From assembly GCA_030693205.1 (NCBI GenBank), contig JAUYBG010000006.1, forward strand, positions 68,015 through 132,014: a DNA stretch of 64,000 nt, read 5' to 3'. This document shows, one piece after another, positions 1 to 64,000 of the stretch. The DNA is from a bacterium. Its GTDB lineage: Bacteria; Patescibacteriota; Minisyncoccia; JAHIHE01. Made by a program: the position numbers and the translations under genes. The notes beneath the pieces were generated by a model. That model searched no databases and was not told where the DNA came from. It saw nothing but the letters and a program-made list of their open reading frames with translations. Position 1 is the first letter of the stretch, and every line of letters begins with the position of its first letter.

Positions 1-119
1 GCTTGATCAATTTCAATATTTTCCGGTTTTACGGATAAAACCGGACGGGAAATGATTTCGAACGATATCCCGAAAAAAACCAATGGCACGCTCACTAAAA
101 CAGCGATTTTATTTTTCAT
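1..119 (-). CDS. hypothetical secreted protein, N-terminal part only; the gene runs off the window start
   Basis: Minus-strand ATG at 117-119; translation MKNKIAVLVSVPLVFFGISFEII... is signal-peptide-like; frame stays open to position 1. Confidence 0.3.
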   Translation of the reverse strand, partial: MKNKIAVLVSVPLVFFGISFEIISRPVLSVKPENIEIDQ

Positions 120-124
120 ATTGA

Positions 125-655
125 TTATGCTTTTTCAATTTCTTTTTTTAATTCTTCGTATCGGGGCAATTCCTCTATGCGAGCGAAATTCAGTTTCTTT
201 AAAAAATCAAAGCTTATCTTATAATGCCAGCTTCTTGAATCATTGGGATTCTCAATCCTGTCAATTAACCCCCTAAGCAATAAATACCTCAAAGTAAAAG
301 TGCAGTTTACCCCCCTGATCTGCTCCACTTCCATTCGGCTCAAAGGTCCGCGATAAGCGACTATCGCCAAAGTTTCAAGCGACGCCCGAGTCAATCCTTG
401 CTCCAGTTCATTTTTCAAGAAATCATTGATATATTCCGCATTTTCTGAATTAGTCGCCAGCTGGACTTCCTCGTCTTTTTCAATAATTCTAATGCCGCGA
501 TGGCTTGAAGCAAGATCTTGTTTCAAGCTCTCAATTCCTTTTTTTATTTCTCCGCTGCCGAGCTTGGCGATAGCGGCGATTTTTTTTATCTTAATCGGCT
601 CTCCGGAAACAAACAAAATGCTTTCAATAATTGATTTTATTTTTTCATTTTCCAT
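125..655 (-). CDS. scpB: segregation and condensation protein B
   Basis: 176-aa ORF with the ScpB winged-helix signature (ESILFVSGEPI, LETLAIVAYRGPLSRMEVEQIRGVN); immediately downstream of scpA. Confidence 0.85.
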   Translation of the reverse strand: MENEKIKSIIESILFVSGEPIKIKKIAAIAKLGSGEIKKGIESLKQDLASSHRGIRIIEKDEEVQLATNSENAEYINDFLKNELEQGLTRASLETLAIVAYRGPLSRMEVEQIRGVNCTFTLRYLLLRGLIDRIENPNDSRSWHYKISFDFLKKLNFARIEELPRYEELKKEIEKA

Positions 656-701
656 AAAAATAACTCCTAATTTATTATACTTAATGCATTACTATGTTTA
701 A

Positions 702-1415
702 CTATACCGCAATTTCTTTCTTGCTGATCATTATCTCTCCAAATATTTCTTTCTGTTCAACATTAATTATTTTCGCCTTAAAAAGCTCCAAAATCGCCAA
801 AAAGGTCACGATAATCTCTGTTTTGTTTTTCGCGCTTGCGGTAAGCGTTTTGAAACTCATTTCGATCCTCTGCTGCAAAGACGACTTTAATTCAATTATC
901 TTTTGTTCAAGAGTAATTACTTCCTTTACCCGTTCTTCAACCAGCTTTTCCGCTTTGGGCATTTCCGCCAAAATCCGGCTCATTGTTTTTTCGAGTATTG
1001 CCGCATCAATATCCGGCGGAGGGAAAAAACCCTGTTTCACTCCTTCGAAACCCTTGCGGCTAAAAGAAAATTGGCGTTTGTCAAATTCCAAGCCAAGCAA
1101 TTGTGAGACTTCCTTGAATTTTTTATATAAAGCCAGTCTCGCTTCAAGATCCGCAATAGAATCCTCTTCTTCCGGCGTCAATTCCAATATCGGCAACAAC
1201 GCTTTTGATTTGATCAAAATCAATCTCGCGGCCACAACCAAAAAATCTGAAAGATTATCGGACGAAATATCCAAATTCCCTTTAAGATGCCCGAGATAAC
1301 TATTGGTAACTTTTGCCAGCGATATCAATGTAATTTCCAATTTTTCCTTTTGGATCAATTCCAGAAGCAAATCCAACGGGCCTTCAAATTGTTCAAGTTT
1401 TACTGTAAATGGCAT
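702..1415 (-). CDS. scpA: segregation and condensation protein A
   Basis: ScpA N-terminal motif (FEGPLDLLLELIQKEKLEI). The track ORF extends to 1469, but the likely start is the internal Met (MPFTVKLEQ...) at 1415. Confidence 0.85.
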   Translation of the reverse strand: MPFTVKLEQFEGPLDLLLELIQKEKLEITLISLAKVTNSYLGHLKGNLDISSDNLSDFLVVAARLILIKSKALLPILELTPEEEDSIADLEARLALYKKFKEVSQLLGLEFDKRQFSFSRKGFEGVKQGFFPPPDIDAAILEKTMSRILAEMPKAEKLVEERVKEVITLEQKIIELKSSLQQRIEMSFKTLTASAKNKTEIIVTFLAILELFKAKIINVEQKEIFGEIMISKKEIAV

Positions 1416-1497
1416 ATTGCAGAGATTTAAGATTAAAGATTTATGATTTAAGAATAAATTCAAACCCATTCGTAAATCTTAAATCGTACATCGTAAA

Positions 1498-2034
1498 TCA
1501 TTTTTTTGTCTTTGAAAAACTACCTTTGATCATATTCTCAATCTTTTCAATCTGGCTACCAGCTATTCTAATCGACTCTTCAAATCCGCCCGCGTTAATC
1601 ACCAATTTTTTTACTTTCAATAATGATCTATCGATAAATGCCGGCAATTTAAACAAGCTTCCGAAAGGCGGAACTGTCCCGCCTTTTTTAATTTTAATTA
1701 TATTTTTTTTGATTATCGCCTCAGCTGCAAAATCAATTTCTTTAACCGCTTTAAAAACTTTCTTTTCCGTTTTAGCTGTTTTCTTCAGCCAATCATTATA
1801 CAACTTCTTGAATTTTTCCTTGTCAAAATTCTTATCCGCCGGAATCGAAGCGATCACATATTGCGCGAATTTACCTGCACCTAATTTCAACGCCACGGTT
1901 TTCGCCACTTCCTTTGGTTTGATCTTTAGCGTATTAGCCTTATCCAAAGCCGTGTAAACCGTCTTATGCTTTATAAGCTCGTATTTTACTTTCGCATTTT
2001 TCAATAATTTTTCGAGGTTTTTTAAAATAGCCAT
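1498..2034 (-). CDS. YbaK/ProX-type aminoacyl-tRNA deacylase
   Basis: 178 aa, Lys-rich YbaK-like fold signature (GGTVPPFG, INAGG). Confidence 0.55.
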   Translation of the reverse strand: MAILKNLEKLLKNAKVKYELIKHKTVYTALDKANTLKIKPKEVAKTVALKLGAGKFAQYVIASIPADKNFDKEKFKKLYNDWLKKTAKTEKKVFKAVKEIDFAAEAIIKKNIIKIKKGGTVPPFGSLFKLPAFIDRSLLKVKKLVINAGGFEESIRIAGSQIEKIENMIKGSFSKTKK

Positions 2035-2132
2035 AAGTTTATTTCTCCTTGTTCTAATTAACTGTCATTCTGAACTTGTTTCAGAATCTTTAAAAAATTT
2101 TAGATGCTGAAATAAATTCAGCATGACACTTT

Positions 2133-2852
2133 TTATCTACAATCGTTTATCACTTTTTCCACATTAAATATAGCCTCTTTATCCGATTTTTGAACCTTAA
2201 CAATATGAAACGGGCTTGTAAGCGCTTGGGTTACCGCGCATCCGCGCCCGGGAGAATTTTCAAGCACTGAAACTTCAATTGTATTTCCTTTTTCCGCGAT
2301 CATATTGATTTCTGTGCCATATCCGCCGGTGGATTTTCCGCCCTGGAATACGGCAATGATCATATCTTTATCAAAATCTATCGGCGCCGGTAATTCCGCG
2401 TTGGTTTTTTGCAAAATCGGCATCCATTCGGATTTGCTTTTTATCACATAATTGCCTTGCCCTGTTGGATTGCCGTTTAAGCCCTTTATTATTGTTTTAA
2501 ACTTCAATTCGTTTCCCGGCATCGCATTGGCTTCGCAAGTATTCCGGCATTCTTCCAAACTGCCAAAAGGAAGTTTATCTATGCATCCGGCGCCATTTAC
2601 AACAACACATTTTCCTTCAATCGAATCAAACTCAAATCCTATTGCCGAACAAATATCGCTAACTTTAGCTTTCTGGCTGCACGGCGAATTAACTGATTTT
2701 ATTTTTGAATCAACTGCGGGGTTTACCGCAACCGGCAAATTACTTTTCCCTTTCTTTTCAAAAGCCAAAATAAATCCCAGTACGGCGCTAATGCTTAGAA
2801 TGATCATCAGAAGTAAATATATTCGAGCTGGCGATATTTTTCGTGCAAACAT
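2133..2852 (-). CDS. membrane-anchored protein with a Kunitz/BPTI-like six-Cys domain fused to a PrcB-C-like domain
   Basis: N-terminal TM helix, then C-x9-C-x13-C-x7-C-x11-C-x3-C with a Kunitz-like ...GKCvvvnGAGC...FgsleeCrntC block. C-terminal half resembles the PrcB_C family (AVFQGGKSTGGYGTEI ... VTQALTSPFHIVKV). Confidence 0.5.
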   Translation of the reverse strand: MFARKISPARIYLLLMIILSISAVLGFILAFEKKGKSNLPVAVNPAVDSKIKSVNSPCSQKAKVSDICSAIGFEFDSIEGKCVVVNGAGCIDKLPFGSLEECRNTCEANAMPGNELKFKTIIKGLNGNPTGQGNYVIKSKSEWMPILQKTNAELPAPIDFDKDMIIAVFQGGKSTGGYGTEINMIAEKGNTIEVSVLENSPGRGCAVTQALTSPFHIVKVQKSDKEAIFNVEKVINDCR

Positions 2853-2880
2853 ATTTTAAAATTTTTTAATGATTATGAAA

Positions 2881-4254
2881 TTATTTTTTTTCTTCCTTGA
2901 TAATCTTTTCTTTATGTAATAACAAATCGATCCGCTTCATATCGCGCGGAAAAAGAGTCGCTTCTTTCACATTCGCCAGTCCAAGAAGTTTCGCGGTTAA
3001 GCGCTCCAAGCCAAGCGCTAATCCGCCTTCCGGCGGCATGCCGTATTGAAAAGCCATCAGATAGAACTTAAAATTATCCGGATCAATTCCCCGGCTTTTT
3101 ATGCTTTGCACCAATTGATCGTAATTATTGATGCGCTGACCGCCGGTAGTGATCTCCGCGCCGCGAAACAGCAAATCAAAGCTCTTGGTGTAAGCCGCGT
3201 CTTTCTCGTCCGGCATCGTGTACCACGGCCTCTTCTTGGTCGGATAATGAGTGACAAACAAAAACTCCGAACCGAATTCTTTCTCGGCATATTCCGAAAG
3301 TATGCGCTCTTCTTCCGGTTCCAAGTCAAGATCGTCGGTTTTTTTACCGGAAATTTTTCTGGCGATTTTTTTAGCTTCCGGAAAAGTAATCGCGAGAATA
3401 TCGCCTATTGCTTTAGGCAATGCCACTCCAAGCGTCTCAAATTCACTTCGGCAATTAGCGCTCAGATGCGCAAATAAAAACTTAAGCCATTCAGTTTCAA
3501 TTTTCATCAAATCCGTATGATCTTTAATAAAACCCATTTCAATATCCAAACTAGTGTATTCGTTCAAATGCCTCGTGGTATCGTGCGGCTCGGCCCGATA
3601 AACATTGCCAATCGTAAAAACGCGCTCAAATACCCCCACCATGATCTGCTTATAAAATTGCGGGCTTTGCGCCAAATACGCCTTGCTTTCAAAATATTCG
3701 ATCGGAAAAACCTCGCTTCCGCCTTCGGTTGCTTCCGCCACTATTTTTGGCGCCTGAATTTCCGTAAATCCATTTTTTGAAAAAAAATCATGGAAAGTTT
3801 TTATAATCTCGGCCTGTACTTTAAAAATCGCCCGCACTCTGGCGTGCTTAAGGGTTAAAGGCCTCATATCCAAAAGTGTTTCAAGTCCCATATCAAGTTT
3901 CTCCGCGCCAAGATCAATAGGCAAAGGCTGCGCGGAGTTCAATACTACTAACTCTTCCGCCAGCATTTCCACTTTCCCGGTCGGAATTTTTTCATTGATC
4001 ATATTTTTCGGCCGTTCATTGATTGTGCCTGTGATCTGTACCACGTATTCGGCTCGCAAGGTTTCAGCGAGCTTTTGAAATTCCGGATTTTTCTTATTCG
4101 GCACAAAAACCACCTGGATAATTCCGGTGCGATCACGAAGATCGATAAAAATTATTTTGCCGTGATCCCGCCTGACATTCACCCAGCCGGCAAGCATCAC
4201 TTTTTGACCAATATTTTTTGGAGTATCTATGGTTAAAATTCGTTCCATATGCAT
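2881..4254 (-). CDS. aspS: aspartyl-tRNA synthetase (archaeal/eukaryal type 2)
   Basis: OB-fold N-terminus (KVMLAGWVNVRRDHGKIIFIDLRD) and class II core motifs (FRAE, GGSEV, GLERL). The track start at 4311 is probably upstream of the true start (MHMERILT, 4254/4248). Confidence 0.85.
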   Translation of the reverse strand: MHMERILTIDTPKNIGQKVMLAGWVNVRRDHGKIIFIDLRDRTGIIQVVFVPNKKNPEFQKLAETLRAEYVVQITGTINERPKNMINEKIPTGKVEMLAEELVVLNSAQPLPIDLGAEKLDMGLETLLDMRPLTLKHARVRAIFKVQAEIIKTFHDFFSKNGFTEIQAPKIVAEATEGGSEVFPIEYFESKAYLAQSPQFYKQIMVGVFERVFTIGNVYRAEPHDTTRHLNEYTSLDIEMGFIKDHTDLMKIETEWLKFLFAHLSANCRSEFETLGVALPKAIGDILAITFPEAKKIARKISGKKTDDLDLEPEEERILSEYAEKEFGSEFLFVTHYPTKKRPWYTMPDEKDAAYTKSFDLLFRGAEITTGGQRINNYDQLVQSIKSRGIDPDNFKFYLMAFQYGMPPEGGLALGLERLTAKLLGLANVKEATLFPRDMKRIDLLLHKEKIIKEEKK

Positions 4255-4417
4255 AGTATTAGGTATTATTAAGTATAAATCTATAAGATATAAAAATCTA
4301 AAAACAGCCAAAATTCGTCATTTCTTATAATTCATTCTAGCAAATCTTTTACTTTTTGGCAAAGAAAAAACAGCCCTTTGGCTGCAACGCAAAAAATCAA
4401 AGATATTAAGTCCGGCT

Positions 4418-4744
4418 CTAGTCGTTTTCCTCTTTATTACCGCCGTTTCCTTCTTCCTCTTCCTCTGCGCCTTCTTCCGAAGCAACGCCATCAAGCTGTT
4501 CGCGCTCTTTTTGTAAAATATCTTCCCACTCCTTATCATCCTGATTGGTCAGGGCGCGCACTTTTGATTTAAAGCTTTTATTGAATTCCACGACCATTTT
4601 CGGATTGCCAAAAAAGATCCTGTTCAATACGCCAATCGCTTCTTCGGGCAAAGTCGGCAAAACAACCAAAATATCATTTTGGTCCTGCACCGGAATATTC
4701 GACTCCGTAATTATTTTTTGAAACTCATCAAGCACTTGAGACAT
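4418..4744 (-). CDS. hypothetical small protein with a poly-acidic C-terminal tail
   Basis: Likely the real gene within the 199-aa track ORF, starting at MSQVLDEF... The N-terminal 90 aa of the track ORF is K/R-rich AT-derived junk. Confidence 0.4.
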   Translation of the reverse strand: MSQVLDEFQKIITESNIPVQDQNDILVVLPTLPEEAIGVLNRIFFGNPKMVVEFNKSFKSKVRALTNQDDKEWEDILQKEREQLDGVASEEGAEEEEEGNGGNKEEND

Positions 4745-4754
4745 AAAAAACATT

Positions 4755-4961
4755 TTAAGTATTTTCCGCTTTTTCTTTTTTAGATTCAACAAAATACTTT
4801 GCCAGTTCGGTAGCATTATCGCACAAAGTCTTCCAGTCTTCAACCGCTTGCCTTTTTTCTTTAGCCAAAGCCATCGCGCCTTCATTTCCAAGACTACCGG
4901 TTTTAATTTCCGCCTCGGCTTTGATAAAGTCCTCCCTGTTTCCTGGTCCTTCTCCAAACAT
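4755..4961 (-). CDS. hypothetical small helical protein
   Basis: 68-aa ORF in a different frame, directly upstream of the 4418-4744 gene; balanced composition. Confidence 0.3.
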   Translation of the reverse strand: MFGEGPGNREDFIKAEAEIKTGSLGNEGAMALAKEKRQAVEDWKTLCDNATELAKYFVESKKEKAENT

Positions 4962-5045
4962 AATTTTATAAAAATTAATATTTTATTAATTCTCCTTGAT
5001 TTTACTTCATTATACACAAAATTTATAATTTGTCAACCCCGTTAG

Positions 5046-5156
5046 AAATTTAAACCAGAACTTTCAAAAATCTAGATCGTCAAGCGAAGCGGCTTCGCCT
5101 TACAACCAGATTTAATGATGAGAGTAATTTAAAAAATTCTAACGGGGTCAAACCCC
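5046..5156. repeat. structured intergenic element bounded by ~15-bp inverted repeats
   Basis: accccgttagaaattt (5047-5062) versus aaattctaacggggt (5134-5148); internal hairpins gcgaagcggcttcgc and ggggtcaaacccc. Confidence 0.4.
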
Positions 5157-5645
5157 TTATATGGTTTTTTCTTCTAAAAATTCGTTCGCTTTTTGCAGTA
5201 TTTTTTGCGACTTAAGAAAAGTGAGCTCGCTGATAGCTTTGTTAAAATCCAGCCATTTGTATCCGATATGTTCGTCGGAAATTTTAACCTGATGCACTTT
5301 GGTTTCCGCCAAAAAAAGCACCGCGGTTTTATTGCTCATCAGTGTTTTTTTGCCGACTTTTTTCCGATAGAACCAGGAAATGGCAAATCGAAACTCGGGA
5401 ATAAAATTTATTTTTTTAATTCCCGTTTCTTCCCGGATCTCGCGCCGCGCGGTTTCCTGCTCCGTTTCTCCGCGTTCAATATGGCCTCGGGGAAAATCCC
5501 AGTGCCCGGATTCGTAATGAAGAAGCAAGTATCTGATTTTTTTTCTTGCTCGAGTCGATTCGCTCGAGTCGAAGCGGGCCTCGCCGTTTTTAGGCGGGCC
5601 GGCTCGGCGGAAAATTATCGCCCCGGCTGATTTTTCTCGTATCAT
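5157..5645 (-). CDS. Nudix hydrolase
   Basis: Nudix box GHIERGETEQETARREIREETG. Confidence 0.8.
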   Translation of the reverse strand: MIREKSAGAIIFRRAGPPKNGEARFDSSESTRARKKIRYLLLHYESGHWDFPRGHIERGETEQETARREIREETGIKKINFIPEFRFAISWFYRKKVGKKTLMSNKTAVLFLAETKVHQVKISDEHIGYKWLDFNKAISELTFLKSQKILQKANEFLEEKTI

Positions 5646-5746
5646 AATAAAAACTCTAATCTTAACTTTAATTTAATCCTACCTTTTTCCCTCTAAAAAA
5701 TCAAGAAAAAAAGCTACTGTTTGGCGCACAGTAGCAAGCACGGTTT

Positions 5747-5941
5747 TTATGGAGGGCCTTTTGACACTTCGTGTTTTTCACGCAATATGCGGAATTTTTC
5801 CTCAGAAAACTCTTTTATACATTTATTGCATTGAAACGGCGCTCCTTTTACGCCTGAAGGGTTCTTGATTATTATCCCTCCGTGGCATTTATCGCTGTCA
5901 CAAGGCACACCTGTGACGGCTTGTTCCGCCGGAACAAACAT
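5747..5941 (-). CDS. small Cys-containing (zinc-ribbon-like) protein
   Basis: Start taken at MFVPAEQ; motifs PCDSDKCHGG and FQCNKC. Confidence 0.35.
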   Translation of the reverse strand: MFVPAEQAVTGVPCDSDKCHGGIIIKNPSGVKGAPFQCNKCIKEFSEEKFRILREKHEVSKGPP

Positions 5942-6111
5942 ACTTATTATTAACACTTGATTCACCTCTGAATATATTATAATAAAAAGTTCATAAAAAA
6001 TCAACCCCACTATATATTATTGCAAAGCCATAGATTTAAAAAAAATAAACCATTAAAAAGCGGCTCGATATCATCTCGCCGCTTGCCAATATGATTTTTA
6101 TTCCAATTTTT

Positions 6112-7851
6112 TTACATTCTCTCTAGCGTCTCGATCCCGAGCAATTTCAATCCGTTTTTTATCACGATCGCCGCGCCCGAAACCAACCCAAGCCGCGCCG
6201 CGCGCAGGTCTTTCTCAACAGTCAACACCTGGACATTTTCATAAAACGCGTTAAAATTATTCGCCAGTTTATAGATATAATCGGCTAAGATGTTCGGCAT
6301 ACGTTCCTCGCCCGCCCGCTCAATGATTTCATCAAAAATAGCCAATTGCCGCAACACTGCCGACTCGCGAGTATCTTTTAATAACTCCGGCTTGAATTTA
6401 AAAGTTTTGGCTGTTTTCGCTTTTCTCAAAATGCTTTTTATGCGCGCGTAAGTGTACTGCAAATACGGCGCCGAATTTCCCCGCAAATCAAGCATTTTAT
6501 CCCAGTTAAAACTAATGTCAGTCAGGCGATTCTGCGACAGGTCATTGTATTTTATCGCGCCGATCCCGACCGCTTTGGCAATTTTTTTCTTTTCCGCGTC
6601 AGGCAATTTCGGATTTTTTTCTTCCACGATCTTCCTGGCGCGGCCGATCGCCTCGCCAAGCACTTCTTCCAAAAGGATCACTTTTCCCTCGCGAGTGGAA
6701 AATTTCTTTCCATCGGCGCCCAGCACCATGCCAAATTTCACGTGTTCCGCCATCCCCGGTTTTATATAGCCCATAAGTTCCCCTGCTTTTAAAAGCTGCT
6801 GGAAATGTCCGGCTTGTTCGTTCGCGACGACATAAATGATCTTTTCCGCTTTCCATTTTTCCACCCGATATTTCATTGCCGCCAGATCTGTCGTCCCGTA
6901 AAGCGTGGCGCCATCGGTTTTCCGGATCATAAGCGGCGGCAGATTGTACTTATCCAGCGGAATGATCACCGCGCCTTGCGAGTGAATCGCGATATTTCTT
7001 TTTTCCAAAGCTTCGGAAATAATGTCATTGAGCATTGGCTGATAAAAACTTTCGCCCAGAGTATGATCAATTTTTACGCCAAGAATTTTATAGATCTTAT
7101 TGAACTCTTTCAAGCTTTCGCGGACAAAATATTTCCAGATCTTCACGCTTTCTCTGTCTCCTTCCTGGAATTTCTTGGTTTCCGCTCTCGCGTAATCGTT
7201 TAATTCCTCGTCTTCTTTCGCCCGCGCGTTAAAATCCACGTAAAGCCGGTTCATTTCTTTGGCAAAATTTTCCTTTAACGCTTTTTTATCCGCAAAATTT
7301 TTATACGCATAGATAAGCTTTCCGAAATGCGTGCCCCAATCGCCGATATGATTAACGCCTTTGACTTTGTATCCTTCCAGTGCATAAATATTATAGATCG
7401 CCTGTCCGATGATCGTTGACCGCAAGTGGCCCACGTGCATTCTTTTGGCAATATTGGGCTGTGAATAATCTATCACAACGACTTTTCCTTTGCCTATTTT
7501 TGCGCTTCCATATTTATCTTTTTGTTTTAAAATCACATTCAAGTTTTTCTCGGCGATTTCCGGCTTCAAATAAAAATTCATAAAACCCGGCTGTACAGCT
7601 TCAATTTTCTCAATAATCCCTTTTCCTAGTTTGTCATCCTGAGCTTGTCGAAGGACGACTTTCAGCTTGATGGCATTTGCAATCTCCATCGGCGGTTTTT
7701 TCAAAATTTTCGCCGCGACCAAAGCGACATTGCTCGTATAATCGCCTAATTTCGAATCAGGCGGATAAGATACGTTAAAATTGAGCATTTCGGCAATGCC
7801 CATGTCTTTCAAAGCTTTAGCAATTAGATCGTGGATTTGATGTTTATACAT
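6112..7851 (-). CDS. argS: arginyl-tRNA synthetase
   Basis: HIGH-type motif (AKRMHVGHLRSTIIG), DALR anticodon-binding C-terminus. Probable start is MYKHQIHDLIAK at 7851, not the track start at 7905. Confidence 0.9.
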   Translation of the reverse strand: MYKHQIHDLIAKALKDMGIAEMLNFNVSYPPDSKLGDYTSNVALVAAKILKKPPMEIANAIKLKVVLRQAQDDKLGKGIIEKIEAVQPGFMNFYLKPEIAEKNLNVILKQKDKYGSAKIGKGKVVVIDYSQPNIAKRMHVGHLRSTIIGQAIYNIYALEGYKVKGVNHIGDWGTHFGKLIYAYKNFADKKALKENFAKEMNRLYVDFNARAKEDEELNDYARAETKKFQEGDRESVKIWKYFVRESLKEFNKIYKILGVKIDHTLGESFYQPMLNDIISEALEKRNIAIHSQGAVIIPLDKYNLPPLMIRKTDGATLYGTTDLAAMKYRVEKWKAEKIIYVVANEQAGHFQQLLKAGELMGYIKPGMAEHVKFGMVLGADGKKFSTREGKVILLEEVLGEAIGRARKIVEEKNPKLPDAEKKKIAKAVGIGAIKYNDLSQNRLTDISFNWDKMLDLRGNSAPYLQYTYARIKSILRKAKTAKTFKFKPELLKDTRESAVLRQLAIFDEIIERAGEERMPNILADYIYKLANNFNAFYENVQVLTVEKDLRAARLGLVSGAAIVIKNGLKLLGIETLERM

Positions 7852-7957
7852 ATAACTTAAGTATATCTCAAAAGTGAAATAAAAAAAAGAGGCATTGATC
7901 CGCAATTTATGGTGAGTTTAATTTACCAAAAAATTTGGATCAGATGCCTTTGAAATT

Positions 7958-8875
7958 TTATATTGTCGTGCTGTTATCTATCGTGTTTGTTTCAGGATAG
8001 AATTTACAGAATTGATCCGTCAATGCGGCAAGGGCTTCAAAAGCATTTTTTACCGTAACAAGATCTTCGCCATCCCGGAAACGCTGCTTATCAAGATTTC
8101 CTTTTGGATCAAGCTGATCCATCAGATTATCTTTTGAAAGATCAAACTTCTTTGCTTTTATCGGCCAGATTCTTATATTTCCCGCAGTTATCTCATCAAT
8201 CATTATCAGGTCTTCTGCCGCAAAAGACGATGTGGAAATATTCTTGATTATTTGAGATTTCAATTCCACGGGCCAGCCATATTCTTGCTTCCAGTCAATC
8301 AGCTGATAGTCAAGTTCATGAAGCACTTGTTCGGCAACCAGAAAGGCTCGCTCGTTAATATTCCGCATTGCCGCAAAATGCCCTTTTTTGTCTTTTACCC
8401 TTATGAAATTTGGGTCAATCATTGGATCGTGGAAGAAATCGTCTTTGTAAAAGAATTCTGTGTAAAGATCCTTGAAATGATGGCCTTCCTTGATATTTGG
8501 ATTTCTTTCCAAAATAGAGCCCGTACCAACTCGTCTGGTGACGACTTCAAATGGCGCCTTTTGAGCCAATCGCCTTGCCAAAAATTCGGCATCGCCCACC
8601 TTGCCCATATAATGCGTAGGTATTCCCCATACATTCAGCAGACGGAAAAAGTTGTCATTTGTTCTGCAGTCTATTATTTCCTTTCCCGGTATCGTTTCCC
8701 GCGTTTCGCCGTCATGAGCGGTAATATCGGACTTAAACTGAATCGCTACCGCAATTTGACCGATATGCGGAAGTTCGTTGCCTGCACATTCAAAGACTCT
8801 TTTTGTCTTTCCTTCTATTATAAGTTTTCCTTTTTTTACTTCTCTAAATTCTCCCATTTCAACCACCTTTTCCAT
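7958..8875 (-). CDS. purC: SAICAR synthetase-like protein
   Basis: Block-wise similarity to PurC by eye (IIEGKTKRVFE; FKSDITAHDGE; PFEVVTRRVGTGS; FFHDPMIDP). Confidence 0.6.
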   Translation of the reverse strand: MEKVVEMGEFREVKKGKLIIEGKTKRVFECAGNELPHIGQIAVAIQFKSDITAHDGETRETIPGKEIIDCRTNDNFFRLLNVWGIPTHYMGKVGDAEFLARRLAQKAPFEVVTRRVGTGSILERNPNIKEGHHFKDLYTEFFYKDDFFHDPMIDPNFIRVKDKKGHFAAMRNINERAFLVAEQVLHELDYQLIDWKQEYGWPVELKSQIIKNISTSSFAAEDLIMIDEITAGNIRIWPIKAKKFDLSKDNLMDQLDPKGNLDKQRFRDGEDLVTVKNAFEALAALTDQFCKFYPETNTIDNSTTI

Positions 8876-9030
8876 TAATTTCTTTTTCCATTTTCAATCA
8901 CCTTTTCCTTTTATTCTCTGTTTTTTCAAAGAGCAAAAAATAAACAGATTATACTCTAATCCGCCTCCTTGTTAATATTAACCTTAAATGAAAATCTCTA
9001 AAATGTCAATAAAAAAAGGCGTCTATGCGC

Positions 9031-9405
9031 CTAAAATTTACGTTTGTTTTTTGATATGCTTATCAGGAAGATCATTAGATCATTGCCCGAATCAGTGATC
9101 CTATACTTATACAATTGACCGGTATCCGTGCCGATTTCCGCAATAACTTCTTCCACCCAATCTTCCTTAACAAGCCAACGGATAACTTCTTCGATTTTAA
9201 TGCTTTTATCCGTCTCAATGCCGACCGCATATCCGTTTATTGATTTTACAATCTCTTCCTTTGACCAAATTTTCTTACGATGCGAATACCATTTTTTACT
9301 CGCCAAACACCGCAAGATAATCAAATGCAGCGATTCCTGCGAAGCTTTATTAAAAAACTTATTCGATTTTTCTATCGAGGGATTAAAATTATCTTTTTCT
9401 TTCAC
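9031..9405 (-). CDS. hypothetical protein
   Basis: 124-aa ORF followed by a hairpin plus T-run (8998-9030). Confidence 0.4.
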   Translation of the reverse strand: MKEKDNFNPSIEKSNKFFNKASQESLHLIILRCLASKKWYSHRKKIWSKEEIVKSINGYAVGIETDKSIKIEEVIRWLVKEDWVEEVIAEIGTDTGQLYKYRITDSGNDLMIFLISISKNKRKF

Positions 9406-9531
9406 TTTTTTGCCTCCTATGATTTCGTAAACTCAAGCTACTATAAAAATGGAATTTTGTCAACTCTTGCTCTTGCTTTTTTTCTCAAAATGCGTATAAT
9501 ATGAAAATAGTTCCAAAGTAGTTTTTATTTT

Positions 9532-9604
9532 GGGTCGGTAGCTCAGTCGGTAGAGCAACAGCCTTTTAAGCTGATGGTCGTGGGTTCGATTCCCACCCGA
9601 CCCA
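9532..9604 (+). tRNA. tRNA-Lys (anticodon TTT)
   Basis: Cloverleaf by eye: acceptor gggtcgg/ccgaccc, anticodon loop cttttaa, T-loop ttcgatt. Close to E. coli tRNA-Lys. Confidence 0.85.
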
Positions 9605-9652
9605 CTAAAATAACGCATAACTTGTAATTAAAAACTTATAACGCTATATATT

Positions 9653-9680
9653 AAAAACCGGCAAAGCGCCGGTTTTTGTT
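9653..9680. terminator. bidirectional intrinsic terminator
   Basis: aaaaaccggcaaagcgccggtttttg, with A-run and T-run on either side. Confidence 0.5.
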
Positions 9681-9740
9681 TGAAAATTAAAGAATTGAAA
9701 ATTCATTGAAAATTTAAAATTGTGAATTGAAAATTATTCG

Positions 9741-10865
9741 TTAAAGTCCTTCCTTCCCTAATTCTTCCAATAATTCCCTTTGCTTTTTGGTCAAAGATTT
9801 CGGCGTTTTAATTTTAATTTTCACATATTGATCGCCGCGGCCATAGCTATCCATGCGCGGCATTCCTTTGCCCGTCATCCGGATAACTTTTCCCGATTCA
9901 ATGCCGGCCGGCACGGTCAAAACCGCAGTTCCTTCGATCGTCGGCACATCAATTTTTGCGCCAAGGCTAGCTTCTGAAAAATTAATTTCCGCTTCATAAA
10001 TAATATCGGCGTTCTGACGATTAAAGTTTTTATGCGGCTTAATATGAATATTGATATACAGATCCCCGCTCACTCCGCCTTTTGGTCCGGCCTCGCCGGC
10101 TCCTCGCAAAGTCAAAGTCATTCCGTCTTCCACGCCTTTGGGTATCTTTAACTTTATCGGCACGCTCTCCCGAACTCTGCCGTCGCCGCCGCAAGCTTTG
10201 CATTTTTTCTCCACCGTCTTTCCTTCCCCTCCGCAATCCGGACAGGTTGAAACCTGGGCAAAGCTTCCCAAAATTGTCCGGCGTGTCTGGCGGATCTCGC
10301 CTGTTCCTTTGCATTTTTGGCACTCCACGATTTTTGATCCGGCTTCGGCGCCGCTTCCTTTGCACGATGCGCAAACCGCTCTTTTATATAAATTTATTTC
10401 CCTTTCAATCCCGCTAAAAACTTCTTCAAGGGTCAATTCGATATCAATCGCGACGTCTTCGCCCTTCTTTGCCCTTCTTCCGCCTCGCCCGCCCCGGCTC
10501 CTGCCGCCGCCGAATATATCGGAAAAAATATCGCCGAACCCTTCCCCGCCGAATTCAAAATTTATTCCTTCGCCGCCAGCGCCGCGAAATATATCTTCAA
10601 AGCCCCCGAAACCTTGAGCCCCGCCAAATCCGCCTCCGCCTTGAGCTTGAGCTTGTTCAAATGTCTGGCCATATTGATCATACTGGCCTCTTTTTTGCTT
10701 GTCGGAAAGCACTTGATAAGCTTCGTTTATTTCTTTGAATTTTTTTTCTTCCCCGCCGGGCTTATCCGGATGATGTTTTTGCGCCAAACGCCGATAAGCG
10801 CGTTTGATCTCTTCATCCGACGCGCCTTTGCCAACTCCTAAAATTTCATAATAATCTCGAGCCAT
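9741..10865 (-). CDS. dnaJ: chaperone DnaJ
   Basis: J-domain (YYEILGV...HPDK), Gly/Phe-rich region, four CxxCxGxG zinc repeats. Start at [11 protein letters not shown]. Confidence 0.9.
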
Positions 10866-11034
10866 AATAAAAAATCTAATAAATCTATTATACACTGCTT
10901 ACACAAAATAAAAAAGACCTTGAAGTGTCTAAAATTATACTAACCCCGAAATTAGGAAGGAAGGGAATTTAATTTACAATCTTTATTAATTATTAACTTA
11001 ATTCCCGTCCTAGAATACTTGGTTTTACTTTCCG

Positions 11035-11208
11035 TTAAAAACGGATATTCACCCCTGCCTCAAAAAAGTCTGGCAAACCGTGTCCTACAAGACAAGGTTG
11101 TATTTCATTATATTCTCTTTGGCATGCTCCGCATGCTGTTTGAGAAGCTCCGATTTCTACACCACACCCACAATAAAATTTTTCTTTATTTATTACTTTT
11201 ATTTCCAT
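11035..11208 (-). CDS. small Cys-rich protein (57 aa)
   Basis: Not in the ORF track (below 60 aa). Translation MEIKVINKEKFYCGCGVEIGASQTACGACQREYNEIQPCLVGHGLPDFFEAGVNIRF; GGAGG seven nt upstream of the ATG; lies between dnaK and dnaJ. Confidence 0.45.
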   Translation of the reverse strand: MEIKVINKEKFYCGCGVEIGASQTACGACQREYNEIQPCLVGHGLPDFFEAGVNIRF

Positions 11209-11370
11209 ACTGTTCCTCCATTTAACTTTTCTCTTTCTCTTATTTTAAATGTACCAAGTATTCCTAACTCATATTATACTCAAAAAACTTGTTTTGTCAA
11301 GAAAAATCGTGTATAATTAAAAAGGTTATTACAATTATTTTGATTCGTATTTTATAATTTATTTTTTACT

Positions 11371-11550
11371 ATGAGCGACAAAAAACGTTGGAATGATCCG
11401 GCAAACGACGGACAAATAGATTATATAAAAATCGGCATAAGAATGTTCGCGCTTATAATGCTTTTGGCTTTGGCCGCTCTGATTAAAATCGCTATTGCGA
11501 ACCACTGGATAGATTCATTCAACGAAAACGCAAGAATCTTAGGACTCTAA
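11371..11550 (+). CDS. small hydrophobic peptide (59 aa), antisense-oriented between dnaK and dnaJ
   Basis: MSDKKRWNDPANDGQIDYIKIGIRMFALIMLLALAALIKIAIANHWIDSFNENARILGL; single predicted TM helix; no clear SD. Confidence 0.3.
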   Translation: MSDKKRWNDPANDGQIDYIKIGIRMFALIMLLALAALIKIAIANHWIDSFNENARILGL

Positions 11551-11637
11551 AACAACATTGAATAAAAATTTAAATCAGAATCTTCTAAATTAAAAAAAAC
11601 CGCCGAATTTCTCGGCGAGTTTTTTAATATTCATCTC

Positions 11638-13488
11638 CTATTTCTTCTTATCTTTTTCTTGAAATTCCCCCTCTACGGGGCCTTCCTTGGATTTATCATC
11701 CGCTTTTCCTTTAGGCGCTTCTCCCGCGCTTGGACCTTGCGGCTGGGCTTTATACAATTCCGCGCCTATTTTTTGCAGCGACTGGGATAATTCATCAGTA
11801 GCCTTTTTGATCGCGGCAGAATCGTCGCCGTCTTTTATTTTTTTCAAAGCGGCAATTTTTTCTTCCACTTCTTTTTTCATCGCTTCCGGCGCTTTTGCGC
11901 CCGCGTCTTTAATGGATTTTCCAGCAGTATACATCAAATTATCCGCAATATTCCGGACTTCCACCAATTCTTTTCTTTGCCGATCGGCGGCGGAGAATTT
12001 TTCCGCTTCCGCTTTCATCTTCTCAATATCTTCCTTGCTAAGTTTTGAAGAATCTTGAATGGTAATATTTTGGCTTTTACTTGTAGTTTTATCTTTCGCG
12101 GTAACCGTCAAAATTCCATTAGCATCAATGTCAAAAATCACTTCGACTTGCGGAATGCCGCGCGCTGCCGGAGGGATCCCGTCCAAAATAAATCTGCCTA
12201 ATGATTTATTATCAGAAGCCATCGGCCTCTCGCCTTGCAAAACATGGATTTCTACCGAAGTCTGATTGTCAGCCGCGGTGGAAAATACTTGCGACTTTGA
12301 AGTCGGAATAGTGGTATTGCGATTGATCAAAGGAGTAGCGACCGTGCCCATCGTCTCAATGCCAAGAGTAAGCGGAGTAACATCCAAAAGTAAAACTTCC
12401 TTCGCTTCTCCGCCCAGCACAGCGCCTTGGATCGAAGCTCCAACCGCCACGCATTCCATCGGATCCACGCCCCGCTCGATCTTTTTTCCGGCATAATCTT
12501 CCACGAATTTCTGCACGATCGGCATTCGGGTCGGCCCGCCGACCAAAATCACTTTATCGATTTGCTGAGGGGTCAATTTCGCGTCGCTAAGCGCCTGCTC
12601 CACCGGATGGCGCATTCTATCGATGATCGGCTTGATAAGAGATTCGAGCTTGGCTCGGGTAAGTTTCAAAGCTAAATGTTTCGGCCCGGCTTCATTCGCC
12701 GTAACAAACGGCAGATTAAGATCGGTTTCGAGCGTCGTGCTCAATTCAATTTTGGCTTTCTCCGCCGCTTCTCTGATCCTTTGCATCGCCATTTTATCAG
12801 CAGACAGATCAATGCCATTGTCTTTTTTAAATTCTTCAACTATAAAATCGATCAAAGCTTTGTCCATATCGGTCCCGCCCAGCTGGGTATCGCCGGAAGT
12901 GGATTCCACTTCAAAAACTCCTTCGCCAAAATCCATGATCGTCACATCAAGCGTTCCACCGCCGAGATCAAAAACCAAAATTTTCTGATCTTTGCCGACT
13001 TTATCCAATCCATAAGCCAAAGCCGCGGCCGTCGGTTCATTTATAATACGCACCACTTCCAATCCCGCGATCGCGCCTGCATCCTTAGTTGCTTGGCGCT
13101 GAGAATCATTGAAATACGCCGGCACCGTGATCACCGCTTTTTCCACTCTCTGTCCGAGATAAGCCTCCGCGTCTTTCTTGATCTTCTGCAAAATAAAAGC
13201 GGAGATCTGCTCAGGCGTATATTCTTTGCCGAATATTTTATATTTAAAATCCGTGCCCATTTTTCTTTTGGCGGCCATTACTGTTCCTTCCGGATTGGTT
13301 ACCGCCTGGCGGCGCGCCGGTTCGCCCACCAAAAGCTCGCCGGTCTTGGTAAAAGCCACCACCGACGGAAAAGCTTTTCCGCCCACAGAAGTTCCTTCAG
13401 CCGAAGGAATAATAGTCGGTTTTCCCGCTTCCATTACCGCCGCAGCCGAGTTTGAAGTTCCCAGATCGATTCCTATGATTTTTGACAT
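11638..13488 (-). CDS. dnaK: chaperone DnaK (Hsp70)
   Basis: Hsp70 signatures [27 protein letters not shown]; 616 aa. Confidence 0.95.
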
Positions 13489-13773
13489 GTATTTGAAAAT
13501 TATAAATTACTAATTTTAAATCCAAAAACAATCTTAAATATCAAATTTTAAATGTTAAAAGTTTTAGAATTAAGCATTTATCACTTGAAATTGTTTTTAA
13601 ATTTTGAATTTATTATTTTTAATTATTCTTTTATGTTGACTTCTTGTGTATTTTATTATACTATTGATTCAATAAAATTTCAAGAGGAGGTGAAGTAAAC
13701 GAACATTAAAACAATACTTAAGTGGGCAAGAAACCTTTTAGCAGCTATAAATATCTTTTTATGGCGGGATTTC

Positions 13774-13950
13774 ATGGAACTTGGCAGTAACTTCGGCTAT
13801 GATCCAAAACCACATCTTAAGGAAACAACTGTTGGCAATCTAGTTTGGCATGCAATTGTTTTTATACTAACGCCGGTTGCTTTGATAATTACTGCTTGCG
13901 CGATAATTATCAAAATTGCTTGCGCGATAAAAGATATCAAACTTGCGTAA
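13774..13950 (+). CDS. small hydrophobic peptide (58 aa), antisense-oriented between grpE and dnaK
   Basis: MELGSNFGYDPKPHLKETTVGNLVWHAIVFILTPVALIITACAIIIKIACAIKDIKLA; paralog-like to the 11371 ORF; hairpin plus T-run immediately after the stop. Confidence 0.3.
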   Translation: MELGSNFGYDPKPHLKETTVGNLVWHAIVFILTPVALIITACAIIIKIACAIKDIKLA

Positions 13951-13952
13951 TA

Positions 13953-13976
13953 GGAACTTCGGTTCCTCTTTTTTTA
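13953..13976 (+). terminator. intrinsic terminator
   Basis: ggaacttcggttcc followed by tcttttttt. Confidence 0.45.
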
Positions 13977-14110
13977 TTTCTGTCATTTCGACTATAAGGA
14001 GAAATCCCTTAGAGACGACGAATACTTACAAAATAAACTACTTATCGCATAATCATGTTTGGGGAATTCCTCTTTGCCTGCTGGCAAATTCGGAATGGCA
14101 AAAAATATAT

Positions 14111-14653
14111 TTATTTTTTTGCCACTTTCACTTTCGCCGTCCTGATCACCATTCCGTTCAGCTTATATCCTTTCTGAACTTCTTCCAAAATCTCGCCTTC
14201 CTGTTTTTTACTTTCCACTATCTCTACCGCTTCGTGAAATTCCGGATCGAATTTCTCGCCGATTGATTTAATTTCTTCCAACCCTTTGCTTTTCAACAAA
14301 CTCGCCAATTGTTCTTTTAGCTGGGTCACGCCTTTTGTCCATTCTTTATCTTTCAAGTCTTCCGGAATGTGCTTCACTGCCAAAGTAAAAGTATCAAAAA
14401 TCGGAAGCAACGCCAAAATCAATTCCTGATTGGCCGCGCCCACCAATTCCCCGAATAATTCGCTTTGCCTTTTTTTATAATTTTGAAAATCCGCCATTGC
14501 TCGCTTCCAGTGGTCATGATATTCGGCTGATTTTTTCTTTTCTTCTTCCAGCTGTTTTTTCAATAGCTCTAGTTCGTTTCCGCCTTTTTCATCCTGTTCG
14601 TCGCTTGTCGCGCCTGATTTTACCCCATCATCTTCTTTTTTAGTTGAAAACAT
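14111..14653 (-). CDS. grpE: nucleotide exchange factor GrpE
   Basis: GrpE coiled-coil and C-terminal beta domain. The track start at 14680 is a GTG; the first ATG is at 14653. Confidence 0.85.
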   Translation of the reverse strand: MFSTKKEDDGVKSGATSDEQDEKGGNELELLKKQLEEEKKKSAEYHDHWKRAMADFQNYKKRQSELFGELVGAANQELILALLPIFDTFTLAVKHIPEDLKDKEWTKGVTQLKEQLASLLKSKGLEEIKSIGEKFDPEFHEAVEIVESKKQEGEILEEVQKGYKLNGMVIRTAKVKVAKK

Positions 14654-14681
14654 AATTTTTTTATTAAGCCTCGCTGCCACT

Positions 14682-14766
14682 TGTCATTGCGAGCCCTGTA
14701 CTCAGGGCGCGGCAATCTCATTTTTCGGCTATAGATTGCTTCGTCATTTCACTCCTCGCAATGACA
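14682..14766. repeat. ~85-bp palindromic element, copy 1 (12-bp terminal inverted repeats tgtcattgcgag/ctcgcaatgaca with nested hairpins)
   Basis: Near-identical second copy at 51279-51364; both sit ~30 nt upstream of a start codon (grpE, uvrB). Confidence 0.6.
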
Positions 14767-14957
14767 AAATAACGACTTTAACAAAATTCCCTAATAATTT
14801 ATTAATCTCTAAACTGCTAATCCAATTTAACATAGTTTTTAAAAAAATTCAAGAGCTTCCCTTTAAAAAAGTAACATTGAATTATACCAATTTTTACCCA
14901 TTTGTCAAGGTTTGATTTTTGTAATATAATACAAGCAATCAGTTAAACAACTTTTTT

Positions 14958-15884
14958 ATGCTCAAAAAACTTACCGCCAAAGGATTTAATTGGATCGATA
15001 TCGACCACCCAACCGCCGAAGATATCAAACAATTAAAAAAAGAATTCGTAATTAGAGACAGTGTTCTTGAGCGTTTAGTACCCCCCATCAAAAGATCCGA
15101 GATCGAAGAGTACAAAAGCTATCTTTTTATAATCCTTCATTTTCCACTTTATAGTTCCGAAAGCCGCCAGAGCCGTTCGACAGAACTTGATATAGTAATT
15201 ACAAACGACACATTGATCACTTCTCACGACGGAAATCTCTCCGAACATAATAATTTTTTTCGTATTTGCAATAATTGCTTGAAAGACAAAAGCGCTTATC
15301 TGGGCAAAGGACATATTCATCTTTTATATCATCTGCTTGATTCTTTGATTGATGCTCAAATGCCTATGCTTAATCATATTGCCGATAATATTTATGCGAT
15401 CGAAGAAAATGTATTTAAAGGCAAAGAAAAAGAAATGCTAAGAGAGATTGCCATTGTAAAACGCGATATTATAAATTTTCGAAGAATTATCAAGCCTCAG
15501 CACGCGATTTTGGAATCATTAATGCGAAAAGCTTATCGTTTTTGCGGAATAAAAAACACTGCAAAGATCGAAAGGCACGCCCAAGAAGTTATCGGATCAA
15601 ATATCAAAATTTGGAATACGATAGAAAACCACAAAGAAATGATAGAATCTATCGAGGTAACAAACGAAAGCCTTTTGTCTTACCAGCTCAATGAAACAAT
15701 GAAAGTTCTTACCGTTGTTTCCGTGATACTGGCGCCAATGGCTTTGATCGTAAATATATGGGGAATGAATATCGGCGGACTTCCCCTTACCGAAGATCCT
15801 TTTGGCTTTTCCATAATACTGCTGGTAATGTTTTTGGCGGGCGCTCTTCTGCTGGCTTATTACAAAAATAAAAAATGGATGTAA
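14958..15884 (+). CDS. corA: CorA family magnesium/cobalt transporter
   Basis: GMN motif (WGMNIGGLP) and two C-terminal TM helices. Confidence 0.85.
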   Translation: MLKKLTAKGFNWIDIDHPTAEDIKQLKKEFVIRDSVLERLVPPIKRSEIEEYKSYLFIILHFPLYSSESRQSRSTELDIVITNDTLITSHDGNLSEHNNFFRICNNCLKDKSAYLGKGHIHLLYHLLDSLIDAQMPMLNHIADNIYAIEENVFKGKEKEMLREIAIVKRDIINFRRIIKPQHAILESLMRKAYRFCGIKNTAKIERHAQEVIGSNIKIWNTIENHKEMIESIEVTNESLLSYQLNETMKVLTVVSVILAPMALIVNIWGMNIGGLPLTEDPFGFSIILLVMFLAGALLLAYYKNKKWM

Positions 15885-15898
15885 TAAAATTTAAAATT

Positions 15899-17284
15899 AT
15901 GCTGCAACTATACAACTCGTTGACCAGAAAAAAAGAAGAATTTAAACCCATTAACCCTCCGGAAGTGGGTCTTTATACTTGTGGACCGACGGTTTATGAT
16001 TATGACCATATCGGCCACGCTTGGACATATACTACTGCCGATCTATTGCGCCGCACTCTGGAATTCAATGACTACAAAGTGCGCCAGGTAATGAATATCA
16101 CCGATGTGGGCCACCTGACCTCCGATGGCGATACCGGCGAGGACAAACTGGAAAAAGGCGCGCGCCGCGAAGGAAAAACTGTTTGGGAAGTCGCCAAATA
16201 CTACACTGATATTTTTTTAAAACATCGCAATGATTTGAATTTGCTGAAACCCAACGTAATCTGCAAAGCCACCGATCATATTCCCGAAATGATCGATCTG
16301 ATCAAAAAATTGGAAGCCAAAGGCGCGACATATGTCATAACCGACGGAGTTTATTTCGATATTTCCAAATTTCCCGCCTACGGAAAATTATCCGGCAATA
16401 CTTTGGAAAAGTTAAAAGCCGGAGCGAGAATTGAAGTTAATCCGGAGAAGAAAAATCCGGCTGATTTCGCGCTTTGGAAATTCAGTCCCGCTGATTCTAA
16501 ACGAGAAATGGAATGGGATTCGCCGTGGGGCAAAGGATTTCCCGGCTGGCATATCGAATGCTCGGCAATGAGCATGAAATACTTGGGCGAATCTTTTGAT
16601 ATCCATAGCGGCGGCGAAGACAATAAATTTCCCCACCATGAATGCGAAATCGCCCAAACCGAAACCGCAACCGGAAAAACTTTCGTGAATTACTGGTTCC
16701 ACACGAGATTCCTGATGATCAACGGGCAAAAGATGAGCAAATCCCTGAAAAATTTTTATACGCTGGATGATGTAATAAAAAAAGGCTTCTCGCCTTTGGC
16801 TATGCGTTATCTCTGCCTGACCGCGCACTACCGGACCAATCTTAATTTTACCTGGAAATCACTGGAAGCGGCTCAAACCGCCCTGAACAATTTATACGAC
16901 GCCGTCGGCCGGATGAAAATCAAAAAAAACGATTCCAAGATCAACTGCGCGAAATTCGACCGCCAATTTACCGAAGCGATCAATGACGACATTAACACTC
17001 CGAAAGCTATAGCCATAATGTGGGAACTTATGAAATCCCAATATCCGGATTCGGCCAAAAAGCAATCGCTTTTAATTATGGATAAAATTTTCGGGCTGGG
17101 CTTGGATAAGATCAAAAAGAAAAAAATAACGATCCCGCCGGAAATTAAAAAATTGGCCGAACAGCGTGAAAAAGCCCGAGAAGAAAAAAATTGGGCGCTG
17201 GCGGATCAATTGCGGGAAAAAATCGAAAAAGAAGGGTTTGCAGTGGAAGATACGGACGGGAAGACCAAGGTAAAGAATAAATAG
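15899..17284 (+). CDS. cysS: cysteinyl-tRNA synthetase
   Basis: HIGH (HIGHAWTY) and KMSKS; strong similarity to E. coli CysS from MLQLYNSLTR onward. Confidence 0.9.
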   Translation: MLQLYNSLTRKKEEFKPINPPEVGLYTCGPTVYDYDHIGHAWTYTTADLLRRTLEFNDYKVRQVMNITDVGHLTSDGDTGEDKLEKGARREGKTVWEVAKYYTDIFLKHRNDLNLLKPNVICKATDHIPEMIDLIKKLEAKGATYVITDGVYFDISKFPAYGKLSGNTLEKLKAGARIEVNPEKKNPADFALWKFSPADSKREMEWDSPWGKGFPGWHIECSAMSMKYLGESFDIHSGGEDNKFPHHECEIAQTETATGKTFVNYWFHTRFLMINGQKMSKSLKNFYTLDDVIKKGFSPLAMRYLCLTAHYRTNLNFTWKSLEAAQTALNNLYDAVGRMKIKKNDSKINCAKFDRQFTEAINDDINTPKAIAIMWELMKSQYPDSAKKQSLLIMDKIFGLGLDKIKKKKITIPPEIKKLAEQREKAREEKNWALADQLREKIEKEGFAVEDTDGKTKVKNK

Positions 17285-17383
17285 AATGTTATCAACTCGT
17301 GCATAAAAAGAGGATAAAAAACCTCTTTTTATGTATTTACACGGAATAAAAATAGTGATAGAATTTGTATACTAAATAAAAAA

Positions 17384-18844
17384 ATGGCTTTTGACAATAA
17401 AAACAAAAAAGACATTATTCCTGTTTCCGACCTCGCGGCTTTCGATCGCCTTCCGCCTCAAAATCTGGAAGCCGAGCAAGCGCTACTCGGATCTTTAATG
17501 CTGGACAAAGACGCGATCATCAAAATCGAAAATATGATCGTCCCGGATGATTTTTACAAAAACACCCACGCTAAAATATTTTCCGCTATGGTTGAACTAT
17601 ATGCCCACCAGGAACCGATCGATATGCTAAGCTTGACCAATAGGCTGGAAGAAAAAAACCAGCTGGAAGAGATCGGCGGCAGCGGATATTTGGCGAGCCT
17701 CGTCAATTCCGTGCCTTCCGCCGCCAATGTCGTCTATTACGCGAAGATCATCCAGAAAAAAGCGACTCTCCGCCGCCTGATCAATACCGCCGGACAGATA
17801 TTAACTCTGGGATACGAGGAATCGGAAGAAGTCGACAAGCTTCTCGACGATGCCGAAAAATTGATCTTTGGAATCTCGCAAAAATATTTAAGCCAAAGTT
17901 TTCTCCATGTCAAACCGATCTTGCAGGAAACTTTTGACCGGATCGACCGCTTGCACCAGAACAAAGATAAATTCCGGGGAGTCGCGACCGGTTTTCAGGA
18001 TCTGGATATGGCCTTGAACGGATTGCAAAAATCCGACCTGCTTATCATCGCCGCCCGCCCCAGCTTGGGAAAAACCTCTATTGCTTTGGATATAGCGCGC
18101 CATGTCAGCATCAGAGAAAAAAAAGGCGTGGGGATATTCTCGCTTGAAATGAGCAAAGAACAATTAGTCGACAGATTGCTTTGCTCGGAAGCCAAAGTTG
18201 ACTTACGGCGCCTCCGGAGCGGCCGACTATCCAGTGAAGGAGAAAACGATGAATTTTCAAGAATTAGCGAAGCCATGGATACTTTGTCCGGCGCCCCGAT
18301 CTATATCGATGACGCGGGATCAACCAACGTAATGGCTATGCGCACTATGGCGCGCCGGCTCCAAAACGAAACCGGAAATCTGGGATTGATAATCATCGAC
18401 TACTTGCAGCTAATGCAATCCGATCGGACGAAAAGATCGAACTACTCTGACAACCGCGTGCAAGAATTGGGCGAAATCACCCGTTCTTTGAAATCGCTGG
18501 CCAAAGAATTAAATATTCCGATTATCGCCATTTCCCAGTTATCCCGAGCCGTAGAATCGCGGGAAGGGCAAAAACCGCGCCTTTCAGACCTTAGAGAAAG
18601 CGGTACGATCGAACAAGATGCCGATGTCGTCCTGATGATCTATCGCGAAAGCCGCGTGCATGAAACCGAAGAAAACCGGAATATTGTCGATATCATAATC
18701 GCCAAGCACAGAAACGGCCCGATCGGCACGATCAAGCTATACTTCAGAAGCGAAAGGGCTTCATTCGAAAATCTTAGCCAAAAAGATTCCGTTTATCAAG
18801 ATTATATTAATTCTCAAGATTACAAAGACCTAACTACGTATTAA
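17384..18844 (+). CDS. dnaB: replicative DNA helicase DnaB
   Basis: Walker A (ARPSLGKTS), RecA-like C-terminal domain, DnaB N-terminal domain. Confidence 0.9.
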   Translation: MAFDNKNKKDIIPVSDLAAFDRLPPQNLEAEQALLGSLMLDKDAIIKIENMIVPDDFYKNTHAKIFSAMVELYAHQEPIDMLSLTNRLEEKNQLEEIGGSGYLASLVNSVPSAANVVYYAKIIQKKATLRRLINTAGQILTLGYEESEEVDKLLDDAEKLIFGISQKYLSQSFLHVKPILQETFDRIDRLHQNKDKFRGVATGFQDLDMALNGLQKSDLLIIAARPSLGKTSIALDIARHVSIREKKGVGIFSLEMSKEQLVDRLLCSEAKVDLRRLRSGRLSSEGENDEFSRISEAMDTLSGAPIYIDDAGSTNVMAMRTMARRLQNETGNLGLIIIDYLQLMQSDRTKRSNYSDNRVQELGEITRSLKSLAKELNIPIIAISQLSRAVESREGQKPRLSDLRESGTIEQDADVVLMIYRESRVHETEENRNIVDIIIAKHRNGPIGTIKLYFRSERASFENLSQKDSVYQDYINSQDYKDLTTY

Positions 18845-18848
18845 AACA

Positions 18849-19493
18849 ATGCCTGCAAAACCGATAGAAATATTATCCAAACAATTGTCAAAACTTCCCG
18901 GGATCGGCCCGAAATTCGCCGAGCGGCTGGTGTTCTTCTTAGCCAGCCAGCCCAAGGAATATTCGAGCGCTATCGCTTATGCCTTGATCGATTTCACGAA
19001 AAAAATAAAGCACTGCGCCGAATGCGGCAATATTTCCGAAGAAAATCTCTGCCTGATCTGCGCCGACCCCAAAAGAGACAAAACAAAGATCTGCGTGATC
19101 GAAAGCGCTTTGGATATTATAATCCTCGAAAAATCCGGCCAATACAAAGGGCTTTATCATGTCTTGGGCGGAGTGATCAGCCCTCACAAGCATATTATGC
19201 CGGAAAATCTGCGAATCAAACAATTGATCGCGAGAATTTCAAAACGCAATAATTCCCCTGCCTCCACCGCATCTCCCGACAAAGAAAAAAATAATCCCAA
19301 GATCCAGGAAATAATAATTGCCACCAATCCCAACACCGAAGGCGATACCACCGCGCTTTATTTGGTCCGGGTCTTATCTCCTTTGGGAGTAAAAATCACG
19401 CGCCTCGCCCGAGGCCTTCCCAGTGGAAGCGAATTGGAATATATGGATGAAGCAACTATCTCCAGCGCGCTGGCAGGAAGAAGAAATTTATAA
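18849..19493 (+). CDS. recR: recombination protein RecR
   Basis: HhH (LPGIGPKFAERL), C4 zinc finger (CAECGNISEENLCLIC), Toprim. Confidence 0.85.
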   Translation: MPAKPIEILSKQLSKLPGIGPKFAERLVFFLASQPKEYSSAIAYALIDFTKKIKHCAECGNISEENLCLICADPKRDKTKICVIESALDIIILEKSGQYKGLYHVLGGVISPHKHIMPENLRIKQLIARISKRNNSPASTASPDKEKNNPKIQEIIIATNPNTEGDTTALYLVRVLSPLGVKITRLARGLPSGSELEYMDEATISSALAGRRNL

Positions 19494-19597
19494 ACAATAG
19501 AGAAATTCTTTTTAACAAATTTATAAAAAAGTAAAATTATTGTTTTTATTCAACCATAATGCTATATTTATATAAGAAAAAATAATCTTTTCTAATT

Positions 19598-20173
19598 ATG
19601 ACGTCAATAACAATCAACCTTATTATCAAAAATCCGGGAAAATTACTTGCCGCTAAAAACGCATTTAGTAAATATGGAATTTTAATAAACCAAATTAATA
19701 AAGAATTCCCCGAAATTCAAGCGGACACAAGCTTGGAAATAGCTAAATATACAGCAATACAAGCTGCTAAAGAATTTAAAATGCCTATGATCAGAGAAGA
19801 CCACAGTATGTTTATAAACGCACTAGGCATTCCCGGTCCATACGCAAATTTTATAGAAAAACATCTGCCAGTTGAAAAATTATTGAAAATTCTTAAGACC
19901 CAAAAAGACAGAAGCGGCTATATGGAAGTTGCAACTGTTTTTGCTGAACCAAACGGCTTTACTTTAGAATATATGTACAAAGTACCTATTTATTTTGAAA
20001 ATAAAATTAATATTCCTGACCCGAAAAATGGCTGGAGCGGAATTATCAGACTCGCAAACGAAACAAGAACATTAACAGAATACCCTGAAGAAGAACGAGT
20101 GAATATATGGAATAAAAATTATATTTCTATCGCTGAATTCTTAATTAAAAATAAAGAAAAATATTTAAAATAA
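19598..20173 (+). CDS. Ham1/RdgB-like non-canonical purine NTP pyrophosphatase
   Basis: NPGKLLAAKNAF, EDHSM and ALGIPGPY blocks resemble the ITPase family. Confidence 0.55.
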   Translation: MTSITINLIIKNPGKLLAAKNAFSKYGILINQINKEFPEIQADTSLEIAKYTAIQAAKEFKMPMIREDHSMFINALGIPGPYANFIEKHLPVEKLLKILKTQKDRSGYMEVATVFAEPNGFTLEYMYKVPIYFENKINIPDPKNGWSGIIRLANETRTLTEYPEEERVNIWNKNYISIAEFLIKNKEKYLK

Positions 20174-20866
20174 TTTTAACATCTCGTTAACCCAATTATA
20201 AACACTTGGATACTTTTTCCACAAACGACTACCTTGTAAAATCAAATCTTTATGATCTGGATAACCGATATTTTTTATTTTTCCATGCAAAGAAATAAAA
20301 TCTTCAGTATCTTGGATTACAGCATTAAACACTTCTGCCATACCCCATAACTTTCCTTGTTCAGTATCCATCTTTCTAGTCTCGGGAAAGTTTTTTTGCA
20401 CAAAATCATAAAATATAAAATGGAGCATTTCGTGAAAAATAGTAAAAAGCTGAAAACTGCGATTATTATAAATAAAAACCTGAAACTCACCTGAATCAAG
20501 AAAACGAGGACAAAAATCAAATATAGAAAAATCGCCAATATATTTTTTCCTTGGCCACGGATACCCATTAAATAACTTACTTACCACTAAAAAGAAATTA
20601 TTTTGTTCTTGATTAATATATTTAATAGTATTTTCACTAAGAATTTTTATTTCTCTGTTATTAGATTTATAAAAATCTATAATGTATTTATTTAAAAATT
20701 TCTTTGGATTTTCAGCTGATTTAATTTCAATAAGTTTCGGATGATACTTCAAAGCTCTTTCCTTCCAAAAATCACACCCTCCAAAATTTGAGCTAAGGTA
20801 AAAATCCCAAGCTTTGACTTGATCTAGTTTTTGATCAAATTTTAATTTTATAATTGGTTGCTTCAT
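20165..20866 (-). CDS. HExxH-motif protein (putative zinc metallopeptidase-like) downstream of radical SAM enzyme A
   Basis: HEMLH motif (TIFHEMLHFIF); same strand, 80 nt after rSAM A. Confidence 0.45.
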   Translation of the reverse strand: MKQPIIKLKFDQKLDQVKAWDFYLSSNFGGCDFWKERALKYHPKLIEIKSAENPKKFLNKYIIDFYKSNNREIKILSENTIKYINQEQNNFFLVVSKLFNGYPWPRKKYIGDFSIFDFCPRFLDSGEFQVFIYNNRSFQLFTIFHEMLHFIFYDFVQKNFPETRKMDTEQGKLWGMAEVFNAVIQDTEDFISLHGKIKNIGYPDHKDLILQGSRLWKKYPSVYNWVNEMLKLF

Positions 20867-20947
20867 AAATAAAACCCACTATCATTCTATCTTTTTTTTA
20901 AGAAAAAATCCAGTGGGTATAAAACCTCCCTTTTTATATTTCACTAT

Positions 20948-22336
20948 TTAACTAACCTGCGCTTGCTTATAAAGATCCCAAACAAGCCATTCGAGCGTCA
21001 TTTTCGCATGTACGCAAAAGCGTTTATCGAGTGCCCAAATAGAACCCTCTTCAAGCTCTGCTTGATATGGACAGCCTCCACCACAAATACCTAAAGCAGG
21101 GCAGCTTTGACATTCCGGCATATTCAGAGGCGATCTCATACTCCATTCTCTGAAATCTTTATCATTGCTGATATTAAAGTCGTTGTCGTAGACATTTGTT
21201 GGGAAATATTTCTTTTTACCAACAAACCCATGGCAAACTCCAATATCTCCATCAGGTGCAATCACTATCTGATTGCCCCCAGTTGCTCCGCAGTCAAATG
21301 GCCAAACTGTCTTTTCGATAAAAGCATTCGCTTTTCTCATTATGCGATCTTCGTAGACGCCTCTTTTTCTAAAAACTTGAAAAGCATCAAGAATAAATTT
21401 TGCCGCTCTTTCGTTGTAACCATTATCCATTTTTCCGTCATTACTAATCAGCAGATTTAATCCTAAATTGGATATTCCGCATTCATCCAGTAAAACCCGT
21501 ATGGTAGCGTCGAAATCACGGATACTTGCCTCTGAAAGAGTGCATGACGCACCGATATTCATACCTGCTTCTTTGCAAACCTGAAAGCCTCTTTTGATGT
21601 CTTGATAAACGGGCTCTCCGCTTGCATAGATCCGGCTGGAGTTAGTTGCAAAGTCATCGCCGTCAATTGATATTGAGACCTGAACATCGTGGCTCTTAAG
21701 CATTCTGGCAATCTCGTGATTTAATAAACTTCCATTAGTCACTAGATTAAGGGTTGTTTTTTTGGGAAGCTTACCACTTTCCATGTACTTTTTAATCTTA
21801 TTTAAAAGCATCTCAAGTACTGTCCAATTCAACAAGGGCTCTCCGCCATAAAAAACAATTGTTTTTTCTAGATCAAACTGTTCAGGATCTTCTGCAATTA
21901 ATCGACAAAAGAAATCAAGTCCTTTAAAAGCTATCTCCTCTGTCATATTACCCATGGGATTATTATTTTTTACAAAACAATAACCGCAACGGAAATTACA
22001 CCTTTCTGTTAGGATGACATAGGCTAAGTGGGGATAAGGCTTGCCAAGCAAATCCATGAAATAATCAATAGCTTTTTTATCTTCTGCGGGATCCTGGATC
22101 AAAACTTTTACATTTTTAAGGGCATCAACCGCTCTTAAAAAAGTTTCTTGATCTTTTGAGCCAACAAGCGCGAGTAGGCTTTGCGAATCAGCGCCTCCCT
22201 CAAATTTCTTAATTATCGGCAGAAGCGCATCCGGAATATAAACTGGCATCATCCGAAGAGAATGATAGCAAGCTATTACAGGTTTTTGCTCAAAAAAATG
22301 AGCGTATCTTGAAAGGAAAAGGGTTGTTCTTTCCAT
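20948..22336 (-). CDS. radical SAM/SPASM peptide-modifying enzyme A with an N-terminal RRE-like domain
   Basis: CNFRCGYC (CxxxCxxC); C-terminal SPASM cysteines (CGATGGNQ...CHGF...CQSCPALGICGGGCPYQ); AGGAGG ahead of the ATG. Confidence 0.8.
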   Translation of the reverse strand: MERTTLFLSRYAHFFEQKPVIACYHSLRMMPVYIPDALLPIIKKFEGGADSQSLLALVGSKDQETFLRAVDALKNVKVLIQDPAEDKKAIDYFMDLLGKPYPHLAYVILTERCNFRCGYCFVKNNNPMGNMTEEIAFKGLDFFCRLIAEDPEQFDLEKTIVFYGGEPLLNWTVLEMLLNKIKKYMESGKLPKKTTLNLVTNGSLLNHEIARMLKSHDVQVSISIDGDDFATNSSRIYASGEPVYQDIKRGFQVCKEAGMNIGASCTLSEASIRDFDATIRVLLDECGISNLGLNLLISNDGKMDNGYNERAAKFILDAFQVFRKRGVYEDRIMRKANAFIEKTVWPFDCGATGGNQIVIAPDGDIGVCHGFVGKKKYFPTNVYDNDFNISNDKDFREWSMRSPLNMPECQSCPALGICGGGCPYQAELEEGSIWALDKRFCVHAKMTLEWLVWDLYKQAQVS

Positions 22337-22433
22337 ACATTACCTCCTTTATTTCTATATAATCTATTTTCCTTTATTCGAACAAGGAAGGAGAAACCTT
22401 TGCTTCCCCATCCCTATTCGGCCGAACAGGTTT

Positions 22434-22577
22434 TTACCATAGCGATTTATCTATGCCCTTGTTGTATCTACATGCGCACTTACACGCACATGTACCACAT
22501 TTGGCTGCATGTACAGTATTTGCAGCATTACCTAGCACCTTAGCGGCATCTACCGCTGTTGGCGAAATAACATCCAT
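22434..22577 (-). CDS. candidate precursor peptide A (47 aa, five Cys)
   Basis: Unannotated ORF MDVISPTAVDAAKVLGNAANTVHAAKCGTCACKCACRYNKGIDKSLW; AGGAGG nine nt upstream; 97 nt upstream of rSAM A. Confidence 0.55.
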   Translation of the reverse strand: MDVISPTAVDAAKVLGNAANTVHAAKCGTCACKCACRYNKGIDKSLW

Positions 22578-22595
22578 TTTTACATCCTCCTGTAT

Positions 22596-22684
22596 GTTTT
22601 AAAAGAACTCATCTGGCTAAATAGCTTCTATTTAGCCATCCTTCCTTGAGCACAACTCTAACAAATCCGGGAGTTTTGTCAATG
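22596..22684 (-). promoter_or_regulatory. conserved promoter plus 5'-UTR hairpin element, copy A
   Basis: Minus-strand TTGACA-16nt-TAGAGT, then a 10-bp-stem hairpin ggctaaatag/ctatttagcc and agatgagttcttttaaaa before the SD; copies at 29237-29322 and 31934-32019. Confidence 0.5.
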
Positions 22685-22780
22685 ACAAGTTGCCATATAA
22701 AATAATCTTACAAAAAACATTCCCGCATTTATATACAAGAATGTTTTAATAACCAGAATAAACCTCGCCGATCTTTCATT

Positions 22781-23098
22781 CTATTTTTCCACAATATCTA
22801 CGATTTTAATTTCGGTAAAAGGCTGTTTGTGCCCTTTGTGAACTCTTTGGCGTTCCTTTGCCTTGTATTTGGTCAAAGTCACTTTTGGCAATCTTCCTTG
22901 TTTCAAGACATCGCCGGTCACTTTCGCGCCTTTGATGACAGGAGTGCCAATGACCGTCTTGCCGTCATTGTTAATAAGCAAAACATTGTTAAAATCAATC
23001 TTATCGCCTTCCTTGACGCTTAATTTTTCCACTTTAATTTTATCGCCGGGAGAAACCAAATACTGCTTCGCTCCGGATTCAATCACTGCAATTTTCAT
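22781..23098 (-). CDS. rplU: 50S ribosomal protein L21
   Basis: Typical L21 sequence (MKIAVIESGAKQYLV...). Confidence 0.9.
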   Translation of the reverse strand: MKIAVIESGAKQYLVSPGDKIKVEKLSVKEGDKIDFNNVLLINNDGKTVIGTPVIKGAKVTGDVLKQGRLPKVTLTKYKAKERQRVHKGHKQPFTEIKIVDIVEK

Positions 23099-23306
23099 AT
23101 AAAAATAATTATCTGAATTAATATAATATTTACTTTAACAAATAATGGGTGGAATGTCAACCTCTTTAGTCTGTAAGCCCTCTTAATGCTTTACCCCGTC
23201 AGAAGTTGTAATCTAACCTTGCTTTTAAATGAAAACTGAAGGCGAAGCCGATTTATCTTTAAATATAAGGAAATAAATGAGATTTTCCTAAAACTTCTGA
23301 CCGGGG

Positions 23307-23336
23307 TTGACAAATCCTGAATTTCTGCTATACTTT
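23307..23336 (+). promoter_or_regulatory. sigma70-like promoter (TTGACA-17-TATACT)
   Basis: ttgacaaatcctgaatttctgctatact, a near-consensus -35/-10 pair. Confidence 0.35.
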
Positions 23337-23494
23337 AGATAATTTACTAACGCACTAGATTTACCTATGATTAGTTTCTGCAATCAAAGCAAAAAGGGTC
23401 AAATGCTCAATACCGGCTTAAAAACCGTGCAATTCCGCTACCGCGCGAACCTAGGCGACATAAAAGAGATGGCAGAAAAAATCTAATAGTGAAT

Positions 23495-23526
23495 CCGGTG
23501 CGGGAGCAATTCCCGTATTTTTTTAA
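23495..23526 (+). terminator. intrinsic terminator
   Basis: cgggagcaattcccg hairpin followed by tattttttt. Confidence 0.45.
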
Positions 23527-23747
23527 AAAAGGAGGGGATGTCGTTCTTTTACAATTTAAATAATTTTCTTCAGGGCAGAAATTTGATTGCACAAAAATGT
23601 AATCAATAACTGTCTTGAAGATACAAAAATCTCGAAGCAGAATGAAAATCACGAATAGGATAGAATGGGAATGTACAGAATACGAATACTTCATCTGGAA
23701 GTAAAACAGAACCGAAATAAAATAAAGCCCCTTAGGGCAGGATAAAA

Positions 23748-24536
23748 GTGATTGAAATGGTAATCAAGAAAGAAGGCAATGGCGAAGTAGGAAAAATTGA
23801 ACAGATTAAACTGCCAAAGTGGCTCGAAGAACTGATAACGAAAAAATGGTTTCTGTATCTGTTTGCCGCTGTAGTGCTTGTGATGGTTATCGGATTCTCA
23901 TTGCCGGCAAGTACGCGAGACAATATTGCAAATGCAATATTTGCTAAAACTGCAACTGATGGTTCGCTCTCGTCTGGCGGCAGTTCGTCTGGCGGCGGAA
24001 TGATGGGTAATAGTCAACCTGTAGTCGGAACGGCAACTCCAACCCCGACAGAGGGGAAGGAGAAGAATCAGATCAGTGCGGATCGTAATGACCCGATTCT
24101 TGCGCAAAGAATTAACCGTCTGGAAATAGGCGGAAAATCTTTAATGCCAATTGGCAATCTTCCGCAAGAGATAAGAATTGGAAAATCAAATCTCTATATT
24201 ACAAGCATGATTGTCAATAATAAAGTTAGCGGCTATTTAGAAAATCGTGGCGCCAATAATATAAATATAATAGGTGAAAAAAAATTCACTTTCATAACGA
24301 AAGATTATCTATATTTAACGGAATTACCTATAATTTATATAAACGGCCAAAGTAGCTCAAGCGCTTCCACCTTTTTGAAAGCTGGAGAAAAAAAATCATT
24401 CCAGACAATTGATACGCAAAACATAAACGAATATCAAAAGCTTGGAGGATTAAAAGACGATCTCTTAAAAATAAACAATTTAGTAAAACAATCCGCTTAT
24501 ATACAAATAAGCGAATTCAGCACTTCAGATGCATAA
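23748..24536 (+). CDS. hypothetical membrane-anchored protein
   Basis: 262 aa, N-terminal TM helix, Gly/Ser-rich linker. Confidence 0.5.
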   Translation: MIEMVIKKEGNGEVGKIEQIKLPKWLEELITKKWFLYLFAAVVLVMVIGFSLPASTRDNIANAIFAKTATDGSLSSGGSSSGGGMMGNSQPVVGTATPTPTEGKEKNQISADRNDPILAQRINRLEIGGKSLMPIGNLPQEIRIGKSNLYITSMIVNNKVSGYLENRGANNINIIGEKKFTFITKDYLYLTELPIIYINGQSSSSASTFLKAGEKKSFQTIDTQNINEYQKLGGLKDDLLKINNLVKQSAYIQISEFSTSDA

Positions 24537-24562
24537 GTAAGTATATGCATCTTTTTTATTTT

Positions 24563-25984
24563 TTATGGATTAACGTTGATCTGAACTCTATCCATAATAG
24601 GACCGTAACAACCATTCTTACTAGTTATTCTTAACCACCCCTCATACTTACCAGCTGCCGCATATGTCGTCGATGTCATACCTCCAGTATATGTTACATC
24701 AAATAATGCATTACCGAGAACACCTAAAACACCAAGTAATAAATCACAATTCGTTGTTTCACTTTTTGCATAATCTGATGTCCATCCTAACCATGGGGTA
24801 GTATAATCGATCTCATATCTATCTACCCCGTTATCAAAACCCGGACCATCACTGAGAACATCGGTTTTTAAATTTGGATAAGCATAGTCCGCTGAATAAG
24901 TTCTTCCATCGAAATAAACAGTTTCACCCACTTTAACGCTTACTTGTTTTCCCATAGGCATAAAAGTTGTCCCTACCCTTAAATCCGCTTTCATACAATG
25001 ATACAACCCATCGCTTGCCCAAGACGGATTTGAACAAATATCTTTGCAGGCAAGCTTTCCCGAAACAAAAATTTTCGCCGGATGTCGCGGGTAATCGGTT
25101 GCGATGCAGGCAGGAACTCCGGTAGCGGTAAAATTTACTACATTACTGGCAATAAAAGTTGAGCTGGAATACGGATCAGTTTCCGGAAAAATCGCCTGAA
25201 GTTTTACATCATCGGCACAAAATGTAGGAAGCGTAGACAAAATAGAAAAAATACCGCTAGCGTTCGTTTGTATTTGAGTATATCTCATTCCATCAATTCC
25301 TGCCCCATCATTAATAACATATACTCTTATATTGGTGTTAACCACGGGATTACCGCTTGCATCAGTAAGCTTCCCTGCCAGAGTTACAGAAGCGCCAACA
25401 GCCGCGGATGCTCCGTCTGCGGGAGAGGTTAAAGTGATTTTAGCGGGAGCATTAGGACTGACAAAAACATCTGCTTCCATATTATCTATGCAATGGCACG
25501 GCGCATTAACTGTTCCATTTCCCAATGAACCGGGTCCATCGCACATCTCAAGCGGATCGCTTGCCGTCGGACTATAACCTACCGCACTCCACGGCATCGC
25601 CGGATTTTTAAGCACTAGAATATCGGGGTTGATCGTGTTAATAATCACCCAAGAAGAAATGGCCAGAAGAAGGCCGATAATTGCCGAATTAATCGTGTGT
25701 TTGGCATCTTCGATGGCTGAAGGATTGCCGGCGGAAGTCAGATATCTTGCGCCCCCGATGACGATCGCGCCCATCGCCACAATACCGACTACGGAAATAA
25801 GAAAAGTATAAAGCCCGGAAAGATAGACTTGAACTTTTGCGCCGGGTGGAATGCCGGGAATAGTGACCAAAGCGTTATAAGTTGTCTGAGCTAAAGCGGA
25901 ATTCGAATAAAAAAATAAGCTTAGTAAAAATATAATGCTAGCTAAAACTATTTTTTTGTTTTTGCTAAAAATTTTTAAAATCAT
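24563..25984 (-). CDS. large secreted/membrane protein with an N-terminal TrbC/VirB2-like (T4SS pilin-like) domain
   Basis: Signal peptide; YLSGLYTFLISVVGIVAMGAIVIGGARYLTSAGNPSAIEDAKHTINSAIIGLLLAISSWVI pattern typical of CPR pilin-like proteins; large extracellular C-terminus. Confidence 0.45.
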   Translation of the reverse strand: MILKIFSKNKKIVLASIIFLLSLFFYSNSALAQTTYNALVTIPGIPPGAKVQVYLSGLYTFLISVVGIVAMGAIVIGGARYLTSAGNPSAIEDAKHTINSAIIGLLLAISSWVIINTINPDILVLKNPAMPWSAVGYSPTASDPLEMCDGPGSLGNGTVNAPCHCIDNMEADVFVSPNAPAKITLTSPADGASAAVGASVTLAGKLTDASGNPVVNTNIRVYVINDGAGIDGMRYTQIQTNASGIFSILSTLPTFCADDVKLQAIFPETDPYSSSTFIASNVVNFTATGVPACIATDYPRHPAKIFVSGKLACKDICSNPSWASDGLYHCMKADLRVGTTFMPMGKQVSVKVGETVYFDGRTYSADYAYPNLKTDVLSDGPGFDNGVDRYEIDYTTPWLGWTSDYAKSETTNCDLLLGVLGVLGNALFDVTYTGGMTSTTYAAAGKYEGWLRITSKNGCYGPIMDRVQINVNP

Positions 25985-26014
25985 ATTGTTTTAAAGAAAT
26001 TATCTATACCGTTA

Positions 26015-26172
26015 TTATACAATTATTGGGGTTTTTAGACAAGCGTGAACTATATATTTTCCCAAATTTTATCTTTATCTTTATCTTCCTGCCGCACCGG
26101 CAAAATTACGGTAAAAGTCGAGCCTTTACCTTCCCCTTCCGAGATTACCTTAATTTTTCCGTGACAGTACTT
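26015..26172 (-). pseudogene. histidine kinase 3'-end fragment, copy 1
   Basis: DNA-level homology to the last ~50 codons of the HK gene at 32065-34050 (cctgccgcaccggcaaaattacggtaaaagtcgagcc...); the +strand track ORF 26026-26220 is a wrong-strand artefact. Confidence 0.5.
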
Positions 26173-26850
26173 TTATTTTTTCTTTCCAATAATAATTACT
26201 CGCCGACTATTAATATTTAATTTCTCCATATCATAATTTCCATATACTGAAGATATGAATAAGTTATTATCGTTAAACTTTCTTTTAAGTTCTGGAAAAG
26301 TATAATACCTTACTCCTTTATTACTATGATCTTTGTCTACGACAAGCTCCATCTTGGTAAAATCAAATTTATATGGAGCTTTCGGATTTTCTCTTAAATA
26401 GCCGATAACCCTAAATACATTATCGCAGTCCAGTAAAAACATTCCATTCTTTTCCATTATTTTAGTAATATTTTTCAATGTTTCGTCAGGCTCAATCATT
26501 CTAAGATCAGAAAAAAATAAGAATATTTTATTATACTTTTTTTTAAGATCTAATTTATGAATATCCTGTGTAAAAAAATTTATCTCTAAATTTTCTTGTT
26601 TGGCGTGCTTTTTGGCAACCTCGATCAAATAATCGGAAAAATCCAAACCATCAATATTATATCCTCTTTTTTTAAGCTCAATAGTATGCCGTCCGTTACC
26701 GCAAGCAACATCTAATATCTTGTCTCTCTTTTTTAATTTTAAGGATTTAATAAGAAAATCAACGTCTTTTTGCAGCTGTTCCGGGGAAAAATATTCTTTA
26801 TGCTCTTCTAGATAAGAACCTTTTGGACCATAATACCGTTTTAGACTCAT
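26173..26850 (-). CDS. class I SAM-dependent methyltransferase
   Basis: Motif I (ILDVACGNGRH) and post-I acidic residue. Confidence 0.8.
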   Translation of the reverse strand: MSLKRYYGPKGSYLEEHKEYFSPEQLQKDVDFLIKSLKLKKRDKILDVACGNGRHTIELKKRGYNIDGLDFSDYLIEVAKKHAKQENLEINFFTQDIHKLDLKKKYNKIFLFFSDLRMIEPDETLKNITKIMEKNGMFLLDCDNVFRVIGYLRENPKAPYKFDFTKMELVVDKDHSNKGVRYYTFPELKRKFNDNNLFISSVYGNYDMEKLNINSRRVIIIGKKK

Positions 26851-26864
26851 AATTTTATTTATAA

Positions 26865-27608
26865 TTATATTTTTACTCCAACAATAATCATTCTCTTGCT
26901 GTTAAAATCAAAATTCTCTCCTTCATAAGATCCATAAACTTTTTTTATCCTTAAACCATTTTCTTCTAAGATTTTTTTAATTTCTGGAAAAGAATACAGT
27001 CTTAAAATATATTCGGATTTTTTTTGTTTTCCTTTTTCTGTAATTTTTAGTTTTACATGGTCTTGGAAAGTAATTGGATTAAAAGCATGATTTTCCAAAA
27101 TATTTTTTTTACCATTTTTGTATTTAAAAACACTTTTAAAATGAGATAAAAAATAACAAATATTCCGAGTGTCAATTATAAATTTCCCTTTACGATTTAA
27201 TGATTTAGAAATATTTTCAATAATTTTTCTGTTGTCGCTATCGCTAAAATATCCGAATGAAGTAAAAAGATTAAGAATAACATCAAATCTTTTTTTAAAT
27301 AAAAACTTACAAATATCCCCATAAATAAAATCTGCTTTAACGCCTTTTTCTTTGGCAATATTTTTTCCAACTCTTAAAAAAGGTTTTGAATAATCAATGC
27401 CCACCACATTATATCCTCTTTCTGCTAATCCAATCATATGTCTGCCCCAGCCACAACATAAATCTAAAATTTTGTCTTCTTTTTTTAATCTTAAAATATT
27501 AATGATAAAATCAATTTCTTTTTTGGTTCTCTTGTCGTCAAAAAGAAAATAATAAAGCTCTAAATAATCTTTATTAAAATAGTATTTCCACCAATTATTT
27601 TTAATCAT
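26865..27608 (-). CDS. class I SAM-dependent methyltransferase, paralog of 26173-26850
   Basis: ILDLCCGWGRHMIGLAERGYNVVGIDYS. Confidence 0.8.
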   Translation of the reverse strand: MIKNNWWKYYFNKDYLELYYFLFDDKRTKKEIDFIINILRLKKEDKILDLCCGWGRHMIGLAERGYNVVGIDYSKPFLRVGKNIAKEKGVKADFIYGDICKFLFKKRFDVILNLFTSFGYFSDSDNRKIIENISKSLNRKGKFIIDTRNICYFLSHFKSVFKYKNGKKNILENHAFNPITFQDHVKLKITEKGKQKKSEYILRLYSFPEIKKILEENGLRIKKVYGSYEGENFDFNSKRMIIVGVKI

Positions 27609-27681
27609 TTTATTTTTTTATTTATTAAACCTTTGGTTTATTTTAGTATAGCATAAATAAAAATTTTATCAATATAAAAAT

Positions 27682-27707
27682 AACTGTAAAATTTGAATTT
27701 TACAGTT
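27682..27707 (-). terminator. hairpin plus T-rich tract at the stop of rSAM B
   Basis: aactgtaaaat/attttacagtt perfect inverted repeat. Confidence 0.35.
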
Positions 27708-29025
27708 ATAAACTTTTTAAATTCCAGCAAGTCTGATCGGCATGAACATCATCGCCAAATTTTGACATAGATATTCCCTTGCATCCTCCATTGCACGACA
27801 AAGAAAATTTACATACTAGACATTCTTGTACTATATCCATCGAAAACGGATTTGTTTTTTCCCAAATCGAACGGATATTATTATTCGTCAAATTTCCTAA
27901 AACCGGAAGTCGCGAATGTGGACAAGGAGTAATTTTTCCGTCGAAAGTTATATTACAAATACTTCTTCCTGCTTCACATCCTCTTATTGCTTTTATAGAT
28001 TGATCTATAAGAAAAGGAAAAAATACCAATTTCTCGTAAGAAATCATTTTGGGGTATTTTTTTTCTAACAAAACCAATGTTTCGGTCGCGATTCTGAGTT
28101 GGTCGCTTGTTAATTTAGAAAGAGAATTTGCTCTTCCTTCTTGCATACATCTAAAAGCAATAAACCAGTCTATTCCTAAATCATAAACAGCTAAAAATGT
28201 TTCTTCTATTTTATCAAAGTTTAGATTATTAACCGTCATTGCGCAGCGAACATTCATTCCCTGATTTTTAAGAATCGTAATCGCTCTAATGGCTTTTTCG
28301 TATACTCCTTTTCCTCGAATAAAATCGTGTATCGTTTCTGGACCATCAATGCTTACTTGAATTACCGATAAACCTGTTCTCGATAGTTTTGCCGCTCTTC
28401 TTTTAGTTACCAATATTCCATTGGTGCTAAGCGAAACGCTGACACCTTCTTTCGTTGCTCTTTCGATTATTTCATCAAGGCAACAGACAAGCAATGGCTC
28501 TCCGCCACCAAGACCAAGATAGAATATTCCATTATCCAATAGCTGCTTTTCTATCGCAAATATTTGCTCTGCAGATAAAGCATTTTTTGTTAAACCAGAT
28601 CCTGTATAGCAATGCTTGCATCTTAAATTACAAAGATCAGTTAATTCCCAAAAAACTATTGAAGGGAATTTTAATTTGGGAAATACAATAGGTTTATCGT
28701 CTGTATTATTGGAAAATTTTTTAGTTGATAATATTATGCGTCTATTACAGCTATCAAATAAACCAATTTCTCCAATCTGATTTACGAAAGCAATAATTGT
28801 TTCATCGTTTATATTTTTATGCCTTCTTTTTATTTCCTGAACAATGTCACTAAGACTGATTTCTCCTGTGCATAATTCTATAATTTCTATTCCAATTTTA
28901 TTTACCCGAAAACATATTTGATCAGTTTCTATGGCTAGCTCTACTGGCGGTTTAACTAATCCACCAAAATTTTCTCTGCGATGGCGTACCCCTTTTGTCA
29001 AGTGTGGCTTAAAATCTTGTTCCAT
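27706..29025 (-). CDS. radical SAM/SPASM enzyme B with an N-terminal PqqD-like RiPP recognition element
   Basis: N-terminus (VNKIGIEIIELCTGEISLSDIVQEI) is PqqD-like; CNLRCKHC; SPASM C-terminus (CLVCKFSLSCNGGCKG). Confidence 0.8.
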   Translation of the reverse strand: MEQDFKPHLTKGVRHRRENFGGLVKPPVELAIETDQICFRVNKIGIEIIELCTGEISLSDIVQEIKRRHKNINDETIIAFVNQIGEIGLFDSCNRRIILSTKKFSNNTDDKPIVFPKLKFPSIVFWELTDLCNLRCKHCYTGSGLTKNALSAEQIFAIEKQLLDNGIFYLGLGGGEPLLVCCLDEIIERATKEGVSVSLSTNGILVTKRRAAKLSRTGLSVIQVSIDGPETIHDFIRGKGVYEKAIRAITILKNQGMNVRCAMTVNNLNFDKIEETFLAVYDLGIDWFIAFRCMQEGRANSLSKLTSDQLRIATETLVLLEKKYPKMISYEKLVFFPFLIDQSIKAIRGCEAGRSICNITFDGKITPCPHSRLPVLGNLTNNNIRSIWEKTNPFSMDIVQECLVCKFSLSCNGGCKGISMSKFGDDVHADQTCWNLKSL

Positions 29026-29111
29026 TATTAACCTCCATATAATTCAATTTCTTGTCTAAATAAAATATTTGGAATTATTGCCTTTTAAAAAACAATAATT
29101 CCAAAACCCGT

Positions 29112-29219
29112 CTAATCTCCGGCATAAGTTGGGAGCATTACGCATCCTGTAGATATCCTTTCTATTACTGGACTTTCTTGCTCCGAATCTTTCTCTGTCT
29201 TAGAATTTTCTAAACCCAT
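29112..29219 (-). CDS. candidate precursor peptide B (35 aa)
   Basis: MGLENSKTEKDSEQESPVIERISTGCVMLPTYAGD; gaggaggtgaaaaaATG; hairpin ggaattattg/caataattcc between it and rSAM B. Confidence 0.5.
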   Translation of the reverse strand: MGLENSKTEKDSEQESPVIERISTGCVMLPTYAGD

Positions 29220-29236
29220 TTTTTCACCTCCTCAAA

Positions 29237-29322
29237 TTTTAAAAGAACTCATCTGGCTAAATAGTTTCTATTTAGCCATCCTTCCTTGCGTATAACCCTA
29301 GCAAATCCAGGGGTTTTGTCAA
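29237..29322 (-). promoter_or_regulatory. conserved promoter plus 5'-UTR hairpin element, copy B
   Basis: TTGACA-16nt-TAGGGT and the same hairpin, with loop tttc instead of gctt. Confidence 0.5.
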
Positions 29323-29334
29323 ATACTGACTCCC

Positions 29335-29580
29335 GCTGATTACTTATATTGGGGTTTTTAGACAAGCACGAACTATATATATTCCCAAATTTTATCTTTA
29401 TCTTCCTGCCGCACCGGCAAAATTACGGTAAAAGTCGAGCCCGCGCCTTCCCCTTCCGAGACCACCTTAATTTTTCCGCCATGCTTGGCTATGATCTGCT
29501 TGGCGATAAAAAGTCCCAGGCCGGAACCGTTCGGATTGATATAATTGGATTTTTTCCCGCGTGAAAATTTTTGAAAAATC
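29335..29580 (-). pseudogene. histidine kinase 3'-end fragment, copy 2
   Basis: ~240 bp homologous to the last ~75 codons of HK 32065-34050 (ATP-lid to C-terminus), with the stop region mutated. Confidence 0.55.
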
Positions 29581-30332
29581 TATTTTAGACCACCTTTCCA
29601 TTCCTTTTCTAATTCTTCGATCGATTTTTCGAAACCATTTTCAATAATTTTTAAATTTTCCTCGGAATTATTTAATCGCGACAATCTTTGGTAAGTTTTT
29701 TTAAACTTATCCCATCCGTAAGTATTGATTAAAAATCTGACAAAAGAGCCAACTTCCGGATAAATTATTTTAGAATCAACCTTTTCCCAATTTTTATTAT
29801 CAATTAAGTTTTTGATAGAATACAGTTTTTTCTGACTCAATAACTCTTTGGAAATTATATCAATATCCTTACCGAATAAATTTCCTTCCATAAACTGAGC
29901 TAATCCCTCGCAAAACAAATATATCGATAACCCAAGGGATAAAGACAAAAAATGAGTATCTTCATGCTCGCCGATAAACTGGCATTTATCATTATAAATC
30001 GTATGAATTTCAAATTTGTTTGTTTTTGGTTCGCTATTAACTAATTCAAAATCTCCCCAAATCACATTACCAGGGCTGTCATCGCCCATTAAAGATGCTT
30101 TGCTTTTTAAGGACGGATAAATATAATAATGAATAATTTGCTTATTTTTTAAATCAAGAAACGATAAAATTTTATTGTGATGTTTTTCTTTTAGCTTAAT
30201 AATTTTATAAATATCATTTTCAGCTAAAGAATTTTTGAGATAGTAAAAAACATAATGGTTGCTTTTTTGTTTAATCCATTTTTGCCTCAAATAATCGTTT
30301 TTATACCACGGAATTTCTTGTTTTATTTTCAT
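29580..30332 (-). CDS. HExxH-motif protein downstream of radical SAM enzyme C
   Basis: IGEHEDTHF motif; 250 aa; directly after rSAM C. Confidence 0.45.
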   Translation of the reverse strand: MKIKQEIPWYKNDYLRQKWIKQKSNHYVFYYLKNSLAENDIYKIIKLKEKHHNKILSFLDLKNKQIIHYYIYPSLKSKASLMGDDSPGNVIWGDFELVNSEPKTNKFEIHTIYNDKCQFIGEHEDTHFLSLSLGLSIYLFCEGLAQFMEGNLFGKDIDIISKELLSQKKLYSIKNLIDNKNWEKVDSKIIYPEVGSFVRFLINTYGWDKFKKTYQRLSRLNNSEENLKIIENGFEKSIEELEKEWKGGLK

Positions 30333-30406
30333 ATTGATATATTAGCTTAAATATTATACCAAACAATAAAAAAATTAGCCATTATTGTGTTTAAATGGCT
30401 ATAGCT

Positions 30407-31909
30407 TTATTCAAAGTTTAATTTTACTAATCCCTTATTTATTTTTTCCACAAGTTCACGCCTGCAATATGGTTCTAATAGACTACCTATTGTTACATAG
30501 GCATCAAACCGACATCCTCCGCCACAAATAGGAACGAACGGGCAATCTTCTGAAAGACATTTATCCAGATAGCTAAAATCCATAAATTTTGCATCATCGG
30601 TATTAGCCGTTGAATCTATGTTTCCAAAAGAAAATCCATCTCTTCCTACTGTGCTTATGCATTTAAGCAATGCTCCGTCTGGCTCTATTGTAGCCGAATT
30701 TATAGCTCTCGCGGTACACCAAGGACCGACTAAATATTCTTGAGGAATTACAAATCCTCTTTTCTTTGCTTCCTTGCAAAGCCACAGATATTTATCAGCG
30801 CTCTCGCTAAAACTTAATCCAAATTCATTAAGGTAAGAGTCCGGCGCTCGCTTGCCCATATCTCCGCAAATAGTTGGAGCCACTATACCAAAAGAGAATT
30901 CTATTTTATCCTGCAGTTTATTTTCTGCCAAAAAATCAAACAGCTGCGGTATTAAATCAACATTCTGCCGGTCAAAATTGACTCTAAGGTGAATTTTTTT
31001 AACAAAACCTTGATTTATAGAACTCAAGATATTTTTTGAAATTTTATCAAATGTACCCTTGCCGTCTTTTCTGAACCTTCTTAAGTCGTGTACTTTTCCG
31101 TATCCATCAAGAGTTATCTGAACTCTATCAAGGTTGCATCCGTTTAAGAAAGAGGCAATTTCTTTATCAAAAAATTCACCATTTGTCATTATGCCGAGTT
31201 CAAGTGCTAAGTTTTTTTGCTTGGCTATCGTGTGCAGTTTTGGCAAAATAAATCTGATTGTCTTTTTATTCAATAACGGCTCGCCCCCGTACAGAACTAC
31301 TCTTAGCTTATTGCAACCAGCATGGTTACCTAGATAAGCATCACACCAATTCACTATTTCATCGGCTATTTGAATTGACATTGATTTATGTTTTTCTATT
31401 CCTCTCTCGAAACAGTAAGGGCAGGCCAGCTGGCAATTTCTAGTAAGGACAAGATATATTCCGAAAGTTTTATCATCCAATCTGGCCTTATGGAATAGCT
31501 CTTTGTATTTTAGCTTTTCGTTTAATTCCGCAGGAACGAGCATTTCCATTTTTACGAGCTCATTTATGTAATCGCCTAAATACGAACCAGTAATATTAGA
31601 TTGTCCATTGTTTGTAATTTCATCGATTTCTCTTTTTAGCCGTCCGGTTAATCTTACTGTGCTTGTAGTCAGCGTATTTCTAGCGATGATTTTATCGCTG
31701 TTTTCATATTCAATCCAAAACACAAATCGAGACCATTTCAGTTTCACATCGTTCACCTCTTTGTCATTGATATATTTTTGGGGAAGTTTTATTAAACCTC
31801 CCCCTTTGCTTATGCGGTTAATAACCGCAGCCATCTTTACCCATATCGCCGGTACGGGTTCCGGAATCAGTGCCTTTTTGGAGCACTTCAAAATCTTGGT
31901 TGCCGTCAT
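30407..31909 (-). CDS. radical SAM/SPASM enzyme C
   Basis: CQLACPYC; SPASM (CLSEDCPFVPICGGGCRFD). The track start (31909) overlaps candidate precursor C; the true start may be M26 (31834) or similar. Confidence 0.75.
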   Translation of the reverse strand: MTATKILKCSKKALIPEPVPAIWVKMAAVINRISKGGGLIKLPQKYINDKEVNDVKLKWSRFVFWIEYENSDKIIARNTLTTSTVRLTGRLKREIDEITNNGQSNITGSYLGDYINELVKMEMLVPAELNEKLKYKELFHKARLDDKTFGIYLVLTRNCQLACPYCFERGIEKHKSMSIQIADEIVNWCDAYLGNHAGCNKLRVVLYGGEPLLNKKTIRFILPKLHTIAKQKNLALELGIMTNGEFFDKEIASFLNGCNLDRVQITLDGYGKVHDLRRFRKDGKGTFDKISKNILSSINQGFVKKIHLRVNFDRQNVDLIPQLFDFLAENKLQDKIEFSFGIVAPTICGDMGKRAPDSYLNEFGLSFSESADKYLWLCKEAKKRGFVIPQEYLVGPWCTARAINSATIEPDGALLKCISTVGRDGFSFGNIDSTANTDDAKFMDFSYLDKCLSEDCPFVPICGGGCRFDAYVTIGSLLEPYCRRELVEKINKGLVKLNFE

Positions 31910-31916
31910 TGCTCAT
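31818..31916 (-). CDS. candidate precursor peptide C (32 aa)
   Basis: MSNDGNQDFEVLQKGTDSGTRTGDMGKDGCGY; the same gaggaggtgaaaaaATG context as precursor B. Confidence 0.45.
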   Translation of the reverse strand: MSNDGNQDFEVLQKGTDSGTRTGDMGKDGCGY

Positions 31917-31933
31917 TTTTTCACCTCCTCAAA

Positions 31934-32019
31934 TTTTAAAAGAACTCATCTGACTAAATAGCTTCTATTTGGTCATCCTTCCTTACAATAACCTTAACAA
32001 ATCTCAATAATTTGTCAAT
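31934..32019 (-). promoter_or_regulatory. conserved promoter plus 5'-UTR hairpin element, copy C
   Basis: TTGACA-16nt-TAAGGT; hairpin gaccaaatag/ctatttagtc (one mismatch). Confidence 0.5.
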
Positions 32020-32064
32020 CTTTAGCTTTAATGTACAAGTTATAGATTTTGCAAGTTTTATCCC

Positions 32065-34050
32065 CTATCTTCCCTGCCGCACCGGCAAAGACACGATAAA
32101 AGTCGAACCTTTGCCTTCCCCCTCCGAGATTACTTTGATTTTTCCGTGATGCTTAGCTATGATCTGCTTGGCGATAAAAAGTCCCAGGCCGGAACCGTTC
32201 GGATTGATATAATTGGATTTTTTCCCGCGGGAAAATTTCTGAAAAAGAATTTTTTTATCATCCCCGCTCAAGCCTATGCCCGTATCAGTAAAATAAATAT
32301 TCACGTTATCTTTCTCCCGCTTAACTTCAATAATCAATCCGCCTTTTTCGGTATATTTTTCTGCGTTATCTATTAAGTTCATAAAAACATTGTGAAGAAG
32401 CTTTTCGTCAGCTTCGATCTTCGGAATCTTCTGGGAAGATCTTTTGTATTTCAAATATAAATTCTTTTTTTTGAAATTAAGATTAAGCATTTCGATATTT
32501 TCCTGAAGCATCTTCCGTATATCAATTGGCTGAAAATTCAATTTTAACTCCCCTTCGCTTTCCGTCGCTGTCACCATATCGTTGACGATATTGTTAAGAC
32601 GCTCTGTATTATCCACGATTCTCGCTTTTACTTCCAACTTTTTTTCCGGAGTAGCTTTGTCAAAATCCTTGGCATTCCACATTGAAATAAATCCCCGCAT
32701 TACAGTCAAGGGAGTCCTAAGCTGGTGAGAGACGATATGTAAAAAATCACTCTTCACATCCAATGCGTTTTTAAGCTTGTCTTTGGCTATAGTAAGCTCT
32801 TCGATATTTTTATTCAAATTTTGATAAAATTGAAGGTTATCCATAACTACGCTTACATGCTGGGTAAAAGCATTGATTAGATCTAAATCTCTCGGGCTGA
32901 CTTCCGTAATTTCTTTGGTAAAAATAAAAATCAAAGCTCCTTTTTTCTCGCCTCTGATTGTCATTGGAACCGATGCGAATGTTTTTCCGCCAAGTTTCTC
33001 TTGTATCAATAGGGACGTGGGCTTATCCAACGGCGGACAAATAAAATCCGCTATGTTCGACCCTTTTTCAATTTCGTTATTGAGAATACTTTTGATAACC
33101 AGACCGCAATTTTTAGAATTTTTGCTATCAACAATCAAGCTGTAATCGCTTAATTCAGGCTTAGATAATAAACACCTTGCTTGCCTCATTTTATCTGATT
33201 CTGTGGTAATATAAGCGCAAGCTTTTCCACTATCTTCATCGTAGCGAATTAAAAATGTTCCCATAATACCAAGATGCCCGAGTTTTGCCGGCACAGCATC
33301 CATAATATTCTGCACGCTTTTTTCAATTTCCACTCCCAAAGAAACCATTTTGTTTAAAGACAGAAGGGATTCCAAATCCTGCGTTTTTTCCTCAAGATTT
33401 TTTAATTGATTTCTAATTTGTTCGTATTGACGAATATTATTGATTGCAATAGCCACTTGATCAGAAAAAGTTTTAAGCATTTCCTGCTCTTCTTGAGAAA
33501 ATTCTTTTCTGGTTGAGGTAAAGAATACTACTCCCAAAATTTTGTCTAAAAATATAACAGGAAGAGAAATACAAAGATTCATGCCCATAAATTTCTGCAT
33601 AGTATCAGCCAATGATGCATTTACAGCGGGACTGATAAATTCACTCATATGTGCCCCTACATGAATTTTTCTTGTAAGGTAAGTTTGTACGGTTAAATTA
33701 TCATCAAGATTTAATGGGTAAGTGTGTTCTTTGAATGGCTTATTCAGCCATCCGACAACTTTTTGGCCTAAATATGATTGCGTATAAGACCAAGGTATAA
33801 GTTGCTTATTAATTTCGTCAGGTAAAAACAACACTCCTCCTATGAAATCCATCTCTTCAACCATAACGTTCACCATCTTTTGGGTCAATGCTTCATAATC
33901 TTTGATAGTAACAAGCATAGAGAATATTTTCTGCAAAGTCTTGTAGCGCATCTCTTTTGAGGTTGGTTTTTCTACAAGTCTACCTTTAAATCTATCGGTA
34001 TCAATGTTTGGGAAGATAAGCTTTCTTATTATACCTTGGATTAAGTTCAT
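32065..34050 (-). CDS. cytoplasmic sensor histidine kinase (GAF-GAF-HisKA-HATPase)
   Basis: H-box HQLRTPL; N, G1, G2 boxes (NLIDNAEKYT, DTGIGLS, GSGLGLFIAKQII); no TM segments. Confidence 0.85.
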   Translation of the reverse strand: MNLIQGIIRKLIFPNIDTDRFKGRLVEKPTSKEMRYKTLQKIFSMLVTIKDYEALTQKMVNVMVEEMDFIGGVLFLPDEINKQLIPWSYTQSYLGQKVVGWLNKPFKEHTYPLNLDDNLTVQTYLTRKIHVGAHMSEFISPAVNASLADTMQKFMGMNLCISLPVIFLDKILGVVFFTSTRKEFSQEEQEMLKTFSDQVAIAINNIRQYEQIRNQLKNLEEKTQDLESLLSLNKMVSLGVEIEKSVQNIMDAVPAKLGHLGIMGTFLIRYDEDSGKACAYITTESDKMRQARCLLSKPELSDYSLIVDSKNSKNCGLVIKSILNNEIEKGSNIADFICPPLDKPTSLLIQEKLGGKTFASVPMTIRGEKKGALIFIFTKEITEVSPRDLDLINAFTQHVSVVMDNLQFYQNLNKNIEELTIAKDKLKNALDVKSDFLHIVSHQLRTPLTVMRGFISMWNAKDFDKATPEKKLEVKARIVDNTERLNNIVNDMVTATESEGELKLNFQPIDIRKMLQENIEMLNLNFKKKNLYLKYKRSSQKIPKIEADEKLLHNVFMNLIDNAEKYTEKGGLIIEVKREKDNVNIYFTDTGIGLSGDDKKILFQKFSRGKKSNYINPNGSGLGLFIAKQIIAKHHGKIKVISEGEGKGSTFIVSLPVRQGR

Positions 34051-35000
34051 TTGTTTTTTAGGTTATCGGCTAAATCTTGATAAGCAGTTAAAATTTCCAG
34101 AGGAAAAACAGGAGAGAATACTTCTATCAAAATTTTAAGCTGAGCCCTTCTGAGATTCCCTAAATTATCTTTATAGTTTGGAAGGTGTTTTTTTGCGAGC
34201 TTTAACATATTTTTCATTTCTGTTAATTCAGGCAACTTTTGAGTATAAAAATTAAGCTCGCCTTTTTCTTGTTCTTCCTTCCAATCATGCAAATAAATTG
34301 CCGGAGCATAAGCAATTGACCATAATTCTGCTAATGTTAAATTTTCAGTAGGCTCAACGGAGAAAAAAAATTCTTGTATAGTTTTGGTAGTCATCCAATA
34401 AGGAATATCTCTGAGTTTTAAAATGTCACCAGCAACCTCTTTATCTACATACTCTACCCCAAGTTTTTTATACTCGGAAAGATAACTGTGTTGTTCGTTC
34501 TCTGTCCCTGCAAGTTGAATTAAACCTCCATACATTAATCTTTTAAGACCATTATTAAAACCTGTCACATTTTTGATTCTAGAAGCCGCTATTATATCAA
34601 CAAATTCACCTAAACCCTTCACCGAATTAACTAAAGAACGAATATCATTTCGTTTTTCTTTCATTTGCTGAGGAGTTGGAGGAAAATCAGATCTATCAAA
34701 AAAATCATCAATAAAATGTGTAGCAAACGCCAGATACGCCTTCTTACACATCTCTTCCTTGTCGTTAGAAGGAATAGCCATAATAAATGCTTGTATTTTC
34801 GAATCATTAAATCCGTGAACCGAACTTGTATGAAAAAAATCATTGAATCCAATTAATGCAACATCTCGTTTAAATTGCATTTCAGCTTTATTTACTGCTC
34901 TCATTATTTGATTCGATTCTTTCACTCTAGAGAAAAGCTTTTGTAATTTATCTATGTGTGATATTTCTATACCTTTACGAAACCCAATCATAGACTCCAT
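34047..35000 (-). CDS. hypothetical protein, stop overlaps the HK start; contains a DDxxD motif
   Basis: 317 aa; FIDDFFD motif. Confidence 0.45.
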   Translation of the reverse strand: MESMIGFRKGIEISHIDKLQKLFSRVKESNQIMRAVNKAEMQFKRDVALIGFNDFFHTSSVHGFNDSKIQAFIMAIPSNDKEEMCKKAYLAFATHFIDDFFDRSDFPPTPQQMKEKRNDIRSLVNSVKGLGEFVDIIAASRIKNVTGFNNGLKRLMYGGLIQLAGTENEQHSYLSEYKKLGVEYVDKEVAGDILKLRDIPYWMTTKTIQEFFFSVEPTENLTLAELWSIAYAPAIYLHDWKEEQEKGELNFYTQKLPELTEMKNMLKLAKKHLPNYKDNLGNLRRAQLKILIEVFSPVFPLEILTAYQDLADNLKNK

Positions 35001-35087
35001 AATATATAAAGGTCTATATTACTTTAGTAACTGACATTTGCTAGAATAGATTGTCTAGAAAATGAAAGACAAGTAATACACCTTTTT

Positions 35088-35303
35088 CTAAATAAACCCA
35101 CCTTGTTTTCCCACTTTCTCATACTCCTTCACCCATTTTTGCAACTCCGCCGGCAATTTCACGTTTTTAACTTCCTCAATTTCTTTTTCGATCCTCTTTG
35201 GGGTCAATTCTCTTAATATTCCGCAAACTACCGGATATTTTCTCTGCTCCGCCTTGGTAAAACCGTAATAATTAAGAAGCGATTGTGTTTTTTCTTTAGC
35301 CAT
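35088..35303 (-). CDS. small hypothetical protein (71 aa)
   Basis: Start at [15 protein letters not shown]; a truncated paralog lies at 37325-37447. Confidence 0.4.
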
Positions 35304-35389
35304 TTTAAAAAAATTATTAATTAAGTTCTCTTTTTCCTCCCTTGGTAAGCCGTAGCCTTGGCGCAAGGTGACTATCCTGCAAATTTTAA

Positions 35390-35728
35390 TTATTTTTCCT
35401 GCTTCTTTTTTATAACTAAATCTTTACCGTGATACAGTGCCAATATAAGCAGATAGAAAAATGCCGCGTCAAGAATAAAATACTGCCAGTTAAATTCTTT
35501 TGTACTGCCCTGTCCATAAGGACCTCTTAAAAAACCGCACGAAACTTTCCATGGCATAGGCGGATCCAACAAACTATCATCGTGTACAACAAATTTTAGC
35601 GGCCAGCCGCACGAAAGATTTTTTAAATCCGAGTGCTTAGTTACCTCAACTTTTGGATAGGTAGATACTAATGCAACTATAAAAGAAAGCGCGATAAAGA
35701 AAACTTGGACAAATATTTTTTTTCGCAT
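35390..35728 (-). CDS. small membrane protein
   Basis: 112 aa with N- and C-terminal hydrophobic helices. Confidence 0.45.
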
Positions 35729-35742
35729 ATAGGTTTATATTA

Positions 35743-37185
35743 TCAATACGTTATTCCGCATGCTTCGTTTGAGTATGCAGAACCGCCAATGTTATTTGTT
35801 GCTTTTAGGCGGTAGCAGTATTGAGTCATCGACGAAAGAGAAGAATTTATCCAATACCATTTCCCTGCTCCGGGCAAAAGTTCATCATATGCTCCGACAA
35901 GAGCCCCAAAACTGCCAAGAGATACCCAACTTCCACCTGTGCCAGTTTTTCTTTCTATCCAAATATTGGTTTCGTCATATGTATTATCGGTAAAATTCAC
36001 TTGCAAACTAGTCGCTGTTGGATTTGTAACCGATACATTACTTGGTGCATCAGGCACTTGACCATTATATGTCCATGATTGTGTTCCCGGCACAGCGGTA
36101 CTCCACGCGGGAATTAGAGTATAAATTTTATATTTCGCACTGCACCAAGTTGTGTAACAAAAACTTGGACTACGATACCCGACCTGCCCTTGAAGCTTAA
36201 ACTTGTCAGACGCATCATTTCCGTCAGCAGTACGAATATATGTGTAATAATTTGTATTTGCTTGCAAGGCATCTGCTTGAGCAGCTCCTATTGTATAAGA
36301 TAACTCATCAATTTCACAACCAATTCCTTTTGTTGGTTCCATAAATCTGGTATCAATATATGGTTTAGATGCTGCTGGCCAACTAGTAGCTGCATAAGTT
36401 GTTGTCGGGTAACACCCGGGATATGATGTGCTATTCCCGTCTAAATATGTTTTTCTGTCGTAATTATAAAGAATAATTTTATGCTCATAAGTCTGGTCGG
36501 AAGCAAAATTTATTGTATTCCATATCATATTTTGTTGCGTGTATCTTCCACCATAGGAAGAAGGATAGAAATATGAAGTACCAGAGGTTGGGAGTGACAG
36601 GTACATCGGTGTTGTCGTTAATGCTGCGGTACTTATAGTTTCACTACCTGAAAGGTACGCTTCTTTTGGAGCAGTTTTCCCGCGAGTTTGCAGAGCAATA
36701 TCATGCTGATTATTTTTGACATTGATCTTGTCTACTACAAGACCTTTTTTAATTTGATCGATACTGCTGTTCTCGCCTGTTACCGTGATTTTCGTTATTA
36801 AAATATTTTCGATATTACCAGAACTGCCGGACGATAACTGGTTAATACCTTTAACATCAGCAAGGAATGCTTTGCGGTTTTTTATATAATCTTCTTTGAT
36901 GTTTTTTTTGTTTTTAGGATCAACCACGTAAAAATCATGAACGGCTTCGTTATTAACCGTAAAGTTGCTTTCTAATATTATTTCATCAAAGAAAGTATTG
37001 TTTCCTCCTGCAAAAAGCGCATCTAGCGCAATAGGATTTTTAAGTTCAATTTGAACAGTTGAGGTGTTGTTTTTAAGCAAACCTGCATCTCCCGCTTTTG
37101 CCTGCGTTAGTTGTGAATAGTCGAAGCCGGACGCAAGCGCAGTTATTGCAAGCGCAAACACTATGACATAGTAGATATTTTTCAT
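35743..37185 (-). CDS. secreted protein with a C-terminal fibronectin-III-like domain
   Basis: Signal peptide, Asn/Thr/Ser-rich; C-terminus VSVTNPTATSLQVNF...YCYRLKATN. Confidence 0.55.
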   Translation of the reverse strand: MKNIYYVIVFALAITALASGFDYSQLTQAKAGDAGLLKNNTSTVQIELKNPIALDALFAGGNNTFFDEIILESNFTVNNEAVHDFYVVDPKNKKNIKEDYIKNRKAFLADVKGINQLSSGSSGNIENILITKITVTGENSSIDQIKKGLVVDKINVKNNQHDIALQTRGKTAPKEAYLSGSETISTAALTTTPMYLSLPTSGTSYFYPSSYGGRYTQQNMIWNTINFASDQTYEHKIILYNYDRKTYLDGNSTSYPGCYPTTTYAATSWPAASKPYIDTRFMEPTKGIGCEIDELSYTIGAAQADALQANTNYYTYIRTADGNDASDKFKLQGQVGYRSPSFCYTTWCSAKYKIYTLIPAWSTAVPGTQSWTYNGQVPDAPSNVSVTNPTATSLQVNFTDNTYDETNIWIERKTGTGGSWVSLGSFGALVGAYDELLPGAGKWYWINSSLSSMTQYCYRLKATNNIGGSAYSNEACGITY

Positions 37186-37324
37186 AAATGTGAATATTTT
37201 TAATTAATAAAAAACTTTAGTTTTGATCATATCCTAAAATAAACCCTGATGACATACGGTTAATTTTACAACATATTTTTTATTTCAGTTAAAAACTTTA
37301 ATTTTAATTTTTAACTTCCTCGAT

Positions 37325-37447
37325 TTATTTTTCAATCCTTCCCGGAATTAATTCCCCCAGAATTCCCGCCACCACCGGATATTTTTTCTGCTCCATTGCT
37401 GTAAAACCATAATAACCGAGAAGCGATTCTGTTTTTTCTTTAGCCAT
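37325..37447 (-). pseudogene. truncated duplicate of the 35088-35303 gene
   Basis: MAKEKTESLLGYYGFTAMEQKKYPVVAGILGELIPGRIEK then stop; flanking DNA also conserved. Confidence 0.4.
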
Positions 37448-37730
37448 TTTAAAAAAAATATTAATTAAACTTTTTTCTCATTTTTAATTTCCTTTTCTCG
37501 AACTTCTTTATTAACTTTATCAACATTCTGTAAAATTTTATCGTCCATTATAAATTTTTTACAAATTAATCCTTTGATTTTCATTTTTTAGATTATACCA
37601 TATTTTGCCAAAATAAACAAAATACCCGTATAACATTAACCAAAAACGGGAATATAGAATGAATTTATACGGAAATAAAAAACTCCAAGAGCAATTCCTG
37701 GATTTTTTATAAATTTAACAATTGTGAGCG

Positions 37731-37766
37731 ATAAAAAAACAGGCGAATCTTTACCTGTTTTTTATT
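37731..37766. terminator. bidirectional intrinsic terminator
   Basis: aacaggcgaatctttacctgtt flanked by A- and T-runs. Confidence 0.45.
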
Positions 37767-37775
37767 TTATTATTT

Positions 37776-38426
37776 TTATTTTTGCGAATCTAAAATTTGT
37801 TTTATTAATCTTGATTCTGTCGCTTCTAATCCCGATTGTTCATTCTCTGTCTCTATCACGACATCTCTTAATTGTTGTTTTTCAATTTTCCATTCCCCAT
37901 TAACATTTTTGAAAATAAAAACCTGAAGTATGATTCCTGGCCACCCGTCAAGTTCTTGACTAAAACTAAAATCAACAAGACTTATTATTCCAATTCTATC
38001 AAACAAATTTTTATAGATTCTTGGTAAACTAAATTTTAATGTTCCAATTGTATCGTTTACTTCTAACGGATAACGAGTAATTAGCCTCTTTGACTCTTCT
38101 TTATGCGCCTCAAATACTCCTGGTAAATATAAGTTTTTAACTTTCTCTAAGCTTTCTTCTTTTTTAGTAGAATTATATTCTTCTTGCGCTTTAATAATTT
38201 TTTCTATAATTCCATTAAACTTTTTGATTTCTTCTTCCGATATTTTAGCAGTTTCAATACCTAAGCTTTTATTATGTTTTTCTGAAGTATTAAAAACCTT
38301 AACACCAAGTATTGGTTCAAGCAATCCATAAGTATCCGAAGAAGTTTGAAGTTGTACAACAAAAAACATTAAAACGCCTACAACAAGCGCTATTCCTATA
38401 ATAATTGTAATAAGTTTTTTATTCAT
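37776..38426 (-). CDS. hypothetical membrane-anchored protein
   Basis: 216 aa with an N-terminal TM helix. Confidence 0.5.
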   Translation of the reverse strand: MNKKLITIIIGIALVVGVLMFFVVQLQTSSDTYGLLEPILGVKVFNTSEKHNKSLGIETAKISEEEIKKFNGIIEKIIKAQEEYNSTKKEESLEKVKNLYLPGVFEAHKEESKRLITRYPLEVNDTIGTLKFSLPRIYKNLFDRIGIISLVDFSFSQELDGWPGIILQVFIFKNVNGEWKIEKQQLRDVVIETENEQSGLEATESRLIKQILDSQK

Positions 38427-38540
38427 AGTATTTTTTTAATTTTTATAATTTAAGTTTATCCTATAAATGGTAAAAAGTAAATCTTTAGAAGATAATACGA
38501 TGATTATCCCCTAAAGATTGTTTAATCGCTTGCTCTTTGT

Positions 38541-38960
38541 TTAATCGAACAGGTAAAAGATCGGCTCCATCTTTTTATCCATTTCGATATCCATCGGATC
38601 GGCTATTTCCCATGTCCAGCGCCACGATCCGCTTCTTGGAACCAAAACATTGGGCGCCATTCTTATTGCTGCATGGCCCCTAATTTCTGCCATTATCGAA
38701 TTCTTGTCCCTGACAATGGTCATTCCTTGCTGTTTTGCTACTTGCAGAACTACATCTGCTGCATATTGTGGGAAATAATACATTTGCCATGCATCAGAGT
38801 AGGTATAGGAACATAATTGTATAACTTGTGTTCCTGAGCCCCAGCCATTGCAAGGATTACTTGCACTTCTTGGACCGATTGAATATGCTGATGCATTTGG
38901 TATCATGGCAAACATTGCCACTATCAGCAGTGCGATGACTGCTAAACTCATTTTCTTCAT
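38541..38960 (-). CDS. small secreted protein
   Basis: Signal peptide MKKMSLAVIALLIVAMFAMIPNASA; upstream region duplicated ahead of the M23 gene at 40011. Confidence 0.5.
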   Translation of the reverse strand: MKKMSLAVIALLIVAMFAMIPNASAYSIGPRSASNPCNGWGSGTQVIQLCSYTYSDAWQMYYFPQYAADVVLQVAKQQGMTIVRDKNSIMAEIRGHAAIRMAPNVLVPRSGSWRWTWEIADPMDIEMDKKMEPIFYLFD

Positions 38961-39123
38961 TTCTGATCACTTCTTGATTTATTTTCGTTTTTCGTTTTTC
39001 TGCTTTTAATTTCCCCAGTCTTCTTTGCGCTTTTTGCGCGTTTTTTTTGTTTTAGAGAGCTACATTTTGTTTGCCTCCAATACCACTAATACTAACAAAA
39101 AAAGCCGTTCTGTCAAACGCTTT

Positions 39124-39190
39124 TTGGGGGATAAATAATTAATAAAAAAATGGGCGGTATATCAATAATATAATTGCTCGCTCGGAAAAA
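39124..39190. repeat. conserved upstream block, copy 1 (...tgggcggtatatca...atataattgctcgctcggaaaaa)
   Basis: Shared with 40801-40876; both lie ~200-300 nt upstream of secreted-protein genes. Confidence 0.45.
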
Positions 39191-39279
39191 GCGGCAAATA
39201 AAAATTTGACCGACGACGATTTAAATGATAAACTGGAATTACTAAATAAATAAATTTTATAAAATATAGTAATAAATTT

Positions 39280-39933
39280 ATGATTATAAAAGATATTTTA
39301 AAAGAAACAATTAATAAAATACTAATTTTATCGATTGCTATTGTTGCTGTTTTTTTAAGTTACTATTTAGTAAGCAAGAATAATAATAAATTACCGCAAA
39401 AGCCAATAGTTTTTTTATCGTCAAATAATATTTGGGTTATGAATTCCGACGGAACGGACAAAAAACAATTAACAGACACGGGATATGACACGACTCCTTC
39501 TTTTAATTCCAATGAATCAAAAATTGTTTTTAGTAGAAAAGGAGAAATATTAACAATGGACTCTAGCGGAAATGATCAAATAGTTCTAGTGAATAATGAC
39601 GAATATAGTAATGGGTTTCCAGCGTGGAGTCCTAACGGTAGTAAAATAGTTTACGTAGCAGCTAAAAGTATAAAACTCATGAGCTATAACGAATGGCAAC
39701 CAATACCGTATGAGATATGGATAATGGATAGCGATGGAAATAACAAAAAAAAGATATTCGAAGATTTAAAAGACAAAAAAGATTTATCATGGAATCCTGA
39801 TGGATCAAAAATATCTTTTAAAGCTTCTATTAAAGAAATTACTCAGCCTGAAATGTATGATCTTCCTTATGAACTTTGGGAAATTAATACTGACGGTAGC
39901 GGTTTAAAACAATTAACAAAATTTGAAGAATAG
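39280..39933 (+). CDS. TolB-like beta-propeller (PD40 repeat) protein
   Basis: Repeated DGT/DGS...(I/L)...F/Y PD40-like motifs. Confidence 0.5.
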   Translation: MIIKDILKETINKILILSIAIVAVFLSYYLVSKNNNKLPQKPIVFLSSNNIWVMNSDGTDKKQLTDTGYDTTPSFNSNESKIVFSRKGEILTMDSSGNDQIVLVNNDEYSNGFPAWSPNGSKIVYVAAKSIKLMSYNEWQPIPYEIWIMDSDGNNKKKIFEDLKDKKDLSWNPDGSKISFKASIKEITQPEMYDLPYELWEINTDGSGLKQLTKFEE

Positions 39934-40010
39934 CCGAGTGTGGTAACTAAAAATTAAATAAAAAAATGGAGCAGTTGTTTATTACTGCTCCTTGTATATT
40001 TCTCTGTATT

Positions 40011-40580
40011 TTACCAGAGATCACTTCCTCCTGTTTGTGGGGCATAGCCGAATCTGATGTATTCTCTGGGATTACGGAAAGTCCCATACCTGCTATTTTC
40101 ATTGAGTTCAAAATGCAAATGCAGTCCAGTAACGCCTACTGTGTTTCCAGTATTACCTACTGTTCCGATTTGCGTTCCAGCGTAGATCGTATTTCCCACG
40201 TTAACATTTACAGTATTTAGGTGGTAATATTTTGTCCATTCTTCCGTTGGACAATAATTTCTATATTTGTTTGAGTCACCTGGATTATGTTGGATAATAA
40301 CATAGTTTCCAGCTCCATATGCGCCTGTGTCGTATCTGTAAGATCCTGTTCTAATCTCTTTCACAACGCCTGTTGAGGGAGCATATACCGGAGTGTCTAG
40401 TGGTGCATATATATCTATACCTGTGTGAGCATCACCATACTCTTGTGTTATTACTGCGCTTGATGCGGTTATTGGCTTTACCATTGTTTGTCCGAATGAT
40501 CCCATAACTGGCTGTATTGCCAGAAGCCCTATCGCAGCTAGCATTATTATTGCTAGCAATCCAAATCTGATTTTCCTCAT
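40011..40580 (-). CDS. secreted M23 family peptidase
   Basis: HTGIDI, GNYVIIQH, GNTGNTVGVTGLHLHFE. Start at MRKIRFGLLAII, since the track N-terminus is implausible. Confidence 0.75.
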   Translation of the reverse strand: MRKIRFGLLAIIMLAAIGLLAIQPVMGSFGQTMVKPITASSAVITQEYGDAHTGIDIYAPLDTPVYAPSTGVVKEIRTGSYRYDTGAYGAGNYVIIQHNPGDSNKYRNYCPTEEWTKYYHLNTVNVNVGNTIYAGTQIGTVGNTGNTVGVTGLHLHFELNENSRYGTFRNPREYIRFGYAPQTGGSDLW

Positions 40581-40800
40581 TTCTACCACTTCTTGTTTTA
40601 TTTTCTTTTTTTGTTTTTCTGCGTTCAAATTACTTAATCGTCTATGCGTTTTTTGCGCTTTTTTATTTCTAGTGTGCTCGCCTCGTATTTATTACGGGCT
40701 ATTTTTAAAATTCCTCCATTTTTATCATCCTTCACCCCTTGAGGTTAAAATGATACTTCTAATGATACAAAAAAAAAGGCCATTTCGTCAATGTCCAAAT

Positions 40801-40876
40801 TGGGGATAACTTCCCAATAAATTTATTAAAAAATTGTGGGCGGTATATCAGCGATATAATTGCTCGCTCGGAAAAA
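40801..40876. repeat. conserved upstream block, copy 2
   Basis: See 39124-39190. Confidence 0.45.
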
Positions 40877-40995
40877 ATAAAAGTAAACTTTTGCTTTTTC
40901 CTCGTTTCACAATTATAGGACTTGAACCCCGATACCATTTGCCTTCGGCAAAGCTACGGGGCAGGCCTATGACCTTTTGTTGTTTCACACATCGG

Positions 40996-41069
40996 TGGGC
41001 ATATCTGGACTCGAACCAGAGACCTCGTCGATGTGAACGACGCGCTCTAACCAACTGAGCTATATGCCC
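40996..41069 (-). tRNA. tRNA-Val (anticodon CAC)
   Basis: Minus-strand cloverleaf gggcatatagctcagttggttagagcgcgtcgttcacatcgacgaggtctctggttcgagtccagatatgccca. Confidence 0.8.
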
Positions 41070-41075
41070 TTGCCT

Positions 41076-41669
41076 TTATTCGTCCCGCCTGTCTTTTTCT
41101 TCCAGCTTCATCTTATTGACGATTACCATATTGGGCTCTTCCAGCATCGCCATAATAAATTTATCATAAAGATCAAACCGATAAAGAAACTCTTTGCTGT
41201 CCATCAGGGTAAAATTCACTTCCTGCCCGATCTCCGCTTCCAAATTCTCGACGATTTTTTTAAACCGAGTTTTGTTCAGCTTGTCGCTTACCGCCAAAAG
41301 ATCCACCGATCCTTTTTGATTTCCCAGCAATACGCCCCCCACGGCGGCAAACCGGATCTCGCTGATCTTCTTGATCACGCCGGAGACGGAACTATTCGCC
41401 ATCGGCGTTTCTTTTAAAATCAATCTTTTAACTTCAAGGAGATAGGAGAATTTGGGATTAAGCTGATATTTTTTGGCTCCTTTTGTGTTTTTGGAAATTA
41501 TAAACTTCACCCTTGAAAGCCGGCGCAAAAAAATGGAAATGGTTTTTACTCTCCCTTTTACTTTTTCCCCGATTTCCGCTTGAGTAAAAATGTTTTCGGG
41601 ATTCTGGATAAATAATTTCAAAATCCTGATAAAAAACTTTGAACCAAAAAAAATTTCTAAATTCGACAT
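41076..41669 (-). CDS. hypothetical protein (possible wHTH plus nucleotidyltransferase-like)
   Basis: 197-aa ORF. Confidence 0.4.
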   Translation of the reverse strand: MSNLEIFFGSKFFIRILKLFIQNPENIFTQAEIGEKVKGRVKTISIFLRRLSRVKFIISKNTKGAKKYQLNPKFSYLLEVKRLILKETPMANSSVSGVIKKISEIRFAAVGGVLLGNQKGSVDLLAVSDKLNKTRFKKIVENLEAEIGQEVNFTLMDSKEFLYRFDLYDKFIMAMLEEPNMVIVNKMKLEEKDRRDE

Positions 41670-41802
41670 AAATTAATGATTATAAACTCGCCCTTAAAAT
41701 TAAAAAAACGCGAGATTACGCTAAAAACATAGCCGTGTTTGCTTAATAGCCCCAAAAACTGTATAATAATGTATGATGTTATTATATTAGCAATAACGCC
41801 TT

Positions 41803-44076
41803 ATGTCAAATATAGAAATCAAAACCGTAGAGCTGACTATCGCGCCAAAGAACGAAAGATCCAGGGCTTTTTTGGATACCTGCGTTTTTGAACCGGAAAA
41901 TATCGAAGAACAAAACCTGGGCAATCTATATATTACCGGCGAAATCGCTAAAATCCCTTCAAACTCGGAATATCTTATAAACCTCCTGGTTTCCACGATA
42001 AGAAAAGAATATTATTCCAATACCAGCCGCTCTCCTATCGAAAGCCTGGAGCAAAGCTTGAGCAAGACGAACGAAGTGCTGGCGGATTTTGCCGAACAAG
42101 GCAATATTGAATGGATCGGCAATTTGCACATAGTCATTGCCGTATTGAAAAACGACACTCTCTATTTCAGCCAGACGGGACTCGCGCAAACTTTTCTTCT
42201 TCGAGACAAAAATGTGATCAATATCGGACTGGATCTGGTCAGCGATCCGAAACCCCATCCGCTTAAAACTTTTTCCAATATTGCCAGCGGACAGATCAGC
42301 GAAGGCGATAAAATAGTATTGGCCACGTCGGAGTTCAAAAATATCGCCACCGAACTGAAGATCAGAAAAATTTTCGGCGAAGGAGTGAATGAATTTTTTG
42401 AAGAAAAAATAGAATCCAATCTGGGTAAAAATATAAACGTCGCGATAATATTTCTGGAAGTCAAAAAAAAGGCGTCTTCGACGGGCATCAATTTCATAAA
42501 AATACTAACGGAACCGAATCTCGAAAATCTGGGAATAAACCCGAGGCAGGAATTGGATCTCCGCGAGACGCAAAAATTCTCTCCGAAATTCCCGGGAGAC
42601 AATGACCGGGTCGAAGAAGTGATCAACGAGCTGAACTTGCAAGAAATGGAAATGCCGGTAAGCCAGAAGATCAGAAGGGCGGCAAAAACGGTCAAGTTCG
42701 TCGTTGAAAGTATCAAAAAAATAATCATTTTTTTCTACTTTCTTGTTCGAAAAATTATAATTTACATTTATTCTTTCTTGGGGCCGAAAATAAGCGCCTT
42801 GATAAATTATCTTTTAACGAAAATCGGTAATTTCATCAGGTCTGTTTCCTTATTCGCAGCGATCATCGAAACAATAGGAAGCGTGTCGGATACCGCCAGA
42901 GAAAAAATCAGCAGCGCCACTCCCCGATATATCAAGAACCTCTCTCTTAGAAATAAAATAATAATTACCGCCGCCCTAATCATCGTGGCCGGGGCCGTTT
43001 TTAGCGTTTCTCTTTATAACGATAAGAAAAAAGAAGAAAATAATATCCGCACTTTTTCCGCGCTTCTTGAAACTGCCAAAAAAGCCCAGAAAGACGCTGA
43101 AATTGCCCAAGCGAATGAAATTTACCAGGGAAAAGATAAAACTATCGGCTTTGTCAGAACCGCTTTATCCACTTCCGAAAAAATCATCCAGTCGGGTTAT
43201 TTTGTAAATGAAGCGCGAGCGATAAAAGAAAACGCGCTGAAACAAATGGATAAAGCGGAAGGGATCACCAGGCTGAACGGCATCTCTAAAATTTTTGATT
43301 TTGCCGCCCGTTCCAAAAATATCCGCACTGACGGCCTTGTTTGGCTCGGGAAAAAATTATATTCATTCAATTCCGCCAACAACGCTATCTATAAATACGA
43401 CCTCGCTCTGAAAACCGGCGAGATCATGGCGGTAAATTCCAAAGACATCGGGCATCTTAAGATCTCTATAATAGCCAATGCTGAAATAGTTTTCTTCACC
43501 GATCTGCCGGGAACCGCCTCTTACGAACCTTCAAAAAGCGATATTAAAAAATTATCAATTAAGTTCGCCGAAAAAGAAAGCGATATAGCCGGCATTGCGT
43601 TTTATAAACAAAACTCCAGCCTTTACGCCCTTAGCAAAAACGATAATGAAATTTACAGGCACCGCTCGATTGCCGCGGGCTTTACGATTGGAGAAAAATG
43701 GACGAAAGGAACGGAAAAAAATCCACTGCTTATCAATCCGGTATCCCTGGCGATAGATGGCGATATCTATGTCCTGCAAAACAACAATATCGATCCGATC
43801 GTAAGATTGACCAAAGGATCAAAAAATGATTTTTCAACTCCCGACCTTTTCATACCGCTCAATGAAGCTACGAAAATAGCCACGGAAATCGGAGCAATGA
43901 ATCTTTATATACTCGATCCGAAAAATAAGCGGGTGGTGGTGATCGCCAAAACCGGAAAAGTGGTAAAACAATTTGTCAGCGATAAATTCGACAATTTAAC
44001 CGATATCGCGATCAGCCCGGCGGAAAAAGATATCTATGTCCTGAACGGCACTTCGGTGTATGAAATCGCGCTATAA
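41803..44076 (+). CDS. large membrane protein with an N-terminal PP2C-like region and C-terminal beta-propeller-like repeats
   Basis: 757 aa; NLHIVIAVLKNDTLYFSQTGLAQTFLLRD and GDKIVLATSEF resemble PP2C blocks (weak); TM helices mid-protein. Confidence 0.45.
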   Translation: MSNIEIKTVELTIAPKNERSRAFLDTCVFEPENIEEQNLGNLYITGEIAKIPSNSEYLINLLVSTIRKEYYSNTSRSPIESLEQSLSKTNEVLADFAEQGNIEWIGNLHIVIAVLKNDTLYFSQTGLAQTFLLRDKNVINIGLDLVSDPKPHPLKTFSNIASGQISEGDKIVLATSEFKNIATELKIRKIFGEGVNEFFEEKIESNLGKNINVAIIFLEVKKKASSTGINFIKILTEPNLENLGINPRQELDLRETQKFSPKFPGDNDRVEEVINELNLQEMEMPVSQKIRRAAKTVKFVVESIKKIIIFFYFLVRKIIIYIYSFLGPKISALINYLLTKIGNFIRSVSLFAAIIETIGSVSDTAREKISSATPRYIKNLSLRNKIIITAALIIVAGAVFSVSLYNDKKKEENNIRTFSALLETAKKAQKDAEIAQANEIYQGKDKTIGFVRTALSTSEKIIQSGYFVNEARAIKENALKQMDKAEGITRLNGISKIFDFAARSKNIRTDGLVWLGKKLYSFNSANNAIYKYDLALKTGEIMAVNSKDIGHLKISIIANAEIVFFTDLPGTASYEPSKSDIKKLSIKFAEKESDIAGIAFYKQNSSLYALSKNDNEIYRHRSIAAGFTIGEKWTKGTEKNPLLINPVSLAIDGDIYVLQNNNIDPIVRLTKGSKNDFSTPDLFIPLNEATKIATEIGAMNLYILDPKNKRVVVIAKTGKVVKQFVSDKFDNLTDIAISPAEKDIYVLNGTSVYEIAL

Positions 44077-44100
44077 TCAAAATTAAATTTTTTAATAAAA

Positions 44101-44140
44101 AATAACCGGAATTTAGACTCACTAAATCCGGTTTTATTTA
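44101..44140. terminator. bidirectional terminator
   Basis: ccggaatttagactcactaaatccgg followed by tttt. Confidence 0.45.
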
Positions 44141-44200
44141 TGTTTAATTTTATTAATTGCTTTTCTATTTTTCACCTTCGTGAATTTCTAACTTTGCCAT

Positions 44201-46081
44201 TTAGCCAGTATATGGATTCATCAGCGGGTATCTGTCTCTATTGCTGCCTCCGGGTATTGGATACGGGATATCACCTATGCCGTCGCCATTCAAGTCTATG
44301 CCTGTGTAGTCTGAATAATAGTTGCCTACAGTGCCATTGTCCCACTGATTGCTGCCTGTGTCGTAACAATTGAGACTATTGTTAACAAGATTATTTTGGT
44401 AAACTTTGTTGTAGACAGAAGCTTCCAAAACGATCCCATAGCTGTTATTCGAGGCGCTGTTGCCATTCAATGTGTTGTTATTGCTGGACTGCCACAGATA
44501 GATGCCGTTACGATAGTTGTTTGATACATTGTTGCCAGTCAGAGTGTTGTTGTTGGAAGAGTGCAGGAATATACCATCAAAATTATTCGAGCTGACATTG
44601 TTGTCAATCAGAGTATTGTTATTGTTTCCGTCTTCCGTCAGAATACCGTGGGCATTGTTCGCGCTAATATTGTTGCCAATTAGCATATTATTGCTGGAAG
44701 ATACCATACTGATACCGAAGTAATTATTCGAGGCTTTGTTGTTTATCAGCGTATTATTATTGGTATAATACAGAGATATGCCGAAGTAGGCATTAAGGTT
44801 GGCTTCATTATCGCTTAATCTGTTGTTATCAGAAGTAACCCTAATTCCTATATTAGCCTTGATCATTTTAAAGCCTTTCAGAGTGATTCCATCGGCAGAA
44901 AGCGTAATCGCGCTTCCGTTACTATTGGCATCTATGACAGGATTTCCAATTCCTTTCAGTATTAACTGCTTATTTACATTTACGTTTTCATAATACGTGC
45001 CGCTGTAAACATCAATCTCGTCTCCAATACTTGCATCGTTGATGGCTACCTGAATACTTGTGTAGTCAGTATTTTTATTGACATTATGCACAGGTCCGGT
45101 GGGTGCTGGTGTTGGCGTGGGTGTTGGGGTCGGTGTTGGAGGCGGTGCTGGCGCGCTGATAGTAAAATATCCATCGCTAGCATCGGTACGTTTTGAGTTC
45201 TCCATACTGGTAACAACTATCCTGTAGTCTGTTCCTGTCTCATGAGTGGCAGGAATAGTCCAAAGATACGAGCCATCGCCGTTATAGTCTGTCGGGACAA
45301 AAAAGGCAATGAGTTCGGTGAACAAGGAAGAAGAACCTTTTTGAAGTTCAATTTTTACCGAAGTTGTCTGCTTTCCTGTATACTTCCACTGGATCTTTTG
45401 CTCGCTTCCAGCTGGCCAGTTTTCTCCGCCGTTGGGAGAGAGAACTGTGAGTTTTTGTTTTGGTGGAATTGGTGGTAATAGGTGTTCATTAATAAACGCT
45501 GATGGATTATACCATGTATCAACCTGTTGTTCATGAGTAAATTTTTTACATGGTTGCGAGTACCCTACATATGGCCAATTACCGCAAACATTAGCATTTA
45601 TAGAATCTAATCCCTTGCGGATACCAAAATGTAAGTGTGTAAATAACCACCCACCATTTTCTGAACTATTTCCAATATATCCAATTATTTGTCCTTTACT
45701 TACAGAATCTTTATTGCTTACATTAAGACCTTTACCTAAATGGCCATAGAGAGTAGTTACGTCACTATTTGGGTGTTTGATTATAACTACATTTCCATAC
45801 CCTTTCTTTGGACCGGCAAATATGACAATACCATCGGAAGCGGCTTTAACTTGTATAAGTGGATCTGCGGGTATGTCTACGCCCAAATGGTAACCGCTAG
45901 ATCCATTTCCATCCCAGTTATTTATCCACCAGTTTAAACCAAAGCCACGTGATTCGTTCCACGGTATATCAAGTGGATATTGAAAGGTGTTATTTGCTGC
46001 CATTGCTATGCTGGAAAATAGTATTACTATTATTCCAGATACAAGCACTGCACTTACTGTATTTCTAATTTTTTCTTTCAT
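44201..46081 (-). CDS. secreted M23 peptidase, Pro/Thr linker, right-handed beta-helix repeat domain
   Basis: YHLGVDI, GYGNVVIIKH, FTHLHFG; PTPTPTPTP linker; tandem NN..L..N.(A/S).NN..GI repeats. Confidence 0.75.
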   Translation of the reverse strand: MKEKIRNTVSAVLVSGIIVILFSSIAMAANNTFQYPLDIPWNESRGFGLNWWINNWDGNGSSGYHLGVDIPADPLIQVKAASDGIVIFAGPKKGYGNVVIIKHPNSDVTTLYGHLGKGLNVSNKDSVSKGQIIGYIGNSSENGGWLFTHLHFGIRKGLDSINANVCGNWPYVGYSQPCKKFTHEQQVDTWYNPSAFINEHLLPPIPPKQKLTVLSPNGGENWPAGSEQKIQWKYTGKQTTSVKIELQKGSSSLFTELIAFFVPTDYNGDGSYLWTIPATHETGTDYRIVVTSMENSKRTDASDGYFTISAPAPPPTPTPTPTPTPAPTGPVHNVNKNTDYTSIQVAINDASIGDEIDVYSGTYYENVNVNKQLILKGIGNPVIDANSNGSAITLSADGITLKGFKMIKANIGIRVTSDNNRLSDNEANLNAYFGISLYYTNNNTLINNKASNNYFGISMVSSSNNMLIGNNISANNAHGILTEDGNNNNTLIDNNVSSNNFDGIFLHSSNNNTLTGNNVSNNYRNGIYLWQSSNNNTLNGNSASNNSYGIVLEASVYNKVYQNNLVNNSLNCYDTGSNQWDNGTVGNYYSDYTGIDLNGDGIGDIPYPIPGGSNRDRYPLMNPYTG

Positions 46082-46346
46082 TTCTGATCACTTTTCTCCT
46101 ATATTGTTTTTTATTTCTCTATCGATACCTTGGAAATCTGTTAGATTCCTCGTTTTTTTTATTCTCAATTTTAGTGTGCATTTTAGCTCCTTTTTATCAC
46201 TTTTTGTTTAAAGTGAACCTATGTAGATTAGTATATCTTAGCTAATTTGTCAATAATTTGCACACATAGTTATTATAGCAATAGTTTGACTTAAAAGATT
46301 ATTTATGGTAATTTTATAATGTTAAAATAAATAAATTAAAATTCAT

Positions 46347-46919
46347 ATGAAATTATCTATTACTGAAAAAACTTTACTTCTAGCCGGAATAATTTTAGCT
46401 ATACTACTTTACACTGTAGCTGTATATGAAAGTGGAAAAAAGACACCTGTCAGTTTAACTCCCACTCCAAATGCTTCTTCGATATTATTAACTACTCCCG
46501 AGACTGATATATCAAACTGGAAGACTTACACCAATAATCAATATGGATTTGAAATTAATTATCCTGAGAATTTAAAAACTGAACAGCCTGTTCCTAATGT
46601 TTTTATTATCTATGCACCAAACAATATAGAATATCTACAAATTTCTAATGCTAGCGATACAATACCGCCAAGACCAGAAAACTATATTCCTAATCTTGCA
46701 AAATTTGTTGGTACAGTAAATATCGGCGATAAAAAGGCGGATAAATATTATACCAATAATCCGCAGGGCGAGGGAGGTATAATCGAAAATACTTCTTATA
46801 CAGATTACGTTGTTATTCTAGACGAAAAACGATGGGTACATATCAGTTATTTTGGTGAAAAAGAGATCGCAAATTTGTTTGAAACAATTATTTCTACTTT
46901 TAAATTTTTAAACAAATAA
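46347..46919 (+). CDS. hypothetical secreted protein, paralog of 47179-47811
   Basis: N-terminal TM/signal; shared motifs DISNWKTYTNNQYGFEINYPEN and ISTFKFLN. Confidence 0.5.
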   Translation: MKLSITEKTLLLAGIILAILLYTVAVYESGKKTPVSLTPTPNASSILLTTPETDISNWKTYTNNQYGFEINYPENLKTEQPVPNVFIIYAPNNIEYLQISNASDTIPPRPENYIPNLAKFVGTVNIGDKKADKYYTNNPQGEGGIIENTSYTDYVVILDEKRWVHISYFGEKEIANLFETIISTFKFLNK

Positions 46920-46923
46920 TAAT

Positions 46924-46957
46924 AGAAAAAACAACCTTTCGCGGGTTGTTTTTTTAA
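46924..46957. terminator. bidirectional terminator
   Basis: aaaaaacaacctttcgcgggttgttttttt. Confidence 0.45.
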
Positions 46958-47122
46958 ATTAATTTTACATTTCTGTTTGATTTATTTCATTTCTGATCAC
47001 TTTTTCTCCTGCCTTAAGGCAAATTTATTCGATTTTGAAGGTACTGTGTTATTTTTCCTCCGTTGGTAATATTAAAGGAAATGGAGTATTTGTCAAGAGT
47101 TTGTTATTGTAAAAAGCAAATT

Positions 47123-47149
47123 AAAAAGCGAGATTTTACTCGCTTTTTG
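47123..47149. terminator. terminator
   Basis: aaaagcgag...ctcgcttttt. Confidence 0.4.
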
Positions 47150-47178
47150 GAAAATTATTCTAAGTCTAAATTTTAAAT

Positions 47179-47811
47179 CTATTCTATAAATTTAAAAGTA
47201 GAGAGCATTTGATTAAAAGTATCTTCCAATAATTTTTTTTCAGAGACACCAAGAGCCAATGCATTAATACGACTAGTTATTATAAAGGAAAAGTTTTGTT
47301 TTGGGTACTCAACTGCAAAAGAAGTACCCCCCCATTTTTCATCCACTTGACGAATAAATGACAAATCATTAATCAAAACTTTTTTCTCTATTGTGTTCTT
47401 CGATTTTGGATATACTTTATAGTAATCTTCGAGTGACCCACTGCTTACTATTATTGCAATTGGATCTACTCTGCTTTCTTCTAACAAATAAACTTTATTT
47501 TTAGGGAAAAAATTAATTAGACTTATAATAGGTTTTATTGCTTCTGGATTTATTATTTTAGCTTCTTCAGCTACCCATTCAGGATTCTGAGAATATTTTA
47601 TTTCAAACCCATATTCTTCGTTCCCATAAGTCTTCCAGTCCGAAATATTAACAACAGGCGTTGGTTCTACCGTCGGTTGAACCGTACCCAGCGGATAATT
47701 TTTAAGTGGATAATAGATATAGATATTTATACACAACGCCGCAATAAGAGCAAACAAAACAATGACAAAAATTAAAAGTGATTTTGAAGATGATGATTTA
47801 TTTTCAGCCAT
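47179..47811 (-). CDS. hypothetical secreted protein, paralog of 46347-46919
   Basis: NISDWKTYGNEEYGFEIKYSQN and LSTFKFIE. Confidence 0.5.
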   Translation of the reverse strand: MAENKSSSSKSLLIFVIVLFALIAALCINIYIYYPLKNYPLGTVQPTVEPTPVVNISDWKTYGNEEYGFEIKYSQNPEWVAEEAKIINPEAIKPIISLINFFPKNKVYLLEESRVDPIAIIVSSGSLEDYYKVYPKSKNTIEKKVLINDLSFIRQVDEKWGGTSFAVEYPKQNFSFIITSRINALALGVSEKKLLEDTFNQMLSTFKFIE

Positions 47812-47883
47812 AAATTATTTTAACAATTATATTTTCATTCTAACATAAAAACGCAAAGCTTACAACCACTACGTCTAATACGC

Positions 47884-47915
47884 AAAAACTCCACAGATAA
47901 ATCTGTAGAGTTTTT
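47884..47915. terminator. terminator downstream of rplL
   Basis: aactccacagataaatctgtagagtt with flanking A/T runs. Confidence 0.45.
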
Positions 47916-47936
47916 AAGCATAAATTGCTCTTGTTC

Positions 47937-48350
47937 TTATTTTAATTCTACGGTTGCGCCAGCGGCTTCCAATTTTTTCTTGATCTCTTCAGCTTCAACT
48001 TTTGAAGCTTTTTCTTTGATCATTTTTGGAGCGGCATCAACCAGATCTTTGGCATCTTTCAAGCCCTTGCCGGTAACTTCCCTGACCACTTTGATCACGG
48101 CAATTTTTTGATCGCCAGCGGCTTTTAATTCAACATTGAATTCGGTCTTTTCTTCAGCGGCGGCAGCGCCAGCGGCGGCAGGCATTGCGCCCATCATTAC
48201 CGGAGCTTGGGCGGATACGCCGAATTTTTTCTCCAAAACTTTCACTAATTCCGCCAAATCAAGAACGCTTAACTTCTCGATTTTTTCAACCAGATCCGCG
48301 AATTTCGCCGGAACTACAACTGCTTCTTCTTTTTTTGTTTCTTCTGCCAT
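47937..48350 (-). CDS. rplL: 50S ribosomal protein L7/L12
   Basis: Ala-rich hinge and conserved C-terminal domain ([19 protein letters not shown]). Confidence 0.9.
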
Positions 48351-48534
48351 ATTTTTATTATTTATTTTATTAATTTATTAAAATTTATTAATTAACTTCG
48401 CTGTTCGCAATTATTTATTGCTTTTTTCGCTCTGCGTCCCGGTACCAATCCGCCATCAAGCGGATGCTACGGGACTGCTTTGATCGTTTAGTTTCTCTTC
48501 TTTATCTTATTTTTCCAAACAAGATAATTCTGTT

Positions 48535-49065
48535 TTAATTTTTTAATTCGGATTTTGCTTTTAAAACATTGATCAAACCAACTACATTTCCGTTCAACAC
48601 TCTTACAAATCCGGTCAAGGGCGAAGCAATGACATTTACCACCTGGCCTCTTAATTCCTTCTTGCCCGGCAATCCGGCCAATAGTTTAATATCGATAGCG
48701 TTAAAAATCTTCCCTTCAATAATACCCCCGACAATTTTCAGCGCCGTAACTCCGCTTTTTATCATCTGGTCGACCACTTTTAATGCTCCAGTTTCCCCTT
48801 CATAATCGAGCGCGACGCCGATCTGCCCTTCCATCTCGCTGATCTTCGTCTCAGGCAATCCGGCTTCTTTGATAGCCACGTCCAATAAAGTTTTTTTAGC
48901 CACTTTATATTCGGATTTCTCGGCTCGCAGCGCTCTTCTTAATTTTTCCGCGTTCGCCACTGTCAAACCTTTATAGCTTATAAAAACCGCCGCTTTGATC
49001 TTGGCAAGTTTTTCTTTAAGTTTTTTTACTTCATCTTCTTTTTTTTGCCGCAATAATGATGCCAT
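48535..49065 (-). CDS. rplJ: 50S ribosomal protein L10
   Basis: L10 family; immediately upstream of rplL. Confidence 0.85.
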   Translation of the reverse strand: MASLLRQKKEDEVKKLKEKLAKIKAAVFISYKGLTVANAEKLRRALRAEKSEYKVAKKTLLDVAIKEAGLPETKISEMEGQIGVALDYEGETGALKVVDQMIKSGVTALKIVGGIIEGKIFNAIDIKLLAGLPGKKELRGQVVNVIASPLTGFVRVLNGNVVGLINVLKAKSELKN

Positions 49066-49260
49066 AAATTTTATTAATTTAAATTAAAAAAATCTGTGCC
49101 GTCCACAGAATTTGTTTGAATAACTAAAATACGAATATTTCAGTTTTTTCATCCTCGACAGGTCTTATTCGGGCTTTAAAGCCATTCGCCTGTTGTCTGT
49201 GGATAACTTTATTTTTGATAAATTAAGTATACTACTATATAAAATTATGTCAAGCCTTAT
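49066..49260 (-). promoter_or_regulatory. rplJ promoter and structured leader (candidate L10 autoregulatory leader)
   Basis: Minus-strand TTGACA-16-TATACT at ~49230-49258; leader hairpin tctgtgccgtccacaga. Confidence 0.35.
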
Positions 49261-49280
49261 GTGATTTTTCGCCTGCAATA

Positions 49281-51245
49281 TCAACTTTTCAGCTGTAATC
49301 TCTTTAACTGCATAATCTCATCCCGAATCAGCGCCGCTTTTTCAAACTCGAGATCTTTCGCCGCCTCGCGCATTTCTTTTTCTTTTATCTTCACATATCC
49401 GTCAATGTCTTCCAAATGCTCGATATTAATGAATTCCGGCGCGACCTCCGGCTTTAACTCGTGATCAATGATCGATTTGATGGATTTTTCGACCGAAGCC
49501 GGAGTGATATGGTGCGCCGTATTATATTCTTTCTGGATCTCGCGCCGGCGATTAGTTTCACTGATCGCCCGCTTCATCGAACCGGTAACTCGATCCGCGT
49601 AAAGAACTACTCGTCCCCGGATATGGCGCGCCGCGCGGCCCATCGTCTGGATAAGCGAAGTTTCCGAACGCAAAAATCCTTCCTTGTCCGCGTCCAAGAT
49701 CCCGATCAATGACACTTCGGGCAGATCAAGGCCTTCCCGCAAAAGATTAACACCCACCAAAACATCGAATTTTCCTTTTCGCAGATCCTCCAGGATCACT
49801 ATTCGATCAAGCGTGGAAACCTCGGAATGCAAATATCTGGATTTTATTCCAAGCTCGACAAGATGCTCGGTCAGATCTTCGCTCATCCGCTTGGTCAGAG
49901 TCGTCACTAAAACTCTTTCTTTGCGCGCCACCACTTTTTCAATTTCTTTTAGCAGATCTTTTATTTGGCCTTGTGCCGGACGGATGACAACTTCCGGATC
50001 AATTAATCCGGTAGGCCGGATGATCTGTTCCACGACTTGAGTGGAATTTTTCAGCTCGTATTTTCCGGGAGTCGCGGTCGTATAAATCGCCTGATTGACC
50101 TTGCTTTCAAATTCAGCAAATCTCAACGGGCGATTATCGATCGCCGAAGGCAGCCGAAATCCATATTCCACCAAATTAGTTTTCCGCGATCTATCGCCTT
50201 CATACATGCCTCCCAGCTGGGGAATCGTAATGTGCGATTCATCGATCACAATCAATAGATCCTTAGGAAAATAATCCATCAGCGTATAAGGCGCCTCGCC
50301 TGCCGCGCGGCCGGTCAGAAACCGCGAATAATTTTCAATGCCGTTGCAATAGCCGATCTGGCGCATCATTTCCAAGTCATAGCGAGTCCGGCGCCGCAAT
50401 CTTTCCTCTTCCAAAAATTTATTATGTTTTTTAAAATAACCGAGGCGATCTTCCAGCTCGCTTTCAATTTTATCAAGCGCCTCTCCCATTATCGGTTCCG
50501 GCACGACAAAATGCTTGGCCGGAAAAATATCAACGTGCTTTGGGTTTTGAATAATATTCCGGTTTAATTCATTGAGGATCTGGATTTTTTTTATTCGATC
50601 GCCGTCAAGCTCAATATGAATTATCCAATCATCCGACGGCGGCATAATCTCGATAATATTGCCTTGGGCGCGAAACACGCTCCGCTTCAAAACCACGGAG
50701 CGGACATAATGCAATTTTACGAGATTCTCAATAATATCATCTCGCCCGATGATCTGTCCGACCGCAAACTGCGTCACAAAATCCTTATAGCTCCCGGGCG
50801 AACCTAAACCGTAAATACAAGAAACCGTGGCGCAAATTATCACGTCGCGGCGGCTCATCAACGCTGAAGTGGCGCGATGGCGCAATCGGTCAATTTCTTT
50901 GTTTATCTCCGCTTCTTTTTCAATATATGTGTCACTGGAAGCAATATACGCCTCCGGCTGATAATAATCGTAATAACTGACAAAATATTCCACGGCATTA
51001 GCCGGAAAAAATTCGCGAAACTCGCTAGTCAACTGGGCGGCCAAAGTCTTATTCGGCGCGATCACGAGCGTCGGTCGCTGAACGGCCGCAATTACATTGG
51101 CAACAGTAAAAGTCTTGCCTGAACCGGTCACACCCAATAATGTCTGATGCCGATATTTTTTCTTCACCCCATCAATAAGCTGTTTTATTGCCTTAGGCTG
51201 ATCACCCTTGGGTTTGAATTTGGATTGTATTTTAAATTTATGCAT
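49281..51245 (-). CDS. uvrB: excinuclease ABC subunit B
   Basis: Walker A (GVTGSGKT), helicase motifs, UvrB C-terminal domain. Confidence 0.95.
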   Translation of the reverse strand: MHKFKIQSKFKPKGDQPKAIKQLIDGVKKKYRHQTLLGVTGSGKTFTVANVIAAVQRPTLVIAPNKTLAAQLTSEFREFFPANAVEYFVSYYDYYQPEAYIASSDTYIEKEAEINKEIDRLRHRATSALMSRRDVIICATVSCIYGLGSPGSYKDFVTQFAVGQIIGRDDIIENLVKLHYVRSVVLKRSVFRAQGNIIEIMPPSDDWIIHIELDGDRIKKIQILNELNRNIIQNPKHVDIFPAKHFVVPEPIMGEALDKIESELEDRLGYFKKHNKFLEEERLRRRTRYDLEMMRQIGYCNGIENYSRFLTGRAAGEAPYTLMDYFPKDLLIVIDESHITIPQLGGMYEGDRSRKTNLVEYGFRLPSAIDNRPLRFAEFESKVNQAIYTTATPGKYELKNSTQVVEQIIRPTGLIDPEVVIRPAQGQIKDLLKEIEKVVARKERVLVTTLTKRMSEDLTEHLVELGIKSRYLHSEVSTLDRIVILEDLRKGKFDVLVGVNLLREGLDLPEVSLIGILDADKEGFLRSETSLIQTMGRAARHIRGRVVLYADRVTGSMKRAISETNRRREIQKEYNTAHHITPASVEKSIKSIIDHELKPEVAPEFINIEHLEDIDGYVKIKEKEMREAAKDLEFEKAALIRDEIMQLKRLQLKS

Positions 51246-51278
51246 AATATTCTCTGTTATTGCAAATTCGCTTTTTTT

Positions 51279-51364
51279 CTGTCATTGCAAGCCCTGTATT
51301 CAGGGCGAAGCAATCTCAAAACTCGACTATAGATTGCTTCGTCGCTTCGGCTCCTCGCAATGAC
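51279..51364. repeat. ~85-bp palindromic element, copy 2
   Basis: tgtcattgcaag...ctcgcaatgaca; ~34 nt upstream of the uvrB start; see 14682-14766. Confidence 0.6.
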
Positions 51365-51428
51365 AAATGAAAGTATTTACTAGTTTTATTGTAGCATTTT
51401 GGCGAACTTTGGCAAAAAAAGAAGGGGT

Positions 51429-51584
51429 TTAATGTCCCCTGTCAAAATCGCTGCTTGGTATTATCGGTTTCGCTTTTTTTCTATTCATTCTGCTAACAAA
51501 TATACAGAGTAATATTATAGCCACAATGGTCAATATTGCGATTATAATAACGGCTATTAAAATTAATGATGCATCTACTGTCAT
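51429..51584 (-). CDS. small membrane protein (51 aa)
   Basis: Not in the track; MTVDASLILIAVIIIAILTIVAIILLCIFVSRMNRKKAKPIIPSSDFDRGH; AAGGAGG six nt upstream. Confidence 0.4.
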   Translation of the reverse strand: MTVDASLILIAVIIIAILTIVAIILLCIFVSRMNRKKAKPIIPSSDFDRGH

Positions 51585-51628
51585 TTTTTCCTCCTTATCC
51601 CAAATCCTAAACCAAAATCAACCGAAAG

Positions 51629-52195
51629 TCAACACCCTAAACTATGCCGCCTTAATTCTTTCCTAATTCGCAAATAATCCGGAATTGTTTTCGCGACTAA
51701 ATTCCAAAAATTTTTCGAATGATTCATTTCTCCCAAATGGCATAATTCATGCACCACGACATAATCAACTATGTGTTCGGGAAGAAACGCCAGCTTAAAA
51801 TTAAAATTAAGATTTTTCCTTCTTGAACAGCTTCCCCAGCAAGTTTGCTGGCTTTTTACCCGAATTTTATTAAAAGCAAAATTATAAATATTATTATAAT
51901 ATTCCAAACGCTTTCGCACCATCTCCAAGGCTGTCTGGCGATGGGTCAGATAAGCATGCCTTTCGTTTGGAAAAGATAAAGGTTTTTTAAAATCCTTAAA
52001 CTCGGCGGTTTTTTCCAAAATCCAACCCGCTTTCTCGCGCATAAATCTTTCCAGATCTGATTCTCTGAATTTGCGCGGCACAGTCACCACAAATCTCCCG
52101 CCGCCATAGATCGCGAATCTTATTCTTCTCGCGCGAACGCTTATTTTTAAAATATACTCTATCTTTTCGCCGCGAAGTTCAATATATTTTTTCAT
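51629..52195 (-). CDS. DUF45/YgjP-like (WLM-type) metal-dependent hydrolase
   Basis: HELCHLGEMNHS HExxH motif; start at MKKYIELRG, since the track N-terminus is junk. Confidence 0.55.
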   Translation of the reverse strand: MKKYIELRGEKIEYILKISVRARRIRFAIYGGGRFVVTVPRKFRESDLERFMREKAGWILEKTAEFKDFKKPLSFPNERHAYLTHRQTALEMVRKRLEYYNNIYNFAFNKIRVKSQQTCWGSCSRRKNLNFNFKLAFLPEHIVDYVVVHELCHLGEMNHSKNFWNLVAKTIPDYLRIRKELRRHSLGC

Positions 52196-52304
52196 AAAAA
52201 TATATCCGATAACAGTTCTCGGAAAAAATATTATTTTCTCCCTAAACTTCAAAAATCTTAAATTTAATTTTTTACTACAAAAGATAATATTTACGTAACA
52301 CTTA

Positions 52305-52862
52305 TTACTTTCGTAAAAATAATGCAAATATAGAAATAATAATAGCAGCAATTGATAGTAATGTAGCAAAAGGATTTTTTTTAGCATCCTCTAAAAAATA
52401 TATCCAACCACTCTTTCCTTTGGTTGTCAATATAATGCTTTCGGAAGTAAAGCTAACACCTTCATCATAATCAGGTCCATATTTACTATCTGCGTAAGCG
52501 TATTTAATAGCTTCTTGTGTACTTATCATTAAAAAACCATCCATTTCCATTCTTTTTAATTCCGCTCTTATACTATTACTTAGGATTACAGGAGTTTGAC
52601 CTCTATGTTTAAGCAATGGATATTTTTCATTATAACGCCTTGTAATTAGTCTATAATTTGGAAAATCAAGATATTCTTCAACTGAATAATCACATAGCAG
52701 ATCTCCAAAATTATCGGCATAAGAGTTTTGAAAACCACTTTCTTCTTCAAAATGTCTTAACAGTTTTATAAGATTTTCTCTCATGCCGCATGAAACAGTC
52801 AACGATCCCTTTATTGTTTTTACACTATCGGAAAATAAATTTTTTAAGAAAAATAATCTCAT
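52305..52862 (-). CDS. hypothetical protein with a C-terminal TM helix
   Basis: 185-aa ORF. Confidence 0.4.
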   Translation of the reverse strand: MRLFFLKNLFSDSVKTIKGSLTVSCGMRENLIKLLRHFEEESGFQNSYADNFGDLLCDYSVEEYLDFPNYRLITRRYNEKYPLLKHRGQTPVILSNSIRAELKRMEMDGFLMISTQEAIKYAYADSKYGPDYDEGVSFTSESIILTTKGKSGWIYFLEDAKKNPFATLLSIAAIIISIFALFLRK

Positions 52863-52888
52863 ATTTTTATCTCCTAATCTTCAAAAAT

Positions 52889-53770
52889 TTAATTTTCCTC
52901 TTTCAATTTCTTAACCGCTTTGGGTAATTTTTTGTCTTCCGACTTTAATTTTCGCTCAAGTTTTTTTGTATCCTCTTCCGGCGGCAAAGCTTCCGGACGA
53001 ATACCGCTTTTAACAAGCATATCCCGCATATTTTTATTATTCTTTACATGCTCCGAAGTAATTGGCGTTTCGCCTTTAAGCGCTTGGTCTTTCTTTAAAT
53101 TAAAACTGGTAATTTCAGTAGCCAGATCTTTAGCTTTTATAGTAACGCTCGGCAAAAAATCCGCCAGCGGCCGTTTATCCGGTATGCCGAGTTTCTTTTT
53201 CATCTCTTGAGTATTGTATCCGCCAAACAAAGCTTGATCGCCTTTGCTGCGAATTCTAGCAAATCCTTGGCCGTCAACACCACGCTCAAATAAAACCCCA
53301 GAAAGTTCCTTTTCAGAAATTGAAAGTTTCTCTCTGGCGTGCACTCGCTCCCATTGCGCCAAACGCTGTTCCACGATTTCCTGTTTTCTGGTTTGGACGG
53401 CAAAATAAGTCATAGCAAAAGCAATCTCATCTTTTCGTGGATCACCATTCTGAGCTATAAGATAACAGGCGTAGCGAGTTAACATAATATCGGCTATTTC
53501 TTTGCTAGCTCCTTTAGGCATCGGTATCGTTTTGCCGGCGTCGGCAAAATGATCGGAAACCTTTTGCTTAGCGGTTTCACAAGCTGTTTTTGCTTTATTG
53601 ATAACATTTTCAAAATTGCTCCATTTGTCATAACCCAATAATCCTTGCAGTTCACGAGCATACCAAAACTCCACCCCGTCTTTTTCATGAGCGCAATCTT
53701 CAAAATTTTTATGCAACCTAACAATTAGTTGTTTTTCCATGACTCTATGATGATTTTTTGTTAAAAACAA
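52889..53770 (-). CDS. dinD: DNA damage-inducible protein D-like
   Basis: Strong block similarity to E. coli DinD by eye (GVEFWYARELQGLLGYDKWSNF...KAKTACE; LTRYACYLIAQNGDPRK; TYFAVQTRKQE). Confidence 0.7.
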   Translation of the reverse strand: MFLTKNHHRVMEKQLIVRLHKNFEDCAHEKDGVEFWYARELQGLLGYDKWSNFENVINKAKTACETAKQKVSDHFADAGKTIPMPKGASKEIADIMLTRYACYLIAQNGDPRKDEIAFAMTYFAVQTRKQEIVEQRLAQWERVHAREKLSISEKELSGVLFERGVDGQGFARIRSKGDQALFGGYNTQEMKKKLGIPDKRPLADFLPSVTIKAKDLATEITSFNLKKDQALKGETPITSEHVKNNKNMRDMLVKSGIRPEALPPEEDTKKLERKLKSEDKKLPKAVKKLKEEN

Positions 53771-53797
53771 AATCCCTTCTTTAATATTTTCAAAAAA

Positions 53798-55873
<2,076 letters not shown>

Positions 55874-57541
55874 TTAATGTTTTAACTTATACTTATAATC
55901 TTCGTAATTTCCAAGATATTTCTTGACTTCGTTGTTCCCGACCTCCCAAATGATATTAACGACTTTATTCAGAACATGCCTGTCATGAGAAACCATAATG
56001 ATCGGACCTTTAAAATTTTTCAGAACCTCCGCCACCGCGTCTTTGCTGGCCAGGTCCAAATGATTGGTCGGTTCATCAAGCAAAAGAATATTGGAATTAT
56101 TCAGGATCAATTCGGCAATTGCCACTCTGGCCCGCTCGCCTCCGCTCAAAGCCCCAACCAGTTTAAAAGCATCTTCCCCGGAAAAAAGCAAAGAACCAAG
56201 AATACTCCGGATCGCCCCATCGGCGACTTCGGTTTTCGACCGCACTTCATCCAAAATATTCTTATCAGGATCAAGCTCTTCGTGCGCTTGAGCATAGTAA
56301 CCTATTTTAGTATTTCCAAAAAACTTTATTTTTCCTTCCAGGGCTTTTTCTTTATAAACCAGCGTTTTCAGAAGCGTCGATTTTCCCGCGCCGTTCGGCC
56401 CGATTATACCAATCTTATCGTTCTTTTCAACCTCCCAAACTCCTTCCATTGTCAATAATGGCATATCTTTTGCCCCAACCATCAGATCTTCAATTTCCAA
56501 AACTTTTGCCGGCAATCCTTCCGAATCTTTCAGCTTGACTTTAATTTTTTTCTTCGCCGTTTCGGGATCTTCTATTTTTTCCATCTTATCAAGTAATTTA
56601 ATCCTGCTGTGCACTTGCCTTGTTTTTGTAGCTTTATATCTGAATCGCTCAATAAATTCTGACTGCTGAGATAAATATTTTTCTTGCCTCTTAAAAGCTT
56701 CCTCTTGTTTCTTGAGATTTTCCGCTTTCTGAATCAGATACTCCGAATAATTACAGAAATATTTTTCAATTCCGGTTTTATTAAGCTCATAGGTCTTGTC
56801 GCATATCTTATCCAAGAACTGATGATCATGGGAAACTACGATCAGCGCCATCTGCCATTCAGCTAAAAAACTTTCCAGCCATTCGATTGTTTCCAAATCA
56901 AGATGATTGGTCGGTTCGTCCAAAATCAGGATATTCGGCCGGCATAAAATAATTTTTGCCAATGCCAGGCGAGTGCGTTCTCCGCCGCTTAGAGATTTAA
57001 CTTTTCTTTTCCAGTCTTTTTCAGGAAAATTGAATTTTTTCAAGGTTTCTTCCACCTGCCTTTCATATTCATAACCCTTGCTCGATTCGTATAAATGGCT
57101 CACTGCGCCATACTCGGCAACTTTTGCTTTCAAATCTTTTCTTTTCGTGTTCGCGATCAGCGCTTCGTATTCTTTCTTTTTATTTATCAGATCGCAAATC
57201 TTGGAATCGGCGGTTTTTGCTTCTTTCAATATTTCATTATCCAAAGAATCCCAGTGCGTTTCTTGCGGCAAATAGCCAAAACGAATATCTCGATATCTGG
57301 CAACAGACCCGCTATCCGGCTGGAACAATCCGATGATTATTTTAAGCAAAGTGCTTTTTCCCGCGCCATTCGGACCGATTATCGCAATCCTATCTCCGCT
57401 ATTCACCACCATCTCGACATCGGAAAAAACTTCCTGTCCCAAAAACTTCATTGAGATGTCGTTCAATATCACCAATGGTTCATCAATATATTCATAATTA
57501 ACTTCAATATCACTTTTCAACATAAATAAAAAATTAACCAA
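55874..57541 (-). CDS. ABC-F family ATPase (tandem ABC domains, no TM)
   Basis: Two Walker A (GPNGAGKST twice) and two LSGGE signatures. Confidence 0.8.
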   Translation of the reverse strand: MVNFLFMLKSDIEVNYEYIDEPLVILNDISMKFLGQEVFSDVEMVVNSGDRIAIIGPNGAGKSTLLKIIIGLFQPDSGSVARYRDIRFGYLPQETHWDSLDNEILKEAKTADSKICDLINKKKEYEALIANTKRKDLKAKVAEYGAVSHLYESSKGYEYERQVEETLKKFNFPEKDWKRKVKSLSGGERTRLALAKIILCRPNILILDEPTNHLDLETIEWLESFLAEWQMALIVVSHDHQFLDKICDKTYELNKTGIEKYFCNYSEYLIQKAENLKKQEEAFKRQEKYLSQQSEFIERFRYKATKTRQVHSRIKLLDKMEKIEDPETAKKKIKVKLKDSEGLPAKVLEIEDLMVGAKDMPLLTMEGVWEVEKNDKIGIIGPNGAGKSTLLKTLVYKEKALEGKIKFFGNTKIGYYAQAHEELDPDKNILDEVRSKTEVADGAIRSILGSLLFSGEDAFKLVGALSGGERARVAIAELILNNSNILLLDEPTNHLDLASKDAVAEVLKNFKGPIIMVSHDRHVLNKVVNIIWEVGNNEVKKYLGNYEDYKYKLKH

Positions 57542-57639
57542 ATAAAAAATTACCGCGCAACTATCGCTTTCTTATCTCTATCAACCCTCGAGACAATCAG
57601 TTAAAATTTTATAATATTGTCTAAAAGTCATATTCGCTC

Positions 57640-60153
57640 TTATACTCTCAGGCTTACGCCGAGTTTATTTTTTAATTCCGCGATTATTTTATCCATAACT
57701 TTCTTTACTTCTTCGTCTTTCAGGGTTTTTTCCGGCGACTGAAAAACAATATGGAAAGCCAGACTTCTCTTGCCGGCTAAATTATCGGTAATAATGTTTT
57801 TTCCTTCGTAAATATCGAACAATTCAATATTCCTGACCAATCCGCTTCCCGCGCCATAAACCGCTTTTTCGATCTGACTCCATAAAATGTTTTTCGGCGC
57901 CAATACGGCAATATCCAGCTTAACGCCCGGAAATTTAGAAAATTTCTTATAAGTAATTTTTTCGGCGGCGGCGATCGCCGCGATCTTTTTAAAATCCAGA
58001 TTGAACAATCCGACTCTTCCTTCGATTTTAAAATTTTCTCTTATTCTCGGATCTATTTCGCCCATAATACCGACAACGCTCCCGTTAACTGATAAAAATG
58101 CAGTCCGTCCCAAATGCCAAACCGGCATATGCGCGCATTGCTCCGAGACAGAAGAATATACGGCGTTTTTTATTCCCAAAAAATTCAATAGCAATTCCAC
58201 TGTTTCTTTTGTTTGATAGAACAGCTCTTTGGAATTTTTATCATAAATTACCCCGGTCAGCATAAATTTTTCGTCAACGCCGCTCGCGCCCGGCGCAAAC
58301 GATCCATCAAGAGCGCAAGTATTATTGCCCATATAATTTCGATAATAAACTTTTCCCAGTTCAAAAATTTTTATTTTTTCATCCGCCAAAGTCCGGCTAT
58401 TATCCGATATATTATTCAGGACGGAGGGAATCAGGCTCAAGCGTAAATATTTATGCTCCGGATTAAGAGGGTTGGCCAGCTCCAAATGATGCTTACTGCC
58501 CGTACCCGCGTTGGATAGATCTTTTTCTCCGATAAATGAATCGTTATATGTTTCGGTAAAACCATTGGCGATCAGCGCGTTTTTCATCTTGTTCCGATAG
58601 CTTACGGCCAAATTTATTTCCGGCAAAAATAAATCCACTTTCGGCGGCGCCGGAACAATCTTCTGGTAGCCATAGATCCTGCCTATCTCGCGAATTACTT
58701 CTATCGGCCCCGTAATATCCAATCTTCTAGTCGGCACGATAATTTCCAAAGTTTCTTTTTTAATTTTTCGCGCTTTTAATCCCAGATCATTTAAAATTTT
58801 GATAATGTTTTCCGCGGGAATTTTAACGCCCAAAAGTTTCTCCACCGCGAGTAGCTCAAGCTTTATTTTTATCGGCCTGGTTTTCGCGTGATAAGCATCG
58901 ATCACGCCGCGCATAACCTCGCCGCCGGAAATTTCCTGGATCAATTCAGCTGCTCTGTTTAACGCTATCAATGTCAAATTCCTGTCCATTTCCCGCTCAA
59001 AACGATAAGAAGAATCTGAAACTAACCCTAAGGATCTCGAAGATTGCCGAATATTCACAGGATCAAAACTCGCCGCTTCGATCACAATATTTTTTGTTTT
59101 ATTTGTTACACTGGAATATTCCCCGCCCATAATTCCGGCAATAGCCAGCGGTTTTTTAATATCGGCAATAACCAGATTGTTCTCGTTCAATATATATTCT
59201 TTTCCGTCCAGTGCCGATATTTTCTCGCCTTTTTTCGCCTTCCGCACAATGATTTTTTTCGATTCAATTTTGTCAAAATCAAATATATGCAAAGGTTGCC
59301 CTGTTTCCAGCATCACCAAATTGGCGATATCCACCAAATTATTGATTGGCCTGATGGATGACAATTTCAGCTTATTTTGGATCCAAAGCGGCGCGGGCGC
59401 CACCAATACATTTTTAATCACTCTGGCTGAATAGCGGCGGCATAATTTTTTATCCTGTATATTCACGTCAATTATTTTTTTTACGCTTTCTTTTTTATTT
59501 TCCGCGAATTCACTCTTAGCGCCATCATAGATCCCTTTTTTCGTCTTCCTGGCAAGCACAGCCGCAATTTCCTGAGCGATGCCCCAATAACTCAAAGCAT
59601 CATGAGCTCTGTCAGGCAAAATATTCAGATCTATAAGCGTATCTTCTAAATTCAAAAAACGAGCAACGGACATTCCGATCTTAGCCTCCTCCGGCCCGCC
59701 TACCGGCGAGGCAGGCCCGCCTAGACTCGCGCTAGTCGAGGCAGGCAAAACAAAAATTCCCGCGTGATTAACGCCCAGACCTAACTCGTCCTCCGCGCAG
59801 ATCATACCATAAGATTTTACTCCCCTCACCTCCCGCTCTTCAATTTTTATGCCATTGGGGAGTTCCGCGCCAACTAATGCCACGGCTACTTTTTGCCCTG
59901 CCGCCACATTGGGAGCGCCGCAGACTATCTCTAAAACTTTCTTGCCCGTGTTTACCGTTGCAACCGTCAATCTATCGGCATTAGGGTGTTTTTTGATTTC
60001 TAAGACCTTGCCAACAATAACCTTTTCCAGACCTTTATCCATCTTTTCAACCCCTTCCGCTTCAAAAGAATGCATTGTCAAAACTTCAGCCAGTTTTTCC
60101 GGCGATTCTTTGATGTCAACGTATTCTTTCAGCCAATTATAGGAAAATTTCAT
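57640..60153 (-). CDS. pheT: phenylalanyl-tRNA synthetase beta subunit
   Basis: tRNA-binding N-terminus, B3/4 and B5 domains; 837 aa. Confidence 0.9.
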   Translation of the reverse strand: MKFSYNWLKEYVDIKESPEKLAEVLTMHSFEAEGVEKMDKGLEKVIVGKVLEIKKHPNADRLTVATVNTGKKVLEIVCGAPNVAAGQKVAVALVGAELPNGIKIEEREVRGVKSYGMICAEDELGLGVNHAGIFVLPASTSASLGGPASPVGGPEEAKIGMSVARFLNLEDTLIDLNILPDRAHDALSYWGIAQEIAAVLARKTKKGIYDGAKSEFAENKKESVKKIIDVNIQDKKLCRRYSARVIKNVLVAPAPLWIQNKLKLSSIRPINNLVDIANLVMLETGQPLHIFDFDKIESKKIIVRKAKKGEKISALDGKEYILNENNLVIADIKKPLAIAGIMGGEYSSVTNKTKNIVIEAASFDPVNIRQSSRSLGLVSDSSYRFEREMDRNLTLIALNRAAELIQEISGGEVMRGVIDAYHAKTRPIKIKLELLAVEKLLGVKIPAENIIKILNDLGLKARKIKKETLEIIVPTRRLDITGPIEVIREIGRIYGYQKIVPAPPKVDLFLPEINLAVSYRNKMKNALIANGFTETYNDSFIGEKDLSNAGTGSKHHLELANPLNPEHKYLRLSLIPSVLNNISDNSRTLADEKIKIFELGKVYYRNYMGNNTCALDGSFAPGASGVDEKFMLTGVIYDKNSKELFYQTKETVELLLNFLGIKNAVYSSVSEQCAHMPVWHLGRTAFLSVNGSVVGIMGEIDPRIRENFKIEGRVGLFNLDFKKIAAIAAAEKITYKKFSKFPGVKLDIAVLAPKNILWSQIEKAVYGAGSGLVRNIELFDIYEGKNIITDNLAGKRSLAFHIVFQSPEKTLKDEEVKKVMDKIIAELKNKLGVSLRV

Positions 60154-60177
60154 AGATCTTAATATTTTAACTCTTCT

Positions 60178-60347
60178 GTTAAAGCAATGTTTAAATTTTA
60201 TTTAAAGCTCATTTTAGCGACTCAAATAAACAAGTATTTTTATTTATTCTTTTGAAGAGCTAAAATTAGAGCGAGGTGTGACTAAGCTTTTTAAAAAATA
60301 TGGTACCGTCCGAGCGTCTTTAAATAAAATTTAAACATTGCTTTAAC
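60178..60347. repeat. 30-bp perfect inverted repeat pair (60178-60207 / 60318-60347) enclosing 110 bp in the pheS-pheT spacer
   Basis: gttaaagcaatgtttaaattttatttaaag and its exact reverse complement; nested imperfect palindrome inside. Confidence 0.6.
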
Positions 60348-60364
60348 TTTATTTTAGCTACTAA

Positions 60365-61438
60365 CTAAAACTGTTTCAAAAATCTCAAATCGCCGCTGTG
60401 AAATAATCTAATGTCATCAATGCCATGCAGCATCATCGGAAACCGATCCAAACCAAAACCAAAAGCAAACCCTTGATATTTATTTTTCGGATATCCGGCG
60501 GCGGTAAAAACTTTTTGATTGACCATTCCCGCGCCAAAAATCTCAAGCCATCCGGTTCCTTTGCAAAGCCGGCAGCCTTTTCCCTGGCAGATCATGCAAC
60601 TGACATCTCCTTCCAGTCCGGGCTCGACAAAAGGAAAATAGCTCGGCCGTAATCTTATTTTCACATCAGCCTCAAAAAAATTACTAAAGAATGTTTCAAA
60701 AACACTTTTAATATTGGCTATATTTATATCCTCTCCCACCATCAATCCTTCCAGCTGAAAAAAAGTCGATGCGTGCCGCGCGTCTGTCGCTTCATGGCGG
60801 AAAACCCTGCCTGGAACAATAATCCTGAAAGGCGGTTTATTTTTTTGCATATATCTTACTTGCATCGGCGAAGTATGAGTCCGCATCAATAATCTTTCTG
60901 ATTTGTTTGGGATTTGGGATTTGGGATTTGGGATTTCATGGTTGCCGCGCAACCAGAACGTATCCCACATATCCCTCGCCGGATGGCTGGCAGGAATATT
61001 CAACGCGTCAAAATTGTAAAACTCGGTTTCTATCTCCGGACCCTCCACGATCTCAAAACCGAGAAAAGAAAATATTTTTTCCGCTTTTTTTAAAGTTTGA
61101 GTGATCGGGTGCAAATGCCCGGCAGAAATTTTATTTACCGAAGCGGTTACGTCAAGCTTTTCGCTTTCAAGTATTTTCCCGTATTTGAGATTTTCCAAAT
61201 ATTTTTTCTTTTCATTCATCTGTTTCTCTAATATCAACCTGATCTCATTAGCAAGCTTGCCGATGTTTTTTCTGTCGCTCAGCGGATATTTTTCGAGACT
61301 TCTGAGAATATGCGTCAAATCACCATTGCGGCCCAAATACTTAACCCGCAGATTTTCCAATCCGTTTATTTCCTGCGCTTTGGAAATTTCTTCCAAGGCG
61401 AATGATTTAATTTTTTCGATTTCTTCTATTATACTCAT
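60365..61438 (-). CDS. pheS: phenylalanyl-tRNA synthetase alpha subunit
   Basis: Class II motifs (FRHEATDARH, GFAFGFGLDR). Confidence 0.9.
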   Translation of the reverse strand: MSIIEEIEKIKSFALEEISKAQEINGLENLRVKYLGRNGDLTHILRSLEKYPLSDRKNIGKLANEIRLILEKQMNEKKKYLENLKYGKILESEKLDVTASVNKISAGHLHPITQTLKKAEKIFSFLGFEIVEGPEIETEFYNFDALNIPASHPARDMWDTFWLRGNHEIPNPKSQIPNKSERLLMRTHTSPMQVRYMQKNKPPFRIIVPGRVFRHEATDARHASTFFQLEGLMVGEDINIANIKSVFETFFSNFFEADVKIRLRPSYFPFVEPGLEGDVSCMICQGKGCRLCKGTGWLEIFGAGMVNQKVFTAAGYPKNKYQGFAFGFGLDRFPMMLHGIDDIRLFHSGDLRFLKQF

Positions 61439-61808
61439 GATTGGAGCTTAAATAATATGCTTCGATAAATATTACGAAAATGATCAATAAAATCACGTTA
61501 ACCAAGTTCAGCATCTGCAGACTTTTAAGAATTAGCAGGGTATCGATCGCCAGCGCGAAAATGATCGCCTGGCGCACCGAATTGGATAGAACATTAAAAG
61601 GCATTTTTTGGGGAGAAAAAATAGTTCTGGAATAAAAACCGATCAAAACTAAAAATCCGGAAAGCCACAAAAAAAGACTGAAATAAAAAAGAAATAAACC
61701 GCCTATCCCGGCGCCGGCCGGATCGCTGAGCGCGATCACCGCGAACCAGGCTATAAAACAAATTAAAGTTGAAATCGCTATTCCAACCAAAAAACTCCGA
61801 ATAGTCAT
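61407..61808 (-). CDS. small multi-TM membrane protein
   Basis: 133 aa, three or four hydrophobic helices. Confidence 0.4.
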   Translation of the reverse strand: MTIRSFLVGIAISTLICFIAWFAVIALSDPAGAGIGGLFLFYFSLFLWLSGFLVLIGFYSRTIFSPQKMPFNVLSNSVRQAIIFALAIDTLLILKSLQMLNLVNVILLIIFVIFIEAYYLSSNHEYNRRNRKN

Positions 61809-61991
61809 AAAAATAGCCTAAACTAATGGTCAAAAATTCTTTTTTAAATAAACGTTTCTTTTTATATGAATAAAAAGACAGCCTTTTACTTACTTATATT
61901 TTACACTATTTTTCATCAAAAGGCAAGGGAAAATACTTGCAAATACTTGCCAAAAATCCATTTAAACTGTATACTTTTAGAGTGTTTTTAT

Positions 61992-62063
61992 CGCGGGGTA
62001 GAGCAGCGGCAGCTCGCAAGGCCCATAACCTTGAGGACGCTGGTTCGAATCCAGCCCCCGCAA
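61992..62063 (+). tRNA. tRNA-Met (CAT), initiator-like
   Basis: Acceptor cgcgggg/ccccgca with a C1xA72 mismatch; anticodon loop cccataa; T-loop ttcgaat. Confidence 0.75.
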
Positions 62064-62152
62064 CTATCAAACCCATAACTCATAACATATAACTAATAAC
62101 GATAAAAAATTTTTTGTTATAAGTTATGGGTTATTGATTATGAATTGATTAG

Positions 62153-62226
62153 GCCGGGATAGCTCAGCCGGTTAGAGCGTGGGACTCATAAGCCCAAGGT
62201 CGAGAGTTCGATTCTCTCTCCCGGCA
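62153..62226 (+). tRNA. tRNA with CAT anticodon (elongator Met or Ile2/lysidine type)
   Basis: Acceptor gccggga/tcccggc; loop ctcataa. Confidence 0.7.
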
Positions 62227-62275
62227 CAAAAATCATTGATTTGAAATTTTAAAACCTGATTATTCCGCGCAAGGC

Positions 62276-62350
62276 GGACCGTTGGTGTAGCCCGGTTAAC
62301 ACGTCTCCCTGTCACGGAGAAGACCGCGGGTTCAAATCCCGCACGGTCCG
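62276..62350 (+). tRNA. tRNA-Asp (GTC)
   Basis: Acceptor ggaccgt/acggtcc, discriminator G, loop ctgtcac. Confidence 0.8.
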
Positions 62351-62436
62351 CTTTGATTGGAATGAAAAATTTATTGAATTTTATAAATCATAATAAAAAG
62401 CGCTTTTGGCGCTTTTTATTATTTGCGAAAATATTC

Positions 62437-63006
62437 CTACATAACTTCCAGGTCTTCCATCGCCCTCTCGAAAGCGGCAACCGCTTTTTTCGCTTCTCCT
62501 TCGGAAAGCTTGAAATTTACATCATGCGACAAAGAATTTCTCACTCGATGCGCGTTCCAGACATCGTTTATATTTTGAATTTCGCTCGGATGAACCTGAT
62601 TTAATCTCTCGTTAAAAGTTTCTCCGCTATAACCCAGACGCCTTAACACTTCGTCAAAAAACTTATCAGCCTCGATAACCGCCAAACGCCAGCTCGATTC
62701 CTGCCCCGCTTGAACTAATTTAGCGATTTCACTCCAGCCGCTAATTGTAATTTTTCTTTCTTCGCCTTTTCCTTGGCCTATGATATTCTCGATGCCTGCC
62801 TTGACTTCCAAGGCGGTTTTTTTAGGCCTGGCGGCGGATACGATCAAAATGATCGCCACCAGCAAAACAAAGCTATAAATAATTAAAATGATTTTAAAAA
62901 AATAATAAACCTTCAAAGCAAAAGGGGATGTTTGCAAAGATGAAACCATGTTTGTCGCGGAAGCAAAATCGTTGGCGGTAATAGCGGCTACTTGTAGTAA
63001 AAACAT
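62437..63006 (-). CDS. hypothetical membrane-anchored protein
   Basis: 189 aa, TM helix near the N-terminus. Confidence 0.45.
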   Translation of the reverse strand: MFLLQVAAITANDFASATNMVSSLQTSPFALKVYYFFKIILIIYSFVLLVAIILIVSAARPKKTALEVKAGIENIIGQGKGEERKITISGWSEIAKLVQAGQESSWRLAVIEADKFFDEVLRRLGYSGETFNERLNQVHPSEIQNINDVWNAHRVRNSLSHDVNFKLSEGEAKKAVAAFERAMEDLEVM

Positions 63007-63041
63007 ATATTGTAAATTAAACTAATTATTGGTTGATCTAA

Positions 63042-64000
63042 TTATTTTAATTTCGGCCTCGCTTTATGCCAGTCCGTCGCTTTTTCGTAAATATTAGCCA
63101 CCGATAAGACAGTTTGCTCATCAAAGCCTTTTCCGATTATCTGCATGCCGATCGGCATAGGAATATCCCCGTCCTTAGGCTTGGCAAAACCGCAAGGAAT
63201 GGAAATTGCCGGAAGGCCGGCCAGCGACACCGCGCTGACAAAAATATCTTCCAAATACATCTCCAGAGGAGTAGCTCTTGAGCCGATCTTGAAAGCCACA
63301 TGAGGCGCGGTTGGGGTTATCAGGCAATCAACTTCTTTAAAAGCCTCATCAAAATCTTTTTTGATCAAAGTCCTGACTTTTTGCGCTTTTAAATAATACG
63401 CATCGTAATAACCGGCGGAAAGCGTATAGGTTCCCAGCATTATTCTTCTTTTGGCTTCATCGCCAAACCCATATCGCCGGCTTTTTAAATAAACTTCCCA
63501 AAGATTTTTTATTTCCGAGCTATACTTGCCGTCGTTCTCCACCGAGTAACCATACCTTATCCCGTCAAAACGCGCCAAATTCGAGCTAACTTCGGCGGGA
63601 GTGATAATATAATAAACCGGAACAGCATATTTTGTATTGGGCAAACTGACAGGAATTGCCTTTGCGCCTTTTTCTTCCAAAAGCGCGATGGCTTCCCTAA
63701 CCGCTTTCAAAACTTCCGGATCTAATCCTTCGGCAAAATACTCATCGGGCACGCCGATCTTCAAGCCGTTAATATTTTCCTTATCCAAATATTTTACATA
63801 ATCAAACACCGCGATATTCGGCGTTGTCAGGTCTTTTTTATCCTGACCCGCCAAACGTTCCAAAACTATCGCCGCGTCTTTTACTGTCTTAGTGATAATT
63901 CCCGGGCAATCGGTGGATGAAGTCATGCTAATCAAGCCATAACGGGATATTCGGCCATAACTGGGCTTTAATCCGACCACGCCGCAAAATGACGCCGGAC
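63042..64000 (-). CDS. gatA: Glu-tRNA(Gln) amidotransferase subunit A (C-terminal part; the gene continues past the window end)
   Basis: Amidase-signature C-terminal region; no start codon within the window. Confidence 0.75.
   Translation of the reverse strand, partial: PASFCGVVGLKPSYGRISRYGLISMTSSTDCPGIITKTVKDAAIVLERLAGQDKKDLTTPNIAVFDYVKYLDKENINGLKIGVPDEYFAEGLDPEVLKAVREAIALLEEKGAKAIPVSLPNTKYAVPVYYIITPAEVSSNLARFDGIRYGYSVENDGKYSSEIKNLWEVYLKSRRYGFGDEAKRRIMLGTYTLSAGYYDAYYLKAQKVRTLIKKDFDEAFKEVDCLITPTAPHVAFKIGSRATPLEMYLEDIFVSAVSLAGLPAISIPCGFAKPKDGDIPMPIGMQIIGKGFDEQTVLSVANIYEKATDWHKARPKLK

Follow-up and report, generated by a model that had tools for sequence, protein, structure and literature searches.

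What might an ultra-small bacterium do with a short membrane-anchored protein that joins six cysteines, spaced much like those of an animal protease inhibitor, to a domain named after a subunit of a bacterial protease complex? The gene that raises this question lies in a bacterial assembly (GCA_030693205.1), in a stretch of 64,000 nucleotides that was analysed as a whole and that we call the 64-kb window; all positions are counted from its first letter. A preliminary description, made from the sequence of the window, had proposed that the product fuses a Kunitz/BPTI-like domain with a PrcB_C-like domain and could be a surface-exposed serine-protease inhibitor.

Layout of the gene and its product

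The gene, and the parts into which its product can be divided, are listed below with the evidence on which each boundary rests.

2133-2852, minus strand: whole gene, 239 codons and a stop codon at 2133-2135
2754-2831, minus strand: N-terminal hydrophobic helix, residues 8-33 (PARIYLLLMIILSISAVLGFILAFEK), from hydropathy, the AlphaFold helix and the translation
2682-2753, minus strand: low-confidence linker, residues 34-57, with pLDDT below 50 for residues 34-55
2535-2681, minus strand: divergent, very probable Kunitz/BPTI-like domain, Cys58 to Cys106 (CSQKAKVSDICSAIGFEFDSIEGKCVVVNGAGCIDKLPFGSLEECRNTC), from profile searches, hhalign and AlphaFold/Foldseek
2640-2657, minus strand: predicted primary binding loop, D66-I67-C68-S69-A70-I71, equivalent to P4-P3-P2-P1-P1'-P2', from the hhalign register, column entropies and the translation
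2136-2513, minus strand: PrcB-like domain, residues 114-239, with the conserved cysteine pair C205/C238, from Pfam, NCBIfam and AlphaFold
2193-2363, minus strand: core of the Pfam family PF14343 (PrcB_C), residues 164-220, from the Pfam scan

The 239-aa product is identical in sequence to NCBI MDP3057127.1, whose annotation reads no more than 'MAG: protease complex subunit PrcB family protein [bacterium]'. A first homolog search returned 12 relatives, two of which (P0002 and P0003) are named Patescibacteria by NCBI. The closest named homologs are Patescibacteria, and the source organism is likely a member of the Patescibacteria, an ultra-small bacterium whose lifestyle is probably episymbiotic and host-attached.

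Hydropathy and structure prediction agree with the transmembrane helix that the preliminary description had placed at the N-terminus. The hydrophobic segment is about 20-26 residues long, with a Kyte-Doolittle mean of 2.77 at approximately residues 11-30; it is preceded by basic residues (R4, K5 and R10), and AlphaFold predicts a helix at residues 8-33. We read this helix as a signal-anchor (type II) membrane tether, which signal peptidase might nevertheless cleave. The window protein has no cysteine before residue 58, and hence no lipobox.

The six cysteines that follow the linker (C58, C68, C82, C90, C102 and C106) are spaced C-x9-C-x13-C-x7-C-x11-C-x3-C, so that the 9/13/7/11/3 pattern noted previously is reproduced exactly in the translation. 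The further cysteines of the protein are at positions 205 and 238. The full-length AlphaFold model has a mean pLDDT of 76.

Family-level evidence for a divergent Kunitz domain

The preliminary description had likened the six-cysteine block to the Kunitz consensus. A Pfam scan of the window protein alone returned no PF00014 match even at E ≤ 10, and a single-sequence phmmer search against the PDB gave only weak Kunitz matches (E 0.1-2). The assignment therefore fails for the individual sequence in Pfam, but it holds when the family is searched, as profile, profile-profile and structural comparisons all lead to Kunitz domains. A profile built from the equivalent segment of 11 homologs (A1) was compared with the PDB by hmmsearch, and all 60 of the 60 matches listed were Kunitz domains, with E-values from 1.4e-10 to 1e-3. 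The best were TFPI (1.4e-10), boophilin (1.2e-9) and a snake-venom Kunitz inhibitor (1.3e-7), with BPTI and APPI further down. Individually, 10 of the 11 homolog segments touched PF00014 (best E 6e-5). No relative scanned reached its 21-bit gathering cutoff, the best being P0033 at 20.7 bits, and precomputed PF00014 matches exist only for two stand-alone relatives, P0015 and P0020.

Comparison of alignments gave the same answer, and with it a register. A canonical Kunitz alignment, comprising BPTI, APPI and TFPI-K2 and seven repeats of a canonical multi-Kunitz protein, was aligned with the family by hhalign at 96.4% probability and E 1.4e-9. Cysteines 2 to 6 fell in register, C68, C82, C90, C102 and C106 corresponding to BPTI C14, C30, C38, C51 and C55, as did the strand with the aromatic residues and the motif of the C-terminal helix; the HHpred-type check that had been suggested for this domain thus came out in its favour. 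Reciprocal searches also succeeded: the family HMM finds each of the 11 canonical repeats in P0109, and the family is in turn found by the canonical HMM. All 33 of the related domains that were aligned have every one of the six cysteines, and both the family HMM and a liberal Kunitz-type regular expression find this ORF alone within the 64-kb window, which argues that the cysteine pattern is not due to chance.

The predicted fold is likewise compatible with a Kunitz domain. In the full-length AlphaFold model the ten-residue block means of the Kunitz part range from 63 to 75, and a domain-only model computed with the 33 aligned domains has a pLDDT of 74, so that confidence in this part is moderate (63-84 over both models). 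Both models have a beta-hairpin and, after it, a C-terminal helix; in the domain-only model the strands lie at 19-25 and 30-36 and the helix at 48-59, equivalent to protein residues 70-76, 81-87 and 99-110. When the domain-only model was compared with the PDB by Foldseek, the top 50 matches were all Kunitz structures (TMq 0.59-0.65, TMt up to 0.69, probability 0.99-1.00), superposing at an rmsd of 2.5-3.2 Å over 51-57 columns. The full-length model retrieved mostly the same Kunitz structures, together with a few low-probability ribosomal chains. Across both models the top-match probability was 0.92-1.00, while E-values were only 0.01-0.5, as would follow from the small size of the domain (about 55 residues). 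Together, the alignment register and the fold match imply a predicted 1-6/2-4/3-5 disulfide connectivity (C58-C106, C68-C90 and C82-C102).

These results bear on the simplest alternative, that the cysteines in a linker came to be so arranged by chance or convergence and are unrelated to BPTI. The empty PF00014 scan and the marginal phmmer and Foldseek E-values are what such an origin would produce. The profile E of 1.4e-10, the hhalign match at E 1.4e-9 with its cysteines in register, the reciprocal HMM matches, the near-exclusive Kunitz identity of the top 50 structural matches and the invariance of all six cysteines are not, and we consider this explanation effectively refuted and extremely improbable. 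We consider it very probable that the block is a true homolog of Kunitz/BPTI domains. The assignment is supported at the level of the family, by comparison of sequences and predicted models, and the domain appears to be a divergent one that standard annotation misses.

A predicted reactive loop that departs from the canonical form

The spacing of the block has the same number and order of cysteines as the canonical 8/15/7/12/3 pattern, with three of the five spacings differing by one or two residues. In the hhalign register C68 corresponds to BPTI C14, S69 to the P1 residue K15, A70 to A16 (P1') and I71 to P2'. The window protein thus has Ser at P1 and keeps the P1' Ala. At the position of BPTI Gly12 it has Asp, where 23 of 33 relatives have Gly, and hhalign shows two residues missing at P3'/P4' relative to BPTI and most relatives. 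This deletion is found only in a small sub-clade that consists of the window protein, P0002, P0012, P0022 and P0026; most relatives keep the canonical x15 between Cys2 and Cys3. By alignment, then, the predicted reactive loop of the window protein is atypical in its Ser P1, its Asp at the Gly12 position and its P3'/P4' deletion.

Across the 33 domains P1 is Glu in 12, Ser in five, Lys in five, Asp in three, Ala in three, Arg in two and His, Thr and Pro in one each, and 18 of them have Ala or Gly at P1', as canonical Kunitz inhibitors do. Sequence variation peaks, with column entropies of up to 3.4-3.6 bits, in the primary loop (P3-P4') and the equivalents of the secondary loop, where most of the indels are found as well. 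The scaffold is conserved, with motifs GYEFD, PF and SLEECQKxCE; between Cys1 and Cys2 lies a Q-K-x-K motif with an invariant Lys (K61) that has no counterpart in canonical Kunitz domains. Taken with what is generally known of the match between P1 and the S1 pocket, the predominantly acidic P1 of the family suggests Glu-specific bacterial S1 proteases, of the glutamyl-endopeptidase type, as possible targets.

A C-terminal domain related to dentilisin PrcB

The resemblance of the C-terminal half to PrcB_C, also proposed in the preliminary description, is clear in Pfam: residues 164-220 match PF14343 at E 8.8e-15 (55.1 bits against a gathering threshold of 24), covering model positions 1-55 of 56. 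The NCBIfam model of dentilisin PrcB (NF033596) extends the similarity, residues 116-229 aligning to positions 62-175 of 176 at E 3.2e-17, and nearly the entire mature Treponema denticola PrcB has its homologous counterpart in the last 126 residues of the window protein. The NF033596 score, 62.9 bits, lies well below the equivalog cutoff of 125 bits, which indicates homology to dentilisin PrcB and not orthology. Orthology of the dentilisin type was considered and rejected on this sub-cutoff score and on the neighbouring genes, which are not prcA or prtP. The PrcB part is related to dentilisin PrcB at the level of a paralogue.

In this part of the full-length AlphaFold model the ten-residue blocks have pLDDT of 77 and 81 for residues 111-130 and 78-94 from residue 131 on. 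Among 42 single-domain PrcB_C proteins the cysteine pair of the PrcB domain is present in 33 and absent in nine, with no protein having one cysteine of the two. As the two cysteines always occur or are lost together, their pattern implies a predicted C205-C238 disulfide.

PrcB_C is widespread on its own, in thousands of sequence clusters, and among 164 collected proteins it forms tandem arrays of up to seven copies. Elsewhere it accompanies SLH, LysM, peptidoglycan-binding and PKD surface modules. T. denticola PrcB is the only characterised member. That protein is located at the cell surface, binds the subtilisin-family protease PrtP and is needed for PrtP protein to be detected; it serves as a subunit within an active complex of this protease and is no demonstrated inhibitor (PMC8167434).

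Evidence for an extracytoplasmic location

Several features, drawn from sequence comparison and structure prediction, point to an extracytoplasmic position. These are the N-terminal anchor, the lipobox or signal N-termini of relatives, the six invariant cysteines and the co-occurring cysteine pair of the PrcB domain, to which may be added the SLH, LysM, peptidoglycan-binding and PKD modules that PrcB_C proteins carry elsewhere.

A modular family with recurrent chagasin-type modules

A two-domain Kunitz+PrcB_C profile, run exhaustively with HMMER against 1.84 billion representative proteins, matched 3,924 clusters (E ≤ 1e-10). With clustering at 50% identity, the whole profile is matched as a single stretch by about 20 clusters; in the listed top 150, nearly everything ranked below these fusion clusters matches in its PrcB_C part. 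The fusion clusters are 205-695 aa long and share an architecture of a membrane anchor, then variable modules, then the Kunitz+PrcB_C unit. In alignment, the linker of the window protein is the site at which homologs insert these extra modules, which are Ig-like, chagasin-type I42, Cys-rich or unassigned. The Ig-like modules have sub-threshold Big_14 matches only. Those with the motif TDKTEYEQGE were considered as BsuPI-type intracellular protease inhibitors, an identification that was dropped in view of the sub-threshold Big_14 matches and a single BsuPI match at E 0.15.

I42, the chagasin-type cysteine-protease inhibitor domain, is joined to the Kunitz+PrcB_C unit in P0003, P0008, P0010 and P0026 (E 4e-24 in P0026), so that two established inhibitor families recur within one modular protein family. 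Other combinations also occur: P0012 has Kunitz and I42 without PrcB_C, P0043 and P0048 have I42 and PrcB_C without Kunitz, and P0009 has PrcB_C alone. If a compound inhibitor is taken to be a protein with at least two established inhibitor modules, then P0003, P0008, P0010, P0012 and P0026 would count as such, since they combine Kunitz with chagasin I42. The window protein, with one such module (Kunitz) and PrcB_C, is not. None of the three modules occurs a second time in the 64-kb window.

A search with a Kunitz-only profile recovered stand-alone versions of 59-91 aa with signal-anchor or lipobox N-termini. Two of these, P0017 and P0014, are on archaeal contigs, and the archaeal marker genes found on stand-alone Kunitz contigs include PheT (474 bits against a cutoff of 283), aIF2-alpha and an archaeal Cdc45-like gene. 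A search of GTDB representative genomes with the Kunitz+PrcB alignment returned three loci, a number that is limited by the search patterns and is no measure of rarity; both domains were present in one of them, in a Patescibacteria MAG.

Genomic context

On one side of the gene lies that for AspRS (2881-4311) and on the other that for a YbaK-like editing protein (1498-2034), beyond which come ScpA and ScpB; the whole group is encoded on the minus strand. The same order surrounds the orthologous gene for P0002; this protein is 73% identical to the window protein, and an additional Ig-like module of about 132 aa separates its anchor from its Kunitz domain. P0003 has other housekeeping genes around it. 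No S1 (GDSGG), S8 (GTSMA/HGT) or C1 (CGSCW) protease motif turned up when every ORF of the 64-kb window was scanned, no S1, S8 or C1 protease gene adjoins the window gene or its homologs in the loci examined, and no prcA- or prtP-like gene lies beside any of them. The housekeeping neighbours and the lack of an adjacent protease gene argue that this is not a dentilisin-like operon. Near the stand-alone relative P0016 there is a weak match to an M10 metalloprotease.

A candidate tethered protease inhibitor and its alternatives

From the domain identities, the fold, the conservation, the modular architecture and the extracytoplasmic evidence we infer inhibition, targets and a biological role as follows. 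The reading that we favour, and to which we give an even chance, is that of a membrane-tethered, two-module protease inhibitor or binder on the cell surface. The uncleaved signal-anchor helix would hold the protein in the cytoplasmic membrane, and the flexible linker of about 25 residues would project both modules outward. The Kunitz module, braced by three predicted disulfides, would offer D66-I67-C68-S69-A70-I71 to the cleft of an S1 (chymotrypsin-fold) protease and inhibit it in the substrate-like manner of the 'standard mechanism' of canonical inhibitors, with the secondary loop around G87-C90 also making contact. By analogy with PrcB and PrtP of T. denticola, the PrcB module would have a further protease as its binding partner, probably a subtilisin-like one. 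Combined, the two modules may shield the surface of an ultra-small bacterium from the proteases of its host, its neighbours or itself. A paper on host defence against epibionts concerns Esx secretion and not proteases (PMC13622651).

The strongest circumstantial support for a protease-directed function comes from the repeated fusion to chagasin I42 and from the concentration of variation in the two loops that would contact a protease, and Kunitz homology, PrcB homology and the extracytoplasmic location add to it. An inhibitory function is made less probable by the atypical loop, by the lack of a protease found near the gene and by the fact that the PrcB of T. denticola is the partner of an active protease, as well as by the empty PF00014 scan of the window protein and the only moderate pLDDT of its Kunitz part.

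Alternatively, the protein could be a non-inhibitory surface-binding, adhesion or structural envelope protein, in which the Kunitz domain serves as a disulfide scaffold and PrcB_C as another binding module; it would then attach to a component of the host-cell surface with no protease involved. Many Kunitz domains are indeed non-inhibitory, some being channel-blocking toxins and some structural domains, and an atypical loop, with Ser at P1, Asp for Gly12 and a deletion at P3'/P4', is in keeping with such a role. The invariant Q-K-x-K, which canonical Kunitz domains lack, may mark another functional surface, Ig-like (Big_14-like) modules of the kind found in this family are typical of surface and adhesion proteins, PrcB_C occurs alongside SLH, LysM and PKD modules, and no protease gene is a neighbour. 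We nonetheless regard adhesion as unlikely, if a serious possibility: the recurrent I42 fusion points to proteases, the only characterised PrcB works through protease binding, and most relatives retain Ala or Gly at P1' and Gly at the BPTI-12 position. An improbable alternative keeps the protease and makes it the bacterium's own. The protein would be the anchor or chaperone subunit of a dentilisin-like surface protease complex, its PrcB domain stabilising a subtilisin-like protease encoded elsewhere in the genome while the Kunitz domain holds that protease, or a second one, latent. The homology to almost the whole of mature PrcB, the surface anchoring of T. denticola PrcB through its N-terminus, its requirement for PrtP stability and the analogous layout of membrane anchor, linker and PrcB domain all fit such a role. 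It is harder to reconcile with a score of 62.9 bits, far under the 125-bit equivalog cutoff, with an N-terminus that has no lipobox, with a conserved housekeeping gene order (AspRS, YbaK-like, ScpA/B) that includes no adjacent prcA- or prtP-like gene, and with the occurrence of PrcB_C in thousands of clusters and often in tandem arrays, unlike a dedicated one-to-one subunit.

A tethered two-module inhibitor or binder would make this protein a testable candidate for the means by which ultra-small bacteria protect their surface from the proteases of a host or community. The fusion of PrcB_C with Kunitz and chagasin domains would also provide a first contextual clue to the role of PrcB_C, in the binding or control of surface proteases. 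It is conceivable, if doubtful, that PrcB_C is itself an unrecognised protease-inhibiting or protease-capturing domain and that the family as a whole represents membrane-anchored 'inhibitor arrays' of Kunitz, chagasin, PrcB_C and Ig-like modules. Were this so, such arrays might help ultra-small episymbionts to survive proteolytic attack at the interface with the host, and the prokaryotic Kunitz lineage might reflect transfer between Patescibacteria and the archaea with the stand-alone forms or be older than the animal radiation of the fold.

Comparison with known systems

Both domains of the protein belong to known superfamilies, and no new mechanism is involved. The first module resembles the Kunitz/BPTI family (PF00014, MEROPS I2), which includes BPTI, APP KPI, TFPI and boophilin, in the number and order of its six cysteines, in the predicted succession of an N-terminal turn, a beta-hairpin and a C-terminal helix, in the G-x-C-P1-A loop motif kept by most relatives, in a GYEFD strand where the canonical domain has RYFYN, and in a shared F...EEC..xC motif. 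It differs from that family in being prokaryotic and membrane-tethered, in its shifted spacing, in the Q-K-x-K that follows Cys1, in having Pro-Phe for Asn-Asn-Phe and in its P1, which is mostly acidic in the family and Ser in the window protein. The joining of unrelated inhibitor families on one polypeptide, seen in the relatives that combine Kunitz with chagasin I42, recalls the compound inhibitors of animals, such as WFIKKN (WAP, Kazal, Kunitz and NTR) and eppin (WAP and Kunitz). Unlike these, the present proteins are prokaryotic and membrane-anchored, and PrcB_C is not an established inhibitor.

The PrcB component of dentilisin, a lipoprotein subunit of the PrcB-PrcA-PrtP complex of T. denticola, shares with the window protein an N-terminal anchor, a linker and a PrcB domain, and its surface location is matched by the one that we infer here. 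The window protein differs from it in having a transmembrane helix and not a lipid anchor, in the insertion of a Kunitz domain between the anchor and the PrcB domain, in the lack of a prcA-prtP operon and in coming probably from a patescibacterium and not from a spirochete.

In the literature that we searched there was no paper on Kunitz domains with PrcB, in Patescibacteria, in archaea or in the DPANN, a group of ultra-small archaea, nor any on PF14343; the same holds for the combination of transmembrane helix, Kunitz and PrcB_C, for the variants of it with I42 and for the stand-alone archaeal forms. The rarity of Kunitz domains in bacteria, which the preliminary description had remarked on, agrees with what has been published: the Kunitz/BPTI fold is seen as belonging essentially to animal inhibitors, and bacterial cases are very few (PMC11511053). 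The one bacterial report that we found is on F6W77 of Acinetobacter baumannii, a five-Kunitz 'exotoxin' whose BPTI-type domains are reported to inhibit serine proteases and for which its authors suggest transfer from animals (PMC11511053). The domains of F6W77 are canonical and animal-like, with Arg at P1, and belong to a secreted protein without PrcB_C, whereas the family described here forms a distinct and divergent prokaryotic clade, now delineated, that annotation based on Pfam mostly misses.

Module gain or loss in the Kunitz-PrcB_C gene

The ortholog P0002 lies in the same genomic setting as the window gene, the shared order being AspRS, the Kunitz-PrcB_C gene, a YbaK-like gene, ScpA and ScpB.

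L004 4192-5307 and L005 6918-8033: P0002 gene, ortholog of window 2133-2852

The P0002 and window proteins are 73% identical. In P0002 the anchor is separated from the Kunitz domain by an additional Ig-like module of about 132 aa, which matches Big_14 below threshold. Close orthologs therefore differ by the in-frame gain or loss of whole modules.

Other modules likewise accompany PrcB_C. Chagasin-type I42 domains recur in one polypeptide with it, whether the Kunitz domain is present or absent (in the Kunitz/PrcB_C set, P0043, P0048, P0003, P0008, P0010, P0012 and P0026), an association with a cysteine-protease inhibitor family that bears on the function of PrcB_C. Some family members, including the two listed next, have a further Cys-rich C-terminal extension with no Pfam match.

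P0026 residues ~499-582 and P0033 residues ~238-317: Cys-rich extension of ~80 aa, following the PrcB_C domain

The PrcB_C domain itself has a cysteine pair.

Window 2136-2240: PrcB_C cysteines C205 and C238 (alignment A4 of PrcB_C proteins)

Among 42 single-domain PrcB_C proteins, both cysteines are present in 33 and both absent in nine, and none retains just one. This joint retention or loss implies that most of the family has a conserved disulfide and lies outside the cytoplasm.

Elsewhere in the 64-kb window, tRNAs are the only Rfam families found at threshold.

Window 9532-9605: single tRNA-Lys
Window 40994-41069: single tRNA-Val
Window 61992-62351, plus strand: cluster of three tRNAs (Met, Met, Asp)

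Stand-alone Kunitz genes and their neighbours

The divergent Kunitz subtype of the window protein is also encoded by itself, in signal-anchored proteins of 83-84 aa.

L006 8001-8252: P0017, stand-alone divergent Kunitz protein
L011 6741-6995 and L012 7606-7860: P0014, stand-alone divergent Kunitz protein

These contigs are archaeal. On L006, which comes from a groundwater metagenome, a PheT of archaeal type scores 474 bits (cutoff 283) and there is also an RNase P component-3-like gene; L011 and L012 carry aIF2-alpha and archaeal Cdc45-like genes. Patescibacteria and archaea thus have the divergent subtype in common.

Across all loci inspected, a single peptidase-like neighbour was observed, two genes upstream of the stand-alone gene for P0016.

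L013 1287-2069: weak match to Peptidase_M10 (metalloprotease)
L013 3294-3524: P0016, stand-alone lipobox Kunitz-like gene

Since the targets of Kunitz domains are serine proteases, the proximity of this metalloprotease-like gene is probably coincidental.

Comparison with canonical Kunitz domains

P0109, which surfaced in the homolog search, served solely as a source of canonical domains. It has 904 aa and 11 canonical Kunitz repeats, mostly with Lys at P1, and appears to be a multi-Kunitz protein of the animal type.

Window 2661-2678: S59-V64 (SQKAKV), alignment A6 (33 Kunitz-type domains) columns 10-14

K61 is invariant and belongs to a conserved Q-K-[VA]-K motif immediately following Cys1 in the divergent subtype; it may serve the structure or form a second binding surface, and canonical Kunitz domains have nothing comparable.

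Follow-up and report, generated by a model that had tools for sequence, protein, structure and literature searches.

Two palindromic elements lie ahead of grpE and uvrB in the window, the whole 64-kb stretch of DNA that we analysed. Both are very probably gene-less pairs of Ssn-type hairpins, non-autonomous members of the Ssn/SRM repeat system that happen to be located in the predicted 5' UTRs of the two genes. In each copy, two arms face each other across a short spacer. The positions of the copies, their arms and the neighboring features are given here in window coordinates.

13981 to 14099, minus strand: tentative third element, possibly a decayed member of a sister variant (GCCATTCCGAA…TCGAAATGACA), identified by reading the sequence
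14111 to 14653, minus strand: grpE, 180 aa from the ATG at 14653; 100% identical to P0241 and assigned to PF01025
14682 to 14766, unstranded: copy 1, an 85-nt gene-less pair of inverted hairpin motifs in the predicted grpE 5' UTR
14682 to 14718, plus strand: SRM-like arm of copy 1, with a TGTCAT tag, an ATTGC…GCAAT stem around a CCCTG/CAGGG hairpin, and TCT
14719 to 14732, unstranded: 14-nt spacer of copy 1, the position of the ssn gene in full-length relatives
14733 to 14766, minus strand: second arm of copy 1, TGTCATTGCGAG-GAGTGAAATGAC-GAAGCAATCT, with a weak local hairpin
14825 to 14852, minus strand: promoter-like site TTGAAT-16-TTAAAT on the grpE side, upstream of copy 1, its coordinates read from the sequence
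14908 to 14881, minus strand: second promoter-like site for grpE, with the consensus TTGACA-16-TATAAT
49281 to 51245, minus strand: uvrB, 654 aa, with its ATG at 51245
51280 to 51365, unstranded: copy 2, an 86-nt gene-less pair in the predicted uvrB 5' UTR, at a site orthologous to that of the gene-bearing element in relative L125
51280 to 51316, plus strand: arm of copy 2, an SRM-like hairpin with a CCCTG/CAGGG insert
51317 to 51330, unstranded: 14-nt spacer of copy 2
51331 to 51365, minus strand: second arm of copy 2, TGTCATTGCGAG-GAGCCGAAGCGAC-GAAGCAATCT
51388 to 51415, minus strand: promoter-like site TTGCCA-16-TACAAT on the uvrB side, TG-extended, upstream of copy 2

The two copies are 84% identical in the ungapped match of a repeat finder and 84.9% identical in a global alignment. 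When the flanks are included in the alignment, the similarity stops at the terminal repeats. An earlier reading of this DNA, made from the letters alone (the sequence-only reading), had described two copies about 85% identical. Its coordinates for copy 1 are correct and those for copy 2 (51279-51364) are one base off. The 12-bp terminal inverted repeats (TGTCATTGCGAG/CTCGCAATGACA) and the nested hairpins (CCCTGnnnnCAGGG and GCAATCT…AGATTGC) that it reported are also present, with one mismatch in the terminal repeats of copy 2 (TGTCATTGCAAG). In a pattern search of the window, the terminal 12-mer, exact or with one mismatch, was found at the four copy ends only. A profile HMM built from 206 family members detected only the two intact copies in the 64 kb, with E values of 1e-12 to 1e-13. 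The spacer and inner-hairpin sequences are common to both copies; on the minus strand, the spacer of copy 2 reads ATAGTCGAGTTTTG and is related to ATAGCCGAAAAATG in copy 1. This indicates that the two copies derive from a common gene-less ancestor. The possible third element begins about 12 nt past the grpE stop codon. The pattern search found its right end only, and the family profile HMM gave no match to it at 13981 to 14099.

RNA folding, which the sequence-only reading had put forward as a check, gave energies of -33 to -40 kcal/mol on either strand. Both strands fold far better than shuffled sequences (z -5.2 to -7.3; 0 of 200 shuffles as good). As DNA, the copies fold at -21 to -24.5 kcal/mol (z -5.9 to -7.0). 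In the predicted fold, the element is closed by a stem of 12 bp, inside which two or three hairpins form. Taken alone as single-stranded DNA, the plus-strand arms form hairpins of -11.3 kcal/mol in copy 1 (z -4.4) and -10.0 kcal/mol in copy 2 (z -5.9). The minus-strand arms form weak local hairpins, -4.2 kcal/mol in copy 1 and -2.4 kcal/mol in copy 2.

The grpE ATG is located 28 nt downstream of copy 1 and the uvrB ATG 34 nt downstream of copy 2. Both genes are on the minus strand, and both copies have the same orientation relative to the gene, in agreement with the earlier placement about 30 nt upstream of the start codons. Both copies are downstream of promoter-like sites, and are therefore predicted to lie within transcribed 5' UTRs. 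The TTGAAT-16-TTAAAT site is conserved in two relatives, L330 and L331. The TTGCCA-16-TACAAT site is also conserved in relatives, where it is located 6-7 nt ahead of the uvrB ATG. No T-run of the kind found in intrinsic terminators follows the hairpins on either strand of either copy. An outward promoter using the terminal ATGACA as its -35 box was considered and rejected; as read from the sequence, it is marginal for grpE and absent for uvrB.

The two copies are members of a repeat family found in many bacteria. We scanned one genome per species, and also viral contigs, with the pattern GTCATTGCRAG-N50-80-CTCGCAATGAC. The element was found in bacteria of many phyla (at least 120 genome stretches) and in viral contigs (at least 120). 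The bacterial matches listed include Alpha-, Gamma- and Deltaproteobacteria, Bacteroidota, Chloroflexota, Planctomycetota, Cyanobacteria and Patescibacteria. Family members are composed of YGTCATTGCGAG, a variable hairpin, CGAAGCAATCY, a variable spacer, RGATTGCTTCG, a second variable hairpin and CTCGCAATGACR, with a median length of 83 nt. About 2 Mb of fetched DNA contained 299 convergent pairs and only about 90 unpaired arms (about 32 expected by chance), which indicates that the pair is the unit of the family. The two arms co-vary, with variants such as GTCTTTGCGAG/CTCGCAAAGAC, GTCGTTGCGAG/CTCGCAACGAC, GTCATCGCGAG/CTCGCGATGAC and TTCTGAG/CTCAGAA. Conservation stops 1-2 nt outside GTCAT in 272 elements, and at the element edges the palindrome extends by one or two bases (Y…R). 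Chimeric and half elements also occur in relatives. Searches of Rfam at gathering and permissive thresholds with the window and seven loci gave no match at the element. A full-text literature search for the terminal repeat string returned unrelated primers only.

The genomic settings of 130 elements were determined with a crude ORF call. Among them, 51 are in tandem, 21 in convergent and 12 in divergent intergenic regions. Another 29 of the 130 fall inside called ORFs; these placements are probably mostly spurious, since most of the genomes are GC-rich and some element frames are open. Elements are located at a median of 29 nt from the 3' end of a gene, compared to 78 nt from a 5' end. The sequence-only reading had suggested a mobile repeat with an insertion preference. 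Across the family, no preference for sites upstream of start codons is seen; elements occupy tandem, convergent and divergent regions and are located nearer to gene 3' ends.

Full-length members of the family carry a nuclease gene between their arms. In relative L125, the element at the site orthologous to copy 2 reads TGTCATTGCGAG…GAAGCAATCTC, a 97-aa GIY-YIG ORF, and GAGATTGCTTCG…CTCGCAATGACA. It is located about 21 nt past the conserved -10 box and 39 nt ahead of the ATG of a uvrB whose product is 82% identical to that in the window. The minus-strand arm of copy 2 is 87.5% identical to the left arm of this element. PF01541 is the sole match of the 97-aa ORF (E 9e-16), and its matches in Pfam and NCBIfam are generic only. 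The protein has thousands of homologs, 85-98 aa in length. Some database homologs with extended ends are translated through the arms, for example MSLRGVSTTKQSQ… and …GIASSLGLRPRSSQ. Repeats of this family break assemblies, and they cause spurious ORFs and N-terminal extensions in annotation.

The association between the arms and the nuclease gene was measured at 80 metagenome loci chosen by homology to the L125 protein alone, with arms counted within 150 nt. The upstream arm GTCATTGCGAG was present at 63 of the 80 loci and the downstream arm CTCGCAATGAC at 61, each with up to two mismatches, and both arms were present at 53. The chance expectation is about 2% per side, or about 2 of 80 loci. 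At the median, the full-length elements (n=56) span 383 nt, and their ORF often ends within the right arm, which then contains the stop codon (TGAGATTGC). At several loci the GIY-YIG gene is located between two complete gene-less pairs instead. Most loci without ATTGCGAG arms carry sister variants, such as GTCATTCTGAG…CTCAGAATGAC or GTCATCCCGAG…CTCGGAATGAC. Arm types are independent of the direction of the ssn ORF in full-length elements, and an attempt to orient gene-less copies by their arm types was dropped for this reason. No ssn-like gene is present in the 64-kb window, which counts against our interpretation. No GIY-YIG gene was found near the gene-less elements in any of the 240 stretches listed (120 genome, 120 viral; about 2 Mb), which likewise counts against it, and none was found in 33 viral stretches with NTS-type repeats.

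The nuclease gene is related to ssnA of Neisseria. SsnA of N. meningitidis is a 94-aa single-domain GIY-YIG protein and the founding member of the site-specific single-stranded DNA nucleases (Chenal et al., Nat Commun 2025;16:2388, PMC11893778). It binds the NTS hairpin repeat (CGTCATTCCCGCGMAVGCGGGAATCYRG) as single-stranded DNA only, and its cut is about 3 nt 5' of the NTS, a position that we derived from the published oligonucleotide lengths (PMC11893778). The characterised Ssn enzymes share binding to hairpins in single-stranded DNA only and a cut on one strand, a few bases 5' of the tag (PMC11893778). The repeats bound by SsnA also flank its gene, an NTS-ssnA-NTS arrangement that the authors likened to insertion sequences and to REP/RAYT; the mobility of Ssn elements was left open (PMC11893778). 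Of the published ssn genes, 42% are flanked on both sides and 71% on at least one side (PMC11893778). Many kinds of bacteria encode homologs of Ssn (CDD cd10448) and have Ssn-related motifs that belong to them, and Patescibacteria are not named in the text (PMC11893778).

The L125 protein is homologous to a Neisseria ORF flanked by NTS repeats. In a 7.3-Gb plasmid collection, tblastn with the L125 protein matched two N. gonorrhoeae chromosomes, at one place per record, with 42.6% identity and an E value of 2e-15. This is within the published threshold for Ssn homology, tblastn E < 1e-10 (PMC11893778). In a pairwise BLASTP comparison, the L125 protein and the N. gonorrhoeae 94-aa ORF are 43% identical over 88 aa (E 2e-27). 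The ORF sits among 9 repeats matching the published SRM pattern. Its length and this setting lead us to take it for the ortholog of SsnA.

The arms of the family resemble the published repeats in their overall architecture. In the family, as in Neisseria, a gene for a single-domain GIY-YIG protein of about 95 aa has inverted hairpin repeats on both sides (53 of the 80 metagenome loci). The family and SRM repeats share a 5' (Y)GTCAT tag, a stem of the form ATT…/…AAT and a 3' TCY, and both occur in numerous copies that are almost all intergenic and spread across phyla. The plus-strand arms in the window have an unpaired TTGTC, a stem that begins at ATT and an unpaired 3' end, which is the layout of the NTS (-8.9 kcal/mol as single-stranded DNA). 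The edge of conservation in the family, 1-2 nt outside GTCAT, is close to the derived NTS cut position about 3 nt 5'.

Differences are found in the stem interior and in the arrangement of the arms. The stem interior is ATTGCGAG…GAAGCAAT in the family, usually with an extra inner hairpin, whereas it is ATTCCCGCG…GCGGGAAT in the NTS. The main unit here is a convergent pair, with the gene exactly in the loop of the pair. The tags point outward here and inward in the two NTS nearest the Neisseria gene, a difference that counts against our interpretation. The published SRM pattern, HGTCWYN(0-2)YYVSBRHN(0-5)WNVSBRGN(0-2)RNCYNB, has 9 matches at the N. gonorrhoeae locus and 0 in the window, in the four window arms and near any of the 81 GIY-YIG loci, and this also counts against it. 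The window arms have the HGTCWY tag and, by eye, the 3' part of the motif. The pattern fails because the stem interior is GCGAG (not YYVSB…) and the inner hairpin is longer. Membership in the Ssn system therefore rests on protein homology and shared architecture rather than on the published motif definition.

These comparisons are consistent with the following mechanism. Each arm consists of a 5'-YGTCAT tag, an ATTGC…GCAAT stem with a variable inner hairpin, and TCY, and a 14-nt spacer separates the two facing arms. Complete members of the family have, in place of this spacer, an Ssn-family gene of about 95 codons that encodes a single-domain GIY-YIG nuclease. The pair would then be the non-autonomous form of an Ssn/hairpin repeat element, much as a REPIN is to the RAYT transposase. 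It could be kept and multiplied in trans by an Ssn nuclease whose gene is located at another place in the genome or was present in an ancestor. Copying would be driven by Ssn cleavage, and the source genome would have an ssn gene. The window copies may be old insertions into the stretch that separates the promoter from the start codon, where a compact Patescibacteria genome would tolerate them as it does in few other places, and any effect on the expression of grpE and uvrB would be incidental. A nuclease alone is incapable of strand transfer, and no Ssn element is known to be mobile. Both points count against this interpretation.

The sequence-only reading had considered a MITE- or REP-like mobile repeat. 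This proposal is largely borne out by the cross-phylum family, the filled and empty sites and the nuclease gene of full-length relatives. The element is not a classical MITE, however, and its associated enzyme is a GIY-YIG Ssn-type nuclease, neither a DDE transposase nor a RAYT. There are no target-site duplications in the 272 elements; direct-repeat matches are at control level (4 vs 2.8 at k=3, 1 vs 0.7 at k=4), so the target-site duplications that had been suggested as a check were not found. A classical MITE, dependent on the DDE transposase of an insertion sequence with the same terminal inverted repeats, would fit the 12-bp terminal inverted repeats, the small size, the many copies and the intergenic location. 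However, it is expected to leave target-site duplications. In addition, the sole gene found between the arms is the 95-aa GIY-YIG nuclease, no element with a DDE transposase was seen, and the arms differ from the terminal repeats that transposases bind in being internally structured hairpins whose inner core is conserved. We therefore consider a classical MITE highly improbable.

A REPIN, that is, a REP pair mobilised by a RAYT (an IS200/IS605-like tyrosine transposase), was also considered. REP/REPIN elements and RAYT transposases were reportedly described by Nunvar in 2010 and by Bertels and Rainey in 2011. They share with the family the inverted hairpin pairs, the non-autonomous and intergenic nature, the one repeat-flanked gene and the absence of target duplications. 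However, the flanked gene encodes an HUH/Y1 transposase there and a GIY-YIG nuclease (PF01541) here, and no RAYT was found between the arms. The 5' tag is GTCAT, compared to the GTAG/CGTC tags of REPs. REPINs and RAYTs are vertically inherited and lineage-specific, whereas sequences of this family are nearly identical across phyla and also occur in viral contigs. Of all the readings weighed here, a true REPIN is the one to which we give the least credence.

Other known systems were also compared with the element. Minimal GIY-YIG proteins of the UPF0213/Slx1-like group are of the same size and have a single domain, and the relationship is distant. To our knowledge, flanking repeats have not been reported for UPF0213 proteins. 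They are regarded as vertically inherited housekeeping nucleases (PMC1564403). The closest solved structures to the L125 protein by sequence are 1zg2 (BH0048; E 1.4e-6) and 1ywl (EF2693; E 1.1e-3). Correia elements and Rickettsia palindromic elements are similar in size, palindromic and abundant, and in transcribed regions they can alter expression. Correia elements are distinguished by a TA duplication and Rickettsia palindromic elements by in-frame insertion into genes, and neither has a sequence relationship to the window element. An attC site was rejected, since the GTTRRRY core was not seen by eye. The conserved cores of hammerhead and other small ribozymes were likewise not seen by eye, and there was no Rfam match. 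The element is neither CIRCE nor a LexA box, as the sequence-only reading had stated; the CIRCE motif TTAGCACTC-N9-GAGTGCTAA is absent by eye.

Orthologous sites in relatives are filled in some and empty in others. The relatives identified through UvrB bear names such as Moranbacteria and Parcubacteria. The sites are listed below, with the identity of the UvrB or GrpE protein in brackets.

uvrB site, window: gene-less pair
uvrB site, L125 (UvrB 82%): full-length gene-bearing element
uvrB site, L124 (UvrB 85%): element end 21 nt ahead of the ATG; the contig breaks inside the repeat
uvrB site, L121 (90%), L122 (88%) and L126-128 (78%): without the element
grpE site, L331 (GrpE 76%): orthologous copy
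grpE site, L330 (GrpE 78%): empty

In L122 and L126-128, the conserved promoter is 6-7 nt ahead of the uvrB ATG, indicating that uvrB is apparently leaderless there. In L126, an element is located between two nuo genes, 22 nt ahead of the downstream ATG. Filled and empty sites differ beyond the element itself, by an extra ~20-35 nt of flanking sequence on each side, and this excess counts against our interpretation. At grpE, a segment of about 20 nt is seemingly present on both sides of the insert.

These sites bear directly on a second proposal of the sequence-only reading, that the element is a cis-regulatory structure shared by grpE-dnaK and uvrB, which would place both under common control through an RNA thermometer-like fold of the 5' UTR or through a protein operator. 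The proposal is supported by the position of both copies in predicted 5' UTRs, 28-34 nt from the start codon and in the same orientation, by their very stable RNA folds, and by the higher conservation of the grpE copy in L331 compared to its flanks (93% vs 75%). However, the element is absent at grpE in L330 and at uvrB in L121, L122 and L126-128. Shared control of the heat-shock and DNA-damage genes is not supported, given relatives with 78-90% identical GrpE or UvrB and no element, and the copy in the nuo spacer. The same orientation of two copies is a 1-in-2 chance event. At the family level, and within the limits of the crude ORF call, elements occupy every intergenic setting, including that between convergent genes, and are located nearer to gene 3' ends; the sequence-only reading had itself named scattered copies as an argument for a selfish repeat over a regulatory element.

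The folds of the predicted 5' UTRs also argue against regulation. The element folds as a self-contained unit without pairing to the start region, which is not sequestered. Outer-stem mismatches in full-length elements are G:T in 14 cases and A:C in 17. The two are about equally frequent, and nothing thus indicates that either strand is under selection as RNA. An RNA thermometer or other 5' UTR riboregulator was rejected, as the 28-34 nt ahead of the ATG are outside the fold, the element is missing in close relatives, and no Rfam family matches it. Overall, a shared cis-regulatory structure appears very unlikely.

The conservation of the copies was analysed between orthologous loci. The grpE copy is 93% identical to its ortholog in L331 and 85% identical to the uvrB copy, compared to about 75% for the flanks and the grpE coding sequence. 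From these comparisons, the window copies are judged to be old and to evolve more slowly than their surroundings. This could reflect constraint by the nuclease or the structure, concerted evolution, or a host role. The difference between 93% for the grpE copy and about 75% for its flanks was counted against our interpretation, as it could mean a function at the level of the host.

A repeat of selfish origin with a secondary role for the host would be compatible with our interpretation of the origin. The element might stabilise the grpE and uvrB mRNAs by forming a stem-loop at their 5' ends, or it might be a target through which Ssn influences the recombination or uptake of these loci as single-stranded DNA. 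In Neisseria, NTS and SsnA modulate natural transformation (PMC11893778). The higher conservation of the element than of its flanks between orthologous grpE loci, and the retention of an element at the uvrB site in three lineages, are consistent with such a role. Insertion also turns an apparently leaderless uvrB into a leadered one, which must affect its expression somehow. However, nuclease constraint, the palindromic structure or gene conversion between copies could equally account for the conservation, and the empty sites in equally close relatives indicate that the element is dispensable. We consider a host role unlikely, less so than shared regulation.

The preferred reading of the copies as non-autonomous Ssn-type pairs can be extended by a further step, which is tentative. 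The ATTGCGAG-type pair with ssn in its loop would be an autonomous mobile element and the gene-less pair its miniature, together forming a transposon class driven by a 95-aa GIY-YIG nuclease. We regard this as possible but less likely than not. If it is true, the outward tags would place two cuts just outside the ends of the element, and the uvrB series from the window, L125 and L122 would be comparative evidence of gain and loss. Frequent horizontal spread would then be suggested by the near-identity across phyla and by the occurrence in viral contigs. In a further step of this reading, the fixed copies in the grpE and uvrB 5' UTRs would have been co-opted.

The analysis has implications for the window and for the Ssn family. 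In the window, it removes the attractive idea of a common regulator of heat shock and DNA repair. Censuses of SRM repeats by the published pattern probably undercount them, as the abundant ATTGCGAG type and its TTCTGAG/TCCCGAG sisters are missed. The missed variant is present in many phyla, in Patescibacteria and in viral contigs. The filled, empty and gene-bearing series at uvrB, the pair architecture and the co-varying arms provide material for testing the mobility of Ssn elements.

The site upstream of grpE was compared between the window (14654-14830) and two relatives, one in which the site is empty (L330:3896-4003) and one in which it is filled (L331:3800-4003). The empty site contains one copy of a segment of about 20 nt resembling GGCAnTTAGAGATTAATAA. 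In the filled sites, this segment seems to flank the insert on both sides, and about 33 additional nt are present 5' of the element, a gene-less inverted pair of hairpin arms that are probably of Ssn type.

A candidate third element is found directly downstream of grpE, on the minus strand at 13981-14099. It reads GCCATTCCGAA-TTTGCCAGCAGGCAAA-GAGGAAT … GGGATTTCTCC…TCGAAATGACA, and is possibly a decayed copy of a sister variant. The grpE-dnaK spacer of L331 contains one half element and one complete TTTCGAG/TTCAGAATGACA-type element. In the relative L126 (8317-8439), a chimeric element joins a left arm of the GTCATTCTGAAC…GAAGAATCCC variant to a GGGATTGC…CTCGCAATGACA-type right arm, which suggests that the variant families recombine with each other.

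Full-length relatives of the element carry a GIY-YIG nuclease gene between the arms. The top plasmid homolog of the 97-aa nuclease from such an element in the related genome L125 is located on Planktothrix agardhii plasmid p1 (L366; NZ_LR882964.1, 18847-19131), with 58% identity. Arms of the GTCATTCTGAG type lie on either side of it, and downstream the start of the arm recurs in a short tandem array. Its neighbors are an MmeI-type restriction-modification gene and the DISARM gene drmA, one on each side. L125 also contains a second, unrelated GIY-YIG gene of 80 aa (11680-12320), surrounded by repeated tRNA-like fragments containing an inserted GC-rich hairpin, CCCCGCCTGAGCGGGGTCCCGCTGCGGCGGGA.

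A repeat search also revealed several families of long direct repeats at 22597-32246 and an inverted repeat about 1.6 kb upstream of a tRNA cluster.

Other repeats and the tRNA cluster in the window
22597, 29237 and 31934: 86-nt direct-repeat unit
26074, 29391-29405 and 32059-32073: direct-repeat units of 88-174 nt
60178-60347: perfect 30-nt inverted repeat, 110 nt between arms
61992-62350: three tRNA genes

The long direct repeats point to two or three genes duplicated in tandem, whose upstream regions resemble one another.

An arm-like sequence, AGTCATAGCGAGTCCGGCGCCGCAATCTTT, is located within the uvrB coding region (50376-50407, plus strand; nhmmer E 0.009). It could be a chance match or an old embedded arm.

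The uvrB 5' region of the window (51246-51415) was compared with the empty sites L122:760-860 and L126:1080-1150. In these element-free relatives the uvrB mRNA is probably leaderless, because the ATG is only 6-7 nt past the -10 box. In the window, the equivalent promoter stands about 140 nt from the ATG, with no obvious Shine-Dalgarno sequence in between. In a further relative (L123:3100-3205), a different palindromic insert, composed of CCCCGTCGCTCGCGAGCGACGGGG and about 35 nt, has a copy of the promoter and of the initial ~45 nt of uvrB on either side. Within this clade, the 5' region of uvrB resembles a hot spot for insertions.

Follow-up and report, generated by a model that had tools for sequence, protein, structure and literature searches.

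A stretch of 64,000 nucleotides of a Patescibacteria genome (the window) very probably carries three independent minimal operons for ribosomally synthesised, post-translationally modified peptides (RiPPs); we put the probability of this explanation, with its inferred steps, at roughly 85%. On the minus strand, three cassettes each pair a tiny, unannotated peptide ORF with a radical SAM (rSAM)/SPASM enzyme (Table 1). The locus is a further instance of an already known type of peptide natural-product locus, and the kind of system itself is not new. A preliminary description of this DNA had proposed three rSAM/SPASM cassettes, each with its own short precursor ORF and a common promoter/5'-UTR element; all of these features are present. 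Its RiPP reading is upheld by the best enzyme matches, which are RiPP maturases, by the small ORFs, which are kept beside homologous enzymes, and by the element, which is real. The gene content given for each cassette also stands, and the order is corrected: along the minus strand, cassettes C and B come first and cassette A last, with some 3.5 kb of unrelated genes in between (a second histidine-kinase (HK) fragment, one pilin-like and one plus-strand gene, and rplU). The cassettes are AT-richer (GC 0.275-0.347) than the flanking housekeeping DNA (GC 0.42-0.44; 16-20 kb), and no exporter, immunity or regulator gene was found in them. The neighbours of the three precursors are present as NCBI MDP3057147-158.

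Table 1. Features of the three-cassette region (positions in the window)
Feature	Coordinates	Strand	Description
Histidine kinase (HK)	32065..34050	-	full gene; two GAF stretches, HisKA, HATPase_c (Pfam); 3' end recurs behind cassettes C and B
Cassette C	32019-29580	-	32-aa precursor, rSAM/SPASM enzyme, HExxH protein
Element copy C	31917..32019	-	TTGACA-N16-TAAGGT, AAGGAAGG, hairpin, CAGAUGAGUUCUUUUAAAA, AGGAGG; covariance model R1 111.8 bits
Precursor C	31818..31916	-	32 aa, MSNDGNQDFEVLQKGTDSGTRTGDMGKDGCGY; conserved ATG behind element; single Cys, ...KDGCGY-stop
Stem-loop C	31780..31803	-	between precursor C and rSAM C; -16.1 kcal/mol, z = -4.1
Enzyme C	30407..31756	-	rSAM/SPASM; start GTG 31756 (449 aa) or 31747; motif CQLACPYC
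HExxH protein C	29580..30332	-	HEDTH and CEGLAQFME; putative MA-clan Zn peptidase
HK 3' fragment 1	29347..29579	-	68 in-frame codons and stop (29373-29579), then shared downstream spacer
Cassette B	29322-26173	-	35-aa precursor, PqqD-fused rSAM/SPASM enzyme, two methyltransferases
Element copy B	29220..29322	-	promoter/5'-UTR; covariance model R1 123.7 bits
Precursor B	29112..29219	-	35 aa, MGLENSKTEKDSEQESPVIERISTGCVMLPTYAGD; core GCVMLPTYAG[DT]-stop; single Cys
Stem-loop B	29068..29105	-	17-bp with T-rich tail; separates precursor B from rSAM B; z = -3.6
Enzyme B	27706..29025	-	rSAM/SPASM, fused N-terminal PqqD-like (RRE) domain; motif CNLRCKHC
Methyltransferase 1	26865..27608	-	SAM-dependent (Pfam); orthologue in L027 76%, in L029 38% identical
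Methyltransferase 2	26173..26850	-	SAM-dependent; paralogue of methyltransferase 1, 34% identical
HK 3' fragment 2	26024..26163	-	after cassette B; 37 in-frame codons, stop and spacer
Cassette A	22682-20165	-	47-aa 5-Cys precursor, rSAM/SPASM enzyme, HExxH protein
Element copy A	22578..22682	-	directly downstream of rplU; covariance model R1 118.9 bits
Precursor A	22434..22577	-	47 aa, 5 Cys, MDVISPTAVDAAKVLGNAANTVHAAKCGTCACKCACRYNKGIDKSLW; core CGTCACKCACRYN
Stem-loop A	22390..22409	-	between precursor A and rSAM A, core of longer helix; z = -3.7
Enzyme A	20948..22336	-	rSAM/SPASM, FibroRumin-like; motif CNFRCGYC
HExxH protein A	20165..20866	-	FHEMLHF; family without annotation

Predicted precursors, maturases and accessory proteins

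The small ORFs proposed as precursors are conserved beside homologous enzymes in independent assemblies, and homologous cassettes recur in other metagenomes (loci designated by L numbers), as had been suggested. A-type cassettes (L018-L020, L022 and L031) contain a 47-aa ORF, a 462-465-aa rSAM protein and a 233-234-aa protein, C-type cassettes (L023-L026 and L032) an rSAM protein and a protein of about 250 aa, and B-type cassettes a precursor, PqqD, rSAM and methyltransferase (L029/L030) or rSAM and methyltransferase (L027). Across distant homologous cassettes each ORF keeps its C-terminal core unchanged, and the leader is variable. Precursor A has orthologues in L018-L022 and L031, and all seven cassettes examined have the same core, CGTCACKCACRYN, with synonymous differences only. 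Precursor C (orthologues in L023, L026 and L032) ends in TRTG[DN]M[GH]KD[GS]CGY-stop with the core TRTGDMGKDGCGY-stop; between the window and L023 the residues of this tail are the same and the codon changes are all synonymous. The precursor B core is kept in L027, where codon differences are six synonymous to one non-synonymous, and also, beside an enzyme just 46% identical, in L029/L030. In this comparison of independent assemblies the precursor cores are under purifying selection. The exact sequence of none of the three peptides was found in a collection of 15 billion proteins. A stem-loop lies between precursor and enzyme gene in every cassette, that of cassette C having counterparts with other sequences in L023, L025, L026 and L032; such a hairpin may raise the precursor-to-enzyme transcript ratio.

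All three enzymes exceeded the Radical_SAM cut-off (PF04055, 29.5 bits) with 57.2 (A), 89.4 (B) and 59.9 (C) bits. With the SPASM model PF13186 (cut-off 21.5), enzyme B scored 26.9 bits and enzyme A just under the cut-off (21.2 bits), and no match was obtained for enzyme C. Within the SPASM pattern, Cx9-15Gx4C ... Cx2Cx5Cx3C ... C, the Cys motif reads CQSCPALGICGGGC in A and CLVCKFSLSCNGGC in B, with the variant CLSEDCPFVPICGGGC (Cx4C) in C, and the upstream C...G....C and the downstream Cys are present in all three. Judged from the sequence, the SPASM feature is present in A and B and in a variant form in C, and the CxxxCxxC motif and Cys-rich SPASM-type C-terminus ascribed to all three enzymes can be read from the translations. 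The listed ORF of enzyme C (30407-31909) is too long at its 5' end: its homologues are 445-450 aa long and begin with MNDVKLKW or MKLKW, which places the start at one of the two GTG codons in Table 1 and abolishes the overlap with precursor C. An N-terminal extension of about 100 aa occurs in all three enzymes. The preliminary description had assigned RRE/PqqD-like N-termini to A and B; the PqqD-like assignment holds for B, whereas the extension is not restricted to A and B and is found in C as well. The N-terminus of enzyme B scored 19.5 bits with the PqqD model PF05402 (cut-off 23.4) and is homologous (E = 1.5e-12) to a PqqD-like protein encoded separately in L029. The extensions of A and C align with the N-terminal region of CteB.

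The proteins encoded behind the enzymes differ between cassettes. Protein HExxH-A has counterparts 3' of the enzyme in L018, L019, L020, L022 and L031 and belongs to a family of 342 cluster representatives; in 50 members of the family, E178 does not vary and H145, E146 and H149 hardly do. It matched nothing in Pfam or the PDB and a relation to known peptidases was not detectable; a few family members give only faint zincin hints (DUF3267). HExxH-C, with counterparts 3' of the enzyme in L023, L025, L026 and L032, matched Peptidase_MA_2 (PF13485) with 30.5 bits (E = 3.8e-7; gathering cut-off 32.4), and its HEDTH and E142/E149 are invariant in four orthologues. The two methyltransferases of cassette B contain generic class-I methyltransferase domains only (Pfam) and scored 61.1 and 48.1 bits with the daptide-type RiPP methyltransferase model NF041820, under its cut-off of 175.

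Relation to known RiPP systems and predicted products

None of the three enzymes reached the cut-off of a curated NCBIfam maturase model. The architecture had been called that of sacti-/ranthipeptide clusters; the RiPP type is retained and the specific class label is at most tentative, all enzymes scoring under the curated family cut-offs. The nearest solved structures are CteB (5wgg) for A (E = 1e-23, residues 39-453) and C (E = 2.3e-18), and SkfB (6efn) for B (E = 1.7e-22).

Enzyme A, for which 1116 homologues were found, matched best the FibroRumin maturase model TIGR04136, end to end (residues 8-457; 386.9 bits, E = 1.3e-115), a near miss of the cut-off of 400. The FibroRumin system is known from a bioinformatic definition, comprising this maturase and a Cys-rich target (TIGR04135, cut-off 45), and no paper on it was found in a literature search. 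Cassette A likewise has a short Cys-rich precursor immediately upstream of the enzyme, and NCBI names homologues of enzyme A with 48-50% identity, from Patescibacteria and Thiorhodovibrio, FibroRumin maturases. It departs from the definition in that both the enzyme and the precursor (19.9 bits with TIGR04135, E = 5.5e-4) stay under the cut-offs and in that the Patescibacteria clade has a conserved 233-aa HExxH partner of an unannotated family. By these similarities cassette A would be classed as a divergent FibroRumin-type system. The precursors of cassettes B and C are outside curated families and their enzymes are far under every curated cut-off. Precursor B matched no NCBIfam family even at E <= 10, the MftA and PqqA models included, and precursor C matched no curated precursor family. 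Enzyme C has as best models CefB (Cys-every-fifth), the geopeptide maturase and TIGR04463, over nearly its full length, but the scores (201.7, 186.8 and 182.7 bits) amount to between a third and a half of the cut-offs (600, 400 and 525, respectively). Unlike these systems, it has an MA-clan-like HExxH protein as partner, and the single Cys of precursor C is no Cys-repeat core as in CefB. The SCIFF/ranthipeptide maturases (CteB; PapB, NF047865; TIGR03974) share the combination of rSAM, SPASM and a putative N-terminal RRE, and act on cores with Cys. Scores with TIGR03974 were nevertheless 100.1 (A) and 92.5 (C) bits against a cut-off of 425, those with NF047865 were 155.4 (A), 94.8 (B) and 123.5 (C) bits against 340, and the precursors do not resemble SCIFF, those of B and C having a single Cys.

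In the proposed pathway, the N-terminal domain would bind the leader and the rSAM core would install cross-links in the peptide core. These would most likely be Cys-derived thioether bridges, because every core keeps a Cys and the nearest characterised relatives, CteB, PapB and SkfB, are thioether-forming maturases. The HExxH proteins may act as Zn-peptidases that cut off the A and C leaders, and the product of cassette B would be methylated further.

For cassette B, an unlikely alternative is that a peptide-derived cofactor or signal is made in the manner of mycofactocin or PQQ, and not a cross-linked peptide. Enzyme B would then act on the C-terminal ...PTYAGD (for example, by decarboxylation or a C-C link centred on Tyr), and the small molecule would be completed by the methyltransferases. 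The best NCBIfam match of enzyme B is indeed the mycofactocin maturase MftC (TIGR03962, 128.3 bits, compared with 98 for SkfB and 95 for PapB), and PqqE matches too; as in pqq and mft, there is a PqqD-type RRE, which is fused to the enzyme here and encoded on its own in L029. At the C-terminus, a short core with a conserved Tyr stays strictly unchanged even where the enzymes are only 46% identical, and the cassette has neither a protease nor an exporter gene. Against this, the MftC score is half of the cut-off of 265 (SkfB, 98 against 300; PqqE, 94 against 381), the precursor fits no MftA or PqqA model, the Cys in the core is invariant, and the nearest solved relative is the thioether-forming SkfB. 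Moreover, B-type cassettes add one or two class-I methyltransferases and lack Mft or Pqq accessory genes, with no MftD/E/F-like or PqqB/C-like gene in the cassette. It is still far less probable, and in our view highly improbable, that proteins or small molecules are the substrates of the enzymes, as they are of anSME or haem/cofactor-type enzymes, and that the small ORFs are incidental. Enzyme B does match the haem-related AhbD and NirJ (114-122 bits), and the anSME model gave 103 bits for enzyme A and 55 for C. These alternative matches are all far under the cut-offs, however, and the anSME scores are far lower than those of the RiPP maturases that match best, so that the anSME possibility against which the RiPP assignment was to be set falls away. 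A PqqD-like, putative RRE domain is present in enzyme B, and the small ORFs keep sequence, position and frame across assemblies, with synonymous-only changes in the core.

A common promoter/5'-UTR element and repeated histidine-kinase ends

A module of about 105 nt, comprising a promoter, a structured 5' UTR and a strong Shine-Dalgarno (SD) sequence (AGGAGG), is common to all three cassettes, and the ATG start codon follows in identical register behind each copy. Its presence in three copies, as described before, was confirmed, and further copies precede precursors in other genomes. Aligned as repeats, the copies at 29237-29322 and 31934-32019 are 91% and 70% identical to copy A (22597-22682). 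A 51-nt consensus of the element has 3 matches in the window against 0.00 expected from shuffles, and a covariance model search placed the element within the window at precursor genes only. It also occurs in L023/L024, L031 and L032, L022 and L021 have divergent copies, and the A-type and C-type precursors of other genomes are likewise preceded by it. Among six close sequences, 98.9% of helix positions are paired and two pairs are compensatory. Searches with Rfam 15 (E <= 1) gave no match over 19500-34500 and only tRNAs in the whole window. The common module could serve to co-express the three precursors.

The 3' end of the HK gene is repeated behind cassettes C and B. Both the HK 3' fragment and the full GAF-HK gene named in the preliminary description are real (Pfam, repeat comparison, tblastn), and a second fragment was found after cassette B. 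Fragment 1 begins immediately after the HExxH-C stop, and fragment 2 is 93-95% identical to it; no promoter element was found downstream of fragment 2, nor a response regulator near the HK. In L032, an HK orthologue lies directly upstream of a C-type cassette, and HK, element, cassette C and HK fragment are all there. The junction CTAAAATAG|ATTTTT between HExxH-C and HK is identical in that genome, which suggests accretion by homologous recombination: cassettes C and B may have been added successively into the 3' end of the HK gene, each insertion leaving an in-frame HK 3' remnant. The repeats are not equally similar throughout (HK part 90%, spacer low, element 70-91%), which implies a recombination history more complex than one event.

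In another reading, the element would do more than provide a promoter and an inert leader. As a cis-regulatory RNA switch, it would toggle translation of the three precursors together: one UUCUUU tract could pair either with an SD-like AAGGAA close to the 5' end of the element or with the true SD (GAGGAG), in competition, with a stabilising factor deciding. Minimum-free-energy folds do differ in this sense (AAGGAA:UUCUUU in copy A and L023, UUCUUU:GAGGAG in copies B and C), L032 has a compensatory A-U to G-C change in AAGGAR:YUCUUU and there is one more compensatory pair in the hairpin, and between conserved flanks the hairpin arms vary from 4 to about 23 bp; the restriction to precursor genes in the window fits as well. 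We nonetheless consider the switch doubtful: the close sequences number just six, the UUCUUU:GAGGAG pairing, with three G-U pairs, is weak, an Rfam match is absent, and the hairpin is equally a DNA palindrome and could be an operator. Conservation of the element may, moreover, mirror only recent duplication or gene conversion. Duplication on a larger scale, with the repeated HK 3' ends and elements as scars left when paralogous units of HK and cassette were duplicated locally in tandem and then decayed, seems improbable to us too. The direct repeats do lie in tandem orientation, and a tail (EDKDK...) common to both fragments and absent in the intact HK could come from a lost paralogue. Each fragment, however, begins exactly where the preceding cassette ends, L032 has the same HExxH-C/HK junction but other downstream DNA, and L023, L031 and L018 carry the same cassette types in unrelated contexts. 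The three enzymes belong to different families without nucleotide similarity, which indicates that whole units were not duplicated.

A further reading, tentative and less likely than not, is an integrase-free cassette array, in which unrelated C-type and B-type RiPP cassettes are bounded by HK 3'-end repeats and a portable module is exchanged across enzyme families. That module might consist, just as tentatively, of the promoter, the 5'-UTR switch and even the leader start FEVLxxGxDS. If so, any related genome with the HK gene could gain or lose a cassette via homologous recombination after DNA uptake, and a genome that measures about 1 Mb and has few regulators would have a single control point for several peptide products. 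As in tRNA-gene islands and integron arrays, a single site carries successive cassettes, a copy of the target gene's 3' end delimits each of them, the newest cassette adjoins the intact gene, and expression signals are common to all; unlike there, an integrase and an attC-like site are absent in or beside the array. The repeats consist of 140-230 nt of coding sequence, which, in the two genomes that have them, points to homologous and not site-specific recombination.

Organization of the three cassettes

Three operons lie on the minus strand of the region; their precursor, enzyme and partner genes are conserved, and they have expression signals in common. Every feature named in the preliminary description, which had proposed three radical SAM (rSAM)/SPASM cassettes (A, B and C), each with a precursor ORF and a shared promoter/5'-UTR element, was present in the ORF list or the repeat search; a second 3' fragment of a histidine kinase (HK) gene was missing from it. 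The three rSAM RiPP pathways occupy about 9 kb of genome and are the AT-richest DNA nearby, with the window minimum in G+C (0.275) at 26001-28000. This stretch covers both methyltransferase genes (MT1 and MT2) and the 3' part of the enzyme B gene; housekeeping stretches are at 0.37-0.44.

Features of the cassette region in window coordinates
Feature	Position	Strand	Basis
317-aa ORF	34047-35000		
HK (GAF/HisKA/HATPase)	34050-32065	minus	Pfam
Element copy C	32019-31934	minus	repeat search
Precursor C ORF (32 aa)	31916-31818	minus	ORF list and upstream alignment
Radical-SAM enzyme C	3' end at 30407	minus	ORF list
HExxH-C protein	30332-29580	minus	ORF list
HK 3' fragment 1	29579-29347	minus	repeat search
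Element copy B	29322-29237	minus	repeat search
Precursor B ORF (35 aa)	29219-29112	minus	ORF list and upstream alignment
Radical-SAM enzyme B	29025-27706	minus	ORF list
MT1, MT2	27608-26865, 26850-26173	minus	ORF list
HK 3' fragment 2	26163-26024	minus	repeat search
T4SS-pilin-like gene	24563-25984	minus	
262-aa ORF	23748-24536	plus	
rplU (L21)	22781-23098	minus	
Element copy A	22682-22597	minus	repeat search
Precursor A ORF (47 aa, 5 Cys)	22577-22434	minus	ORF list and upstream alignment
Radical-SAM enzyme A	22336-20948	minus	ORF list
HExxH-A protein	20866-20165	minus	ORF list

Three genes separate HK fragment 2 from element copy A. The product of the pilin-like gene is secreted, is 473 aa long and carries a T4SS-pilin domain at its N-terminus (PF18895, 36 bits), with some Ig-like hints; the adjoining 262-aa ORF matched no family and includes a Gly/Ser stretch of low complexity. 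The rplU gene stands alone, and an rpmA (L27) motif was not found across the 64 kb. Cassette A starts 98 nt past the rplU stop, and the same arrangement of a solitary rplU followed by cassette A is repeated on Logan contig L017; Logan run SRR13727537 contains the contig of the window. At the other end, the HK start overlaps by 4 nt the minus-strand 317-aa ORF, which has no Pfam or NCBIfam match, and three further ORFs upstream are likewise without a family match. Searches with Pfam and NCBIfam found no response regulator among the ORFs upstream of HK and no transporter, immunity or regulator gene in the cassettes.

Precursors, maturases and partner proteins

The decisive question for the small ORFs was whether they are conserved beside homologous enzymes elsewhere, and all three are. 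A-type cassettes (47-aa ORF, 462-465-aa enzyme and 233-234-aa partner) were found again in five loci from other assemblies or metagenomes (L018-L020, L022, L031), with peptides that have PT.ED...VLGN...HA..CGTCACKCACRYN in common; in L021 the A-type peptide is contained within a longer called ORF. The C-type cassettes of L023/L024, L026 and L032 encode the peptide ..FEV[LF]..G.DS.TRTG[DN]M[GH]KD[GS]CGY*, and the B-type peptide ...GCVMLPTYAG[DT]* occurs beside an 81%-identical enzyme in L027 and beside one of only 46% identity in L029/L030, where the PqqD domain is a separate gene and not fused to the enzyme. Codon differences among loci in the precursor cores are synonymous: 6-7 of the 13 codons of core A differ between the window and L018 with 0 amino-acid changes, and the tail of precursor B shows six synonymous versus one non-synonymous difference. 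Such invariant cores suggest conserved physiological roles, for instance in signalling, as cofactors or in host interaction, rather than fast-evolving bacteriocins. The exact sequences of precursors A, B and C were absent (0/3) from a collection of 15 billion proteins, in which the flanking proteins are present as MDP3057147-158, and the precursor genes are unannotated in the NCBI record; standard pipelines therefore miss them.

Two observations concern related loci. In L025 (~10253-10385) a C-type precursor reads MDRRNHRFEVLHKGKNSGKE..., followed by a frame shift and then ...GDMGKDGCGY*, which reflects either an indel in the assembly or pseudogenisation of the precursor. In L029 the split B-type cassette (32-aa precursor, PqqD, rSAM, MT) has a divergently oriented Cas12a (Cpf1)-like gene (1093-4818; 1241 aa, REC1 and RuvC domains) about 700 nt upstream.

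The Radical_SAM domain was detected by Pfam in all three enzymes. A SPASM domain had been claimed for all of them; it scored above threshold in enzyme B, just under threshold in enzyme A and was not detected in enzyme C, the translation of which shows a variant motif, CLSEDCPFVPICGGGC, in the SPASM region. A PqqD-like N-terminus had been proposed for enzyme B; its 76 N-terminal residues are homologous to the stand-alone PqqD-like protein of the split cassette (E = 1.5e-12). In NCBIfam, enzyme A narrowly missed the FibroRumin maturase model (386.9 bits, cut-off 400) in an end-to-end alignment, and precursor A matched the FibroRumin target model weakly (19.9 bits versus 45). We class cassette A as a divergent FibroRumin-type system; the FibroRumin family is defined bioinformatically alone, and a literature search found no papers mentioning it. 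Enzyme C comes nearest to the maturase families CefB, geopeptide and TIGR04463, with 183-202 bits versus cut-offs of 400-600, and enzyme B is nearest to MftC (128 bits versus 265), then to SkfB, PapB and PqqE. Precursors B and C matched no curated precursor model, and their families (GCVMLPTYAGD* and TRTGDMGKDGCGY*) are without one. Both cassettes are members of the rSAM/SPASM RiPP class that fall outside every curated family.

Homologues of enzyme C are 445-450 aa long and begin MNDVKLKW or MKLKW, which places its start behind GAGGTGA, at the GTG at 31756 or 31747. In the NCBI record the annotated product is 494 aa long and extends over the precursor gene. That a 500-aa ORF is the true enzyme C and the 32-aa ORF a frame artefact was considered and rejected, given the homologue lengths and the conservation of the peptide in L023, L026 and L032. 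Each of the three enzymes was searched against viral contigs without a match, and phage carriage of the cassettes is without support from these searches. Enzyme B has just one further full-length relative (37% identical), in a different cluster (L028, 136-3143) that includes another rSAM/SPASM gene; between the two enzyme genes lies a Cys-containing ORF of 73 aa, and the cluster looks like a RiPP family of its own.

The HExxH-A family comprises 342 cluster representatives and is unannotated: the 233-aa partners have no curated model, and no relative was detected in Pfam or PDB. D15 and E178 do not vary in an alignment of 50 members, and H145, E146 and H149 hardly vary. In the C-type partner HEDTH and CEGLAQFME are invariant among orthologues, and HExxH-C narrowly missed Peptidase_MA_2 (30.5 bits versus 32.4, Pfam). 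Profiles of both families (50 sequences for HExxH-A) gave noise alone against PDB, and single-sequence AlphaFold models of both proteins had a pLDDT of 38. Since hhalign gave a probability of 0.5% between them, they were treated as unrelated families. MT1 and MT2 are paralogues (34% identical), and methylation is taken as part of the B pathway because MT1 orthologues occur in L027 (76%) and L029 (38%).

We infer a route in which RRE-guided radical chemistry would cross-link the invariant cores, after which the HExxH proteins, as putative leader peptidases, would remove the leader in cassettes A and C and methylation would follow in cassette B. The nearest solved structures are those of CteB for enzymes A and C and SkfB for enzyme B, both thioether-forming. 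A thioether is the most likely cross-link because Cys is retained in each core and CteB, PapB and SkfB, the closest relatives that have been characterised, form thioethers; we put its formation in the core of A at a probability of about 0.5, and in the cores of B and C it is somewhat more doubtful. For cassette B, whose enzyme has MftC and PqqE among its nearest families, a mycofactocin- or PQQ-like small product is the alternative, which we regard as unlikely.

A literature search found no description of these cassettes in Patescibacteria, the Candidate Phyla Radiation (CPR). Surveys attribute few or no BGCs to Patescibacteria (PMC11613949, PMC8692599), so the locus is a useful and concrete addition. 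The uncurated precursor families B and C and the 233-aa HExxH partner family are small, concrete targets for heterologous expression.

The shared promoter/5'-UTR element

Aligning the sequences upstream of the small ORFs places all three starts at one matching ATG, 5-7 nt past a conserved AGGAGG. The 51-nt consensus of the element gave three matches versus 0.00 expected in shuffles, and a covariance model found no copies beyond these in the 64-kb window. In its 5' part TTGACA is separated by 16 nt from an extended -10 (TGnTAnnnT), and copy A is listed with 10 of 12 matches; then follow AAGGAAGGAUG, a hairpin (GGCUAAAUAG-AAG-CUAUUUAGCC), CAGAUGAGUUCUUUUAAAA, AGGAGG and AUG. Elsewhere copies were found solely via protein-guided loci: close copies ahead of C-type precursors in L023/L024 (GCA_043956535.1) and L032 (GCA_017973895.1) and ahead of the A-type precursor in L031, divergent copies upstream of A-type precursors in L022 (38 bits) and L021 (25 bits, covariance model), and, in L027, a version with a ~23-bp stem whose homology is recognisable. 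An Rfam search over the region (E <= 1) and an exact-pattern scan of GTDB representative genomes gave no match, and 16 matches of an element 19-mer in JGI metagenomes were all rejected as chance on inspection.

Copies A and B are 91% identical over 86 nt despite unrelated genes, the SD region of the C-type L023 is that of window copy A and not of copy C, and the B-type precursor of L027 opens with the C-type leader motif LEFEVLREGTDS and has clear nucleotide similarity to window precursor C. Judged by these comparisons, the promoter/UTR/leader module appears to have been exchanged among cassette types.

The hairpin arms range from 4 to ~23 bp across copies and the flanks are conserved. Pairing in the two helices reaches 98.9% across six close copies, and each helix has one compensatory pair, a pattern that is suggestive only. 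In folding, the UUCUUU tract can pair with an upstream AAGGAA or alternatively with the SD GAGGAG; the 5' UTR may act as a translational switch, but these features would suit a stabilising stem-loop at the 5' end, or a DNA operator, just as well. Each precursor gene is followed by a stable stem-loop (z = -3.6 to -4.1), two of them terminator-like, with counterparts of different sequence in other loci. Such a stem-loop is the usual RiPP arrangement, in which the precursor transcript exceeds the enzyme transcript.

The 5' UTRs also contain an SD-like AAGGAAGG that abuts an AUG opening a 3-codon mini-ORF, which extends into the hairpin (22636-22647, 29276-29287 and 31973-31984, minus strand). It reads AUG GCU AAA UAG (M-A-K) in copies A and B and AUG ACC AAA UAG (M-T-K) in copy C; L031 has AUG AUG GCU AAA UAG and L032 a 9-codon version. 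Because the SD-AUG spacing is very short, its translation is doubtful.

Histidine kinase repeats and a proposed cassette accretion

Both HK 3' fragments are open, in frame. Fragment 1 (IFQKFSRGKK...LPVRQEDKDKIWEYI*) begins at the codon following the HExxH-C stop and fragment 2 (HGKIKVISEGEG...EDKDKDKIWENI*) 9 nt past the MT2 stop; they are 93-95% identical mutually and 80-90% to the intact HK, the tail of which (QGR*) differs. In L032 the order is HK (tail QGR*), element, precursor C, enzyme C, HExxH-C and a decaying HK 3' fragment, with a junction, CTAAAATAG|ATTTTT, identical to that of the window and followed by a promoter and cmk in place of cassette B. This identity argues that the cassette C/HK junction was inherited or transferred as a unit. 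HK relatives were sought in genome contigs and none was found, so the insertion site can be compared in L032 alone. In the simplest interpretation, HK 3' repeats at both ends would let a cassette enter any HK-bearing genome via homologous recombination; on this model, based on two genomes, B would have arrived first and C second, each arrival leaving one HK remnant. A rival explanation of the repeats is local duplication with subsequent decay. The shared module and the HK 3' repeats give a testable picture of accessory-pathway acquisition and co-regulation in streamlined genomes. Least expected at this locus are its arrangement as an array and the portable promoter/UTR/leader module.

Repeats and mobile genes were also seen near related cassettes. 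In L023 the C-type cassette lies, together with VWA and DruA-like genes, in a 9-kb segment that has one copy of a direct repeat of ~1.6 kb on either side (1203-2801 and 12170-13764). The repeat copies are 85-100% identical and consist of a spacer and two ORFs (172 and 160 aa); the right copy begins exactly at the HExxH-C stop, so that, as in the window, a repeat abuts the last gene of the cassette. An IS3-like pair lies downstream of this cassette (14305-15376) and an IS30-like integrase upstream of the A-type precursor in L022 (2057-3046). In L018 the A-type precursor is preceded, at a distance of 300 nt, by a gene for a large serine recombinase (8023-9456).

Follow-up and report, generated by a model that had tools for sequence, protein, structure and literature searches.

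A 47-codon open reading frame (ORF) on the minus strand of the window, the whole 64,000-nucleotide stretch of DNA that was analysed, is a real protein-coding gene under strong purifying selection. It very probably encodes the precursor of a three-gene RiPP cassette (precursor, RRE-rSAM-SPASM maturase and HExxH zincin-fold protein) that forms a Patescibacteria-specific sister group of the FibroRumin family. Maturation of the precursor would involve thioether cross-linking by the radical SAM (rSAM) enzyme and removal of the leader by the zincin-fold protein.

Translation of the ORF on the minus strand gave MDVISPTAVDAAKVLGNAANTVHAAKCGTCACKCACRYNKGIDKSLW followed by a stop codon, exactly the 47-residue product that the first-pass annotation had read there. 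The peptide has a leader of approximately residues 1 to 26, containing P6, V/I-L-G-N and H-A-A/S-K/R, which is followed by the core C27-GTCACKCAC-R37-Y, and its C-terminal residue is W47. It had been likened to substrates with six cysteines; the count is five (C27, C30, C32, C34 and C36). An in-frame stop lies seven codons 5′ of the ATG, with no alternative start codon in between. The AGGAGG Shine-Dalgarno (SD) sequence is present ahead of the ATG as had been described, with a spacer of 8 nt and not nine, and the rSAM/SPASM ORF starts 97 nt past the peptide stop codon on the same strand (Table 1). Two mechanical ORFs overlap the peptide ORF on the opposite strand, and the window holds dozens of small mechanical ORFs with at least four Cys. 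Because of the latter, Cys-richness alone is not significant for a 47-codon ORF, and gene status must therefore rest on comparison across genomes.

Table 1. Features of the precursor locus, in minus-strand order from the upstream gene to the third gene of the cassette (positions in the window).
Feature	Position	Strand	Details and basis
rplU (L21)	22781-23098	minus	upstream of the peptide gene
Sigma-70-like promoter, TTGACA-16 nt-TG-n-TAGAGT	22655-22682	minus	consensus scan 10/12 plus TG extension; putative function
5′-UTR hairpin, 11 bp	22614-22638	minus	UGGCUAAAUAG-AAG-CUAUUUAGCCA; RNA fold; 86-nt leader z -3.2
Conserved box GAGTTCTTTTAAAA	22597-22610	minus	hairpin-SD interval; three occurrences in the window, all in the module
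Shine-Dalgarno AGGAGG	22586-22591	minus	spacer ATGTAAAA to ATG at 22577; direct sequence reading
Precursor peptide gene	22434-22577	minus	47 aa plus stop
Inter-cistronic hairpin, about 18 bp, terminator-like	22379-22420	minus	simple scan flags a terminator-like site at 22409-22390
RRE-radical SAM-SPASM peptide maturase, 462 aa	20948-22336	minus	TIGR04136, Pfam, AF2, Foldseek; own SD
HExxH zincin-fold protein, 233 aa, candidate leader peptidase	20165-20866	minus	H145, E146, H149 and E178 invariant

An alignment of rSAM homologues was used to scan one genome per species, which yielded 80 loci; the 700 nt upstream of each enzyme gene were listed for small Cys-containing ORFs, and tblastn was run with the window peptide. 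Searching with the peptide brought up four called homologues (63-74% identity) in unrelated assemblies, whose contigs keep the order of peptide and then rSAM, followed by a protein of about 231 aa in L001, the contig long enough. Results showed an orthologous ORF directly upstream of the rSAM gene in 12 other Patescibacteria loci (L001/L004, L002, L003, L005-L012 and L017), and at every locus whose enzyme was at least 62% identical to the window rSAM such an ORF lay directly upstream. Loss of the ORF from loci that keep the enzyme, which the first-pass annotation had named as the sign of a spurious gene, was not seen: the ORF is preserved wherever the orthologous rSAM occurs. Across these loci the core is invariant, [KR]CGTC[AD]CKCACR[YQ]; the leaders are variable save for P6, (V/I/M)-L-G-N and H-A-(A/S), and most of the peptides end in P-W. 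Over the 13 core codons in 13 loci, pairwise differences at codon positions 1, 2 and 3 numbered 34, 24 and 535. Because 516 of the pairwise codon differences in the core were synonymous and 36 non-synonymous, we conclude that the peptide ORF is translated and that purifying selection on it is strong.

The exact 47-aa sequence is absent from a collection of 15 billion proteins in which its neighbours on the same contig are present, namely L21 (MDP3057149.1), the rSAM and the 233-aa protein (Q8N37_01320), and the peptide gene is therefore unannotated in the deposited record, as had been proposed. A profile built from the four called homologues gave a single match among 1.84 billion representatives, the canonical members not being reached at library-wide E-values. 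The single match indicates that the window peptide subfamily is rarely called.

The rSAM product is labelled 'MAG: SPASM domain-containing protein [bacterium]' in the deposited record. Its Pfam domains are Radical_SAM, Fer4_12 and SPASM; the radical-SAM motif CxxxCxxC is formed by C113, C117 and C120 and the seven-Cys SPASM pattern by C349, C368, C409, C412, C418, C422 and C441, and in 56 homologues these cysteines were invariant or nearly so. Among solved proteins, CteB (5WGG), the thioether synthase of the SCIFF/thermocellin system, was closest in sequence (E 1e-23, with the alignment starting at residue 39). When the AlphaFold (AF2) model of the maturase (pLDDT 93.2) was compared with solved structures by Foldseek, full-length matches were obtained to TigE (8VPO; E 4.5e-23) and CteB (E 4.7e-22, TM 0.77-0.80), and ChlB (cyclophane) and anSME (formylglycine) were more distant structural neighbours. 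In the model the match extends over the N-terminal domain, which is leader-binding in TigE and CteB. With its CxxxCxxC motif, its seven-Cys SPASM pattern and a predicted N-terminal peptide-binding domain, the modelled architecture is that of a leader-guided rSAM/SPASM peptide maturase.

Family models placed both members of the pair nearest to FibroRumin. On TIGR04136 ('FibroRumin system radical SAM peptide maturase') the enzyme scored 386.9 bits (E 1.3e-115), its top match by a wide margin, with residues 8-457 of 462 aligned to model positions 1-455 of 458; this is 13 bits short of the curated cutoff of 400 bits. Other NCBIfam matches of the enzyme were PapB (155 bits), nif11 maturase (124 bits), CefB (116 bits) and SCIFF maturase (100 bits), along with cyclophane formers and anSME. 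The top model for the peptide was TIGR04135 ('FibroRumin family radical SAM-modified Cys-rich RiPP'), at 19.9 bits (E 5.5e-4) against a curated cutoff of 45 bits. The sole other match in the NCBIfam scan at E<=1 was a weak thiazolylpeptide model (E 0.046), and a thiopeptide assignment was dropped on the model scores. Calibration of TIGR04135 gave 50-93 bits for canonical precursors of Ruminococcus albus 8 and Fibrobacter, 12-19 bits for the tested Patescibacteria-type and cyanobacterial (Okeania) precursors and 14-19 bits for other Patescibacteria-type precursors. Profile alignment by hhalign of the window clade against a set of 20 canonical precursors had a probability of 90% (E 1.6e-6) and spanned the leader, with LGN on FGNI, the core and the C-terminal Trp. 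Most of the 80 TIGR04136-type loci carry one to three Cys-rich precursors directly upstream of the rSAM gene, peptide type and maturase clade co-vary tightly over the 80 loci, and Patescibacteria relatives at about 50% enzyme identity bear the NCBI name FibroRumin maturase. Judged by sequence, peptide and enzyme are remotely related to the FibroRumin pair as a sister group, outside both curated cutoffs. The earlier proposal of a Cys-rich precursor ahead of an rSAM/SPASM maturase was thus borne out, and the family to which it pointed, SCIFF, gives way to FibroRumin as the nearest defined one; ranthipeptide-like thioether chemistry, also suggested earlier, is plausible.

FibroRumin (TIGR04135 precursor, TIGR04136 maturase) was defined bioinformatically from Fibrobacter succinogenes and R. 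albus and appears to be a purely bioinformatic family. It reportedly came from the TIGRFAMs rSAM-target work. A literature search on the FibroRumin family, TIGR04136 and the canonical core sequences found no paper in the library searched, and one on Patescibacteria with ranthipeptide or RiPP found surveys alone. Besides the top-ranking models, the window shares with this family the Cys-rich precursor directly upstream of the maturase on the same strand, an x-(L/F)-G-N leader, a basic residue ahead of the first Cys, a core of the CxxCxCxCxC type that ends in R, and the C-terminal Trp. In contrast to the canonical members, the window pair scores below both cutoffs, its clade has one precursor where canonical loci have two tandem paralogous ones, the core is shorter, with 5 Cys and the invariant CGTCACKCACRY, and the host is Patescibacteria-like and not a rumen Firmicute or Fibrobacter. 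The third gene differs as well. In 42 canonical FibroRumin loci, the gene directly 3′ of the rSAM gene encodes a UvrA-like double ABC ATPase, about 710 aa long (ABC_tran and UvrA_DNA-bind; examples among loci L037-L083 are L040, 4382-6517, and L068, 4498-6675), which is absent from the window and its clade, whereas the window clade has the 233-aa zincin-fold protein in its place. The UvrA-like ATPase might have a self-protection function. This third component was not seen in the curated description of the FibroRumin family, and in L040 a MerR/TipAS regulator lies upstream.

The 233-aa protein had no match to a Pfam or NCBIfam family, and a Pfam scan of 31 homologues gave sub-threshold hints of Peptidase_M78 and DUF3267 alone. 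Its homologues, in which H145-E146-x-x-H149 and E178 are invariant, are all named 'hypothetical protein' in the database, and those with a named source are nearly all from Patescibacteria. The protein is encoded 3′ of the rSAM gene in every orthologous locus with enough flank and also in the Patescibacteria clade with 50% enzyme identity (L015, L020-L022); in L056 a homologue lies upstream of the rSAM gene, and none was found in the canonical Firmicutes/Fibrobacter loci. An HExxH motif, a third ligand and a predicted catalytic fold are those of a zincin (MA clan), which makes the protein a candidate leader peptidase. Unlike the zincin leader peptidases of other RiPP systems, such as the M1-family lanthipeptide peptidases AplP and EryP, it is a minimal single domain of 233 aa. 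An alternative role would be that of an alpha-ketoglutarate/Fe(II) HExxH oxygenase of the ChlH, BpmH or PflC type, which would further modify the peptide and not remove its leader; the minimal single domain and the lack of a Pfam or NCBIfam family also set the protein apart from those enzymes, and we consider this role unlikely.

As for the nature of the peptide, several readings other than a FibroRumin-like precursor were weighed. The many spurious small Cys-containing ORFs in the window and the two mechanical ORFs overlapping it on the other strand might suggest a chance ORF within the 5′ untranslated region of the rSAM gene. Against this stand the strong SD, the independent gene calls of homologues in other assemblies and substitutions concentrated at third codon positions with an amino-acid core invariant in 13 loci; the core substitution pattern rules this reading out, and we give it practically no weight. 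The first-pass annotation had suggested a SCIFF precursor (six-Cys-in-forty-five, TIGR03973), which would be modified by a SCIFF maturase. The similar size (47 aa), the Cys-rich C-terminal half and the adjoining rSAM/SPASM enzyme agree with this suggestion, and so does the closeness of the enzyme to CteB, a SCIFF maturase, both by sequence and by full-length structural match. SCIFF/thermocellin, a ranthipeptide system, resembles the window in pairing a small Cys-rich precursor with an RRE-rSAM-SPASM enzyme and in Cys thioether formation, which is likely for the window too. However, the peptide had no match to the SCIFF precursor model at E<=1, and the enzyme reached 100.1 bits on the SCIFF maturase model TIGR03974 (cutoff 425 bits) compared with 386.9 on TIGR04136. 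The number and spacing of the cysteines differ, the SCIFF signature is absent from the peptide, and the LGN leader, CxxCxCxCxCR and the C-terminal W align with FibroRumin precursors. A precursor and a maturase are typically all that a SCIFF locus contains. Since the SCIFF models were unmatched and the FibroRumin models came top, membership of SCIFF is ruled out at the family level, and a SCIFF precursor is extremely improbable. It is very unlikely that the peptide is a small protein that binds metal (metallothionein-like) or donates Fe-S and is only co-transcribed with the rSAM gene without being the enzyme's substrate. CxCxCxC arrays do bind metals, and an exporter gene is missing from the cassette, but the peptide has a leader and core architecture, in which a variable leader retains a conserved recognition motif, and the enzyme has an N-terminal RRE-like domain as in CteB and TigE. 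The tight co-variation of peptide type with maturase clade over the 80 loci, together with the multiple tandem paralogous precursors of canonical loci, typical for RiPPs, likewise argues for a substrate.

With the peptide taken as the substrate of the maturase, the question becomes which reaction is catalysed. The fold does not fix the chemistry, because the structural neighbours form thioethers (CteB), cyclopropylglycine (TigE), cyclophanes (ChlB) and formylglycine (anSME). As no paper on FibroRumin was found in the library searched, the chemistry in the window can be deduced only from more distant relatives. By analogy, thioether cross-linking of the peptide core is the most likely reaction, at a roughly even chance against other radical chemistry, because the Cys array of the substrate is dense and conserved and the relatives PapB, QhpD and CteB are thioether-forming. 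The rSAM might alternatively install something other than a thioether, be it C-C cross-links, conversion of Cys to formylglycine or another residue, or epimerisation. TigE, ChlB and anSME among the full-length structural neighbours, the cyclophane formers and anSME among the family-model matches and the lack of any characterised FibroRumin member in the literature agree with such a possibility, which we regard as the less probable one but hold in view. Against it, the dense Cys array is the only feature of the core that is invariant in all subfamilies, the thioether-forming PapB is the next-best enzyme model after TIGR04136, and about 100 bits are likewise reached on the models of QhpD and the SCIFF maturases, which form thioethers too. 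The window enzyme has the SPASM auxiliary-cluster motif in common with PapB (freyrasin) and QhpD-type enzymes. PapB and QhpD join Cys to Asp/Glu side chains. In contrast, the conserved core of the window clade is without an acidic residue and so offers no acceptor of that type, which counts against thioether cross-linking in the window, and the window enzyme scores far below the cutoffs of these models.

The precursor gene is surrounded by putative expression signals (Table 1). TTGACA occurs at the same relative position in the orthologous loci, where the layout is TTGACA, a hairpin of another sequence, an (A/G)ATGAGTTCWTTNAAAA box and GGAGGTGA; the SD version (A/G)GGAGGTGA is kept in them. 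The hairpin of the 5′-UTR, identical or nearly so in two other copies of a module described below and replaced at the same place in orthologous loci by a hairpin of different sequence, may be an mRNA stabiliser or a regulator site. The conserved box was also found upstream of orthologous peptide genes (L003, L005, L006, L007, L017 and L085). A metagenome scan with the 5′-UTR box and SD gave five matches, two of them orthologous peptide loci and one (L086) preceding a WecB-like gene. This last occurrence shows that the box is not confined to RiPP genes, and its candidacy as a RiPP-specific regulatory element was dropped. Between the ORF and the enzyme gene a palindrome had been noted earlier; it is indeed present (TTCGGCCGAA, 22426-22417), but it overlaps the 5′ arm of the larger inter-cistronic hairpin and makes up only part of that structure. 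The 100-nt intergenic stretch between peptide and rSAM genes folds at -28 kcal/mol (z -3.6 compared with shuffles), and a hairpin of differing sequence occurs right after the peptide stop codon in 13/13 orthologous loci. We infer that it acts as an attenuator or stabiliser. An Rfam search of leader and intergenic region at a permissive E-value gave nothing relevant, and a scan of the whole window at gathering thresholds gave tRNAs alone. Most simply, these signals would yield a short, stable transcript of the precursor in abundance, with some of the transcription reading on into the enzyme genes, a pattern known from many bacteriocin operons.

The promoter and 5′-UTR form an 86-nt module that occurs three times on the minus strand of the window (22597-22682, 29237-29322 and 31934-32019; 70-91% identity). 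Each copy contains TTGACA-16-TAGAGT, the 11-bp hairpin, the box and GAGGAGG, and downstream of each lie a small ORF and an rSAM/SPASM gene that differs from copy to copy. The three enzymes are 21-27% identical to one another and therefore it was the module that was copied and not the cassettes; a recent duplication of the three rSAM cassettes was rejected on this ground. As its box also occurs ahead of orthologous peptide genes in other genomes and of one WecB-like gene, the module may serve these bacteria more generally as a leader for strong expression.

In the second of these cassettes (cassette B), a 35-aa unannotated precursor-like ORF with one Cys, MGLENSKTEKDSEQESPVIERISTGCVMLPTYAGD (approximately 29112-29219, minus strand), whose exact product is absent from the protein collection, precedes an rSAM/SPASM gene (27706-29025), whose product has weak family matches only, the best being to the mycofactocin maturase model (128 bits; cutoff 265), and two SAM methyltransferase genes (26865-27608 and 26173-26850). 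The third (cassette C) has an unannotated 32-aa ORF, MSNDGNQDFEVLQKGTDSGTRTGDMGKDGCGY (31818-31916, minus strand), starting at the SD-associated ATG, and a CefB/geopeptide-like rSAM gene (30407-31909; 202 and 187 bits, both sub-threshold). Because the small ORF overlaps the mechanical 5′ extension of the rSAM ORF, the true start of this rSAM is probably further downstream. Next after this rSAM gene, a 250-aa HExxH (HEDTH) protein with a sub-threshold match to Peptidase_MA_2 is encoded at 29580-30332. A full-length histidine-kinase gene was found at 32065-34050 on the minus strand, and copies of its 3′ end, 80-93% identical, at 26024-26161, 29391-29578 and 32059-32246; one copy is located just upstream of the promoter module of cassette B, and an orphan fragment precedes a T4SS-pilin-like gene (24563-25984). 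This arrangement points, by sequence identity, to segmental duplication of units made of kinase end and promoter. The T4SS-pilin-like product and the taxonomy of the best database matches suggest that the genome is of Patescibacteria/CPR origin. A response regulator was not identified, and the adjacent 317-aa ORF (34047-35000) had no family match. A pair of intergenic direct repeats of 161 nt and 80% identity (35164-35324 and 37308-37468) lies upstream of ORFs 34047-35000 and 35743-37185. At the precursor locus itself, the position downstream of rplU, where its operon partner rpmA (L27) usually stands, is occupied on the same strand by the RiPP cassette, and in L001/L004 the cassette adjoins a LexA/methyltransferase fusion gene. 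Given these differing neighbours, the cassette seems to move between different genomic settings.

Taken together, the cassette could work as follows. Transcription from the sigma-70-type promoter would give a short mRNA bracketed by the 5′ hairpin and the hairpin after the stop codon, which would make the precursor mRNA abundant relative to that of the enzyme. The RRE-like N-terminal domain of the maturase would bind the leader (P..D..K-V/I-L-G-N), and reductive cleavage of SAM would generate a 5′-deoxyadenosyl radical for removal of an H atom from the core. With Cys thiols positioned at an auxiliary [4Fe-4S] cluster, intramolecular thioether cross-links might follow, as they do in CteB, PapB and QhpD. 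The zincin-fold protein would cut off the leader, possibly after the conserved A-(K/R) preceding the first Cys, and leave a cross-linked peptide of about 21 residues, CGTCACKCACRYNKGIDKSLW. This product might serve as a signal, as an antimicrobial or in interaction with a host. The cassette is without an exporter gene, which counts against a three-gene RiPP system, and missing both FibroRumin cutoffs counts against the sister-group placement.

Specialists would expect a precursor beside an rSAM/SPASM maturase, and the results extend a known theme and do not overturn current understanding. The novelty is modest and best described as a Patescibacteria FibroRumin sister group marked by one short precursor with 5 Cys and by a partner of zincin fold. 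For annotation, a real gene is missing from the deposited MAG, without which the rSAM is labelled only as a SPASM domain-containing protein, and two more small precursor genes nearby are probably missing from it as well. Experimentally, the FibroRumin-type family as a whole seems to be untouched. The core in the window clade is the smallest of the family, with about 21 residues and five Cys, and is invariant; together with a three-gene cassette, this makes the system convenient for heterologous reconstitution. The HExxH partner, which combines a confident predicted zincin fold with no family assignment, is a candidate for a new leader peptidase. Three rSAM-peptide cassettes sharing a promoter module amount to a noticeable investment in peptide natural products when the genome is small and of Patescibacteria type. 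A bolder and rather doubtful reading is that of an uncharacterised CPR/Patescibacteria RiPP class, with a ladder of cross-links on the invariant core, a new family of minimal zincin leader peptidases and three cassettes co-regulated by the adjacent histidine kinase through the copied promoter/5′-UTR module. If it were true, the window would hold a regulon of small secreted peptides in an episymbiont with a reduced genome, possibly used for communication with the host or for attack on it.
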